NCBI GenBank assembly: GCA_045837725.1
Contig: JBEWZL010000216.1
Span: forward strand, 434,001-489,670
Reading direction: 5' to 3'
Length of the DNA stretch: 55,670 bases
Source of the DNA: Vermamoeba vermiformis
Taxonomy: Eukaryota
Under the pieces are notes generated by a model. The model was not told the DNA's origin. It saw nothing but the letters and a program-made list of their open reading frames with translations, and made no database searches. Both the position numbers and the translations under genes were made by a program. Below are positions 1-55,670 of the stretch, piece after piece (the first letter of the stretch is position 1; each line of letters begins with the position of its first letter).

Positions 1-32
1 TTTCATCGGGTTAATGTCATGCCTTAGAGCTG

Positions 33-2421
33 ATGGTCTGGACTGAAATCAAGAGTGCGGTGGCTAGTCCTCGCAAGGGCGTGCCACTGACGAGTTGGAG
101 CAACAGATTGTATTCATATGGAGGCTGGTGCATGGGTCCTAACATGAGCGCGATCTATTCAAATGAACTGTTGACACTCAACTTGGACATGCCTCATCCG
201 AACAACAATTTGTTGAATAGTAATTTGAGCAATCTCAGTCCCATGAACTCGAACAGATTTGACGCTGTGCCGCAGTGGTTCACGACACGCACGACAGGCA
301 CACCTCCTTCAGCACGCTGGGGCCACACATTGACAGCTGTCGGCAATCAACTCTATTTGTTCGGTGGCTGTGTGGACAAGGGTCCTACGAATGAATTTTA
401 CGCGTATGATATTAGTAAGTGGTCTCGATTATTATTATTATTCAAATCTAACCGTGCGATCAGCTTCAAATATGTGGAATACAGTTCACGTGCGAGGACC
501 GAGTCCCAATCCTCGTTACAATCATTCAGCCATTGCTTATGACCACTATCTCGTTATATTCGGTGGTGTAGCTATTTTCGACGATAAGAATGTGGCGTAC
601 TATAATGACGTGTGGATATTTGACACGAGTAAGTGACTGTTGGTAAATTGTGAAAATTAACAGATAAGTAACAAAATGTTGCAGAAACAAGTGAATGGTG
701 GAATGCACGCGTGAATGGCAGTCCTCCGTCACAGCGCTGTGGTCACTCAATGACTACTCTCGACCTCTCCACTGTCAATTGTAATCTTCCCGCGAACAAC
801 GTCTCACTCATCATCTTCGGTGGTTTTGAACGAACAAATATTTGCAATGATCTTCACATTATGATTCTCGGTATGTCAAGCAAGTGTCGAACTATGCAGT
901 ACTAATGCTGTATTAGACCTGAATAGCAAAGAAGTCAAGTGGTTGCCTGGCGAAATATCCCCGCACGCTGTGGGCATGAAGTTCTATCGCGCAGACAATT
1001 TTCAGATAATACTGCGCGAGGATTGGAAGACACCCACACCCCGATATGGCCACACGATGTGCACGTATCAGGTAAGTTCAACATTCATTGCTGATTTAGA
1101 GCGACACTAACGACCTCAGAACAAAATGATCTTGTTTGGCGGCGGTGACAACGCGCAGTCTCTGTTCGACACCAAAGTGCTGACACTGAGTACGTACTAG
1201 TTCCATTGGCACGTGACCACGTCGCTTATGCACTTGTATTTAGAACGCTCTCGTTCTCCCAAACTAATCATTCACCCGATAGCTACATTCAATCCCGTAG
1301 TCAACAATAACAATGCCAATCCTTTGATTAACAAAATACCTGGCGTGCCTCAATGGTCCCCACCACCCATTAAGAAGTCCAATTCATTGCCCGAGTCATT
1401 GGATCCTGAAGAAGACATCGCCTTGCATCAGCGTGTCGTGTCCTTGGCTGCTTCACTGCCAGCGCAAATTCAACCACCTGCAGCCAGCAATGCAGATAAG
1501 CCTCGTGTGCAAGTGGTTGACAAGCCCAATGTTTTCGATGGCATTCAATTCCACGACCTCGGCGAAGACCGTCCGGTGAACAACAATAACAACCTTAGAG
1601 AGCCCATGGAGATCGACAGAAATCCATTGGCGCAATCACTGGTAGCTTCCAAGCACCCTGAGCTGTATCGCGACTTGAACACGCTGCTCAGTGATTTCCA
1701 AACGAGACTGGTCAATTCATTGGACCGTCAATTGTTGGAGAAGTCAGCGGTGGAACAAGACAACACGGCTGAACGTCTAAAAGAGCTTGAAATGTCCTTG
1801 AGCGAGAGCGAGCTCGTGAAGAAACAGTTGTTGACCGAGAAGGTCGAGTGGCACGAGTCACTGCAAATGGCACAAAAAGCGCGTGATGAGCTCGAGCAGA
1901 GCGCGAAACAGTTGTCCGAAGAGCGCGAAATACTGAACGAGAAATGCAAGCAACTCGAGTTCGAGAAGTCACAACTGGAGGAACAAGTCAAAAATGCTAT
2001 GTAAGTCAATTATATCTGTAGTGGATGATCGGGCAAGACTAACCTTGGCTGGATCTCACAGTGTACCTGTGTTGGACGAGAAAATGTCAATAGAGCAGCT
2101 GAAGGAATTGGAGAACAAGCTCAAGAACCACTTGAAGGACATTAAGACATTGAGGGTAAGTGCTTTTCATGCCGACCAATGCTCCTGTCAGAGTGCTGAT
2201 CTGACTCGCTTGAATAGGAAAAGAAGGTCGAAGAACTGACGAAATCTCAAGCACAACGCAAAGAAGAAGACAACACGTGCGTGATCTGCTACGAGCGGAC
2301 CAAAGAGATGGTGTTCATTCCGTGCGGTCACATTTGTCTTTGTGCTAAGTGCGGTGAGGGCAAGACCACTTGTCCCATCTGTCGCGCTGAAGGCAAGGCC
2401 ATCAAGATTTTTACCGTGTAG
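33..2421 (+). CDS. Kelch-repeat protein with coiled coil and C-terminal C3HC4 RING finger (putative E3 ligase), multi-exon
   Basis: Kelch motifs PSARWGHT..LYLFGG, PNPRYNHS..LVIFGG, PSQRCGHS and PTPRYGHT. Coiled coil in ORF 1213-2004. Last exon reads CVICYERTKEMVFIPCGHICLCAKCGEGKTTCPICR with TAG at 2419-2421. Exons are joined by GT-AG introns. Confidence 0.85.
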
Positions 2422-2626
2422 AGCTAGTGTTATTTTTGTGTCATATCTCGCGTACATAAATTGTAAATACTTTGTCATGGCTGTACTCCTGAATTTTATT
2501 TGCAATTTCTTGGCGAAGTATCTGCGAAGGTGAAATATTCGAATTAGTTGTAATTACTTTATTGAAAACCACCACTACTACTTGTATAGATAATTGATAG
2601 TCACTAGTGTAAATAATAGAAGTAGG

Positions 2627-5600
2627 ATGGCTGACGATAGAGGTAAGTTGAAAACAGATCGAGAAGGATCCGGAAAACGCAATGAATTAAATTAAAAAAA
2701 TATTCCATAATTTTCTATTGCTGCAATTATTGCATATAACCCATTCAAAATGCCTTTGACTAATGTCAACAAATTTTGTTTTTTCTTTTTTCAAATTGTC
2801 AGTATTTTATGTCTCTAATAAATAACGTATAAGTGACATATCAATAATATTTATTTTTATTATGAAATAGAAAATGGAAGTAAATTAAGAGAGTCTGATC
2901 GAGGACGAAGAGATCGAGAGAAAGGCTCTTCTTCTGGTCGTCGACACAGCCGCAGCAGAAGTCGAGATAGAAAATACAAACGAGACGGCGAACGCCGCTC
3001 ATCACGAGGTAACAGATAACGATGCATCTAAGTCTCATACTGATTATTTGCTAGAACGAGATCGCACGTCGGGCAGAAAAAGATCTCGCAGCAGAAGTCG
3101 CAGTCGCAGCAGAGGTACGCCTATTTATTTCATGACCTTTAATTAATCACTATTCCAGAGGCCAAGCGAAGAAGAGAAGAGAATGACAGACGTGATGACA
3201 TGAAAGAGAGCAACGGTGACAATAACAACGGCGCGGACAATAAGATGGATGTCGATGACAGATCTGAGAGTGAAACTAGCCGCAAGCCAGTGGAGCCTAT
3301 TTCACTCGAAGAACTGTTAAAGCAGAAACAAGAAGAAGAGGCAGCAGAGGCCAAAGTACGTGCACTATTAGGCTTGTTGTATTGAATACTAATGCTCTTT
3401 TATAGCCCGTCTTTTTGACCAAACAGCAACGTCGTGAATTGGCACTGAAGAGACGTGAAGCCGAAGCCTCTGAAAAGAAGCGACAGCAAGAAGAGGCACG
3501 ACTGTTACGCGAACAAGAATTGAACAAAGCACGCGAAGAAGAGCGCAACAAAGACAAGCGCGATGACCGTGACAGACGTCGTGATGAAGAGCGTGGCAAG
3601 AGCAAAGAAGAGCGCGAGAAGGAGAAGCAGTTAGAACAGATTAAAATGACTTATTTGGGCTACAAGAAGCCAAAGAAAAAAGTCGTGAAAATCACCGACA
3701 AAACCAAGCCCGAAGAGAACTGGGACTTGACTGAAGACACTTCGCGAACAATTAACTTGCCTGGTGCAGTGTAAGACTTGTTAATGTATAATACAACCTA
3801 TTTCTTACTAATCCTTGCGCTAGCGACACAAATCCATTGTTCACGACCAAGACCGAATTCAGACCTGTGTTTGGCAGAGGATTCTTTGGTGGTATTGATC
3901 CCAGTGAACAACTCAAAAAGTTCAAAGAAGGACTCGAACACGAAAAAGACAGCAAGAAAATTAGACAAAAGGAGACAGAGCGCGAGGAGCTCGATAAGAA
4001 AATCAAAAAATTTCAAGGCGATTTGGTGCCGGCCAAGCACTGGTCTGAGAAGAGTGTTGCAGAGATGACGCAGCGAGACTGGCGTATTTTCCGCGAAGAT
4101 CACAACATTAGCACGAAAGGAGGTGGCATTCCCGTGCCCATTCGCAGCTGGGAAGAAACGAACTTGCCTGGCTGGCTCAAAGAGGCCATTGCTGATGCCA
4201 AGTACAAGAAACCCACCGCCATTCAAATGCAATCGATTCCCATCGGTCTGCAACGCCGAGATATTATTGGTGTTGCTGAGACTGGCTCTGGTAAGACAGC
4301 TGCGTTCTTGATTCCGATGTTGGTCTACATCAGTGGCTTGCCCCCTGCCAACGACACTGACGGCCCCTACGCACTCGTCATGGCTCCGACGCGTGAGTTG
4401 GCTATTCAAATCGAGAACGAGGCCGCTAAATTCGCTAAACACTTCCGCATCCGCACTGCTTGCTTGGTCGGTGGTCAATCGATTGAAGAACAAGGTCTGC
4501 AGCTGCGCAAAGGTGTTGAAATTGTGATTGCCACGCCTGGTCGTCTCGTGGACTGTCTCGAGAATCGTTACTTGGTCCTCTCGCAGTGCAATTACGTCGT
4601 GTTGGACGAAGCTGATCGGTAAGTGCTTGCCGTAAAGATACGCCGCTCAATACTTTGTGATTTCGCCTTATTTGGCGTAAATTTATGACTTGCCTTTTTA
4701 GTCTTAAATTTAACTATGTGATTCCATATTCTAACTCCGTAATTAGCTCCTTAACTCCGAAACTAATTGTATGTCTATTAGAATGATTGATATGGGCTTT
4801 GAAGAGTCCTTGTTGAAAGTATTGGACGCCATGCCTTCCTCGAGCTGGAAGTCAGAGAACGAAGAAGAGGCGGAAAAACAAGAAAAAGATACTCACCAAA
4901 CCTACCGTACCACCATCATGTTTTCAGCCACGATGCCGCCTCCCGTCGAGCGCATTGCCAAGAAGTATGATTCATTTCAATTTGACACCTAACTACTTAA
5001 TTCTCGCTGAAAATTGATGACTTTAACGTGAATCAATTTATTAATATAAGATACGTTCTATTCATAGGTACTTGCGTCGTCCAGCCGTGATTTACATTGG
5101 TGAAGTTGGTCGCACCGTGGATCGCATTAAGCAAGTCGTTGTGTTCGTCAAGGGCGATGCGGACAAGAAGTAAGACTTCAATACGATGTATATTATATCC
5201 CTGCACTATACTAACGCTTCTGTTAGACGTCAACTGGAGAGCGCACTCACCAACGGACCGAAGCCACCAGTCATCGTGTTCGTCAACCAGAAAAAGACTG
5301 CAGATGCATTGGCCAAGTCCGTCAACAAGCTCGGAGTAAGTAAAGTTACCTATGATTCTAATAGTATAACGCCGTAATGTAACCCTCGTACACTTACATA
5401 ATCCTTTCATGAACAAAATATACTTTACTAAAGTCTCATTTTGGTCAAGGTGAAATTGTGTCTTTTAACGGAGATTTGTCAATTTTAATTATAGACCTTC
5501 ATTATACTTATATTTAACTTTAATTAATTGTTATTTTTAACGACAGTTCCGAGCCACGACATTGCACTCCGGCCGTTCACAAGACCAAAGAGAATGGTGA

Positions 5601-6035
5601 GTAGCGCTAGTTAGAGGTACTTGAAATAGAACTAACGTTGTATATTATAGGGCCCTTGAAGAGTTCCGTGAAGGTCGCTTCGATGTGTTGGTCGCTACGG
5701 ATGTGGCTGGTCGTGGTCTAGATGTGAAGGGCATCACTCACGTCATCAACTACGACATGCCTACAACGATTGAGGGTACGTGTCGCATAATAATGTTCGT
5801 TGATAAGATTCTAACACTGCTTTTAATAGCCTACACGCATCGTATTGGTCGTACAGGTCGTGCAGGTGAATCTGGTCTCGCCACGTCGTTCTTGACCGGT
5901 GATGACACAGACATTATGTACGACTTGAAGGCGCAATTGACCAAGACTAACAACGCCATTCCTAATGAATTGCGCGATCATCCTTCTGCTCAAGTGAAGC
6001 CAATGGTCACTAAGCCTGTTGTGATGCAAGATTAA
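2627..6035 (+). CDS. DDX23: DEAD-box RNA helicase Prp28/DDX23 (U5 snRNP), multi-exon
   Basis: RS-rich N-terminus, [60 protein letters not shown]. The start codon at 2627 is inferred from the micro-exon ATGGCTGACGATAGAG|GTAAG. Confidence 0.93.
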
Positions 6036-6234
6036 GCTCAGATCCCGAGGTAAAACAACATTTAGAGGCCCATATTTGCAAAGTAATAAAGTTGATTTCA
6101 ACTTGACTCGTCGCACGCGCCACCAAATGAATTTAAAACCATAACAATAATTCTTTGGGTCTACCAGGGCATTTCTCATCGCCATTTCGCAATGGCGACA
6201 CAGACATTCTTTTCTTTACTACAACTATATAAGC

Positions 6235-9200
6235 ATGACAGAACTCAGTGCTATTGCAATTAAGAGATTGCGCAATGAAGGAAATAACATTAGAAAACTC
6301 AGTCGTGAGATCTTAGACCAAGAAGTATGGCGTTGACAACAAACTATTGACTATTAATAGTAATGACTATTATTTTAGGGGTTTGAAATAAATTTTGATG
6401 AAACAAAGCCAAACAAATGGGCGATCAGATTGTTCAATTTCGATAAAAATTCAAAAATTTATCAAGACTTACAAACACTTGCCAAAACAAACCATATAGT
6501 AAGTTATCATTAATTATGCATGAAATCGAATTTTAAAAAATTAATTTAAATTGGTGACTAAACTGTTGTTGGATGTTGTTCCAAAAACTTTCGCATTATT
6601 TTACTAATTGCGGGGTTGTAATGTAGGACTCTATTCAATTAGAAATGGAATTTCCTCCAAGCTTTCCAATGTCTGCTCCCTTTGTTCGGATCTTGTACCC
6701 GCGCATCCAATTTCTAACCGGTGGTGTAAGCCCAAATTTAAAATTGTAATGAGCTTATAGTTTATTTAATTGATGACTATACTAGGTATCATTTGGCGGT
6801 ACTATTTGCGCGGATGTGTTGTCGAAGAAAGGTTGGACACCAGGTACGTTATTGACCATTGCTAGTAAGACCTTACAATACGACTCACAGTTACTACAGT
6901 GACTGAAGTGCGACAACTGATACGCGAGATCAAACAACATCTCGTCACACACGGGGCAAGAATTGACACGACCACGAGCAATTTGAATTACACGGAACAA
7001 GAGGCCAAAGCAGCACATTACAGGAGCATGCTGTAAGCTACTGATATACATATTATTGGTCATATCGACTGAACTATTTGTCTGCAGCATCAACAGCACT
7101 GAAATCCCGTCAAAGGGTAATTACCGCAAGAGACTGCGCGTCATGTCAGCAGCTCGGTACGAAGAGGCGATTGATCTGGAGCACGGGAACAAAGTGCTGC
7201 TGCCTCCTTCAGTGTTGCAGTTCTTATGTAAGACCACGAGTAGTATTAGGTATACCAACTAACTTGGACCATTAGCCTCATTTGAAATCACGTTCCCGTT
7301 GATTTTTGAGCTCAATTTGCCCAACTTTCAGCGACTGTATTGCGGTGTGTTAGAATTTATCGCTGCGGAAGACACAATTGTATTGCCGAATTGGGTAAAT
7401 ATTTCCGACGAATTCATGAACGGGAGTTAATTCCGTCGCACAGATGATGCGCCTCTACTACATTGAAGAGGACTGCGAGATTGAACTGCGCAGTGTGTCA
7501 TTGCCCAAGTGCACTTTCGTCAAGTTTCAGCCGCACAGCATGGAACTGCTCAAATCAAACAGCTTTGACACGGACAGAATTGTCGCGCTGTAAGTCCTTC
7601 ACTAGTCTATTTAACAACACTGACCCCGCTAGTCTCGAATTCGCTCTGCCGCACTACTCGACCCTCACGCTGGGCGACACAATTGAGCTCGTGCACAATG
7701 GTCAGACACACCTCCTCAATGTGCTTGAAATTCAGCCCGCGAGTGCCGTGTCGTTAGTTGCTGAGCCCTATTTAGACATTAAAATCGAGTTCGCTCAAGC
7801 GCTTGATTACCGCGAGGAGGATGTGAAGGCTGGCATGCGGGCATTTGAACCGAGCAGCGGAACAACAGACAAGAAACCAACGCCTGACACGAGCGGGCAC
7901 ACCCTCGGCAACAACACGAACACTGCAGCCGTGAATACTGCGAGCGATGCATCGACACAAATTTGTCCGAATTGGTGAGCAGTGGTGAAAATAATTGATA
8001 TTTCTCGCCTAATTTTTCATCAAAAATCTTCTCGGTGACCTTGATTAACAGCGCGTTATTTCTCCAGCAAGAAGTCCATTTCACGCGCAGTGTTTGTCAT
8101 GCACGAGAACACGTGTCGTAGATTGAATGCATTCTGTGACAAGTGCCAGCAAGTGGTGCCCAAAGACAAGCTGACTGAACACAACAACGAGTTCCACGCA
8201 CTGGTACGTAGTCATGGTGCTCCTCTCTCGCGCAGTTGTTTAATGCGCTCTCGTACACAAATCTCTGAAGGGCGTTACTGGAGGTGCACATTAAGTAATT
8301 TAAAATCTAAATCAAGTTTAATTTTCGGGACAGGACTGCTATTCCATTCATTGCACTAATTTATTGCAATGTCTTACAGGTCTCGTGCGAGTGTGGCGAA
8401 CAAGTTGAGTCAGGACTGCTCGCGCGACACAAAAAACAATCGTGTCCTATGCGCGAAGTCACGTGCAGTTATTGCAGTTACGCGTGCAAACAGCTGTTCA
8501 TGAACGAGCACGAAGAGCGTTGTGGCGCGCGGACGAAACTGTGCGACAAGTGCAACAAATTCATTCAGCTGCGCGGTAAGTGTGACCCCACAGAATCAAT
8601 TCCAAATTTAGTAAATCCCTTACCTGCCTTATTCGTCGCAGATTTCGGATTTCATCAATGTGCCGCCGATCACTTGGACCTGACTGCACAGCCCATCACG
8701 TGCCCGCTGTGTCTCGCGACTGAAGAAGAGAAGTTGCAGCACAAGTTAATTGAGCGGGTTAAATACGAAGACTTTACCTTTACACTGCCCGAGCTGGTGA
8801 CACATGTCAAACACCTGCACGCCACTGACACACGCACTGTGGTACGTAATATGGAATGGTGTGATATCAAATTCAGTTGGATCCAAAGAAAGAATACGTC
8901 ATATTTAAAACCTGCTATTTTTAGACATTCATGACATGGCAGCGGATATTACCGCTCGCTATTTAATCAATATTGGCGAAGTTCTTTTGCGTGCCCGGTG
9001 CTTATTAATGTTTAAAAATGTGACGCACGGGTTGACGTTTCATGAACAATCGCCAAATTCGCATTCGAATATTGCTAACAATCTCCTTTAGATGTGTCCT
9101 GTATGTATTATGAAAGCTGATGGTGCTGAAGAAGTAATGACCACTCAGTTCAAAGCACATCTGGATCTGCACGAATATCAACTGCAACGACGAGGGTTGT

Positions 9201-9235
9201 GGAAAGAGAACAGGTTTCGCGAGAGATTCGAGTAG
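6235..9235 (+). CDS. Fusion protein: UBE2Q-like ubiquitin-conjugating (E2) domain + UFD1-like domain + TRAF-type and Di19-like zinc fingers
   Basis: E2 part: KRLRNE, KWAIRLFNFD, FPPSFPMSAPFVRILYP, GGTICADVLSKKGWTP. Splicing continues in frame into the UFD1 part: GNKVLLPPSVL, YCGVLEFIA, VLPNWMM, VSLPKCTFVKFQP, HYSTLTLGDTI. Cys/His fingers follow. Last exon MCPVC...HLDLH ends at TAG 9233-9235. Confidence 0.8.
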
Positions 9236-9565
9236 ATATTGTGACTGCATGTGAATATAAAACTAATCTTAATCTCGTCGTGATCGGTAAACCCGATCCA
9301 ATTCTCTCGTGCTTCGGGCTATTTGCGGGGTTTTCGAAAATTGAACGAATAATGCCGCGATACAAATCATGAAACACTCCCTATAAATACTGCACTCGGG
9401 CTGTTCGGAGATAGAAGTATATTATGTCTAAATTTAGCGTTCCGACTCACAGTGCACGTGCCGTTGGGTTGACGTTCGTTAATATTATTATGGGTTAATT
9501 TCTGATTTGATTTGACGAGTGATACCTCAATACCTCAACGTAAGCGTAATAATCACTCTTCAGCG

Positions 9566-10101
9566 ATGCAATCACTACTGCCAACCACTTGTCTCTTGCA
9601 AGATCTAGCCGCGGCTGTCTACCCAAATCCAATGCTTTCTGTTAAATATCCGGAAGAGAGAATACAACCTACTACCAATACAAAACCATATAGTAACAAC
9701 AATTCATCGAAATGCGCTATTCAATTTCTCTTGAATTCGCAGATGGAGCTAAGTCCGGTCCAACCCTTCACCGATGCTAACAAGAACACTCGGTCCATCT
9801 CTAAACAAGTCTCTCGGAGAATTACTAAGGGCACTGTGGCAGTAAGCGCTATATTATTATTAATATTAGCGTCATCCATCTCACGTCAATTCTGACAGAC
9901 ATTCGACAATGCATTCACCATCACGCACTTCCATGTCCCTATTAAGGTACGTGCATTACATAATTATCACGCAAGATGAAATCTAAGTTAGTTTGCGTTC
10001 AGCGAAGTAAAGTTGAAAAAGATCTGCTCGGTCAAAAGCGAACACGACCTCCTAGTCCTCATGCCTATCAATTCGTCATATTACCGCCCTCTAGTTATTA
10101 G
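9566..10101 (+). CDS. Small uncharacterised protein, three coding exons, containing an AIQFLLN motif
   Basis: ATG at 9566 after a 5'-UTR acceptor. GT-AG introns at about 9842-9898 and 9947-10002 give an open frame to TAG at 10099-10101. TATAAAT at 9382. No recognisable domain. Confidence 0.45.
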
Positions 10102-10442
10102 AGCGTGCTTGTTATATGTATATTGTAAATAACTGTAAAATAGCGATTTCCTTCCATGGACAAACCTTGGCAATGTTAAAACCATACGATGCTGCATCCT
10201 ATGATCGGAATTTGAACAACAATGCTAAATGACTCTTAATAGATTATATTATATTATAAAATATATCTCAAGGTGTATTCCGCTCTGATTGGAAAATATT
10301 CTCCGCCGTGATCCAGGCTGTGGACTTTCGCATTAAAATCACAAAGTGACTTTGACAAAATGATCATAAAGTATACAAATATGACTTGTATTATCAATTT
10401 GAACATATGTACAGGGTGTTAGAGTGGATGTGCTTACGCGTT

Positions 10443-11923
10443 TCAATCAGCAAACTTCTTAGTCCTATAGACGACTATTTGACGCAATACGAGACAATCA
10501 ACGACGAGCTGAAACACGCCGCAAAAAGTGAACTGAACTGGCGCGGATGTGACCACGTAGTAGACTGTTTTGATCAGATCTCCAACGAACCAACCTCCAA
10601 CCAGCACCAAACTACGTAAGATTAATATAAAAGCATCGAAATTTATCAACAGAATGTCATATTGCGTTATGTGGACTTTTAAGGTAATTTCGTATTTCCA
10701 TGCGTCCTGATTGTGCGTTGAGAATAAATAAGGCATATATTAATGAAATTTAGATACGACGTCATCGTCATCGTACCAAAAATTTGATTCGTAAGACGGC
10801 ATTAACGCGCAAAATTTCCGTACCCGTGGCAAAATACTTTTACTAATTTAGCAAAAAGTTGATAAATCTAAATATTTAAGCTTAAAATAACGTTGTAAAG
10901 GATCGTATTGCACACAAAATATTAATACACCTACCTCAATCCATATACTGATTTGCTCTTGTAATTGCTGAGCAGTTGCGGTACGGCCATAAGAGCTTCA
11001 GTTCCGAGCGACAAGTAGCCGATCAGCGTCACAAACCAGCGCTGATTGATGAATGCAAAGCTAAATACAGCCACCAATAGCGTGAAGACAATGAGGCACA
11101 TAACTGCAATGCGAGAGCGGGTCAGTTTTTCAGTGAATGGTATTAACGGCCGCTTTCGTTTTTGATTCCAAGCCAAAATTAGCAATAGTTATGCCATATA
11201 ATGTACTATATTAATATAATGCGCAAATTATTTTTGATGCAAGCTGTTTTTAGCTTTCGGGAACGAAATGAATTGACACGAACTGAAATACTGGTGATGA
11301 AATTGAATATGAAATTTAAAAGCGAGAGACTAGGACCTCATTCAGTATAACTCTATATAATTAATCACTTACTATAATCAACTAAATCGCGCCAGTTCCA
11401 AAAATAGTTCCAATCAAAGTCTGGATGCAGGATCAGCGTCAGCAAAGGTCTATGCTAATTTAATAGAATAAGTGTACCTTGAAATCGTTTTCTCTTCGTT
11501 AATTCATTAGCTTCTTCATTTTTGCGTGTAATTAGTACTGTATTCACGAGCAAGAGTTGAATGAAGATCATCAAAACGGATTGCACCAAAAAGGCTATTT
11601 CGAAGCGGCTGCCAATCCTAAAATAATTTGGATGAGTAAGAATAGACGGGAAGGGATTAACTCGATGATTAAAATGTAAAGAAAAATATTCAAAAAAAAT
11701 AACAAAAAATTTACAATAATTCACCGGCGCAATTCATAGATGTACTACTGCAATATAATTACCAGAAAAATAGTCGCATAATATTCGCGAATAATAAAAT
11801 CATGCTAACATAAGGACTAAATCCGCCACTGAAGCGCAGCTGTTGTGTTTGGCGCATCTGCTGCATATAAGGCACTATGGGTGCAACTGCAATAACAAAT
11901 GAGCCTATATATTGAAGGACCAT
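10443..11923 (-). CDS. PQ-loop repeat membrane protein (PQLC1/SLC66A2-like)
   Basis: IVPYMQQ...GGFSPYVSMILLFANILRLFFW, LVQSVLMIFIQL, YFWNW, EALMAVPQLLSNY, WFVGDLIKTVYY...PVQF..CGVFQ. Exons joined by GT-AG introns. Confidence 0.85.
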
Positions 11924-11994
11924 TGTGTGCTATTGAAATAAATAATTACGGAATAAACTGTCAGTTTTGAATTTGCTTCTTTGTTCTGCAACAC

Positions 11995-13009
11995 ATGGAA
12001 CAGAATTATTTGCACAAAACAGATGTAATACACAATATTAGGGCCTCTAAGGACGGCGTGGTAGTTCGCTATCTATTTTGCGTCATACACGTGCAGAATG
12101 AAGAACAAACTGAACGAAATCTGGAAATAGCGAAGAGATCCGGTGCAGCAGGGGTGTTCTTGATTAACCATGGAATCTCTTATAAATCCTTGTTTACTTT
12201 ATTTCAGGTAATAATATTATCTAAAAAAAGGAATTAAACTTTAACGTTGATTTTAATTCCTCTCTGTAGTTAATGCGAGCGAAGCACCCCGATTATTTTA
12301 TTGGCATAAATATACTTGGAATTCCTGTAAGCATTTGATTTAATTATTGAGTCAAAGGCTCTAGATCTTCAAAATTTTTGCGCTAATTCACATTCAGTCC
12401 CCATTGACAAGGTTGGAGCTTCTTAAACAACATAACATCATGCCTGATGGCATTTGGTTCGATAGCGCGGAGATTGACGAGCACTCACAGCACTCGCAGC
12501 CAATCGCCGCTAAAATTACAAAACTCAAAACAGATCTGGGTTTCGGAGACGTGCTGTACTTTGGTGGAGTAGCTTTTAAATACCAAGCCAAGGTAACGCA
12601 AAGTCTAATGTAATTTATCGAGCTCTAATCGAGTTTTTAGGTTCAAACTCAAAACTTGAAGATCGCGACTTCGATCGCAACAAAGTACGTGGACATTGTG
12701 ACTACGAGTGGTACGTATATATGCCAAATGATACGGCATGAGATACTAATAGTGGCGTTAGGTGCTGGCACAGGCATTGCAGCTGAGCTTGAAAAGATTC
12801 AGATCATGAGCGAGTGCGTTCAAGCGTTGAAATCTCGCTTAGGAGTGGCTAGCGGAATTACTAATGATAATGTCGCGCAATATTTAACGTACATAGACCT
12901 ATATCTTGTAGCTACTGGCATTTCTATCGACTACCACGAGCTGGATGAGGTCAAAGTGCGTTCATTAGCTTTAAAACTGTCGGAATACGTAGCGAATAGC
13001 AAACAATAG
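11995..13009 (+). CDS. BtpA/SgcQ-like TIM-barrel protein (prokaryote-type family), five exons
   Basis: VIHVQ, GVFLINH, IGINILG, YFGGVAFKYQ, DIVTTSG.GTG, ASGITNDNV and LVATGIS match the BtpA/SgcQ-like pattern as recalled from memory. Confidence 0.65.
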
Positions 13010-13154
13010 ACGAGTTCAAAAGAAAGTTGGTTTGGTTACTGCATTGACGAAATGATGAAAAGACTGACGAGACTAAAGTATTCAATGCCTGGTGTTCAAT
13101 ATAATATTATAAGGCTGAGGTTATATATGTTTGCTCAATGATTATGCGACTAGG

Positions 13155-13355
13155 TGAAGAAAATGGTGGGAGCTGATGACACCGGACAACATGCCCCGCA
13201 GCGAGTTCTCGTTGGATGTTGTGCGAGTTCTTGTGGGACTATCTGTACACCGACTCCGTGGACGAGAGCACCGCTGCATCGCGGTACGAGAATTAATTGC
13301 ACGTGTTGATGGACTTGGAGTTTGGAGCGTTGATTTGTTAAAAATATGTTCGAAC
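13155..13355 (+). pseudogene. Frameshifted BTB/POZ-domain fragment
   Basis: EFSLDVVRVL in one frame continues as DYLYTDSVDE in another, then ELIA...LLKICS. This resembles a BTB C-terminal half broken by frameshifts, with no complete gene around it. Confidence 0.4.
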
Positions 13356-13440
13356 CCGTCAATACTACATTTTTTCGAACATTAATCCAAAACAGTCGTC
13401 ACATATGACGTTCTTTTCATTTGCTTCGACAGATGACCGT

Positions 13441-15062
13441 TCACATGATCACTTCGTACGGCGCACGATTCACTGAACGCAGTCTCGAGCTCAACACACC
13501 CACAGAAATGAACAGCACCATAATCAGTGCTGCCATCACGCACAGGACGATTGTCACGCCCGGCTGGTCGAGAAAGCGGCAGATTAGGTCTGGTGGTGGC
13601 GGCGCTACGGGTGGGTCTGATGGCGGAGTTAAATCGATATTACTAGGGGTTATTATGACCTACCACCGTGAGTAACGATCACCCACAAAAATTCAAGGGC
13701 GTTGCCGTTGAGACTGAACACGAGCTGATAGAACTCAGACGAGGGCCAATCACCTACATTACTCGCGTTGATCATGTTCTTGGTGAAGTGCACGATTGGC
13801 AGGAAGATAGTGGGCAGGGGCATGAAGCCATTCAGCTGCATGTTCACGGTGAATGATGCGTTGTAAATGGTGCCGTTGATCATGATTTTGGCGTACTCGA
13901 CGTCACCGTAGTACGTGGTGTTGGTGGTAAATGACCAGCGTATTTCACCTGCGTTGAAGCGCACGTCGCCGACAATGTTCAAGTTGTACTTGTACGACAG
14001 TTGAATGACCGTGCCCGGGTACGTGGTCACATTGCCTATGATCGTTCCATAGCCGTCAATCGTACCACTTTGCAAGTCAAAAGACGGTGTAATAATTGTT
14101 GCGTCTCTCATGCCTAGAAAAAAAAAAACGTTAGGTTGATCAATTAATCAAAAAAAATATACTTACGGATCTCCGTGTTGGCCTCTGTAAAGCGGATCGG
14201 GAGTGCAGACGAGATTGTGCAATTAGCAGCCAATAGTAACGGGCATTTTACTTCGAGTTGGTTCGCGGAAAGCACTGAGAAATCCACCACTTGAATGAAG
14301 TCAAAGTCAGATCCAAGAAATACATAATCCGCTGAGATGGTAGCCTGAGACATTTGTACCGCGGTATTGCGCAGTGGACCTCCGTAAAATGCCAGTTGAC
14401 GTGCCTGCACGGAGCCTGTTAGACAGCCGCTGCCGTAAGAGGTAATCGTAGTGCTGGTCAGAACAGTGGTGAAGGCAGTGGATAAATATCGGCGGATTGT
14501 AACGTTTTGTGCCTATTATATGTTAAAATCAAAACCAAACAGTTCATTAGTACCGTAAAGTTTCCTGAGCCCAACAAAAGAGCATCCACATCCAAGTTTG
14601 GAAAAGATGCAACTCCATTGAATTCGAACGTCTCTCCAAATTCACCTTGACTCAGTTGAAGCGTAGAATTTTTTTGGAGAATTGCAGCTCCTCGCTCGTT
14701 GAGATCTCCAACTCCAAAAGTGGTGGACGAAATAAATAATGTACGTCCTTGGAGACTTGCTCTGATCATAGTAATGTTGATAGGAGCAGTAATTTCTAAT
14801 GCTATATTGCTAACACCTATCGTTACACTATCCCCATTCCCTGCCGATCAGATCAGATCGGTACAAATAAATTAATTTAATTACCTGGAGCTTTTCTTTC
14901 CACCCAATATTTGGCGTCATTAAAATTGCACAGTGTAACGTTAAATATCGAGCATTCATTAGCGAAAGCACCGTCAAAGTGCAGCATTTCTGCTTTGGTA
15001 GAGCCAATCGCTACTAACAAAAACAAGGAGAGTAGCAGGCATGCTCTCGGTATTAACAGCAT
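13441..15062 (-). CDS. Type I membrane or cell-surface protein with beta-rich ectodomain
   Basis: Signal peptide MLLIPRACLLLSLFLLVAIGSTKA, G/T/N/I-rich ectodomain, Pro-rich stalk PPSDPPVAPPPP, transmembrane segment VTIVLCVMAALIMVLFISVGVL, and a short tail ending PYEVIM. Confidence 0.7.
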
Positions 15063-15589
15063 CGTCTCCGTTGTTTTGGTGTTTATGTATAATATTATTT
15101 TGTTGTTCTCGTTGCTAAGCACAAATTTTGTTAAGATCAAACGAAACCAAAAAAAGTAAGAAAGTCCAGGCGAATCGGATCCGCCTCGCTTTCTGTTGGA
15201 TTTTCTTTAAATGGAACTCTGATTGGACAATTATTTATGGAACTTACTGCGAGTTCCACTTTCCACAGCCAAAAATAATTCTGTCCAAACCGGGTTTTTT
15301 GATAGGATAAGAAAAAAAAGGCCGCAGTGCTTGGCTGCTCGGCGATGGATTGGGATGGGTTTTTGACGGGTCTTAGATTCGTAACGTCTACCCAATCGTC
15401 TTAAAACTAACGAAATCAATGGCCGTAGAAAAAAGTAAAAATCTTATCCTGTCCGAAAATAGCTTTGGCAGTAGATTTATTTTTAGCTGTGTCCCAAACG
15501 AAAATATACTAGCTTCCTTTTTTGGCGACTGTATTGTTTTAGTCAAGAAGATTGTTTTATTGTCATGCAACGCCGACTACAAAGGGCAA

Positions 15590-18500
15590 TTACTTGAACT
15601 CATCTTTCAAGTACCACGTCTTTTCAGCCTTGTTTAGATCTGCAACTTGTTTTAACAGATTCTTAAATACCTCCATAGTGTGGCCAGTCACACGTTGTTT
15701 AAACTTCTCGACAAGGTCTTTGCTTGTCGCAGATCCACCTTGATCCACCATGAATTCACGAATGTCCGCCACTAACTTGACGTGATCTTCTAGCGGCTTG
15801 TTTTTCTCGCGAATATTCACAATAGGATTCTTTGCCTTGAGCTCCGCAAGGACATTGCTAGAAGTCAAGCCCGTGTCTGATTGTGAAAATCCTGCGCCCG
15901 CTGATGCATCGTTTTTGACAGGTGTCACCGCTGAACTGACACGCCCAAATCTCGGTTTGTTGTCAGGCGCAAAGCCTCGTTTGCCAGTCCAAGTTGGCTT
16001 GTTGATAGGCAACTTACGAAGTTCTTCTCGCTCCAGTCGCAATTGTTCTGCTGCTCGTCGTGCGTACTCGGTGGTGAGTTGATGCATCGTGTCATCCATC
16101 TCGTTCCAGATCTCGTGGTCACGATCGATTTTACGGCCTGATGACTTCTTCTTTGGCTTTGGTCTGCGCTCATTCTCGCCTTCGAGGCCAATGATCGCAT
16201 CGTGATCTACGGCACCTTGCAGTGCTTTGCCAACGAGTCCTTTCAACAACCAGTCATCGTCACTCGAGCCCTCGTCATTGTTGTTCTGTTCCTCGTGCTC
16301 GCTCTTTTCATTCTTCTCTCCAGCACTACCCTCGTCTACGTGCATGGCTGCGTCACTTGTGTTGCTATTATTGGTGTTCGCTACAGCCTCAGTTTTCGTG
16401 ACACCTGTCATTGCATCAGAGTCCAAGTGCTCGCCAAATATTCTCGACGTCTCGTTCTCTTCGTGCTTGTCGTCGAGCGAGAACAGTTCGCGCAAGTCTT
16501 TGCTTTTGAAGAACGCGTTGGCGCCCGTCAAACTGCCTTGATGTTTGCGTAGAATTCTGTTGGTCAAGAACTGTTTGAAGATTTGTCGGTGATAAATCTT
16601 CTCTTCGATCGTGCCTGAAGTGATCAATCGGAACACGACCACATCTCTGTTCTGACCGATTCTGTACGACCGTTCTCGTGCTTGCAGATCTGTTGATGGA
16701 TTCCAATCAGGGTCGAACAAAATGACGCGATTGGCACCTGTCAAATTGACACCGAGACCACCGACTTTAGTGGTTAACAAGAACACGAAGAGTCCACTCT
16801 CAGGGTCGTTGAACTGTGAAATCAATGACTGACGTGCGCCAATCGGAGTTGTGCCGTCCATTCTGTTGTACGCGTAACCTTCTTCATTGACAAATGCTTC
16901 AATAATATCGAGCATTTGACGCGTTTGAGAGAACACGAGCACTTTGTGCCCTTGTTGCGACCACAGTTTTAAGACCTAAATAGTACGTGATTAACAATGT
17001 GACGCGCGTCAAGCAAGTGAATCAGTACCTGCTTCAGCACTTGCAACTTGGCTGAGCGTTCTATGTGTGACCGTGTGACTTGCAGTCTCGTATTCTCGTC
17101 CTCGCCGTCAATGTTCTCATCGTCATTATTGGCAGTTGTATTTTCGGGCTCGTTGTCACCGTTCACCACTGCAGGACTGTCATCGAGTGTGTGCTCGTAC
17201 TTGTAACTGTATGTCTCCACTTTTCTCGCCCTGACATTTCTTCTGCCATATTTCCTCGCTTTTGACATGTTGCTCTCCTCGTCGTCTTCAATGCCGTGTT
17301 TAGCTTTCTTTGCCTCCAATAACAGCAACAAATCCGGATGATTGCAAATCTTTCTCAGCACGTCAATGCCGTACAACGGATTTTTGAGGCCTTTAATTAC
17401 AGCTTGACCCTCACGTGAACCCAAGAACTTGAGGTACTCTTCTCGTTGAAACTCGGTCAACTTGCAGAACAAGACCTACAGTCGTTAATACGCGAGTTAT
17501 ACTTCCTACAACCCTCTGTGTTCTTACCTGTTCGGTCTTTTGCGGCAGCATTAAGTTGACGTCACTCTTCAATCGTCGCAACAAATAAGGCTTGATCAAG
17601 TCACGCAGCACAATGGCGCACTTGAGTGCCAACTGTCGCTGTAATTTTGTTGCACTGGCGTAGCCTCCACGTGTGATTGGATCCGAGAACTGTCTTTGGA
17701 ACATTGGCAGTGTCTAGTTGAGATTAGACTACTAAAATTAAGTGCGTTAATTGACACTTACTCCAAGTTTGCCAGGGAATATAAAATCGAATAGCGACCA
17801 CAACTCGACTAAATTGTTCTGAATAGGAGCGCCAGTGAGTATGATTCTGTGAGGCGTCAAGAACTGTTTGCACGCAATGGTGATGTTCGCGTTAGGATTG
17901 CGCAACTTGTGGCCCTCGTCCATGATCACGTACGACCATTCAAAGGCCAAGATCACGTCGCTGTAGATGCGCACTGACTCGTAAGACGTAATCACGACCA
18001 GTGGCGCTGTGTCCTTCGGTGAAATAGGTGCTAAAAATCATTCATATGAGCCACTTTGCAACGTCACTAACATTGTTCATACGTACCGACGTATTTGGTG
18101 AATAGACCTGCAAACTGTTCGCCTAAAGGCAACTTGCTTGCTGCGTTTTCGCGTTGACTTTTCTTGACCGAAGTTACTCCGAGTCGATGGAACAAAACAA
18201 TTCTGAAATCAGGAGCCCAGTGATGGAATTCCGAGACCCATTGCTGCATCACTGTCGCGGGACAAACGATCAGCACCATCTTCTTTTTCTTGTGATTGTC
18301 CAACTCGAACACGCCCGAGGATAACAGCGCACTCAAGTAGCCAATCGTGGTGATTGTTTTGCCGAGACCCATTTCATCCGCAATAATTCCGCCACACGCT
18401 TGCTGGTGCAACTCCCACAACCACCTAAACAGGATCACATTAATACCAATTATAACCATATTTGGTCATCACGTGATTTATCGTACCTGACACCGATCAA

Positions 18501-19938
18501 CTGATGTTCGAATAGATTGTTGAACACTCTGTTCGCGAGTTGATAGCCAGGACTGAGTTCTGTCACTTCATCCTCGCGCAGCAGTGTCTTCATCGACTTG
18601 GCTGTCTTGATCCGTTCACTGAAAAAGTCCTCGTTGCTGTCATCTTGCCATGCTGTCAATGCGGATCTTTTCCTCTTGCGACTCTTTGAGGACGATGACT
18701 CATCGCTCTAAGAATTCATTAGGGTCAGTGCTATTAATTAGCATTATACTCGTACCTCTTCAATCTCTTCGTCGTCATCGTCAACTGCATCGATTTGTTC
18801 AACTGGCTCGTCTTCAGCGTCACTGTCAGCAATGCTGTCGTAATCGTCATCGCTGTCACCGTCATTTTTCTTTCTTCGTTTAGCTCGTGGCTTTGTAACT
18901 CGTTTTGTTTTTTTCTTACTACTCGTCCTAGCTTCGTTTGATTGATTTGTAACATTTTCTTCTTCTTTAATGTCTTCTTGTTTAATATTTTCTTCTTGTT
19001 TCGTTGGTGCTTCGTTCGTATTTACATTGTTGGCTTGTTTTTTTGCCGCGTTTCGTTTTGATATTTCCGCGAGATATTTATTTACATTGTCCGTTTGATT
19101 GGTGTTATTTGTGTTATTTACATTCGTGTTTGTGTTGTTATTATTTACAGGGAGTGGAATTAATCGCCTCGTTGGCACTGCTTGTTCTTTATGTAACAAT
19201 GCTTCTTCAAAGCCTAAAAGAATATTTTTAAAAATTGTTTCAAGCGATCGAGATCACGCGAGATCGTACCAGCATCTTCGATAACTCTTTGTTGTCGGAA
19301 TTGATTTAGTTTTTTAATTAAAGCGTTTTCTTGAGCGCGTAGCTCATCGACGTTCCTTTGCTAAATGAAAAATTAGAATTTTATTCTCGGATCTATTCTC
19401 AACTTTTTGACAACTATTCTGTAATAATTTCTCGGAAATTAGCACGACCACAAACCAAAGCAATAATTGGTTGGGTAAGTAAATAATGATTAATAGTCGT
19501 CAAATAATTATTTTAAAAATCGCGTGACATTACCAGCTCAGTAATTTGTTGTTTTAAATTAGATGTCGTAGGTTTGCCGATTTGTCTTATTTTCGCAATA
19601 ATAGCTTGTTTTTTCTGTCTAACATTTTTTAATAATTGTTCGTTCAATTGTTCTTGCTTTTCAAAAGCCGCATCTACTTGTTGCAGAACATTCTGTTCGA
19701 CCTCAGATGTATTGAATGTTTGTACTCCGAGCTGCGCTAATATATCTAATTCTTGTTTTGTAGAGCCTGAGAGCGCCTCTTGTAACGGAACAGACGGGAT
19801 CAAGTTCCGATCAATTCGTAGATTCGGTTCTTGAGCCGCTGCAATCGCTGTGGCTATGTCCGGCTCACATTCCGCGGGTGCTTCATTTACAACAGGCTTT
19901 TCCAAGGTATGTTGTTCCTTTTGTGGTGATGAAGACAT
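15590..19938 (-). CDS. ERCC6: SNF2-family ATPase CSB/Rad26 (transcription-coupled repair)
   Basis: [93 protein letters not shown] and the C-terminal FKNLLKQVA...WYLKDEF are typical of CSB. Confidence 0.92.
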
Positions 19939-20127
19939 TCCAAGTTCAAATAATGGCTGGAACGAGATCGAGGCCAACAAAACCAAGGATTTCAAGAATT
20001 GCTTTTTTATTCTTTAGGCATGTGATGCCTCCACTTGTATACAGGCACGCACGTGACCACTGTGCTCGTCGTCGCTGGCGAAAAATCAAAAATCTATCCT
20101 ATTTTAGAGTTGTGAAGTAGACAAAGA

Positions 20128-21945
20128 ATGGAAGCTCATTCAGTTGACGTACTGATTATTGGTGCTGGCATCCAAGGAGCCTGGTTGCTAAAGGAAGCAG
20201 TCAAGCGAAACCTCAACGCCGTTTTGATCGGCAAGCTTGATCACGCAGGTACGTAAATAGAATCATAGATCTCGGAGAAAAAGCATTTATACAACCTATT
20301 TGAACCATTTAGGCATTATAGTTTGTGGATTTAAATTTTGGTTTGAAATCTGAAACTCTGTAAAAAGCTTACTTTTATAATCAAAACGCTAAATTAATAC
20401 AAATAGGCGAGTCTCTTCATGGCCATAATGTCGTTCCTCTTGGCTATTTCAGTGCATCCGATTCCGCCGTTGAAAACCTTAAAAAATCGTGGGCCGCGAT
20501 GGAAGAGGCATTGAAGCCTTCAGGTGCCATCCGTCATAATGTACCTGTTATTCACAGCTATGCACATGAAGTGCCTGCCCCACCAATGGAAATGTTTAAG
20601 GCATCTGTACGTGAAGACTCTTGGAAGAGACTCAACATGCCCTTCGAAAAGGTACTTACTTATCTATAAGAGTGAACAATGACCTCTCTTATGAATCGAA
20701 CCTTTATCTTCTGAATGAGATTTCTTTCTTTCGGATTTGGTTACCAAATTAGGAAACTTCTTCTCATGCGTGTTTTCAGTTGGAAAATCCTCCTTTCATC
20801 GCCAAGGACCCGCAAGTGTCGTACTACAAAGTTGAAGATAAGGTCGTTGATTGGAGGTAGGTGAACGAGACAGCTTCGGTCATCATTAATTAACACGTGT
20901 CAGACTCTCATTGCAAACGCTGTTGAAGCTGAACGCCTCTCGTGTGTTTGACGGCACTGTTGAAGAGCTTGAGCTGTCCGACGACGGAACTCGTGTGCAA
21001 CAAGTGCGCGTCAAATCGGGTGATGTAAGTGGATGCGCTTGAAGTACTATCGCCTCCGTATTAATTCTATCGCTAGAACACCTTGTTGATCAAGCCCACG
21101 CACTTGTTCATGGCTGCTGGTGCATGGAACTATCGATTGATGTACCATCACGTCAAGTGCAGTGACGCTGCTGCTGTTGCGAAGTTACACAGCAACTTGC
21201 CTAGTAAGTGTTAATTATGAAACACTACATACCTAACTAATGCACAGCCAAGCCTTGCATCGCCAAAGTAGCCATGTTCTGCATTCGCGGCACGGAAGAC
21301 GTGTTGCCGGCCATGTCTGGCGTCTCATTCGGCTCGAGTCCCAAGATGTTGTGGGGTACTGATAAGTCAGACAACGTTGTGACTTGGTACGAGGCATATA
21401 TAGCTCTGCTTTGCATAGGATTGACTTTATGTGCAGGTTCGGAACTCTCGCTCCACCGACTGCTCATCCTGTGGACAGCGCATTTGACCCGAGCGTGCCT
21501 GCTCCAAACGACCCTGAAGTGATTAAAAACACTTGGGCTTTGTTGAAGCGACTTGTACCGAGGTAAGTCGATCGAGATCAGGTTAATACGCTGATTAGTA
21601 CTAACGCCTGATATGTGCAGTTTGGAGCAGAATGTGGACAAGTTGAAATTTGGCTTCTATTATGGCTGGAAGTGCGAGAGTCCCGTCGATCACACCGTGC
21701 CTAAAGTGCCTTATGTCACGAACTTTGGCCTCACCAACACTTCGTTTGTGTTCCCTGCTGGCTGGCCCAACACTCCCATGGCCTCCGATCAAGCGTTTGC
21801 CGCGCACTCGTTCACTGAAGGACGCGCCACAGACCTGCCAGCCTTCACTAAGCTGTTGAAGCCTTACACCGATGTGCCTGTCAGTCACGTGGAGACTATA
21901 TCTCTTGAGTCTTTTGCAGAGTTCAAGGCCAAGTACGGTTTGTAG
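20128..21945 (+). CDS. FAD-dependent oxidoreductase (DAO-like), multi-exon
   Basis: N-terminal DVLIIGAGIQG dinucleotide-binding motif, internal FMAAGAW, and a C-terminal exon ending KAKYGL. Confidence 0.75.
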
Positions 21946-22066
21946 ACTTTTTTGGTGGATCTGGTCGTCAAGGTCGAGTTTTCGGTGAAAGTTGAGCTCA
22001 TTTAGGATCCGAATTCTAAATAAAGCTCTTTTCGCAAATTTTTAGCTCATTATCTATACGCACAAT

Positions 22067-24450
22067 ATGCAGTACAAGACGTGGGTGCCCAAATACTACG
22101 AAGACTTCGTCTCGGACGATGACTCGAGCTGCGACTTGAATCCGCTACAGACTTCTCATCGCCGCAAGCTCCGCAATCGAATGTTTAGAAAAGTACGTCA
22201 AATAGCTGATTATTAAGATACGATGACATTAATTGTTACTCCCACAGCGCAAATTGTCGGAAGTAAACGACGACGATCTGAGCTCGCTGAATGTCACCGA
22301 ATTGAAAGAAAAGTGTCGCGTGTTGGGCGTCAAGACTGGTGGCGATAAAGTAAGACCAATTTAATGAATCGACGCCGATCTAACTCAAATTTGAGGCGAC
22401 TTTACTTGCCCGAATCAAAGCCGCTCAAAATGAACCAAACGTGAAGAAGAAAAAGACAGGTAATTACCATCAAAAATAATCAGGTTTGTTTTTTGAATCG
22501 CGATCTGATCAAAAAACTCACAGAAAGCGCTGAAATTTCAAACAAAATTCGCGAAGGTTTGTTACATTTTTTTGGCCCAGCAGCGGTCGAAAAGAAGCCT
22601 AAATATCACGAGCCCGAAGCCAAAGATGTGTTTGACGAGTCCTGGCCTGAAGAAGATGAGCGACCATTGCCTTTTCTGGAAGAGGCGGCTGAGAACCTTC
22701 AAGCGTAAGCACTTCCAAATCAGGAAATAAAAAATGTACCCACGTACTGACAATGCATTAGTATGCTCCAAGCTGACGAGATCTTCGCCATTAAAGGCAC
22801 TCTTTGGCAAGATCCAAAGATTGTGTTGAAAAGCGCGAAAATGTACTCGGCGATCAACTTTCCGCTGAACGATGCTGCAATTCAACTTATCAACAATATA
22901 GTACGTAATCTTATCAATACTATAGGACCTAATGATGGTTCAGAGCAATGATGCACCGTTCGGCATGGGTGAACTAACAGTCGTGGACTTGAACGTGCGT
23001 CGCTGTCGCGAGATCACTACGGACAAGTTTGAAATCACCAATCCAGACTGGAAGAATTTGTTTTCGAGTTCCAGGACCAGCAAGTTGATGGAAGAGATCA
23101 GAGTCGAACTCTCGCCCAACAACACGGAGATAGTCGCTGAGCTGTACAAGCTCTTGTTCTATCCCACTGGCAGCTTTTTCACGGACCATGTGGACACGCA
23201 ACGAGGTAATCGTTAGAGTTTGAAGCACAATATTTTGATTGACACGTGTCATTGCAGATCCACTCATGTTCGGCACCCTGGTCGTTGATTTGCCAAACAA
23301 CGCGAGTGGTGGCGAACTGTCAGTCTATCACAACAACAAGCACATTCAATTCACCAAGGAGAAACGCAAACAAACCATGTGGGTGGCTTTTTATTCCAGT
23401 TGCACGCACAATGTGGCTCCAATCTTGAGCGGGCAAGTTGATGAACCAATCAATCTCTTACAAGCACACTAACAATCTGTACAGCTACCGATGTGCTCTA
23501 GTGTACAACCTTAGAAGAGTAGGCGAGCCCATTGGATATCCGCTGACGAATTGGGCCACCAGACTCGTGCGCGAGTTCGACAAAGTGTTCGAGTTTGGTG
23601 ACGAGGAAGAGTACGGCGAGGACTTTGCCATAGCACACTTGCTCGATCACAAGTACGCACTGTCGCACATTGTACCCACCGCGCTCAAAGGCCAAGACGC
23701 AAAAGTGTTCCACGCACTGAAACAAGCCAACAGGTTTGATCTGTTGCTGCTTCCAATTCAAATAGAGCGCAGTGGAATTGGCGGCGATGGTGAGGTGACT
23801 GAGAGTTCAGAGGCAGAGGAGGTCATTGAGGATGATTGGCAGACGCCAATAGTTGAGACTTATCCCATTGACCCATCCAAACCGGCTCATGGTGGCGTGC
23901 ACAAACAGAGCTATGCTGTCCTAACTAAGGCACCGCTTGAGTGTAGGTGCTATTATTGAGTGATTAATCGTTAGACTAACTCTTTTTGCAGCCATGTCCG
24001 TGCGATGGATTGAAGACCAAGAACACCTGAAGAAGACCAGAAAAATTGCACGTGCCATCAGTCCTACTGGCAACGAAGGCACCAGTGCGCTAATGTTCTA
24101 TGTGAGTTACCTAAGCCAAACTAAACAAACGATCTAATAGGCTTTAGGTTCACGCTGCACTGCTTGTGCGTCGCAAGAAAGGAAGTGAAACCAAAGTTTT
24201 TCCTGCAGGTGTTGTCGTACCCAATCCTACGATTGAATATTACGTCGCCAACACGAACACCAACATCCAACAAGCTACTGACGATCTTGCCCCGACTGCT
24301 GGAGTGACGAGCAAGACGCAGACTAATGTCGCAGTGGTAGACTTGGACAAAGAGGAGAATGACATGGAGCGCTTGGAGCAGTTAGAACAACAAGTTGGTG
24401 ACTTGCTCAAACGAGTCGCGCAGTTAGAAAAGAAGTTGCTGAGGAAATAG
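22067..24450 (+). CDS. SAP-domain + 2OG-Fe(II) dioxygenase with C-terminal coiled coil
   Basis: SAP motif LSSLNVTELKEKCRVLGVKTGGDK|ATLLARI. Oxygenase motifs YKLLFYPTGSFFTDHVDT (HxD), GGEL and CTHNVAPILSGYRCALVYNL (distal H and R). One GC-AG intron at 23433-23484. Confidence 0.8.
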
Positions 24451-24501
24451 TCGTTTGAATTACATAACTAAAGCATTTTTCGTTTTATTTACAAGGCTGC
24501 A

Positions 24502-26692
24502 TCATGTTGTTCCTGTTTTCCCTGAGTCATCAACCGTGAACAAAAATGAATCCAAATTCAGCTCAAGTTGCAAGGCTTCGGAATTATTCACTCCGGCCTC
24601 GTGCACTTCATCGTCGGGGTAACTTCCGCTCTCCCCCTTTGCATTATCATCTTCATATTCAACCACGCGAGGGACTTGTGGTGTGACAAATCCGTCCCGA
24701 GCGCTGTACAGTGACTGCAAGACCTCAGCACTCTTCTCGCGATAGATCGTTAGCTGAGGATAGAAATAGCACCACGACACCATGTTATTGGCCGCTGAAA
24801 CTTTCGTCGTTGCCAGTAACAGACCTTGGACTAGACCGGCCGAATCTACTTTGGGCAGCAATTGTAATAACTAGATCGAATTAACACAACCTTTTAAACG
24901 ATTACTATTGTTGACTGTACCTGCTGAAACTCCTTCGTAAACGTGCCAAACAGCATGTAATATTGACCAACGATCAGCAGCGGTGCTAAGGTGAAGTAAG
25001 GATGGTCAATCAAGATTTCAACCGGATTTGATACCAGCGTCAACATTTGCTGCGATACCTACGGTGAGTGATGAGCCAATTTATCGCTTAGATGAGCTTT
25101 ATCATTATAGTTACCTCGTGAGCGATGTCATCTTGCAAGGCGATCATGTACACGAGCACCTTTGCGGCACTTAAGCGCATTAATAACATCTGTTGCATGG
25201 GCGATTGAAGCTTGAGGACCAATCTCTCGGCAAAACTGAGCAGTGTCAACATTTTTCTGATGTTGTTGGGCAACACAAAATCAATGTTCATGCTGTTAAT
25301 AGCTTGTATTGACGACACTAGGACCTATAAATGGCATTAGAATACTCATATTCATGAACAACTACTGACGTGGTTTTCTATGTGAGCAACGGCAAAAGAA
25401 CAGTATTGATCGTCGCTGTCATTATTTAAATCATTGACTATAGTCTCGAGCAAACTCCTACAATACAATCGCTGTCAATAAAAACCTTACGACTAAACTA
25501 CGTACAAGTTGTGAGCGTGCAGAGCTTGTTTGACAGTACTGTATCGTTGAATGACGTTGATGTCAACAACCTCTTTTGCTGACGTTGATTTCTTTTTCAA
25601 AATGTCAGCCATCACTAGTGCTCGATGGTTATACGCCTGATCGCGTTCTTCGTCTCCTGAACTTGCGTAATAGCCCGACAGCACAAAGTTCCTGGCACAG
25701 ATGTACGGACTGGTTTCATCGAATAGCGATTGCATAGAAGATCTAAAAGAATTAAAATTGTTGTTTTGGAAGCCTTTTCTGATCTTACTCGATTTTGCTG
25801 ATGAACATATTTGCGTGAGCTTGATTGCCTGAAATTAGGGCTCCAACACCAAAAATAGAATTCATCAACGGGCTGCGCATGTCCTCTGCTCAAAGATCTG
25901 GTTAATTATTCGCTTGTTGGATGTTTTTTCTTACGCTTTTTGTAATAGTCGTTCAAATTTTGAAAAGGCGGACGAACTTGCAAGAAGGCGAATCCCTTAT
26001 CAAAGTACACGGTGATGTACGTGTTCAAAGTATTCATATTCGTCATGTGTCCGCTCAGTTTCATGTCTCTATGCTGTTTAATTCCATCCTAATTTAGTAA
26101 TTTCGCGCTCGAGTTTGGAAAGGATATCGAATTGCTTACCTCCATACTGTTGCTCATGTTTTGAAATTTCCTTTCAAGGGCTTCATTTCGTTGTTTTTGC
26201 TCGCCGAGTTCAGTTCTAAGTTTTTTGATAATTTGTCGTAGTTCCGTTGCTCGACCTGACGCGTGTCATTATCATTGAAAATACCACGATCGTACCTTGT
26301 GTAGGGCCTGGCTTCCGGCGAGTAGCATAAACGCATTCTATTTTTTTCGCAAGACACCGTGAGCACGGATCCTTTCGATCGCCTGGATCCCCGTCAAAAA
26401 TTACAAAGAAGAATACACAATTATATTGTAGTACTTCAGATATCAATTACAAAGCAAGATGCCTCTGAATAAGTTTTAAATATGAAATAAAATATTTTTT
26501 CCTTCTGCAAACAAAAAAATAATAAATATACGTCAACGCAGTTTGCAGGTTTTTGTTTCTAGAAACTTTAAGCATTAGAGGCGCGATCTGATCTTGACAC
26601 TTACACTTCACTTTGATAGCCCTACAGGGTGCGCATGCTATGCGGTTACTGCTTATTTTTGGCTCCTCTTCAGACGAAGAGTTGTGTTCCAT
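24502..26692 (-). CDS. Zn(II)2Cys6 binuclear-cluster transcription factor
   Basis: IACAPCRAIKVKC, split by an intron from DRKDPCSRCLAKKIECVY..RRKPGP, gives six Cys in Gal4-type spacing. A helical middle region follows. Confidence 0.8.
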
Positions 26693-26838
26693 GTTGCTTC
26701 ATGTTGATCTATGGATTGAAAATGACCAACAACGGATCTTGCAAGATTATAATTTGAAATTTCCTCCCATCAACCAGAAAACTCGTTGCGTTTGTTATTT
26801 TTCATTACGAACGTTACTAAAACAACTGCGTGACACAA

Positions 26839-27881
26839 ATGAACAAGTTATTAGTAGCTTTGCTCATTTGCGCTGCCTTGTGTGCCTATTCACAGGCTGA
26901 CAAATCCATTCACGCTCCTTACGTCCACCAAAAGTGGGATACACCTGATTGGTTCAATGGTGGATGGTAATTTTTTTGCAAGTGTAATTAATTAAGAGAT
27001 GCTAGATAAGAGATTTATTTCAACGGAATTGATCGACAGTGTCTCTTCGATCTTGACTTTTGGAAGGACTAATGTGTTGACGGACTATTAATTTGTTTGA
27101 AAAATAGGGCATGTGGACCTACCAGCACGGTAATGGCAATTGCTGCATTCAAACACTTGCAACCTCATCCGATCAACTGCTCTTATCCTTCTCGTCACGA
27201 AAACGACTACGGATGGTGAGCAAACAATGAACTACTAATAGTTACAGCTATATCACGTGAATTTAGCGTTAAATATTCAAAGTTGTCGTTAACTAACACA
27301 TCCCGTTTAGGTATGTGCCCAGCAAGTACACTGCTTACGGATATACTTTCGATCGCATGCAACACGATGCTAGTGGCAAGCCTGCTTGGGGTTTGTACGG
27401 TCACTGCACTGACGGAGGTAAGCAAACCAGAATTCCGGAATTAGATCTGATTATTATGTAGGCGCTGCTTGGGCTTCAAGAATTCAAGATGCGTTGACAA
27501 AGCATCAATTGAAGAATAAGTTCTACGGCACTGCTACTTTTGCCGAGATCAAGGCCGCCATTGACCAAGGTCAGATCCATCTCTGGTTGAATGCCCTTTT
27601 TGTGGACTGACACTTTGACAGGTCACTTAATCATTTTGTCCACTCAATTGACCTCCGCGGGCCATTTGATTCTCGTTCGTGGCTACACTAACTCGCCACA
27701 ACAACTGCTTGTTAACGATCCTTGGGGTGATGGTACTCGCTCGCATCTTTCTTATCTCGCTCATATCTAACACTTTGCTGCAGCTGACAAGCCTGGCTAT
27801 GGTCACTACAAGAACGGTGAAGGCATTTACTATGCTTACACCAGAGTCAGCGCCAAGTGGATGGTTGAGGCCTGGAAATAG
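26839..27881 (+). CDS. Secreted papain-fold peptidase, C39-like, five exons (only fragments appear in the ORF track)
   Basis: Signal peptide MNKLLVALLICAALCAYSQA. Spliced sequence YVHQKWDTPDWFNGGWACGPTS (Cys), GHLILVRGY (His), VNDPWG (Asp). TAG at 27879-27881. Confidence 0.8.
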
Positions 27882-27976
27882 ATCCAACCGTTTTTACGCT
27901 CCTAGTTTTAGACTAATAAATTAGTGCTATTGTACTCTAACATGTGTTAATACACAACATCTATTTATAAAAAAAT

Positions 27977-30089
27977 CTAAGCCAAAGCATAAGCAACTTT
28001 GCCATTCTCAATCATGGCCACACGCAACATCGAGGTACCACCCTTGACACCTTCAACGGCACCAGAAGTAACCACGATGTAGTCGCCCTCTTGCACAAAC
28101 TTGTCACGCCATGCGCGCATGATGGCTTGTTCGGCTGTCTTTTCCACAACACCGCTCAACTTTTCAACCAAGTAAGGATAGACACCACGTGTGACTAGAG
28201 CGAACAAGTTAGTTTAATGCCCGCACAGTAGGCTTACTTGGTCGACTTACCGAGCAGCTGTTGTGCCACTTGGCGTGAGTCAGTGATGCAGACAATCGGT
28301 GAGTGAGGTCTGTACTTGGACACTAAGCGTGCAGTGTTACCAGAGACGGACAGAGCGACAATCAAGGCTTGAATCGCACGAAGATAATTAGTATTGAGTC
28401 GACAGAATGATAGCGATGATGCTGCTTACCTGCTTGAAGATCCCAACTGGTCTTGACGGCTGACGAGGTGACAGACTCGGGCACGTTGAATTTAGGCACT
28501 TTGGCGGTCATCTCTCGCAGCTTCAAGAACAATTCACGGTAGTTGATTTGAGCCTCGGCTTCAATGCAAATCTCGCCCATAATCTTCACACTCTCGACAG
28601 GGAAGCTGCCCATCGCAGTCTCACCAGATAACATGACGCAGTCTGTGCCGTCAATCACCGCGTTGAAAACATCAGCTACTTCAGCACGAGTGGGACGTGG
28701 ATTTTGAATCATTGACTCGAGCATCTGAGTAGCGGTAATGACGGGCTTGCCAGCAACATTGCACTTGGCAATCATTTGCTTTTGGACTGTGGTAACTTCA
28801 GGCAACGAGATCTCGACACCCATGTCACCACGTGCAACCATCACGCCATCAGTCTCGGCGAGAATCTCGTCAAAGTTGTCAATGCCCTCACGATTCTCGA
28901 TCTTGGCAATAATCTTGAAGTTGTTCTCTCTGACGCCAGGAAGGGCTCGAATATCCTACCGCAGGTTAGACACACTGTATATTATTATTGAGCTTACTTT
29001 AATATCTTGTGCTTTACGAATGAACGAGCCAGCGATGAAGTCCAACTTGTTCTTCACGGCAAACTCGACGAACTCCTTGTCCTTCTCAGTGACAGCAGGC
29101 AAGTCGATAATCTCGTCAGGAATGTTCACGTTCTTGTTCTCGCCGATCACTGCATTGTTCTCAACCAAGCACGTGACTGTGTCGGTCAAATTGCTTGAGA
29201 TAACAGACAAGCCGAGCAAACCATCGGCCACAAGAATTCTCGTCATTTTAGGCTTGGCAATTTGTGGAAGCTTCTTGTAGGTCATATAGAGGAGCTTATC
29301 GTCACCTACAGACTGTGTTAGCTACTGAAGTCTCCAGGTGGCTCGCAACTAATCCTACCTTCCGTAGCTTTGTCAGCAACTGTAATGTTGATAATTGTAC
29401 CCTTCTGGAACACCCATTCTTTTTTGTTGTCACGCGAGGGGTTAGGCTTCATTTTGCCCGTACGAATTTCAGGACCCTAGCCGATTAGATCAGATCAAAA
29501 AATCTACCTGAAACTACAACCAAACGCACCTTAATATCAATCAAGATCGCGCACAAAGTTCCTCGTTTCTTGCAAGCCTCGCGAGTATTATCGATGATAG
29601 ATTGATGGAACTAATTGGGAATTTTGTGTTAGTAAATCCAGAAGCGTCTACGCGGGACCATTGCAAGTCTTAAAGTAGGACATAATTAAGCATTACGTAC
29701 ATCGAAATCACCATGAGCAGTATTGAGACGGACTACGCACATTCCGGCGTCGAGCATCTCGCACAAAGTATCAACACTGTTGGATTTAGGCCCAATTGTG
29801 CAAATGATTCTCGTCTTTAATTTTACGCCCTTCTCCGCTGTTATTGCATTACCATTAATACTCATTAATAGCTAGAATCATGCCAGCAAAATTAAATTAG
29901 GAAAACTTTTTAATTTTAAAACTTCGGGTTATGCTTTGGAAATCGGGCATAATATTCCAGTCCGACATTGTGCAAGCAGCTACTTTCCATATTTTCCAAA
30001 TTGAAGGTAAAATTTAAATGCTTACTTGCGGATTGATAAAGTACACTGGAGGATTTTCTTAAGGCATCAACTTCACTGGCGGCGTCCAT
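27977..30089 (-). CDS. pyk: Pyruvate kinase
   Basis: [73 protein letters not shown]. Confidence 0.96.
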
Positions 30090-30547
30090 CTTCTATTGTT
30101 AGTAACTGTTCGATTGTGGTTGTGGGTACGTGAGCGATTGAAAAAAAAGGGCTGAAAAAGGACACAAAAGTATCGTTCAATAAAAATTCAATTCCGCCCG
30201 TCCTCCCGCAAGTCACAAACACGCGTGATACTTCTGATAATGAGCACATACTTCTTTAATGCCGAATTTTAAAAGACATATCACAGAACATGTTAATGAG
30301 CGAAACAAATTGGCACAACGGTCGTCTGATTTAATCCGATCAAGGTTCGTGCGACAATTTTGCTTTAAATATTAATTTTACATATCTTTTGATGTGTCTT
30401 ATGTTAATGTTAATTTTTGGTGCTATTCATTGCTTTTTCTGTGCTAATTGGGATATTTTTGTATTTTCTGTTGAAATATCTTGACGCCTTCAAATTGGCC
30501 CGACGCAGTCAATCACATTATCCTTTTATCTGATACATAAACAACAA

Positions 30548-32066
30548 ATGTCTCTCATATTTGATTACTTCGAACTTTTCGGAGAGGTCGAGCCAAGCAA
30601 GCCCATCATTCCTGTGGTGACTGGAGCCACAGGGATTAATGGCAATGCCATGGTGAGCTATCTATCTCACTTTCCAAAACAAGTTCCTTTGATAATAGCG
30701 ATATCCAAATCGACGCTGAACACGCCAGAAACGGATTGGTACGATGCGCCACACGTTCGTCACTTGGCCCTGGACCTGCTTGATACCGACAAAGTGAACG
30801 AGCAGATTGCAGCACATAAGCATTTGTTCCTCCAAGCTACGCATCTATTTCATATGTCTTACGTTGAGAAGGACTCGGATGAAGAGATGATCGAGGTAAA
30901 CATGAAGATGTTGAGGAACATTATCGAAGGCCTCGAGAAGGTCACGCAACTTGATCACGTAGCATTGATTGACGGTAAGTCCATGTTCAATGATCAAAGC
31001 TCGTTTATCTGACCTATTCCTAATTAGGCGACAAGTACTACGGATCGCATCTTGGCCCGCACAAGACGCCTTACAGAGAGGACGATCCAAGACCTGACAT
31101 CAAGCTGTTCTATTATCCTCAAGAGGATTATTTGAAAGAGCGTCACAAGTCGGCTGGCTGGAACTACACCGTGTTGAGGCACGTTTGGATTTAGCTTATT
31201 TCAATTACAAGGACTAACCTTTTCTCCATTGTAGAGCGAGTGTTATATTGGGATACTCGTACAACAGTTTTATGAACTTGGGTGCGACACTTGCAGCTTA
31301 CGCGGTCCTGTGTAAAGAAGAAGGCGAGAAGTTCGTGTTCCCCGGCAGCGAGAAGAGCTGGAACTGTTTGCTCGACTTCTCCGACGTCCATTTGATCGCC
31401 AAGATGTTTGTGTGGGCTGCAGTCACAAACAGCGCATGGAACAACGCCTTCAATGTCGTGAACGGAGATCAATGGAGGTAAGTCTAGCTGCGTTTCAACA
31501 ACGATAGTACACCGCATTAATGGCGTGATCTTTAGATGGTCCGAGTTGTGGCCTAAATTGGCCGAATACTGGGGCGTGGAATGGTCTGGTCCGCAAACAA
31601 AGTCTTTCTCGTTGGAGGAGAAGATGAAAGGCAAAAGTAAGCATTCATTAAGTACCGCGACTATATTGATATGATGTTGGATTAGACGGCGCATGGAAAA
31701 AAGTCGTCGCCAAGTACAAGCTGGCTGATTTGGATGTGGATCAGATCGCCACCTGGAAGTTTGCGGACATGGTTCTTGGACGGTAAGTACATTATTTCCT
31801 AGTACCACATGTATTGATTTATATCCAGCGAATGGGACTCATTCAACGATATGACTAAGGCTCGCGAGTTTGGATTCGCCGGATTTGCAAACTCGCTTGT
31901 GTCCTTTAAGAAGACCTTCTTAGCTTATGAGCGTCGGGGCATCATACCAAAGATCGACGTCCTATCTGAGCATATTAAGGAGAGACACGATCAAATTGCT
32001 GCAGAGAAGCAGCAACAAGAGCTCGGAGTTCAACAGCCGTTCCCGAGCAAACCTGTACAAGGCTAA
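30548..32066 (+). CDS. Atypical SDR / NAD(P)-dependent epimerase, PRISE (progesterone 5-beta-reductase/VEP1-like) family
   Basis: VVTGATGING, NMKMLRN, GDKYYG, TPYREDDPR, FYYPQED, AFNVVNGD, MTKAREFGF. One GC-AG intron at 31179-31234. Confidence 0.85.
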
Positions 32067-32099
32067 CGAGCAAACCTGTGCAAGTCTAACGAGCAAACT
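32044..32099 (+). repeat. 23-bp tandem repeat (about 2.4 copies) spanning the SDR stop codon
   Basis: CGAGCAAACCTGTACAAGGCTAA / CGAGCAAACCTGTGCAAGTCTAA / CGAGCAAACT. Confidence 0.8.
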
Positions 32100-32411
32100 T
32101 TTTGTGACAATCTACAAGAGATTGTACTGCTGGCTCTACGTTTAATAAAAGTCTTTTCTGGAATATTCACAAGCGCCTCCGTTGCAGGAAAGAGTCTTCG
32201 CCTCCACATTACATGCACAACCACAAGTTTGGTCGATTATGCAAAGACCATGAATGTTCTAAGCGACGTGCAAATTTGGTTGTGGACCTTCGGGGAGATT
32301 TCATTGTGGGTAGCCAAAAAAAACAAAAAGGGACGAAACGAACATTTTTTTATTATCATTTTTCTCCAACGCAAGACTTCCTCCTAACATTGTAATTATT
32401 ACTCATAAGCA

Positions 32412-35400
32412 ATGGAGAAAACTACTACTTTTCCGGCTGGAGGCAAGGTTGAGTTGTTGAAATCTGTTGAAAACTTGCCCTACCGCAAGAGAATCGCAGC
32501 CGCAGCAAAACTCGGCCGAGACCACAAGAAAAACCCTCAATTGAAGACCTTGATCAATGAGCTTCGCACGGTAAATATATTGAATTCCAAAATCTGCTTT
32601 TTGTGGGTTGAATTGAATTGAATGAATGCCAACTATTCTTTATATGGTTTGCATGGGGCATATTAATTAATATTCTTGACCAGCATCCTGCTCCTCCTGC
32701 AGTTGAGCGAGAAGTCGAAGAAGGATTTAGCAATATGCTTTCGTCCCAACAACGTGATGTTGCCAAGTACTACAACGAAGACCAGATGGTACGAGCTATA
32801 CTATTTTGTGGCTACTTTGAATCGATTTACTAATTGTGTTCAGGCGTTGAATGCTGCTGTCGCTTCTCACGAGCACTTGGACGTTCTTAAAGACGAACTT
32901 ACTTCTCAATCTGTTTCGTTTAAGAAGCTTGTTATCAAGGAGGTTGTGCGTCAAGATAAATCCGACGACTTCATTCGGGGTCAGATCTTGACAGCTCCTC
33001 GTGCCGTTCGTAAGCAACTTATTGGCAAGTGCATCAAGTTCCGCCGCGTTGCTTTGCTTGAGTCGCTTATCCCCGAGATTCTCAAGCTTCACGGTGCTGA
33101 CGAAGTGGCCTCCTTTTTGCACGGCTGCAGCGACAAGGTTGTCAAGGAGCACCTCACTCAAGGTGACTTAATCCACAACAAAAACCTGAACTGGGCTCAC
33201 TTGGCTCGCTACCACGGTGCTTTGATTGTCTCTTTGATGGAAGCAGAGCTCTCCACTTCCTCCGTGTGGAATCGTGCTGGTGTATTTGAAAATTGGGAGG
33301 ACTTGTTGAGCAGTAAGTAGTTAATTTCAGTTGTTGATAACGTTATATTTATTGATTCGTTATTTAGAGAAGGGAATGTCCGAGCTTTTGTTTAACAGCA
33401 AGCAGACTCTTGCCCTTATTGCGCTGGTGCGCAAGTATACTCCTGCTCAGTTTGAAGCTTATAGCAATCACCGTACCGAGCCTAAAGACTTGGCATCGCA
33501 ACTCAAGCTCCCTGCGCAGTGCTTCATCTACTCAGTGCCTCGATTTATGAATACTTACCTCTCGCACTTCTTGAACCACAAGAGCACTTTGGTTCCGCTG
33601 ATTGACTTCCTAATCGAGCGAATTGATGACTCCCGAGGTTATTTGCGAGTGTGCATCCCTAATGGCATTTGGTATAAGCACGTTGCCGCTGATCAAGTCT
33701 TGCGCTTCATCAAGGCAGTATTCGCCAAGTCTACCCCGGCCACAAGGGCAGCCAAATATTCTTACGATGTTCAGCTTTTGCGCGACATTCAGCAATTTTC
33801 CTTGCGCCACTTCGGCATGGGCGAGCTACTTGACTTGGCAAAGACGTTGCACTCTGTCTACGAGAAGATCCAAATTGATAATGGAGATGCCCGTGTCAGC
33901 ATCTTCCACGTCCTCAACTTGTTCTACAGCGAGTTGAGCAACAGAGTGAAACGCGCTATGAAGACTGGCTTGAAGAACGACAAGGTGGCTAATCTCGACG
34001 TTATCATCAAGTCTTTCAACGACATTAACAACATTCTGATGCCTATTACTATTCCTCGTATTGAGGCAAAGGCTGTTGATGATACTCTGCTGAGCTCGTT
34101 GACCGATCTCTTCAGTGTTTGCCCTCCAGTGCCCGAGCTCTTGAAGTCTCTATTCGAACGTATTGGCAACCTCTTCGCGACTGAAGAAGCATATCCGTCA
34201 ACTCCCGCTCGTTTGGATGCTTATTCCTCAAGTGGTCGCGAGCGCGCAGAGCAGCTTTACACCAGACATCTGGACAACTTGCTGAAGCATCTCATAACAA
34301 CCCATCAAAAGGCGTCCAAGAACGAAAGACTCGACGAGAAGCAACGTGCTATCGCAGTAGAGCAGCAAGGTGCTCTTTTCAAGGCGATGTGGCATATTTT
34401 CACCCGAGATCCGATGGAAAACACTCAAAGAATCGCTAAATTCTACCCGTACATGTCCCTAGAGTTGCGAGAGTCTTTGTGGCGCGAGCATCTTGGCGCC
34501 CCTGAAGACCGATTGAAGATTTTGGCTGGTGAGCACTTTGAGCATATGATGCGACTGTTCAATTTGTTGCCCATCAAGGCCATTCAACCAACGGTCAAAG
34601 CTCTTCTTTCTGATGAAGCTGTTATGACTAAGCTTGCACGTGACAAATTGCTTGCTTACCAAGATATCGAAGATCACGACATTAGAAAGCAAATGCAAAA
34701 GGCTGCTGACTCGAAGAATCCTACCGAGCGCTTGGCTGCCATGAAAAGATTGGTTGTTGCCACGATCCTGTCTAAGTCCGCCGTGCAAGCCGGCAGAACT
34801 TTGAAGTACATTCGTGACAAGATCAAGAACGAGGCCATCGACCGAAGAAATGAGGTGTTGAACTGCTTGGTGTACTTCACTGGCCCCAAAGAAGCTCACG
34901 AATCCGTGTTGCAACGAGAGAAGAAAGAAGTCTACGCTAACTCTTTCTTGCGAGAAGATACTCCCGAAGAACAATTCGAGATGTGGCTCAAGTTATTGCA
35001 AGATTTGTTGGAAGCTCCTGATTTGAATCGCGTTAACACAGATGACTACTCCGCCATTGAGAATCACGCATCCTTCAAGCACTTCTGGCACTTGAGCAAG
35101 TGCGCTATTGCTCGAGGAAGCGAGTTCCCCATGACTGAGCAAGGAAATGCTCTTAGCAGTCGATTCCTTGCTTTCGCTTTCGAGATTCAATGGCGCATTG
35201 GCCTCTACATCCGTGGTGATCGCAAGGCTGTAGAGAAATTCAAATTGGCCACGCAGTTCGTCTCACCCACAACCTCGTTGCCCTATCCAGCTGTTAAAGT
35301 CGGACGCAGAGTGAAAAGTGCTGGTGTTAGCCACGACCCGTTCAAGCGACGCCCAGCATTTGCGAAAAGATTTGTCGAGACCATTGTCAACATCGCTCTG

Positions 35401-38400
35401 CCCAAGTTCAGAGAACGTTTCCCTCGCATGAAGGTCCACGAATTGGGCAACTTCTTCGCTCCCTTGTTCCAAGCTGCAAATGCTTACTGGAAAGATCTCC
35501 CTGTCCTTACCAGCTACTTGAATGATGCTTTGGAAAATTTGAAGAAAACCAGCAAGAAGGACGAGGAGGGTTTGTTGATCATTGAACACGACAATCCGAT
35601 CTTCAAGGTGTTTGAGCCTTTGCTCACCTTCAAGCGCCAAGAGCATTGGTCGAAGATTCCTGCTCTCAATGATTACGTCGAAACGATTCTTCACTCTCGT
35701 CAAGCACCTACCGTTCTCAAGCCGTGGATGTACCACCACGAGGTTTCGTTGACCAAGAAGGGAACCAAAGCTCAACGTGCTCAAAAGCGCGATGAAACTG
35801 TCACCAAGTTGCTTTCGATCAGCAAATCGGCATTGCACTTGAAGTTTGTCTGGCATCACTTGTTCGAGAATCGACAGGATCTTCTCGACAAGTACATTAA
35901 CGAAGCTGACCCCAAGACTTACCGCGGTGTGTTCTTTGTCAACCCTGACGATAGACCTTTGTACAAGAAGACTGAAGTCGAGAAGGTTGTTATTCAAGCA
36001 AAGGTTGGAGTCCGTCGAGTACGCGGAGCTGCTACGCCAGTCACGACAGTTATCAAGGGTACTGCAATGCAACAGGCAGTACACAATGTTCGCGAGGTTA
36101 TTGCCAAGCAAAACGATGCCGAAGACAAGATTAAGGATGAAATGTCTCTCAATGGCGATCACCGGGACTTCTACACCTTTGAGGCCTGCTACAAGCTGAA
36201 CAGATTGCTTCCCAGACAGTCACTGACTTTGGCTGCTCAATGGCTTCGTCAGTTGTTGAACGGCGATAGACCAATGCCCGAGCGCATCAAGGCCGCCATC
36301 AGATGGACTTTGTTGCCTACCACTGCTTACTACGATGTCGTCAAGTTCTTGAACGAGTACGAAAAAGAAGATGAAAAGACAAAGCGCCAAGCCTTGCCAG
36401 TCAACTTAATTGAGCCCGTTTTACGTGGTGCCATGTACAACGACGAGCCTAGTGCCGCTTTACGCTGGTTGTTGAGCCCTGAATTCCTTGGCTCTGAACG
36501 TGCTCGTGTTGCGATATACGCCGTTGCTCAGTGCGTGCCTCACTTGCCGGATGACGGCCTTACCAAGATCTGCCGAACTATTTTGACTGGAAAGAACCGC
36601 CATCAGCTCAAGGTTACGGCGTACAAGGAAATCATGCGCTTGTTAACTTCCTCACCAACTACTGAGAACATCGAGATGGTCTTGCACGAATGGAACCGTA
36701 AAGAACTCCACCGCGACGTTGCCATCACCATCATTCAATGTGCTTTTGCCTTCTTGAAGTCTCCGGACGAGAACAAGAATGCTCTCGGTTGGAAGATCCT
36801 TGAATTGACCTTCGAGAAGTATCCCAGCCACTCTGAAATTCTGACAACTTTGTTGGCCACCAAATCCACAAACGCAGAGCAGCATCTTAACGTGGCACCT
36901 GAATACAATGGACAAGAGATGCAACAGCCACGCGTAAAGGAACTCATGGACGATCTTGCCAAGCGCGAAATCCCCAAGAAGCACGTTGTGGACTACATTA
37001 ACAAGGTTATCAAGCGATTGGTTAACCTCGAAACTCTTGATGAAGATGACGATGTGAAGCACTTGGCTCGTGTTAGCTTGTTCTACTGGCGTGAACAGGA
37101 GGGCAAAGAAGGCGTTGAGTACTTCATCCAAAACGCTTTGAAGTTCTTGTCCAACTTCGGCTCTAAGCTCCTAAGAAGCACAAAGGTCGGCGATCAAAAG
37201 GTGTTCTATGCACGCTCGACAACAATGTGGAACTACTTGGCTACTTGCTGTGGTATTAACACCGCATCCAGCACCTACGTTCGTGGCAAAGGAAATGTCG
37301 AACGCACACTGGGAGACCGTGCCTCGTTCATCAAAGCTATCGAAAATTACACAGCGGAAATTGGCCGCTTATCTAAAACCAAGTGCACTGCCGAAGAAAG
37401 CCGCGTTCGTGTTATCTTATTGAACGTGTTCGATTCGGTTTTGACCGATGGAAAGATTTGGCCGACAACCGCCATCCAATCGGGCTTCTTCGATCGTCAG
37501 ACCGAGCTTAAATTGATTGCTCCAATCCAAAAGTAAGTTGCTTCTTTTAGTTCTTACATATACTTACGTTGAGTGCTAGGTTGGGTAACATGTACTGGCT
37601 CGAGACTACCAAGAGAATCTTGAGGGGTCTTCGTCAACAATCGCCCTCTGTTGTGGTTGGTCCTATTCGTGACGCCTTCACTTTCGTTCTTTCGCACCAA
37701 ACCTTCGTGTCGGAAATCGTCAGTGCAATCGGTGAATATGTCAGCACTTCGTACCACTATTGGCAATACAATGAACAGAACGACGTCCACCAAGTCTTGC
37801 GCGAGGTCTTCGCTCCTACTTTTGTCAACACTTCCAATCTCGGTCCTGAAGCCTCCGCTTTGTTGACGATGCTGCGCGTTAAAATGGTTTCCTACGCACC
37901 CAAGTTTGCCGAAGTTGGCGAGGAAAACCTGACGGTCGCTAATTTAATTTATGGCGGCATCAAGCAACTTGCCGAAGTTAAAGCCGTCCTCCCTCCTGAC
38001 TTCGACTTGTTCACCGAGATGCTCAACCTCTTTAACAAGATCTGCACCACGCTCAGCCCTAACGTCTGGAACGGCACTCGTACTTTCACTGCAGAAACTC
38101 AGCAGTTCGTGAAGACTGTGATCGATCAATGTCTGAGTGCTCCTGCAAGTGGCCGCGAGGGTGAACTCGCTCGTGAATTCATTACCCGCGCCTTGACACA
38201 ACACCCGGAGGACTTGGCTTTGACGTACCACGATGTTGCCGATCACAACAGATTGATGTACGCCGTGCTTTTGCACGCAGCTTCACGCGACTTGTCAGCC
38301 AGCACCTTGGAGTCTACCTCAAAGTGCATCGTCGGTTTGGTTAGCGACATCCACTTCTACGTGGACAAGGTGTTCAACAAAAACACTAGACAGCGAACCA

Positions 38401-39008
38401 ACAACGATTTGAACGAGTCTCCCGCGACCGTTGCTGCCCTTAATGCATTCTTGAGCGGAGGAGTCCTCAGCCAAAAGAAGGATGAAATCAACGCCTTAAA
38501 GATTAGCGATGCCATTCAGCTCTTGATCGGCACCACTGGCATTGCACTCCTGAATGAATTCCCTAGCTACTTGTGGATCAATTCAGATGCATCTTTCGCC
38601 TTCATCCGAAACACCCTCTCATTCGGTCAAAAGCACGCTAGTGCCAAGCAACTTACTGCCAACCTCACCGCAGCCTTCAACCGCGCTATGACTTTGTCTT
38701 GGAACACTAAGGAAGATGAAGCTGAGGACGAAGAAGAAGAAAAGCCCAAAGACAAGAAGAAAGAAAAGCACTACGACCTCACTGTGACCGTCGATCTTGT
38801 ACGCCGATTGATGAAGGAAAACAATCACTTGGCTCGCTCGATTGCTTTGCAATTGGTCATCACTGCCTCCTGGGAGACTGCTTCCGGTGATGACAAAGTT
38901 TCTCGTCCCGAACTCGTTGCGTTGTTGGAAGAATTCTACAACGACGCCGACGAGACTTTGCGCGTCACAGCCCTTAAGGTGCAAACTGCTGGCAAGCGAT
39001 TCAAGTAA
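32412..39008 (+). CDS. Large uncharacterised, probably alpha-helical protein of about 2,100 aa
   Basis: ORFs 32412, 32676, 33331 (1401 aa) and 37569 (479 aa) join through four short GT-AG introns and show coding-like composition. No catalytic motif recognised. Confidence 0.8.
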
Positions 39009-39117
39009 ATTCGGCTACTGTGTACTGAGAATAAATTAAACATTATTACTAAGATTCATGTTCATGTGACCTTTAAATATTACAAGTGTTATAAGTCTCA
39101 ACTTGGGCTGTCGTGCT

Positions 39118-41416
<2,299 letters not shown>

Positions 41417-42140
41417 GATTGACAGAGTTTGAATTTTAAAATTTGATCAATCAACCGAAATCTTTTAAGTCGTCACCGAGTTTAAACACCTCACGTTGCG
41501 TGCATGTTTTAAGTTAGTGAACACGGCAAAATAAGCGCTTTATTACGAATAAATGGTGCGGAGGATGCAATCTGTCGAACCAACTCACGTAGATAAGCAC
41601 GTAGTGATTAATAATAATTATATAAAATAGAATTAATTTTATCCATAATACCTAGTCTTATTTCGTATTAAATAGTGGTCAAAATAATTTAAATATAACA
41701 TTTTTTTGATTTACCAATGCGATTTTAAAATATTTTCCTCTTTGATCACGCTCATTATTTGTTATCTACTAATTTTCGAGTTGCAGTTACAATATGCGAC
41801 TTTCAGACGACGGGTTGAGGGGATTGGTGGTATAATTGAACATTCAATTAAATGTCACAGAACGCTCTTCATCGGTTAGTGAATATGACCACATACTTCT
41901 AAACGTTCACTGACGATACAAATCTGCAGGAGATTTCTTCGTTTTGAATTTCATTGCCGGCCTGCTCCTGATTGGTCCTTCTCTGAAAATTTTGGCAAAT
42001 TTCGGTTCTGTCTGTGTGTAATATTCGGGTATTAGAAGTATGGCTTCATGATCGCGGAGTGAATTACAGCGCAGGTAGAAAAACCAACGCGAATTCGTGC
42101 AATATTAATCAGATTAAAATTTAGATTGACACTGCAAGTC

Positions 42141-45100
42141 ATGGCTCGTCCAATTCACTTCGCCTTAGGGCTGATAATATGGGCGATCTCATTATCGACA
42201 TTAGTAGCGGCAACCAGGTAAGTCACAACGCAACTCACGTTCAATTAAGTTATTAACATCGGATCGTTAGCTGTTCGGCAGACTGGGAGTGCCATAAGAA
42301 CGAATACTGCAACAATAAGATATGCACTACGGCAGCAGGAGCGTCAGTAGATTCATTTTATCCATTTGGATTGATCAACGGTACGTTCTCTTAACGAAGA
42401 AAATAGTTTTATTAACAAATGATCAGGCGATAAATCTTTGTACGGCGACGATGGCAAAGCGATAATTACATCAAGCTTTAAGTTTCCGTTTGCTGGCACG
42501 ACATACAGCTACGTGTTTATCAGCAGCAATGGTGTGATTTCATTGGGCACGGACAAAGACGCGCCGTTCAATAACTTGGACCCGCGTGCATTCCCCGTGG
42601 AGAATGCGACCTTGATAGCACCTCTTTGGCTCGATTATGGTAAGTAATGTTATCGCTGTGTCATGGTCACGAGCTGTCATTGACGGACTATCCCTAGACA
42701 ATCGCGAGCCATTGGCTAATGGAGCTAATTCCATATTTTACCGGGTCGAAACGGATCCAGTGATGCTCACTCAAGTAAGCAGTGACATCAATACTGCGTT
42801 CGGAACGACAAGCTTCAGTGCTACTGACGCGGTAATTGCGACATGGTTTAAAGTGGCCAAGTGGAAGCGAAGCACGGACCTGTTGAATACGTTCCAAGTA
42901 GTGCTTGCCACGAGCGGATCCGAGAGTTACGTTATCTTCTTCTACAATCGTAAGTACTTTGAATAGTAATCAGTTCATATACTCATCATCTCGGACAGAC
43001 ATCGGTACGGTGAAGGTTCATGGCCTTTATGCTCGCGCTGGCTTCAACTCTAATTCTGGCGGTGTTACTAGCGCTGACTTCGAGTTGACCGGCAGTGGCA
43101 CTGCGCAAGTGGCCACCTCATTAGAACAATCAACCAACTCCAATACCACTGGCCGCTGGATGTACAAAGTTGATAGCACGAGTATCAAAGATCCCACAGG
43201 TGTCATCGCCACGCCACCTCCAACCCCGGTCGGTCCTTCACCACCCGTGTCCGTGACTACTTCTCGCCGCGATGTCGGTAGTGCACTTACAACCGATGCA
43301 CCCTTCTTCCCCTTTTTGATGGACCACTCGATAACTCCACCCGCAAGCTTGTTGGGACCAATCAGCAAGCCTTATCCGACCAACTCGTGGCACACGAATA
43401 TGTGGCTCAATCAAGGCAACATGCCTATCGTCACAAGCCCATACATCATTGAAGTGCGCAACACGGGAGTTCAAATGAGCTACTCGCCCCGTACATTCCA
43501 AGCCAGTGGTGGATACACGGTTTTCACCGAAAACTTCGCCATGCTGGTGAGCGAAACAATTGCTCAGCGCCGAGTGTTGGACTGGGACCTGTTGAGCGTC
43601 ACATTGATTTGGTCGAACAATCAGCCTACTACTTACGACCCCAACACTATCAATTACGGAACTCGTGCCAGTTCGATGATTGCCCCATTAGTACAAGGCA
43701 GCCCGTACATTACTACCAAGTGGAGTGGTCTCACACCCGTAATCACAACTGCACACGCAATCTTGTCTATCAACGGAGGAACTGGCACTTCATTCACTGG
43801 AACCAAATTCAAGTTTGTGCTGAACAATGGGCAAACTTGGATTTTGTACGCAAGCAATACCATTACATTCACGCTCTCTGGCAGCACTCTTACCGCTACG
43901 AGCACATACGAAGGTGTTCTTCGCGCTGCATGCATGACCGACGCTAGCTTCGAGTCAGTTCTCGATCAGTACAAGAACAGTATTCCCATCGCTTCGAAAG
44001 TTGGCTGGGCCGCCTCTGGCAACACAGCGGTCATCGAGTTCGAATATGTTACTGAAGATGATTCAGATCCACTCATGATGACCCTCCCACATCACCGCGA
44101 TATGATGTCTGGTGTCACCTACGTCATGCCTGAAGCTTACGTGACAATGAAAGGAAAGATGAGCGGATTGGTTGGCAAAACTTGGAAGATGAACGAACAA
44201 CTCACGACGATCACTTGGGGTGCTGCTCGAAGCGTCCCTTCGCAATACACAGACGCAATCCGCGCCGCACTTCAGTCTGACCAAACTTTGACCCAGACTG
44301 CTAGTGACACGTACGCCAGCGGCAAGAACTTGGCGGCTATGGCCCGCCTCATTCTAATTGCAGACGAAATTGGCGAAACCACCATTGCATCGAGCATTCG
44401 CGATCGATTGAAGACTTTGCTCGAGAAATGGTTCAACAGCCAAACTTCAGACACTTTTGTTTACGACAGAACGTGGGGTGGTGTAACTTCTTCGAACAGC
44501 ATCAAGGACAGCGGCCAAGATTATGGTATTGGCAACTACAACGACGTTCACTTCCATTTGGGCTATTTTGTTTACGCAGCAGCGGCAGTGGCCAAGAGTG
44601 ACTCTGCATGGGCTGCAAAGTGGGCTCCAGCAGTCAATGATCTGATTCGTGGCTATGCCAATCCAGTGCACGACACTTACTTCCCAGTCACCCGAATGAA
44701 AGATTGGTTCGTTGGTCACTCTTGGGCCTCTGGTTTATTCGAATTTGGTGACATTAAGAACCAAGAGTCGTCATCAGAGTCAATCAACGCTTATTACGGC
44801 ATGTATCTTTGGGGCCTAGCGACAAACAGCGCAAACTTGCGCGATCTTGGTCGTGTGATGCTCGCGCAAGAGATTCGTTCCACGAAGAAGTACTGGCACA
44901 TGGACAACAAATCAAACGAGATCTACGATCAAGTCTTTGCTGATAATGGCTGCGTGGGCATGGTTTGGGGCATGAAAGTTGATTTCGCCACGTGGTTCGG
45001 TTTGAACATCGAATACATTGTCGGCATTCAAATGATGCCCTTCACTCCGATCTCCGAAGAGTACTTGACCTCCACTTGGATCAACACCGTTTATCCATCG

Positions 45101-45280
45101 CTGTCTACTGCTCTCACGCGCAGCACACCTGTACTTGAAGATGGCTGGAAGGGCTTTATTTTCATGGCACAAGCTGTGTTGGATCGTGCAACCGCGTGGA
45201 CGAATATCAACACACTGTCTAATTGGGATAATGGCAATAGTAAGACGAACGCTTTGTATTGGGTGGCAACACGGCAGTAA
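42141..45280 (+). CDS. Secreted NIDO-domain + GH81 endo-beta-1,3-glucanase
   Basis: Signal peptide, then NIDO motifs (FYPFG, ISSNGVIS, IAPLWLD, NTFQVVLAT, ARAGFN, GRWMYKVD), a Pro/Thr linker, and GH81 motifs (PYPTNSW, PLVQGSPYIT, YNDVHFHLGY, GHSWASGL, NQESSSES). Confidence 0.9.
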
Positions 45281-45843
45281 CAACTTGTTGTAAATAAAAA
45301 TTGATTTTTAATATTAATTGAACAATACCAGCAAAGAAACACAATGAACTAACTCTATGAAAGTCGAAGTTACTCGTAAATGAATTGTTAAGGACGAAAA
45401 CACCAAAGATTTGGTAAGCCTTTTGGATCTTGCGTAACCTTATTATAGCCCGTAACCTAAATACAAATTGTAAAATTGAAATTAATTTAATACGTCAAAA
45501 TTTGGTTACGTTAACCAGATCGGTGGTCGTTCATCTGCTTTCGAAAAGGAAAACCGAGCCAAAAAATGGTCTGACCTTGGCCGAGATTTTTTATTGGCCA
45601 ATTTTCGTAATTACGCGATCCATTTTTGTTAGTAATAATAAATAAATAATTTGTTTTGTGAAGTAAATAATTATTTGGTGCAGGACAATTTCACCGAACT
45701 ATTTCGATCTCGTGATCTGTCAAATCGGTCATTAGCTATTACAAGTTACGAAGGTAGTTTAGTTGATTTAAGATTTAGTTTTTTGTCAAAATTAATTTGT
45801 ATTTTGCCAACTAATACACTTCGCTCCCTAGGCACTGACAACA

Positions 45844-46192
45844 ATGCTTCCAGTTTTGCCCACCGAAATTATAACAAACCAAATATTGCCTCTCACCCCG
45901 ACAGAGTCGCTCTTCGTGTCTCGTCACTACCACAATATTGCCCTGACCTTACTAGCACCAACAGATCCCTGTAAATTTTCTTGCCAATTAACAACATTCA
46001 TTCGTTTTAAGGCTGTGCGATCTGCCTCTGTGCTGCTCTCTCTTCTTGATAGATCCAAGCCTTTCCCACAATGACGCATTTCTTGCAGCAGTCCAGTCAA
46101 AAAATGAAGACCTACTGCGGCAACTCGTCGAACATCCGCGTTTTGATGTTAACAGCATGATACATCAAGACAATCGCCTATCTCAAACACCT
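45844..46192 (+). pseudogene. Truncated and frameshifted F-box-like + ankyrin-like gene
   Basis: LPVLPTEIITNQIL...FVSRHY is F-box-like. After a frameshift near 46048, DPSLSHNDAFLAAVQSKNEDLLRQLVEHPRFDVN is ankyrin-like. The sequence then runs directly into unrelated CpG-poor DNA. Confidence 0.55.
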
Positions 46193-47243
46193 TTAGAATG
46201 TCATATCTGTTTCAAAGTCCTTGTGTTGAACCTGAGCATTGCAATCAACCTGTATATTTGAAATGTGATCAACTGGCTGTTGGGAGTTGTGCTCTAGATG
46301 ATTTAAGCGTTCCATCATGGCCTGTTGTTGAGTCATTATAGTGGACAACATTTTTTGCAAGGAAGCACTGGAGTCCTCAGTAGGAGCAGTGCTTTGGGTT
46401 TTTGTGTGAATCTCTGGAATATTGGTGCTGGTTTCTATTGGGGTTGTGCTGTCAATGCTCACTGATGGCTTGCGTGGAGTAACTTTCTTTTGCTAAACAG
46501 GAATCTCATCAGAGCTACTATTTGAGTCCTCTACTGTCTTGTTAGTATTTGGGCAATGTTTTCGCAGAACCTTTCGCTTCTTCTTTGGAGTATCTTCACT
46601 GTGTGTAGTTGCCTGGCGCTTTCTGGCAGCAGAACGAGTTTCTACATGTGTAGGCTCTTTTGGAGGTTGACTTTGCTTTTGATGTTTGGCAGGTTTGCTA
46701 GCCTTGGGAGTAGGACCAGTTATTTTCTGTTCACACCATTTGTCGAACAGTTGATTAACATAGTGCTTTTCTTGCTCTGTCAAAATGCGATGTACTTTCT
46801 ATTGACAAGTGGTTAGAAACATGGTGATGTGATTGTAAACTTACTGTATACTCTTTCAAATGAAATTCCTTGATTGTTGCTGTCTTCAAGCAGCAAGCAA
46901 CAATGTACTTATTGTGGCCTTCAAATCCCCGCAATATTCCAACAACAATCCACTCTTCATTGTCGCACTTGATTATGTCATCAATGCAATAAGAGAGTAT
47001 GCCCTTGTGATCGAGTACCTCTTCGTACAGTGTTGAGTGGGCAAGGCAAATATCTTGTGAAGCATACCAAGTCAATCCATCAGCTTCAATTTGGATAGGG
47101 TGCTATAATAAACGGCGATATCAATTTGGATTTGATTACAGAAAAACTAAGTGAGAGCATTTGAACACTGATCGTTTGCATTAGCATACCTGATTTGTTT
47201 GCATGTCTGATTTGCCACTTGTTGCTGTGGTGCTCATGGGCAT
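46193..47243 (-). pseudogene. Three-exon CpG-depleted gene with an in-frame premature stop, possibly transposon cargo or accessory gene
   Basis: ATG at 47243. GT-AG introns near 47190-47103 and 46844-46799 join MPMSTT..NQ|HPIQIEADGLTWY..KEYT|KVHRILTEQEK. TAG at 46495-46493 is in frame with the downstream QKKVTPRK...MTF stop. Confidence 0.55.
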
Positions 47244-47649
47244 TGTGGTAGATCTGATCTGAAAAAAAACTCAATAAATTGGTGTTGCATAAACTCACAA
47301 ACGATTGATCTATTAAGAGTTATATGGTTCCCTGGGAAAAACACACTCTGTCGCTCTAATTCTGCCCTGCGCTAACCTCTTCAATGCCCTTTCTTTCACA
47401 CATTTAAAACTTGTGCTATCTCAGAAATATTTTATAAAATTCTCAGAGGATCAAGTGTTTTACGAATACATGTAAGATATTAATTGAACAGTAGGACGAA
47501 ACAAAGTCTGGTTGGTTCGATTTGGATGTGAAAGTAAAAAGTGCAGGAAAAGAAGTGAAAATATGTGGCAGTGCAGAATTATGGAGCAGCAAAAACATTT
47601 TATAGCGACAGGGCACACGTGTTTTTCCAATATAATATTGATATTATTA

Positions 47650-47679
47650 CAGTCGCGGCCAAAAGTATCGCCCCGTCAC
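47650..47679 (+). mobile_element. Possible solo Tc1/mariner-like terminal inverted repeat
   Basis: TA|CAGTCGCGGCCAAAAGTATC resembles the Tc1 end CAGTGCTGGCCAAAAAGATATCC and follows a TA. No partner end or transposase was found in the window. Confidence 0.3.
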
Positions 47680-48175
47680 TTGACGAGGGCCATTACCAGT
47701 TTTGAAGAGGTAGACTATGAAGATATCCTATTGAAAATATATGCCAGCTCTGATAGTATTTTTCATTATATTTGCATAGCTGGCAAACATTGGTGAAGGT
47801 TGTTTTGGTCAAACGAATGTTTCCGAGCCATAAAATCCGCGAAAAGCAGTTTTTGATTTTTAACTGCTTAGAGAGGAGTCCAATCAAACTGCTACTAATA
47901 CATATGGGTAGTACAAGTACCTTGTCAATTCAGAAAAATATGCTGAACACTGGAAGAGGTTAGGTCCTGGAGGAATAAATTGCCGCAAATTAATTCCATT
48001 TGCCGAACCCCATTTCCGCAGTTGTGCCGAAACTTTCGCAAGATTCATATATACTACAGGGCTTGGCCAAACAGGGCTAGCCCTAAAAATTATCCAAAAA
48101 GTTTTGTAAAGTCAACTTTTCTGGCAGTTTTTCAACCAAGAGTTCGACATTGAGCAATTGCACAAGTGTGAGCAA

Positions 48176-48485
48176 GAGTTGTAGAGTGCTAACGAGAGTT
48201 GCTGAGCACTAATGAGAGTCACTGAGTGCTAATGAGAGTCACCGCAAGCTAACAGGAGTCGCTGAGTAGCGAGAGTTGCTGAGCGCTAACAAGTCACCAA
48301 GTGCTAACGAGAGTTGCTGCACACTAATGGGAGTCGCCAAGCGCTAATGGGAGTCGCCGAGCGCTAACGAGAGTTGCCGAGCACTAGTGAGAGTCGCCAA
48401 GCACTAATGAGAGTCACAGAGCACTAACAAGACTAGCCGAGCACTAGCGAGAGTTGCCGAGCACTAACTAGAGTCGCCAAGAGTT
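48176..48485. repeat. 20-bp minisatellite, about 15 copies, consensus GAGTCGCCGAGCGCTAACGA
   Basis: Read directly. Example copies: GAGTCGCCGAGCGCTAACGA, GAGTTGCTGAGCACTAATGA, GAGTCGCCAAGCACTAATGA, GAGTCACTGAGTGCTAATGA. Confidence 0.92.
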
Positions 48486-48608
48486 AATTTGAGTTGAGGG
48501 CTGACAAGAGTAATTACACACCAGAGAGATTAAATGTTGAAAGAGTTTATTCATTTTACAATATAACAAGTTAGAATAAAACAACAACTGTACTGGTAAG
48601 GGCAAAAC

Positions 48609-49128
48609 TATGACCACAATGGTCACAACTGAAATTAAAGTCCTTTACAGTTGTCTCTAGCAGGAAATGATGTAAATTTAAGTCTTTCAAGGTTGTCTCC
48701 ACAGGGAGACGATGTAAAAAAAACAAAGTTTAAAACTTCGTGACCACAGTGGTCACGAGCTAAGAAAATTGATGTCACGTCATTGGAGGTCGTCTCCACG
48801 GGGAGACGATGTCTGAAAAAACTAAGTCCGATAGAGGTCGTCTCCACGAGGAGACGATGTCTAAAAAAACTAAGTCCTACAGAGGTCGTCTCCACAGGGA
48901 GACGATGTTAAAAAAAATTAAAGTCCTGCAAGGCCGATGTAACAAAAAAACTAAGTCCCACTTCGTGACCGCACTGGTCACGAACTAAGAAAAATTAAAG
49001 TCCCTTGAGGTCGTCTCCACAGGGAGACGATGTAAAAAAATTCAAAGTCCCTTGAGGTCGTCTCCACAGGGAGACGATGTAAAAAATTCAAACTCGAAAA
49101 ACTTCGTGACCGCACTGGTCACGAACTA
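48609..49128. repeat. Array of two palindromic hairpin repeats, A (7 copies) and B (4 copies), separated by A-tracts
   Basis: A is TCGTCTCC-ACRR-GGAGACGA, near 48691, 48787, 48834, 48883, 49007 and 49054, with a degenerate copy at 48650. B is TTCGTGACC-(ACAGT/GCACT)-GGTCACGA, near 48737, 48962 and 49103, with a degenerate copy at 48609. Confidence 0.92.
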
Positions 49129-50140
49129 CAACAAAAAACAATCAAAATAACTTACAATTTAGTGGGCAGGCGTGATCTATTGGAGCCATAACTCGTAACT
49201 AGTGACGACACGAGCGAGACTCGTAGTTACAATCATGCCGTCACTACTTGCGATGAGGCTCACTTAACTTACTAAGATTTTACAAGCAAATGGCAGAACG
49301 ATCCGCACTTGAAGCGTTGTCCAAAGACACCACGTTGCCAGAGCTACCTCGTCTTGTTACGAAGCACGACTGTAATTTAAGAATAAATATTATTATCTGT
49401 TGCTACCTTGCGGGTAAATAAAATTAATACGCGTTGTTGTGGTTGTGGTTGCAACGTAAAATAATGGTAACGAACCGAAAAGGAAATCTTGCCATTCAAC
49501 TGACAAATAAGATTTATTCTTTGGATTTTCTGCCGATATTTCCTGTCACGTGTGTGATTTCGCCGTTTGTGCGCAGGGTTCTGCGCTGCGCAGGGCTTAA
49601 CGACCGTTATTTTTGTCATCAAAACGCACCAAACAAGCACGAAAGACAGTTTCATATGTAACAGTGCTCGTGTTTGCACTGGCAATGGTCACCAATTATT
49701 TTACTTCAGCTGATCCAAATCAAAATTAAATCGTTTATCTTGCGCAAAGGTAGCTACCACGATTTCTCTGTAATTATGTTAGTCGCAGCGCACGAGACGG
49801 CATTGCTGTAGCTGCTCGCGTTGCTGATAATTTACCCTCCCGCCCAAATCTGATTTGAAATTTTTGAAAGTCACCGCAGGACATTAACGAATAACCTTTT
49901 TTTTGCTGTTGATTTGCGGGATTTTGACCACGAGTCGCCTTGTGGTGTAATTAATTTTGACAGTTAACACTCGTGCACAGGGTTTATCAAACAGAACGAA
50001 CGGTCTCTCGCGGAGATCGGAGTAAATCTGTTTTTGCAAAGAAATGATGTAATAAACTCAACCACAAAGTGAGGAATTATTTTTTCTTATTTATTTATTC
50101 TAGTTACAATATGCAAGTAACGCGTCACGCAACAGAAGAT

Positions 50141-50297
50141 GTTCAGCACGAGCTATTTTGGCTGTGGAATTGAAAATTAGATGTGAACTTAGATTCGCAT
50201 CAGATCGACCACAAGGGTCGAGTTATTATTATTGTTATTGTTATTATTGATAGTAAACACGCGCCCTGCGACAATCAGCGTCGTTGCAGCGCGAGAC
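50141..50297 (+). repeat. Leader repeat copy 1 (two conserved stem-loops)
   Basis: GTTCAGC..GAG, then AACTTAGATTCGCATCAGATCGACCACAAGGGTCGAGTTA (50186-50225), then CAGCGTCGTTGCAGCGCGAGAC. Confidence 0.9.
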
Positions 50298-51258
50298 AAT
50301 GAACGAGCAAGGATTGCACGAATCTCGGTGCCGAGACCGAGATAATTCAAGGTAATATTTCAAAATATATATAATTCCGTGTGTATAAATATTATATCTT
50401 AATTTCAAAATTTTAATTTTCTGTAAACTAAATTGGATTCGGATGCTCGTATTTTATCCGAATTTTCAAAAAATATCGTTTAGTTAATTGCTATACAATA
50501 CAACTAACAGGTAATTTTTATTACAGATTGCAATATCAATTTTGTGGCGATCGAATGTTATTTAATTTTGATCATTCCTGCGATCACCACCAATGGTCGC
50601 TAAGGGTTATTGAGCGCTATTACGCTCGTGCTTTGGTTGGTTCGCGTGGTGGTCACGGAGAGCTTTCTGGACTTGATGCCGAGACACCACCCCTGTACTT
50701 TGGTTGGTGCTAGTGGTCACAGAGCGCAGTACTTGATCCATGGCCGTGAACCGGATTGCGTTAGACGCATCATTATAGTTGGTAAGTTAGTTTTTAATAA
50801 TATCAATGAATAAGGCGCAAGGAACGCGTCACTTTAAAATTTACCATTACCCTGATACTTTACAATAAATTGTTATGCGGATCGAGCTTCGTGCTCGGGT
50901 AAAATTAAAATTGCTGTTGTTCATTTTATTAAAACAATATATTAACCCTTATTTAATAGGTTATTGGAACAACAGAACTAACACGCGAGTTCTAGATCGA
51001 GAGCGAAATCGATCGCTCGCTGACCGGTCAGTGAATGAAGCGTAAGTAGTTTAAGTATTTTATTTTATTGTTATTTAATATTTTAATTTATTTATGCTTT
51101 AGAAATTCACGATGACGGATCTCGAACGCGATCTTCCCGCGTTGACAACTTCAATACATTGATTGAAATATAGCACCGTAAGTATTCCTAGCGTTAATAT
51201 TGAGCAATATTAACGCGTTATGCAATCAGAAATGGCCCAGGCGTACACCGTGCTGTCC
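50141..51258 (+). ncRNA. Putative spliced non-coding unit 1 (leader + 4 introns, truncated by unit 2)
   Basis: Conserved leader at 50141-50297. Donors at 50352, 50782, 51042 and 51178 with acceptors at 50526, 50959, 51102 and 51229. No credible ORF. Transcription is inferred, not shown. Confidence 0.45.
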
Positions 51259-51398
51259 GTTCAGCGCGAGTTATTTGGATGAAAAGTAGAACTTGGATTC
51301 GCGTCAGATCGACCACAAGGGTCGAGCTATTTATTATTGATATTGTTATAGTTGATATTCAACACACGTCAAGCGATAATCCGCGTCGTTCCAGCGCG
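51259..51398 (+). repeat. Leader repeat copy 2
   Basis: AACTTGGATTCGCGTCAGATCGACCACAAGGGTCGAGCTA (51290-51329), then CCGCGTCGTTCCAGCGCG. Confidence 0.9.
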
Positions 51399-53020
51399 GC
51401 GTTAAGATCTCGCGATCACCTGCACCTAGGCCTTGGAATAGTGATTCGGTAAGTTTTTTTAAATATTAGTAAGTATATATATATATATATTAAAATAATT
51501 GTAGCAAATAGACAATTTCAACTTTTAAATGCAAGAAATTCGAAAATTGATTGTTTCCTAGGATCGAGCTTCGTACTCGAACCAAATTTAAATTTTCGGT
51601 TTTAGACATTTAAATATTCTATATTAATTACAATTATGCAGGTAATTTAAAACGAGTATCGGTTGCGGAGTTACTGGACTGACAATAGCCCAAGACAAAT
51701 ATACGGTAAGATAATCATACTATTACTTTAATGTTATTAAATGATCTAATGCGTTTATTTAAGTATTACAACTTCCTTGGCGATGGCTGATCGTTAACGT
51801 GATCTCGCTGAATAAAGTTCGGTCACACGAGTATTCGGCAAAAGGTAAGTACATCAATAATCAATGATAGTTATTAACTTTTATATTATTAGATTTAATT
51901 AAAACGATCTTTTTACGATGATTGAAAAGCGAGGTACGAGATCTTCGAAGTTTTGATGTAGCGCATAGAACGCTCTAACAGTAAGTATTCCCGTTTTGTA
52001 TCGTTATTACAGTTTGCTGATATTAATATTAACATTGAAAAATAGGTTGCAGTGGGCCTCGCGTCGTACACAGGATCCGACTTTTAAATTATAATTGCGC
52101 GCATCACTCGCGCTTAAAGTAAGTCAAATAGTGTTTTAAATTATTGCATTAAGGTACTAACGTCATTTATTTATTATTAGAGCCGTCTTGGATAAATTTG
52201 TAGATGGATTCGGTGACGAGATCTAGCGCGTTGAAATTTTTAAATGTGCGAACTGATGGATCGAGGTAAGGTAAAAAATCGTTTAACCTATCACGTAATA
52301 ACGTTGTTATAGCCCGATAAGGGTCAGTGTGACCTTTGAGTGCAACAATTCGGATCGACTGCCAGCGGATGTTAAAATTTCGCTGCTGATGGCTTTCAAA
52401 GTAAGTAAGATACAGTCAATAACGCACTTATTACTTATTTTAATATTCTTTTTTTGTTTAGATGGCCTGTTTACGTGACGTGGCTTGGCGTTATATCTCG
52501 GATCAACCCCGACAAAAGTACGGCTGCGAAATACGAATGTGAGTATATATATATATTGCATTACATAATATTTAGAATGTATTAAAATCGTTGTCAATAC
52601 AGAACATTATGGTGGAAGCGAAAGAATGGACACGAGGCACGCGTGATCTGATCGCGCTCAATATTTTATTGGTACGAAGAAAAGGCTGGTAAGTATTGAA
52701 AATAGATCATATTACATACGTACTAACGCGTTATATTATATAGTGGCTCAATCAGTTGACAGTGCGATGAAAAACGATCCGCAACTTGAGCGGATTGATT
52801 CGAGAACATACTTCCAGAGATTATGTAAGTTAATTTATTGGCTCATAATGATGATGTATTTATTAACATATGCTTATATAACCAGAGTCCATTCAATTTA
52901 CTTACTGAATCCTCGCGGATCGAGAATTAACTATTTTTAGAACGCGTCTAGACCTCACGCGAGCAATTTTCAATGTAATAGGTTCAGGCAATAATAAACG
53001 ACTTGTACACAATAAAAGTG
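51259..53020 (+). ncRNA. Putative spliced non-coding unit 2 (leader, 11 exons, 10 introns, polyA signals)
   Basis: GTAAG/GTGAG donors at 51449, 51706, 51845, 51981, 52119, 52266, 52401, 52539, 52689 and 52825. Each is followed by an AT-rich intron with a YTAAY-like branch point and an AG acceptor. AATAAA near 52993 and 53011. The spliced product has no long ORF. Confidence 0.55.
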
Positions 53021-53136
53021 CTCCCCATAAAGAGATCTCTCCGTTATTTTTAAATACTTTGACAGATCGACCAGAAAGGTCGAAATATTATTTAAAAAAT
53101 GTTAAAGCTGACGGTTTCGCACCGGTTTCAACAGCC

Positions 53137-53275
53137 GTTCAGCGAGTTATCTAGATGATAAGTTTATGTAACTTAGATTCGCATCAGATCGACCACAAGG
53201 GTCGAGTTACCGATAGTATTGTTGTTGTGGATAAGCACGCGCCAAACGACATTCAGCGTCGTTCCAGCGCGAGAC
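53137..53275 (+). repeat. Leader repeat copy 3
   Basis: AACTTAGATTCGCATCAGATCGACCACAAGGGTCGAGTTA (53170-53209), identical to copy 1, then CAGCGTCGTTCCAGCGCGAGAC. Confidence 0.9.
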
Positions 53276-55366
53276 TCAATTCAAGATCTTTTGATCCGAC
53301 ATCTTAGCTAGTACGGTCACAAATCAAAGGGTATGTATTTTTAATATTATGCATCGGTATAATATAACAATATTACACCATTAATTTCAATATTCAAATT
53401 GGTGTTAAAGTTTAAAAAAATTAAATTTACGGATCGAGCTTACTGCTCAAGCGAAAATCAAAAGTTTGTTATATTTATTATTAATACATTATTTTAATCG
53501 TAAATTTACAGCCCATTAATCGAAAGGCACTGGCGCACTCGATCAATATTAATAAACGTTCAGCAAATGATTGAGTTAGAATACACGGTAAGTAGTTAAT
53601 ATTATAACATCAATTCGCCGATTTAACTCGGTTTATTTAGGTCTAGAAATCCATCGAGCACGAATCTCAAGCGCGATCTTCACGCGAATAGAATATCGCT
53701 TGGTAGTGTAAGTTTTTTATTTTACTGATACAAGCCGCTTAATATTAGTGTATTATTAGTATAGGCAGCGTCTAATCGAACTTACAGCGGAGAATAATTT
53801 AAACAAAAGTACTTCACGGATATCCGCGATCTCCCAGTATTGTGCGCGTTAAATATCATTTGTAGTAACGCTGTATGGAACGGCAAGTAACTAATTCAAT
53901 GGTAGATGGATCTTAATAACGCTTTATTTGTCAGATCCTATCAAAACCCTTCTATGGCGAGACTTTACGCGGAACGATCCAGCGAGATCGGATTCGAAAA
54001 AATTGAATGGGCTTGTTCAAAGGCGACTCAAGGTAAGCAAATATCGTTTAATATTAACCTTAATATAATATTTCATGCTAATTTTAATTACAGAACTTCG
54101 CTGATGCGATCACGGATCTGGCCGATCTGACCCGCGAGGAAATAACAGTCAGATCGCCAACAAACTCTCGCAGGTAAGCATATCATTATTGTATTGATGA
54201 ATACTAACGCTTTATATTATAATTAGAAATGAGTGAAGGGGTTATTTACGAGAACAGACAAGGATCAAGCACCACCGCTCGAAGACAAATTTTCAACTAG
54301 TTGCGCTTTGATCGGTGCGATACTTGTATTAAGATTAATATATTTATAATGACGTACTAACGTTATTATTAATATTAGTGGAGACGTGCTTGGATATTTA
54401 CATCGACGCGATCTCCATTAAAACGCGAGTTCGAAAACATTTTCCGTGAGCGCATCAATTGCACCAAAGTAAGTAGCATCACTATAAAATTCGTGTATGC
54501 ATTATAATAATATTAATTTATTTACAGAAAACATTGTAGTGTGGACTTAATGCATTAGTGACGCGCGATCTGGCAGCGTGAAAACTTTCAGGCGAACGCG
54601 AGACTAAGGTAAGTGTATCGGTACATTAGTAATGACGGATACTAACCCTTTCATTAGTGAGTGCTCACAGGCGTTGGTTATTTTTGGATGCGTAGCCACG
54701 AATCCAACGATCTGAACACCACAACCAAGTAAGTGCAATTAATTTAATTATAAATTATTATAGTTCAGTTGTTAAATTCATACTTTTGCTCATATTTTAT
54801 TAAGTGTTGGATTCGGATCGATATGTTCTTGTGCGGTAGCCCCGTAAGTACAATCATTTACGCCGAGACTATTACTAATGGATTATTAATAGGTAAAAAA
54901 CTGCTCGCGACAAAGATTCAATGACTCAAAGATGATACAAATCGCAAGGTTAGCGGATGTTCTCGCACGCATCCAGGTAAACACAATACAGCGCATCGAT
55001 TGCACTAAAAGTATGTAACTATCATTTAATATAATAATTATAACGTATTAATGTTTTTAGACTAAGCAGTTGCGTTTTTCAGATCGCGGAACGCAAGATC
55101 TGCCACGAGGAAATTTTGAGATATATTGCGATTGTAAGCAGTGTAAGTTATTATATATAATATAATATCTATTGGCTAATCACTATAAAATTCGTTTATG
55201 TACTATACTAAGATTATTTATATCAACAGAAAAATAGTCAGTGCGGACTTGGTAGAACTGTGCGGCGCAATATATAGTAGCTGGCAGCGGTGAAAACTTG
55301 CAGTCTAACTCGACTGGCTAAGGTAAGTGCATCGTTACATTAATCACGGATACTAACCCCTTCATT
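53137..55366 (+). ncRNA. Putative spliced non-coding unit 3 (leader + 14 introns, the last one truncated)
   Basis: Donors at 53331, 53588, 53708, 53883 (GC), 54033, 54174, 54315 (weak), 54469, 54609, 54729, 54844, 55011, 55143 and 55323. Several introns contain TACTAAC. No long spliced ORF. Confidence 0.55.
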
Positions 55367-55618
55367 TGTGTCGAGTGCTGCGACGATAATGTCCGTGAAC
55401 AAGAAGCAGTAGCGCATCTTGGCACGCACCTTGCTGGCATCGAAGGTGGCAAGGGAGCTCATGCCGTCAATCTCCAACAAGCGCCCTTGACGCACGTAAC
55501 GGCGATGCGGCACTGCAAAGTTGTAGTTGGGATCGAGACCCGACAGCTTGCCCCAGATGAGCAGCGTGTTGTTCAAGTTCTCGGCCTAGCGCTTCTTTTC
55601 ATTCACGTATTCAACCGT
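55367..55618 (-). pseudogene. Isolated RhoGEF (DH end + PH start) coding fragment with an in-frame stop
   Basis: VEYVNEKKR*AENLNNTLLIWGKL...PHRRYVRQGRL...MRYCFLFTDIIVAA is a typical DH-PH junction. It carries an internal TAG and has no splice site at either end. Confidence 0.7.
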
Positions 55619-55670
55619 AACAGGCATGGTTATTTTTGGAACCGGCCAGAGTTTAGTCGCGCAATTAATA

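What the first reader, a model, noticed from the sequence alone, without database searches (positions are those of the whole stretch)
50141..55366. Tandem family of non-coding, hyper-spliced micro-exon units (main candidate for a new system)
Seen: 5.2 kb with no credible ORF but about 28 plus-strand introns. Donors are mostly GTAAG, branch points are YTAAY-like (often TACTAAC), and most introns are 47-90 nt and very AT-rich. They separate CpG-rich internal exons of mostly 65-100 nt. The region divides into three units, each starting with the same leader of about 140-155 nt. Unit 2 ends in AATAAA signals. Homologous exons differ by many substitutions and indels while splice sites stay intact, which a decayed protein gene would not show. 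I saw no clear snoRNA boxes in the introns. Inference: selection acts on splicing, spacing or structure rather than on a protein. Possible roles are a lncRNA family, a splicing-dependent chromatin boundary or centromere-associated transcript beside methylated repeats, a small-RNA precursor, or a non-autonomous element that mimics host genes to avoid silencing.
Basis: partly seen in the sequence, partly recalled or inferred. Interest (0 to 1): 0.92.

Follow-up and report, generated by a model that had tools for sequence, protein, structure and literature searches.

The report
Periodic non-coding exon-intron array
A 5.2-kb stretch of a protist genome carries about 28 textbook short introns spaced every ~138 bases with no protein-coding capacity between them, so it looks like a family of RNA genes kept for being spliced, although no RNA data could be examined.

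Summary
On the + strand of 50141-55370 I placed 28 intron-like segments. 22 start GTAAG, 27 end AG, 24 are 47-87 nt, and AT content is 76%. They separate 24 internal exons of 83±16 nt. A strict intron pattern matches 18 times, against 3 on the other strand and 2.9±1.6 in shuffles. The spliced product has no ORF above about 93 aa and no codon periodicity, and 12 of 28 exons are closed in all frames.

Three units share a leader with an invariant 37-nt core.

New here:
- The array has a coherent ~138-nt period.
- 21 of 24 internal exons carry a mid-exon GATC.
- Introns and splice sites are better kept between paralogs than exons.

Rfam, Pfam, mirtron-like folding, RIP-type mutation and dispersed copies all came back negative.

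Best reading (about 0.5): a tandem family of spliced non-coding transcription units under selection for splicing itself. The locus also abuts a dead gene fragment and repeats, so a decaying relic remains a live rival.

The parts
50141..51229 (+). Unit 1: leader exon, a unit-specific extra intron and 255-nt exon, then the shared long intron, exon A, intron B, exon B and intron C. It runs straight into the unit 2 leader.
51230..53030 (+). Unit 2: leader exon, long intron, nine regularly spaced exon-intron modules and a terminal exon with two AATAAA signals
53100..55370 (+). Unit 3: leader exon, long intron and 13 further modules, including an internal ~700-nt duplication. Its last intron lacks an acceptor, and the unit is cut off at about 55375.
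50186..50222 (+). Leader core, copy 1: 37 nt differing only at two purine (A/G) positions among the three copies, containing the palindrome TCGACC-N5-GGTCGA
51290..51326 (+). Leader core, copy 2
53170..53206 (+). Leader core, copy 3
53063..53084 (+). Extra partial copy of the palindrome: stem kept, loop changed. It lies 122 nt upstream of copy 3.
50279..50293 (+). Second conserved leader block CGTCGTTSCAGCGCG, copy 1 (copies 2 and 3 at 51384-51398 and 53257-53271)
50782..50959 (+). Long intron of unit 1 (178 nt) with the conserved GGATCGAGCTT block at 50879
51449..51641 (+). Long intron of unit 2 (193 nt) with the conserved block at 51561
53331..53511 (+). Long intron of unit 3 (181 nt, donor GTATGT) with the conserved block at 53431
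50352..50526 (+). Unit 1-specific intron (175 nt, weak donor GTAATA, ACTAAC branch, CAG). This is the least certain call.
51042..51102 (+). Intron B of unit 1, 61 nt, GTAAGT..TAG
51178..51229 (+). Intron C of unit 1, 52 nt, GTAAGT..CAG, with an 11-bp inverted repeat (fold z -3.6). Its 3' part (TAACGCGTYAYGCAA) recurs at 50118.
51706..51763 (+). Intron, 58 nt, GTAAGA..AAG
51845..51892 (+). Intron, 48 nt, GTAAGT..TAG
51981..52045 (+). Intron, 65 nt, GTAAGT..TAG
52119..52180 (+). Intron, 62 nt, GTAAGT..ACTAAC..TAG
52266..52312 (+). Intron, 47 nt, GTAAGG..TAG
52401..52461 (+). Intron, 61 nt, GTAAGT..TAG
52539..52602 (+). Intron, 64 nt, GTGAGT..CAG, no YTRAY found
52689..52743 (+). Intron, 55 nt, GTAAGT..TACTAAC..TAG
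52825..52885 (+). Intron, 61 nt, GTAAGT..CAG
52993..53016 (+). Two AATAAA signals (52993 and 53011) in the terminal exon of unit 2
53588..53640 (+). Intron, 53 nt, GTAAGT..TAG
53708..53759 (+). Intron, 52 nt, GTAAGT..TAG
53883..53934 (+). Intron, 52 nt, GC donor (GCAAGT)..CAG
54033..54093 (+). Intron, 61 nt, GTAAGC..CAG
54174..54226 (+). Intron, 53 nt, GTAAGC..TACTAAC..TAG
54326..54378 (+). Intron, 53 nt, weak donor GTATTA..TACTAAC..TAG
54469..54527 (+). Intron, 59 nt, GTAAGT..CAG; duplicated as 55143-55229
54609..54657 (+). Intron, 49 nt, GTAAGT..TACTAAC..TAG; duplicated as 55323-55370 (41 of 46 aligned bases identical)
54729..54804 (+). Intron, 76 nt, GTAAGT..AAG, no YTRAY found
54844..54892 (+). 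Intron, 49 nt, GTAAGT..ACTAAT..TAG
55011..55060 (+). Intron, 50 nt, GTATGT..TAG
55143..55229 (+). Intron, 87 nt, GTAAGT..CAG
55323..55370 (+). Intron remnant: GTAAGT and TACTAAC are kept but the acceptor is lost (TAG became TTG). This is the end of the array.
55382..55627 (-). Context, not part of the family: an 82-codon fragment of a RhoGEF-PH-ArfGAP gene with an in-frame TAG, abutting the truncated end of unit 3

Best explanation
The locus is a tandem family of three paralogous + strand transcription units; the third is internally re-duplicated and truncated. The units are spliced many times and encode no protein.

Each unit body is built from a ~138-nt module. The module is a GC- and CpG-rich exon of about 83 nt, usually with a GATC near its middle, followed by an AT-rich intron of about 58 nt. 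The intron carries this genome's consensus signals (GTAAGT ... YTAAC ... YAG). The modules most likely multiplied by tandem duplication.

Since duplication, the following have been kept: the 37-nt leader core with its TCGACC-N5-GGTCGA palindrome, a second leader block, a block in the long first intron, the splice signals and short introns, and the mid-exon GATC. The exon sequence has drifted almost to randomness. It is therefore an 'inside-out' non-coding gene family whose selected property is dense, efficient splicing, not a mature RNA sequence or a protein.

Shown: the signals, their strand bias, the period, the lack of coding potential, and the conservation pattern.

Inferred: that RNA polymerase II transcribes the units, that the introns are removed, that the palindrome is a promoter or factor-binding element, and that the effect works through splicing itself. 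That effect could be loading of spliceosomes or exon-junction complexes, or keeping the transcript and locus clear of the silencing that seems to act on the CpG-depleted repeats just upstream.
For: Intron signals:
- A strict intron pattern matches 18 times on the + strand, 3 times on the - strand, and 2.9 +/- 1.6 times in 300 shuffles.
- Intron lengths (median 58.5 nt) match the 44-62-nt GTAAGT..CTAAC..YAG introns that split the coding ORFs elsewhere in the window.

No coding capacity:
- The 3.2-kb spliced product has 48-62 stops per frame and a longest open stretch of 93 aa.
- Period-3 signal is 1.0-3.3, against 10.5-29.7 in four real ORFs.
- 12 of 28 exons are closed in all three frames.
- None of 8 unspliced ORFs hits Pfam.

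Conservation pattern:
- Paralog identity is 67-74% for leaders, 60-61% for the long intron, 41-67% for short introns and 39-60% for exons. All 9 homologous introns keep GTAAG/GTATG and YAG.
- In the younger duplicate, introns are 84% and 89% identical, and the exon is 73% identical with 12 gap columns.
- Exons carry no positional information beyond the splice signals.

Period and motifs:
- The GC spectrum peaks at 137.6 nt, at 16 times mean power across the whole array. Donor-to-donor spacings in unit 2 are 139, 136, 138, 147, 135, 138, 150 and 136.
- 21 of 24 internal exons hold a GATC (shuffles: mean 6.4, max 14 of 1000), at a median of 36 nt from the exon start.
- CGYGATCT occurs 7 times on the + strand mid-exon and once in reverse.
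- AATAAA occurs twice at the end of unit 2.
Against: - No RNA evidence at all.
- No second locus or relative was found. The leader motif gave 0 hits in metagenome and viral contigs and one chance hit in a bacterial MAG. There were 0 hits among 1.84 billion protein representatives for the leader ORF, and no similarity to the rest of the window. Conservation therefore rests on three old paralogs in one genome.
- The neighbourhood looks like a decaying region: a dead gene fragment cuts off unit 3, repeats lie upstream, and the last intron has lost its acceptor.
- Exons have somewhat more open frames than shuffled exons (21 against 14.9 +/- 2.8). This could be a faint coding vestige.
- AT-rich introns align better than GC-richer exons partly because of low complexity.
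- Three donors are weak (GTAATA, GTATTA, GCAAGT).
Confidence: 0.5

Rival explanations
1. Decayed pseudogene family. A lineage-specific protein gene with one short repeat per exon (like genes with one leucine-rich repeat per exon) was duplicated in tandem and then died. The regular exon-intron period is a fossil of the repeat structure.
For: - The ~138-nt period is regular.
- A CGYGATCT motif is shared by 7 of 24 internal exons.
- Open frames per exon are in mild excess (21 against 14.9 +/- 2.8).
- The locus lies beside a dead gene fragment and repeats.
- Unit 3 is truncated.
Against: - Splice signals should decay at the neutral rate. Instead they survive in all 9 homologous introns, while exons are 39-60% identical.
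- Introns are better kept than the exon in the young duplicate.
- There is no period-3 signal.
- Exon lengths vary from 64 to 99 nt with no multiple-of-3 pattern.
- There are no Pfam hits, and no peptide repeat among exons apart from the nucleotide-level motif.
- Intron density, about 9 per kb of exon, is far above that of the neighbouring genes.
Confidence: 0.2
2. A DNA-level periodic element, such as a diverged 138-bp satellite, a chromatin-phasing array or transposon debris. Its AT-rich halves resemble introns, but it is not transcribed or spliced. The GATC and CpG motifs would be the functional or mutational signature.
For: - The 137.6-nt period is coherent.
- The palindromes GATC and CGCG are enriched (GATC o/e 3.1, CGCG 6.8) and CATG is depleted (o/e 0.12).
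- The bare GATC flanks are used about equally in both orientations (CGATCT 8, AGATCG 8).
- The array is adjacent to tandem and hairpin repeats and to a CpG-depleted block.
Against: - The strand bias of complete intron patterns is strong, 18 against 3.
- The signals and lengths are exactly those of this genome's real introns.
- Tandem Repeats Finder reports no 138-nt array, and the monomers share no sequence outside the splice signals. Concerted evolution therefore cannot explain why only the splice signals persist.
- The longer CGYGATCT motif is strand-specific, 7 against 1.
Confidence: 0.12
3. A host or precursor gene for small RNAs: snoRNAs, mirtrons, or siRNAs made from the spliced or unspliced transcript.
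For: - The architecture, with conserved introns and drifting exons, is that of snoRNA host genes.
- The long first intron holds a conserved block.
- Long introns fold with z from -1.3 to -3.0.
Against: - Rfam gives no match at gathering score and only chance-level matches at E up to 5.
- 24 of 28 introns are 47-87 nt, too short for a snoRNA.
- There is no excess folding in introns (mean z -0.35, n=28) or in exons (-0.25, n=24).
- The intronic block loses its stem in units 2 and 3 without compensation.
- An siRNA-precursor role is not testable here.
Confidence: 0.08
4. A tandemly duplicated coding gene wrecked by repeat-induced point mutation (RIP-like C-to-T hypermutation). This would hit GC-richer exons harder than AT-rich introns.
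For: - Region-wide RIP indices are borderline positive: TpA/ApT is 0.93 and (CpA+TpG)/(ApC+GpT) is 0.96, against 0.75 and 1.20 in the rest of the window.
- GC is 36% against 44%, and CpG o/e is raised.
- The sequence is duplicated.
Against: - Differences between copies are not transition-biased. Counts are 32 transitions to 32-43 transversions in the leaders and 19 to 37 in the young duplicate.
- Exon-only indices are 0.69 and 1.09, which do not meet the recalled cut-offs (TpA/ApT 0.89 or more; (CpA+TpG)/(ApC+GpT) 1.03 or less).
- No RIP machinery or fungal affinity is evident; the best named relatives of two window proteins are plants and algae at 31-45% identity.
Confidence: 0.05
5. A protein-coding gene read by an unusual code, editing or frameshifting.
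For: None beyond the presence of introns.
Against: - Neighbouring genes have long open frames in the standard code.
- There are 48-62 stops per frame and no period-3 signal.
Confidence: 0.02

Closest known systems
Non-coding snoRNA host genes
   Same: Multi-exon spliced transcript without an ORF, in which exons drift and intronic parts and splice sites are kept.
   Different: The introns here are 47-87 nt and hold no snoRNA. The modules are periodic (138 nt), and the exons carry a GATC motif.
Intron-containing heterochromatic or regulatory lncRNAs of fission yeast (PMC5322907, PMC11696164, PMC7229227; only title and start of abstract seen in the search listing)
   Same: Non-coding transcripts whose introns, not their exons, carry the activity, next to repeats.
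   Different: Those cases rely on one or a few cryptic, poorly spliced introns that recruit silencing factors. Here there are about 28 near-consensus introns, which suggests efficient splicing. No RNAi or heterochromatin data exist for this organism.
Evenly spaced splice-donor array in a non-coding gap of Naegleria gruberi
   Same: A row of regularly spaced GTAAGT donors in ORF-free DNA beside a dead gene fragment, with transcription untested.
   Different: That case has seven donors in 2.9 kb. Here there are 28 full introns, three paralogous units with a conserved leader, and a measured period. No sequence similarity was found.
Introner elements
   Same: Many similar short introns gained in a burst, with a link to chromatin periodicity.
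   Different: Introners are dispersed near-identical copies inside coding genes. These introns sit in one non-coding array, share only the splice signals, and have no look-alikes in the other 50 kb.
Protein genes with one repeat per exon (for example leucine-rich-repeat receptor genes with 72-nt exons; recalled)
   Same: A regular exon-plus-intron period produced by tandem exon duplication.
   Different: There is no ORF, no period-3 signal, no shared peptide motif, and exon lengths are not multiples of three.

Membership tests
Spliced long non-coding RNA gene | Transcribed and spliced at the predicted junctions | not testable with these tools
   RNA runs of the same species label exist (X5-X7).
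Spliced long non-coding RNA gene | No protein-coding capacity in the spliced product | tested here: met
   48-62 stops per frame, longest open stretch 93 aa. Period-3 signal 1.0-3.3 against 10.5-29.7 in real ORFs. No Pfam hit for 8 unspliced ORFs. The spliced product itself could not be sent to a database.
snoRNA host gene | Introns encode box C/D or H/ACA snoRNAs | tested here: not met
   0 Rfam matches at gathering score. Only sub-threshold matches at E up to 5. 24 of 28 introns are 47-87 nt.
snoRNA host gene | Exons poorly conserved relative to introns | tested here: met
   Exons are 39-60% identical against 60-67% for most introns. In the young duplicate the exon is 73% identical against 84-89% for the introns.
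Mirtron cluster | Short introns fold into pre-miRNA-like hairpins | tested here: not met
   Mean fold z-score is -0.35 over 28 introns. Only 51178-51229 (z -3.6) and 54326-54378 (z -2.8) among the short introns fold well.
Pseudogene of a known protein family | Residual similarity to a protein family or to a coding paralog | tested here: inconclusive
   No Pfam hit for unspliced ORFs. No similarity to the rest of the window. No repeat at peptide level. A database search with the spliced product was not possible.
RIP-mutated repeat | Copies differ mainly by C-to-T and G-to-A transitions | tested here: not met
   Transitions to transversions are about 1 to 1.1 in leaders and 19 to 37 in the young duplicate.
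RIP-mutated repeat | High TpA/ApT and low (CpA+TpG)/(ApC+GpT) | tested here: inconclusive
   Region: 0.93 and 0.96. Exons alone: 0.69 and 1.09. Rest of window: 0.75 and 1.20.
Introner elements | Dispersed near-identical intron copies in many genes | tested here: not met
   No blastn match of the array to the other 50 kb at E up to 0.1. A genome-wide test was impossible because no genome is held.
Satellite / tandem repeat | Head-to-tail monomers alike in sequence | tested here: not met
   Tandem Repeats Finder reports no array with a period near 138. Exons carry about 0-0.3 bits of positional information. Only a compositional period of 137.6 nt is present.
Spliced-leader RNA gene array | Short units of one mini-exon plus one intron half, matching SL RNA models | tested here: not met
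   Units are 1.1-2.3 kb with 4 to 14 introns. No Rfam SL RNA match.

The most novel reading that the evidence does not exclude
A 'splicing array'. This would be a non-coding locus built by tandem amplification of a 138-nt exon-intron module, each exon marked by a central GATC. It would be maintained because dense co-transcriptional spliceosome assembly is itself the product. Possible uses are insulating against, or counteracting, the silencing that acts on the neighbouring CpG-depleted repeats, or titrating splicing factors. If similar donor arrays in other protists (the Naegleria note) turn out to be the same thing, this would be a previously undescribed class of eukaryotic non-coding gene. 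It would also be a live example of intron multiplication by tandem duplication.
Probability: 0.25. Interest if true: 0.85.

Novelty: new variant of a known kind. Interest (0 to 1): 0.62.

Why it matters
In a genome whose genes carry about one short intron per kilobase, this locus packs about 28 consensus introns into 5.2 kb of sequence that cannot encode protein. It keeps the introns better than the exons. If it is transcribed, it is a natural case of selection for splicing uncoupled from any coding constraint.

Such a case would help to study:
- what defines an exon under intron definition;
- how introns multiply by tandem duplication;
- whether splicing itself can be a gene's function.

The strict 138-nt period and the one-GATC-per-exon rule are concrete, testable handles. 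If the locus is only a relic, it still shows how slowly strong splice signals decay in such genomes.

Tried and rejected
RNA evidence:
- The look-up of sequencing runs listed no RNA holder, only three unindexed RNA runs of the same species label.
No expression data were obtained.

Whole genome: none is held.

Known RNA and protein families:
- tRNA: none.
- Rfam: 0 matches at gathering score and 6 chance-level matches at E up to 5.
- Pfam: 0 families at E up to 1 for the 8 in-array ORFs, and only weak matches (E about 0.15) for an ORF just upstream; 9 ORFs were scanned.

Copies elsewhere:
- Leader motif: 0 in metagenome contigs, 0 in viral contigs, and 1 chance hit in an Acidobacteriota MAG, about what chance predicts for 596 Gb.
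- Synteny through the GH81 gene: 10 loci, all too short or without the signature. The best, L005, reaches 4.6 kb downstream.
- Leader ORF against 1.84 billion protein representatives: 0 hits.
- Earlier findings by sequence and by place: nothing.

Structure:
- The hairpins are 6 bp, invariant and without covariation, with z from -1.1 to -2.9.
- Introns and exons show no excess folding.

Other readings rejected:
- RIP, rejected on the transition-to-transversion ratio.
- GATC as a general exonic splicing enhancer, rejected because exon flanks of 21 ordinary intron-like sites hold 3.2 GATC per kb against 4.9 overall.
- A small leader peptide, rejected because unit 2 is frameshifted and unit 1 lacks an ATG in that frame (reading).
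- Peptide-level repeats among exons: only nucleotide-level paralogy and the CGYGATCT motif.

Taxonomy: two protein searches gave no close named relative.

Literature: searches for hyperspliced or intron-dense non-coding loci, host genes with conserved splice sites, and Naegleria lncRNAs found no description of such an array.

Full report
SETTING. The window is eukaryotic. It has long standard-code ORFs: a GH81 glucanase at 42902-45280, an ERCC6-type helicase, pyruvate kinase, and a 1403-aa ORF with no Pfam family. These are split by short introns of about 44-62 nt with GTAAGT, a CTAAC-type branch site and YAG. Named relatives of two of its proteins are no closer than 31-45% identity, and they are plants and algae, so I can only call it a protist without close named kin. 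No whole genome is held.

- On the + strand between 50352 and 55370 I placed 28 intron-like segments.
- 22 begin GTAAG (18 GTAAGT). 15 end TAG, 10 CAG and 2 AAG, and one has lost its acceptor.
- 25 have a YTRAY motif 5-45 nt from the 3' end. 24 are 47-87 nt long and four are 175-193 nt. Their AT content is 76%.
- They separate 24 internal exons of 83 +/- 16 nt.
- A strict pattern for a compact intron matches 18 times on the + strand of the region and 3 times on the - strand. It matches 2.9 +/- 1.6 times (max 10) in 300 dinucleotide-preserving shuffles, and 40 and 42 times on the two strands of the other 50 kb.
- The region also stands out by composition. GC is 36%, CpG o/e is 1.73 against 1.07, and CpA+TpG is low.

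NO PROTEIN.
- Splicing at these sites gives 3.2 kb with 48-62 stops in each frame and no open stretch above 93 aa.
- 12 of 28 exons are closed in all three frames.
- The period-3 signal is 1.0-3.3, against 10.5-29.7 for four real ORFs of the window.
- None of the 8 longest unspliced ORFs within the array hits Pfam even at E = 1; a ninth, just upstream at 49377-49688, has only weak matches at E about 0.15.
- One contrary point: exons have a mild excess of open frames over shuffled exons (21 against 14.9 +/- 2.8).

FAMILY STRUCTURE.
- Three units share a leader. A 37-nt core, which differs only at two purine (A/G) positions among the three copies, lies at 50186, 51290 and 53170. It holds the palindrome TCGACC-N5-GGTCGA. 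A fourth, partial copy lies at 53063.
- A second block, CGTCGTTSCAGCGCG, follows about 60 nt later. The long first intron of each unit holds GGATCGAGCTT.
- Homology between units covers only the 5' 500-600 nt: leader, long intron, two exons and two or three short introns. Unit 3 contains a younger internal duplication of about 700 nt.
- Each leader is preceded by an acceptor-like site. The 3' part of the intron before the unit 2 leader recurs before the unit 1 leader. The 'leader' may therefore be an internal exon, and units 1 and 2 may be one transcript.

WHAT IS CONSERVED.
- Between the old paralogs, leaders are 67-74% identical, the long intron 60-61%, short introns 41-67% and exons only 39-60%, which is close to what unrelated sequence gives. 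Even so, all nine homologous introns keep GTAAG or GTATG and YAG.
- In the younger duplicate, the two introns are 84% and 89% identical. The exon between them is 73% identical with 12 gap columns.
- Aligned on their splice sites, the 23 short-intron modules carry information only at the donor, branch/pyrimidine and acceptor positions.
- This is the pattern expected if splicing, and not exon content, has been under selection. It is not the pattern expected of a neutrally decaying pseudogene.

NEW FEATURES.
- First, the array is periodic. The GC spectrum of the whole 5.2 kb peaks at 137.6 nt with 16 times the mean power. Donor-to-donor distances in unit 2 are 139, 136, 138, 147, 135, 138, 150 and 136 nt. 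The 21 spacings under 200 nt average 142 +/- 16. Tandem Repeats Finder sees no array of that period, so the period is one of architecture, not of sequence.
- Second, GATC is over-represented three- to four-fold. It occurs in 21 of 24 internal exons (shuffles: mean 6.4, max 14 of 1000), at a median of 36 nt from the exon start. A longer form, CGYGATCT, is present mid-exon seven times on the + strand and once in reverse.
- GATC is not enriched beside ordinary intron-like sites of the window (3.2 against 4.9 per kb), so it is not a general splicing enhancer here. CATG is depleted (2 copies, o/e 0.12). I have no tested explanation for these motifs. They may be what remains of a common ancestral module, or a bound or modified site.

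READINGS EXCLUDED OR WEAKENED.
- snoRNA or other known RNA families: no Rfam match.
- Mirtrons or structured exons: mean fold z is -0.35 and -0.25.
- The conserved hairpins are 6 bp and invariant, without covariation. The intronic one loses pairing in two units. They read better as sequence motifs, for example factor-binding palindromes.
- RIP-type hypermutation: the region-wide indices are borderline, but differences between copies are not transition-biased.
- Introner-type or other dispersed repeats: there is no similarity to the other 50 kb. Nothing was found in metagenome or viral contigs, in the protein representatives, or in earlier notes of this scan by sequence. The one match in a bacterial MAG is what chance predicts.

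CONTEXT THAT CUTS THE OTHER WAY.
- Unit 3 ends abruptly at about 55375, where its duplicated last intron has lost the acceptor.
- Directly beyond, on the other strand, lie 82 codons that match residues 299-380 of a 1013-aa RhoGEF-PH-ArfGAP protein at 93% identity. They carry an in-frame TAG and show no homology on either side. This is a dead gene fragment.
- Upstream lie 20/60-nt tandem repeats, 47-48-nt hairpin repeats and a CpG-depleted block (o/e 0.3-0.85 over 46.0-48.7 kb).
- The array therefore sits in a rearranged, repeat-rich neighbourhood. A relic cannot be dismissed.

MOST LIKELY MECHANISM (confidence about 0.5). The locus is a tandem family of RNA polymerase II units that are spliced about every 138 nt and encode nothing. 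They were built by tandem duplication of an exon-intron module and are kept for efficient splicing. The activity would then lie in splicing itself or in the leader and intronic motifs, not in the mature RNA.
- Shown: the signals, strand bias, period, non-coding nature and conservation pattern.
- Inferred: transcription, intron removal, promoter function of the palindrome, and any downstream effect.

COMPARISON WITH KNOWN SYSTEMS.
- The closest known logic is that of non-coding snoRNA host genes (recalled). The defining snoRNAs are absent, so this locus is not a member.
- Fission-yeast lncRNAs act through cryptic introns (PMC5322907, PMC11696164, PMC7229227; only the listing with title and start of abstract was seen). 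Those use few, weak introns, whereas these are many and near-consensus.
- An earlier, unchecked note of this scan describes evenly spaced donors beside a dead actin fragment in Naegleria gruberi (e1-635933). I did not test it, and it is a lead only.
- Three literature searches found no description of a periodic non-coding intron array. Supplementary files were not consulted.

WHAT IS MISSING. The decisive test, laying the species' RNA-seq reads on the locus, could not be run. Whether the predicted junctions are used therefore remains open.

Noticed in passing
window 55382-55627 (- strand): An 82-codon fragment of a RhoGEF-PH-ArfGAP gene. It is 93% identical to residues 299-380 of P0165 and 88% identical to P0166. 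It has an in-frame TAG where the relatives have Glu, and no homology on either side. It is a dead gene fragment abutting the array.
   Followed up: yes
window 48184-48478 and 48632-49092: Two repeat arrays about 1 kb upstream of unit 1. One has a 20/60-nt tandem repeat (unit like CTAACGAGAGTCGCCGAGCA). The other has 47-48-nt repeats, each with a perfect hairpin (GTCGTCTCC-ACRG-GGAGACGA), interspersed with CGTGACC-N4-GGTCACG palindromes. The loop motif CCACRRKGG is shared with the leader palindrome of the array.
   Followed up: partly
window 46000-48700: A CpG-depleted block (o/e 0.30-0.85, with high CpA+TpG of 1.03-1.48), in contrast to about 1.0-1.2 elsewhere and 1.6-2.2 in the array. It covers a minus-strand gene (46193-47240) with no Pfam family. 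It may be a methylated region.
   Followed up: partly
window 50113-50135 and 51178-51229: The 52-nt intron before the unit 2 leader contains an 11-bp perfect inverted repeat (fold z -3.6). Its donor and 3' part recur fused into a 23-nt relic before the unit 1 leader, so the array probably once extended further upstream.
   Followed up: partly
window 50527-50781: A unit 1-specific 255-nt exon with an internal 67-nt direct repeat (50628 and 50695). It carries TGGTCAC motifs like those of the upstream hairpin repeats.
   Followed up: no
window 33325-39008 (+ strand): Two adjacent very long ORFs (1403 and 485 aa). The 1403-aa ORF had no Pfam domain; the 485-aa ORF was not scanned. Probably one large gene of unknown function.
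   Followed up: no
window 42902-45280 (+ strand): A GH81 endo-1,3-beta-glucanase with a weak nidogen-like (NIDO) N-terminal match. Relatives at 64-81% identity occur only in unnamed metagenome and NCBI records. Named relatives are at or below 40%.
   Followed up: partly
L011 4033-4053: The single exact match of the degenerate leader motif in 596 Gb of prokaryote genomes, in an Acidobacteriota MAG. About one hit is expected by chance, so it is not related.
   Followed up: no

Follow-up and report, generated by a model that had tools for sequence, protein, structure and literature searches.

Symmetric 6mA at ApT, dependent on AMT1 (MTA1) and located in linkers, is described for ciliates, Chlamydomonas, early-diverging fungi and other protists in PMC12695648, PMC7145601, PMC5714169 and PMC6245762. 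Other related systems are the periodic linker CG methylation by DNMT5 in algae (PMC9246332), the 151-bp nucleosome arrays of Paramecium with introns at nucleosome edges (PMC8997360), and TERRA and other subtelomeric non-coding transcripts (PMC7374410).

We analysed a window of 55,670 bp from Vermamoeba vermiformis (contig JBEWZL010000216.1, positions 434,001 to 489,670; coordinates below are those of the window, and transcript-like features are on the forward strand). The original prediction, based on regularly spaced splice donors and exon-central GATC near the window's end, had proposed a sequence-encoded, chromatin-scale lattice related to ApT 6mA. This core inference is strongly supported, the lattice is genome-wide rather than local, and an AMT1 gene accompanies it; the proposal as a whole is only partly supported. 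By PRP28, relatives are no more than 65% identical, Balamuthia (61%) being the best among named protists.

The 141-bp lattice in ordinary DNA

Autocorrelation of ordinary DNA gave a GATC peak at 141 bp (95% CI 140-142) in 600 kb of mid-contig DNA, in which GATC is the top over-represented tetramer. GATC is in exact antiphase to TATA/ATAT (offset 70.5 bp), and this relation peaks at 135-148 bp in 30/30 20-kb chunks; the periodic amplitude is 0.26 for GATC and 0.54 for TATA, versus at most 0.036 for a random control. CG is a weak periodic passenger relative to GATC (amplitude 0.065, versus 0.31-0.44 for the leading words GATC and TAT/ATA), and the GATC consensus is the 8-bp palindrome C-R-GATC-Y-G. 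The lattice amplitude is 0.74-0.81 near ATG and falls to 0.33 at 2-4 kb, and the phasing of the ATG is weak (R 0.18, n=138), a point against the explanation favoured below. In 12 control windows poor in CpG the lattice does not rise above background (1.6 vs 6.5), flank windows being less clear-cut (4.1 vs 5.1), and it is weaker in the ordinary genes of our window (1..45600), where the antiphase of GATC and TATA/ATAT has an amplitude of 0.19 at 140.5 bp. An assembly artefact was ruled out as its source, given that synonymous codons carry the signal and paralogs share it.

The lattice is present within 151 long coding exons (amplitude 0.157+/-0.028) and tracks genomic distance (+0.18), not mRNA distance (-0.03), so a splicing constraint is not its cause. 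The spliceosome-spacing alternative named in the original prediction is thus rejected, as ordinary introns, taken from the predictions of a gene finder made for this analysis, are also unphased and fall on any lattice phase. Synonymous shuffling abolishes the lattice, which acts via synonymous codon choice: with phase, the usage of Asp GAT before C changes between 0.87 and 0.56, that of Tyr TAT between 0.28 and 0.52 and that of Ile ATA between 0.09 and 0.23, whereas the control codons of Phe, Cys and Glu are flat. We consider it very probable that the lattice is a chromatin imprint.

Putative linker phase, candidate writer and predicted nucleosome repeat

A 10.4-bp AAA/TTT signal is restricted to the TATA phase (0.093, CI 0.063-0.131, vs -0.029), and A-tracts flank GATC. 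Since this A-tract signal occurs in the TATA phase only, the sequence points indirectly to the GATC phase as the putative nucleosome linker. In vitro, a single methylated GATC disfavours a nucleosome (PMC6245762).

The AMT1 gene lies on contig C36 and has a DPPW motif; its exon matches Tetrahymena MTA1 (MT-A70) structures at E 5e-24 and METTL3 at 3e-6. The four MT-A70 matches in the genome comprise AMT1 and a ZZ-finger AMT2/5-like gene; an AMT6/7 partner was not among these four, divergent members being easily missed. AMT1 prefers SATS/VATB contexts and methylates TAT poorly, according to PMC12695648, and the split of TAT/ATA from VATB contexts by lattice phase matches this preference: 7/7 ApT contexts containing TAT/ATA have amplitudes of -0.45 or below and 9/9 VATB contexts have amplitudes of -0.13 or above, the contexts least methylated by AMT1 being those cleared from the GATC phase. 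AMT1/6mA is our favoured writer, with GATC in linkers, and is probably the correct one. In active chromatin, gene starts would set the phase of regular nucleosome arrays with a pitch of ~141 bp, and AMT1 would methylate ApT in the short exposed DNA between particles. Over evolution, GATC, flanking A/T tracts and CG would gather at linkers, and poorly methylated TAT/ATA would be purged from there and accumulate in wrapped DNA; methylated GATC and A-tracts may resist wrapping, so that sequence and mark would be mutually reinforcing.

The genome resembles AMT1-type systems in having AMT1 and the AMT2/5-like gene, and may resemble them in disfavouring TAT, in a pattern strongest near gene starts and absent from CpG-poor repeat-like DNA, and in a putative antiphase to nucleosomes. 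Unlike in those systems, the pattern is readable in bare sequence including synonymous codons, is GATC-centred and runs across gene bodies, and its pitch is 141 bp, compared with about 200 bp in Tetrahymena. With the DNMT5 algae it shares a compact unicellular genome and a genome-wide, here putative, linker-confined methylation lattice; however, the leading words are GATC and TAT/ATA, CG is not dominant and the candidate mark is 6mA. Huff and Zilberman reportedly found CG-rich linkers in 2014. The Vermamoeba genome has seven C5-methylase matches, on four contigs.

Some observations sit uneasily with this explanation. Among SATS contexts only GATC is strongly enriched (0.87, vs 0.15 for GATG/CATC and -0.10 for CATG), an excess that a generic AMT1 preference leaves unexplained; and the lattice extends through gene bodies, unlike 6mA in PMC12695648, which is mostly post-TSS. 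An alternative that we judge unlikely though worth keeping in view is that the imprint of the nucleosome pitch was written by a GATC-specific DNA-binding protein, a remodeler cue, another methyltransferase or a linker/core mutation-repair bias, perhaps with the phases swapped and GATC at the dyad. The height of GATC above other SATS contexts and its 8-bp palindromic consensus would fit such a writer, as would the weaker lattice in strongly codon-biased genes (rho -0.23, n=190), which is expected of a weak force. An intron-containing N6/N4-type methyltransferase-like gene on contig C98 is a candidate, but motif IV of its protein is atypical (TSLPD), and Dam-type D12, phage Dam and DpnI have no match above the cut-off in the genome. 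The TAT/ATA split mirrors the AMT1 preference, A-tracts adjoin GATC and the 10.4-bp signal avoids it, all of which speaks against this alternative.

We lean slightly towards a true nucleosome repeat length near 141 bp, which would imply standard octamers with partly unwrapped DNA ends. This pitch falls below the 147 bp of the nucleosome core. It is also below the shortest printed repeat length we found, the 151 bp given for Paramecium in PMC8997360, though the histones look standard and linker-histone matches exist, which counts against our explanation. The non-canonical particles suggested in the original prediction are unsupported, and variant histones were not seen as a cause of the short pitch among the main H3, H2A and H2B and H2A.Z, the inspected set, which look standard. 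6mA in Chlamydomonas is said to repeat at 130-140 bp near the TSS, which, if right, lessens the novelty of the short pitch. Paramecium is similar in its very short pitch and in exon sizes tied to nucleosome size; in contrast, the pitch here is 10 bp shorter, linker-histone matches are present, ordinary introns are unphased, and the introns of the family described below coincide with the putative core instead of its edge.

If true, the genome sequence of this eukaryote would by itself reveal where 6mA and nucleosomes lie. This would run counter to a recent cross-eukaryote conclusion of little compositional trace of 6mA: PMC12695648 states that base composition in the species studied is not shaped by 6mA, apart from fungal TAT depletion, a finding that also counts against our explanation. 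Two open questions would become testable, namely if nucleosome positions are instructed by 6mA and what the minimum nucleosome repeat is (141 bp predicted), and the lattice autocorrelation test is applicable as a screen of other protist assemblies.

The subtelomeric family at the contig end

The stretch flagged in the original prediction consists of units 2 and 3 of a multi-copy, non-coding family at contig ends, pointing outward, which that prediction had overlooked. The family has 132 header matches; 26/31 loci are aimed at whichever end of the contig is nearer, none lying more than 36 kb from that end, and three reach TTAGGG arrays (found on 3/15 contig ends examined), with the units stopping 0.6-2.4 kb before the arrays. 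It is built of shuffled cassettes, each beat having one ~85-nt exon and one ~56-nt intron (family introns: 56 nt, 25% GC), with the anatomy of a gene, i.e., strong splice sites and AATAAA.

Unit 1 (50186..51289), without a predicted coding gene, has a header, long first introns and few cassettes. Its header core, a GATC overlapping a GACC-N5-GGTC palindrome (50203..50220), recurs in unit 2 (51307..51324) and twice in unit 3 (at 53065 and 53187, 122 bp apart; 53065..53204), and by position may be promoter-like. A conserved, GATC-led short hairpin motif lies within the long first intron (51561..51594, and also 50879-50912 and 53431-53464). In unit 2 (51290..53040; paralogs 69-93% identical), a header and a first exon are followed by a long first intron, by nine short ones with a ~140-bp pitch and by a terminal exon (52886..53030) with AATAAA at 52993 and 53011 as putative poly(A) signal. 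The nine GT-AG introns (51706..52885), predicted from signals and conservation, are at 51706-51763, 51845-51892, 51981-52045, 52119-52180, 52266-52312, 52401-52461, 52539-52602, 52689-52743 and 52825-52885; they are 47-65 nt long, TAT/ATA-rich and on the putative nucleosome-core phase. Exon-central GATC, putative linker 6mA sites, occur at 51801, 51940, 52074, 52220, 52353, 52501, 52645, 52776 and 52918 (51801..52921). Unit 3 (53050..55372), which also has paralogs, is a double header with a cassette chain, broken at a captured gene fragment; its predicted introns (53588..55212) have clear donors at 53588, 53708, 54033, 54174, 54469, 54609, 54729, 54844, 55011 and 55143, with two weak predictions near 53842 and 54315, and its exon-central GATC (53675..54712) have a mean spacing of 147.7 bp.

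All 17 GATC positions in the original prediction are correct, and CG lies within 3 nt at 16 of them. The nine unit-2 donors, at the intron starts above, have a mean pitch of 139.9 bp (SD 5.5), and unit 3 is less regular, as had been noted. Because a null of ordinary exons of at most 125 nt plus short introns reproduces the mean but with a far larger spread (mean 141.1, SD 29), the mean spacing of unit 2 is not diagnostic but its tightness is (P(SD<=5.5) = 7e-5). In ordinary predicted genes, 0/682 triplets of successive donor spacings fall fully within 125-157 bp. The original prediction had chosen a single GATC per exon; the phasing survives without selection, with R 0.62 at 143 bp for all 15 GATCs of unit 2 and R 0.64 at 149 bp for all 15 of unit 3, and GATC density is 12.2/kb in the stretch vs 5.9/kb in controls. 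Clear compensation between exon and intron lengths was not seen (r -0.26 with the upstream and +0.11 with the downstream intron), and the negative upstream value could arise from acceptor misplacement alone.

GATC occurs in 208/236 non-redundant family exons, vs 100 when shuffled, and 17 times in 236 family introns, which sit on the TATA phase; the 10.4-bp signal is 0.36 in these introns and -0.02 in the exons. Between paralogs, divergence is 2.7% at GT, 8% at AG, 26% in introns and 23% in exons (with query-only site classes), and GATC is retained in 85% vs 43% for other exon 4-mers, the cassette copies being related and the family statistics hence non-independent. Splice sites and GATC are conserved in the family, and exon content is not. 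These results suggest two layers, a genome-wide sequence imprint of linker 6mA and a local subtelomeric spliced non-coding family, an explanation that we think likely. The units would be spliced Pol II non-coding transcripts (header/promoter, cassettes, poly(A) exon), growing and shuffling through ectopic recombination in whole-period steps; each beat would place an AT-rich intron on a nucleosome and a GATC-centred exon across the linker, with selection retaining the splice sites and GATC but not what the exons contain. Because exon content is not kept while splice sites and GATC are, the likely job would be an open domain, not a protein or structured RNA: spliced transcription may keep chromosome ends open, 6mA-marked and CpG-unmethylated, as a barrier or in a TERRA-like way. 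A barrier-type role is a tentative suggestion. The complete picture, with standard nucleosomes at a 141-bp repeat, a hard-wired methylated-GATC lattice reshaping codon usage, and subtelomeric barriers made of spliced non-coding 'lattice genes' with one intron per nucleosome, is more doubtful still. Introns on the nucleosome core are the opposite of the usual exon-nucleosome picture, and this reversal in the family speaks against our explanation. Like TERRA and related transcripts, the family is subtelomeric, telomere-pointing, CpG-rich, multi-copy, non-coding and recombining; unlike them, it has head-to-tail units, one intron per 141 bp and its own poly(A)-like ends short of TTAGGG, its transcription being putative. 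The family would also be a naturally occurring example of conservation of splicing and of a DNA motif without conservation of RNA content.

It is quite improbable that tandem duplication of a small number of ancestral exon-intron cassettes, unrelated to the chromatin lattice, alone accounts for the pitch of the flagged stretch. Cassette families do recur in shuffled order within and between loci, short exons and short introns alone give an equal mean, and, besides the weak length compensation, phase locking over k steps is weak, with p 0.006-0.03 at 2-5 steps and no significance at 6-7 among related copies (spacings >200 bp, confounded by truncation and shared ancestry, were excluded). However, intron-free header spacings share the mean pitch (140.1, range 47-194), GATC is selectively kept, and family introns keep to the TATA phase whereas ordinary introns take any phase. 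In addition, the 284 family exons form 120 similarity clusters, not a single one, and no tandem array spans the cassettes, unlike a satellite with one repeated monomer.

A protein-coding gene or pseudogene family was rejected: in 25 spliced runs the longest frames measure 52-133 aa, much as in shuffles (62-105), exon lengths show no preference mod 3, and 107/614 indels are multiples of 3. That the units are decayed or small protein genes or structured-RNA hosts, with the pitch a minimal exon size for splicing, is very improbable despite their gene-like anatomy and the excess of G-U over A-C pairs (67 vs 34) in header hairpins on the sense strand, given these frames, unremarkable exon folding (z -0.7), no clear covariation in the headers, no Rfam match and no snoRNA-carrying introns in the window, and the 76/1018 ordinary internal exons shorter than 60 nt, which show that 85 nt is not the minimal exon size.

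Periodicity in the flagged units and in control DNA

The window forms the terminal 55.7 kb of contig C216 in the 43.3-Mb assembly of 309 contigs, and our own gene prediction shows that the introns of this genome are of the short GT-AG type. The flagged stretch (51706-54729) corresponds to units 2 and 3 (51290-53040 and 53050-55372) of three head-to-tail units on the forward strand, of which unit 1 lies at 50186-51289. The original prediction, a recurrence of about 140 bp in splice donors and mid-exon GATC, was confirmed: all 17 GATC positions are correct, as are all unit-2 donor spacings (mean 139.9 bp, SD 5.5), which are tighter (P = 7e-5) than a null built from ordinary exons of at most 125 nt plus short introns, with a mean of 141.1, as in unit 2, and an SD of 29. 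None of 682 three-spacing runs in ordinary predicted genes stays within 125-157 bp. When all GATCs are taken without selection (15 sites per unit), they are still phased (R 0.62 and 0.64), and unit 3 is indeed less regular than unit 2, with a longer mean GATC spacing of 147.7 bp.

The proposal of a sequence-encoded, chromatin-scale lattice proved largely right, except that its extent is genome-wide rather than local. In 600 kb of control DNA from the middles of three contigs other than C216, GATC is the most over-represented tetramer (observed/expected 1.47), and its autocorrelation, the suggested comparison with ordinary DNA, peaks near 140, 280, 420 and 560 bp. An unbiased scan of all tetramers ranks ATAT, TATA, AATA, ATTA and GATC at the top, all at 141-141.5 bp, with periodic amplitudes of 0.26 for GATC and 0.54 for TATA versus at most 0.036 for random positions; the bootstrap CI of the period is 140-142 bp. 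Peaks at 135-148 bp were found in 26 of 30 chunks for GATC, 29 for TATA/ATAT and all 30 for their cross-correlation. TATA/ATAT is offset from GATC by 70.5 bp, and the GATC phase is common to A/T tracts, CCGG and CG. Since AATT and AAAT show no periodicity in the tetramer scan of control DNA, the lattice is not plain AT content. It is absent from 12 CpG-poor control windows and from the CpG-poor stretch at 46000-48000 in the window.

The lattice in coding DNA and introns

Our gene finder yielded 240 genes with 1304 introns, of which the 196 best-scoring models were used. The lattice persists inside 151 coding exons of at least 400 nt, and between exons it is seen by genomic distance (+0.18) and not by mRNA distance (-0.03); it is thus a pattern at the DNA level, and the spliceosome-spacing constraint originally offered as an alternative can be set aside. 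It is lost after synonymous shuffling. When phase is estimated solely from motifs at distances above 45 bp, codon choice varies with lattice phase for Asp GAT before C (0.87 vs 0.56), Ile ATC after G (0.67 vs 0.33), Tyr TAT (0.28 vs 0.52) and Ile ATA (0.09 vs 0.23), with no shift for Phe, Cys and Glu. Ordinary short introns are themselves unphased (R 0.04, n = 402) and adopt the words of the local phase (0.81 vs 0.09 GATC per intron). The amplitude is 0.74-0.81 in the first 700 bp past the ATG and falls to 0.33 at 2-4 kb. The single, very long exon at 33368-37532, part of a large gene (ORF of 1403 aa stop to stop), shows a weak lattice signal.

Methyltransferases, nucleosomes and a proposed origin of the lattice

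The 10.4-bp AAA/TTT periodicity that wrapped DNA should show is confined to the TATA phase in both non-coding (0.093, CI 0.063-0.131) and coding DNA (0.120, CI 0.061-0.173), and A/T tracts peak 15 bp to each side of GATC. Both features suggest that GATC lies in the linker. The gene of the 6mA writer AMT1 is present on C36, and an MT-A70 gene with a ZZ-finger on C13 corresponds to AMT2/5 by the classification in PMC12695648. These AMT1 and AMT2/5-like genes (C13 and C36; L031, L032) are the only MT-A70 genes found; none of the four candidates matches METTL3/METTL14, which may reflect a real loss or a limit of the search. An intron-containing N6/N4 DNA-methyltransferase-like gene with an atypical motif IV lies on C98 (L148:1098-2601, - strand), and its relatives are mostly unnamed or bacterial.

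In PMC12695648, SATS/VATB are the best AMT1 contexts and TAT the worst, and PMC11258239 likewise describes a VATB preference. All seven ApT contexts holding TAT or ATA are under-represented in the GATC phase (amplitude at most -0.45), while all nine VATB contexts lack such depletion (at least -0.13). The best-phased words combine to C-R-GATC-Y-G; CATG (-0.10) and GATG/CATC (0.15) are not enriched, which counts against a simple AMT1-preference reading. Our best reading of the origin is that AMT1 would mark GATC in short gaps between closely packed nucleosomes, and that long-term selection or biased mutation would fix GATC and A-tracts in the gaps and push TAT/ATA into the wrapped part. One methylated GATC disfavours a nucleosome in vitro (PMC6245762), and positioning in Tetrahymena weakens upon AMT1 loss (PMC7145601). 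Alternatively, the lattice might stem from another GATC-specific factor, for which the orphan N6/N4 methyltransferase-like gene would be a candidate, or from pure mutation bias; however, neither Dam nor DpnI was found in our genome search.

The main H3, H2A, H2B and H2A.Z sequences look standard, three linker-histone matches were found, and the nucleosome core is 147 bp in size. Given these histones and matches, and a Paramecium repeat of 151 bp that PMC8997360 describes as among the smallest, the 141-bp pitch is a puzzle. Divergent H3-like genes are numerous (C264, C267, C251, C302, C45 (L130), L139-L143), and five H3-like copies with near-identical scores sit in the first 16 kb of their contigs.

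The lattice works like the linker 6mA of AMT1 species and is a putative member of these systems. It also works like the periodic linker 5mC of DNMT5 (PMC9246332), although membership there fails on the leading word of the lattice. PMC12695648 presents 6mA as having no substantial effect on base composition, save TAT depletion in fungi. In the literature searched, which included few subscription papers, neither a sequence-encoded GATC lattice nor a 141-bp repeat nor a subtelomeric family like the one below is described; the per-species periodicity and composition data of PMC12695648 may bear on this novelty.

A subtelomeric family of non-coding units

The units belong to a multi-copy family. 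Their header, the repeated start of each unit, has at least 49 matches in the assembly (40 of 68 candidates scored), and a search for its 18-nt core with one mismatch allowed gave 132 (none in the control); the 100 core matches listed fall on at least 42 contigs. All 31 loci on contigs of known length are no more than 36 kb from a contig end, and 26 of them are oriented outward. TTAGGG arrays occur at three of 15 contig ends examined, starting 0.6-2.4 kb past the last cassette (one short exon plus one short intron); the position is thus subtelomeric at these three loci and presumably at the others. At L038 (C258:16611-17825) two family arrays stand back to back, facing away from each other, and L045 and L046 (C110, C11) are near-identical, inward-pointing copies.

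Each unit opens with between one and four header repeats, spaced 140.1 bp apart on average (n = 60). Next come the first exon, long first introns containing a GATC-led hairpin and a cassette chain, and the unit often closes with a terminal exon carrying AATAAA. In a non-redundant set of 236 cassettes, picked from 284 by an exon length of 45-125 nt, exons measure 85.1 +/- 13.3 nt, introns 56.1 +/- 6.1 and donor spacings 141.1 +/- 13.1. GATC occurs in 208 of these exons versus 100 shuffled (maximum 115), lies within 20 nt of the exon centre in 196 cassettes, and is found in introns 17 times. Donor spacings fall within 125-157 bp in 225 of 362 cases versus 112 of 1018 in ordinary genes. The family count excludes six rows out of 34, namely a near-duplicate and five ragged loci; including them gives 237 of 412. 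Lattice power reaches 12.8-23.5 in the four element windows, a high level that some control DNA also attains (median 6.2, 99th percentile 23.1, maximum 33.8). The 10.4-bp signal is strong in element introns (0.36, without error estimate) and absent from element exons.

One rival explanation takes the flagged pitch as mere cassette duplication. The cassette families occur in a mosaic, shuffled order, and GATC is retained in 454 of 536 paralog cases versus 43% for other exon 4-mers. In paralogs at 70-80% identity, divergence is 2.7% at the donor GT, 7% at the following four bases and 8% at the acceptor AG, versus 26% in intron interiors and 23% in exons. Since splice sites and GATC are conserved and exon content is not, this pattern suggests that the family functions in spliced transcription and chromatin state, for example as a barrier that keeps telomeric and transposon silencing at bay. 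The units might instead be decayed genes or RNA hosts; gene prediction and open-frame tests detected no coding signal in them, Rfam gave no match in the window, and they have little RNA structure. Under the AMT1 reading, the AT-rich intron would occupy the core and the GATC exon the linker, the units would recombine by whole periods, and, being non-coding and free of codon constraints, they would display the lattice in pure form. The lattice and the family are established from the sequence; 6mA, the nucleosome pitch and transcription of the family are predictions.

CpG observed/expected is 1.75 in the flagged elements, 1.16 in controls and 0.53 in the adjoining stretch at 46000-48000, which holds fragmentary ORFs, has no Pfam match above cut-off and looks like a methylated, decayed repeat. 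Upstream of the units, 48156-49135 carries a tandem 20-bp repeat and 42-48-bp palindromic repeats, one palindrome having the GACC-N5-GGTC form that overlaps the core GATC of the header; comparable palindromic arrays lie upstream of family loci elsewhere (L004, L006). Unit 3 is cut short by a coding-gene fragment in opposite orientation (55343-55670, - strand; weak PH-domain match, E 0.09), and on C252 a coding-like fragment likewise follows a family element.
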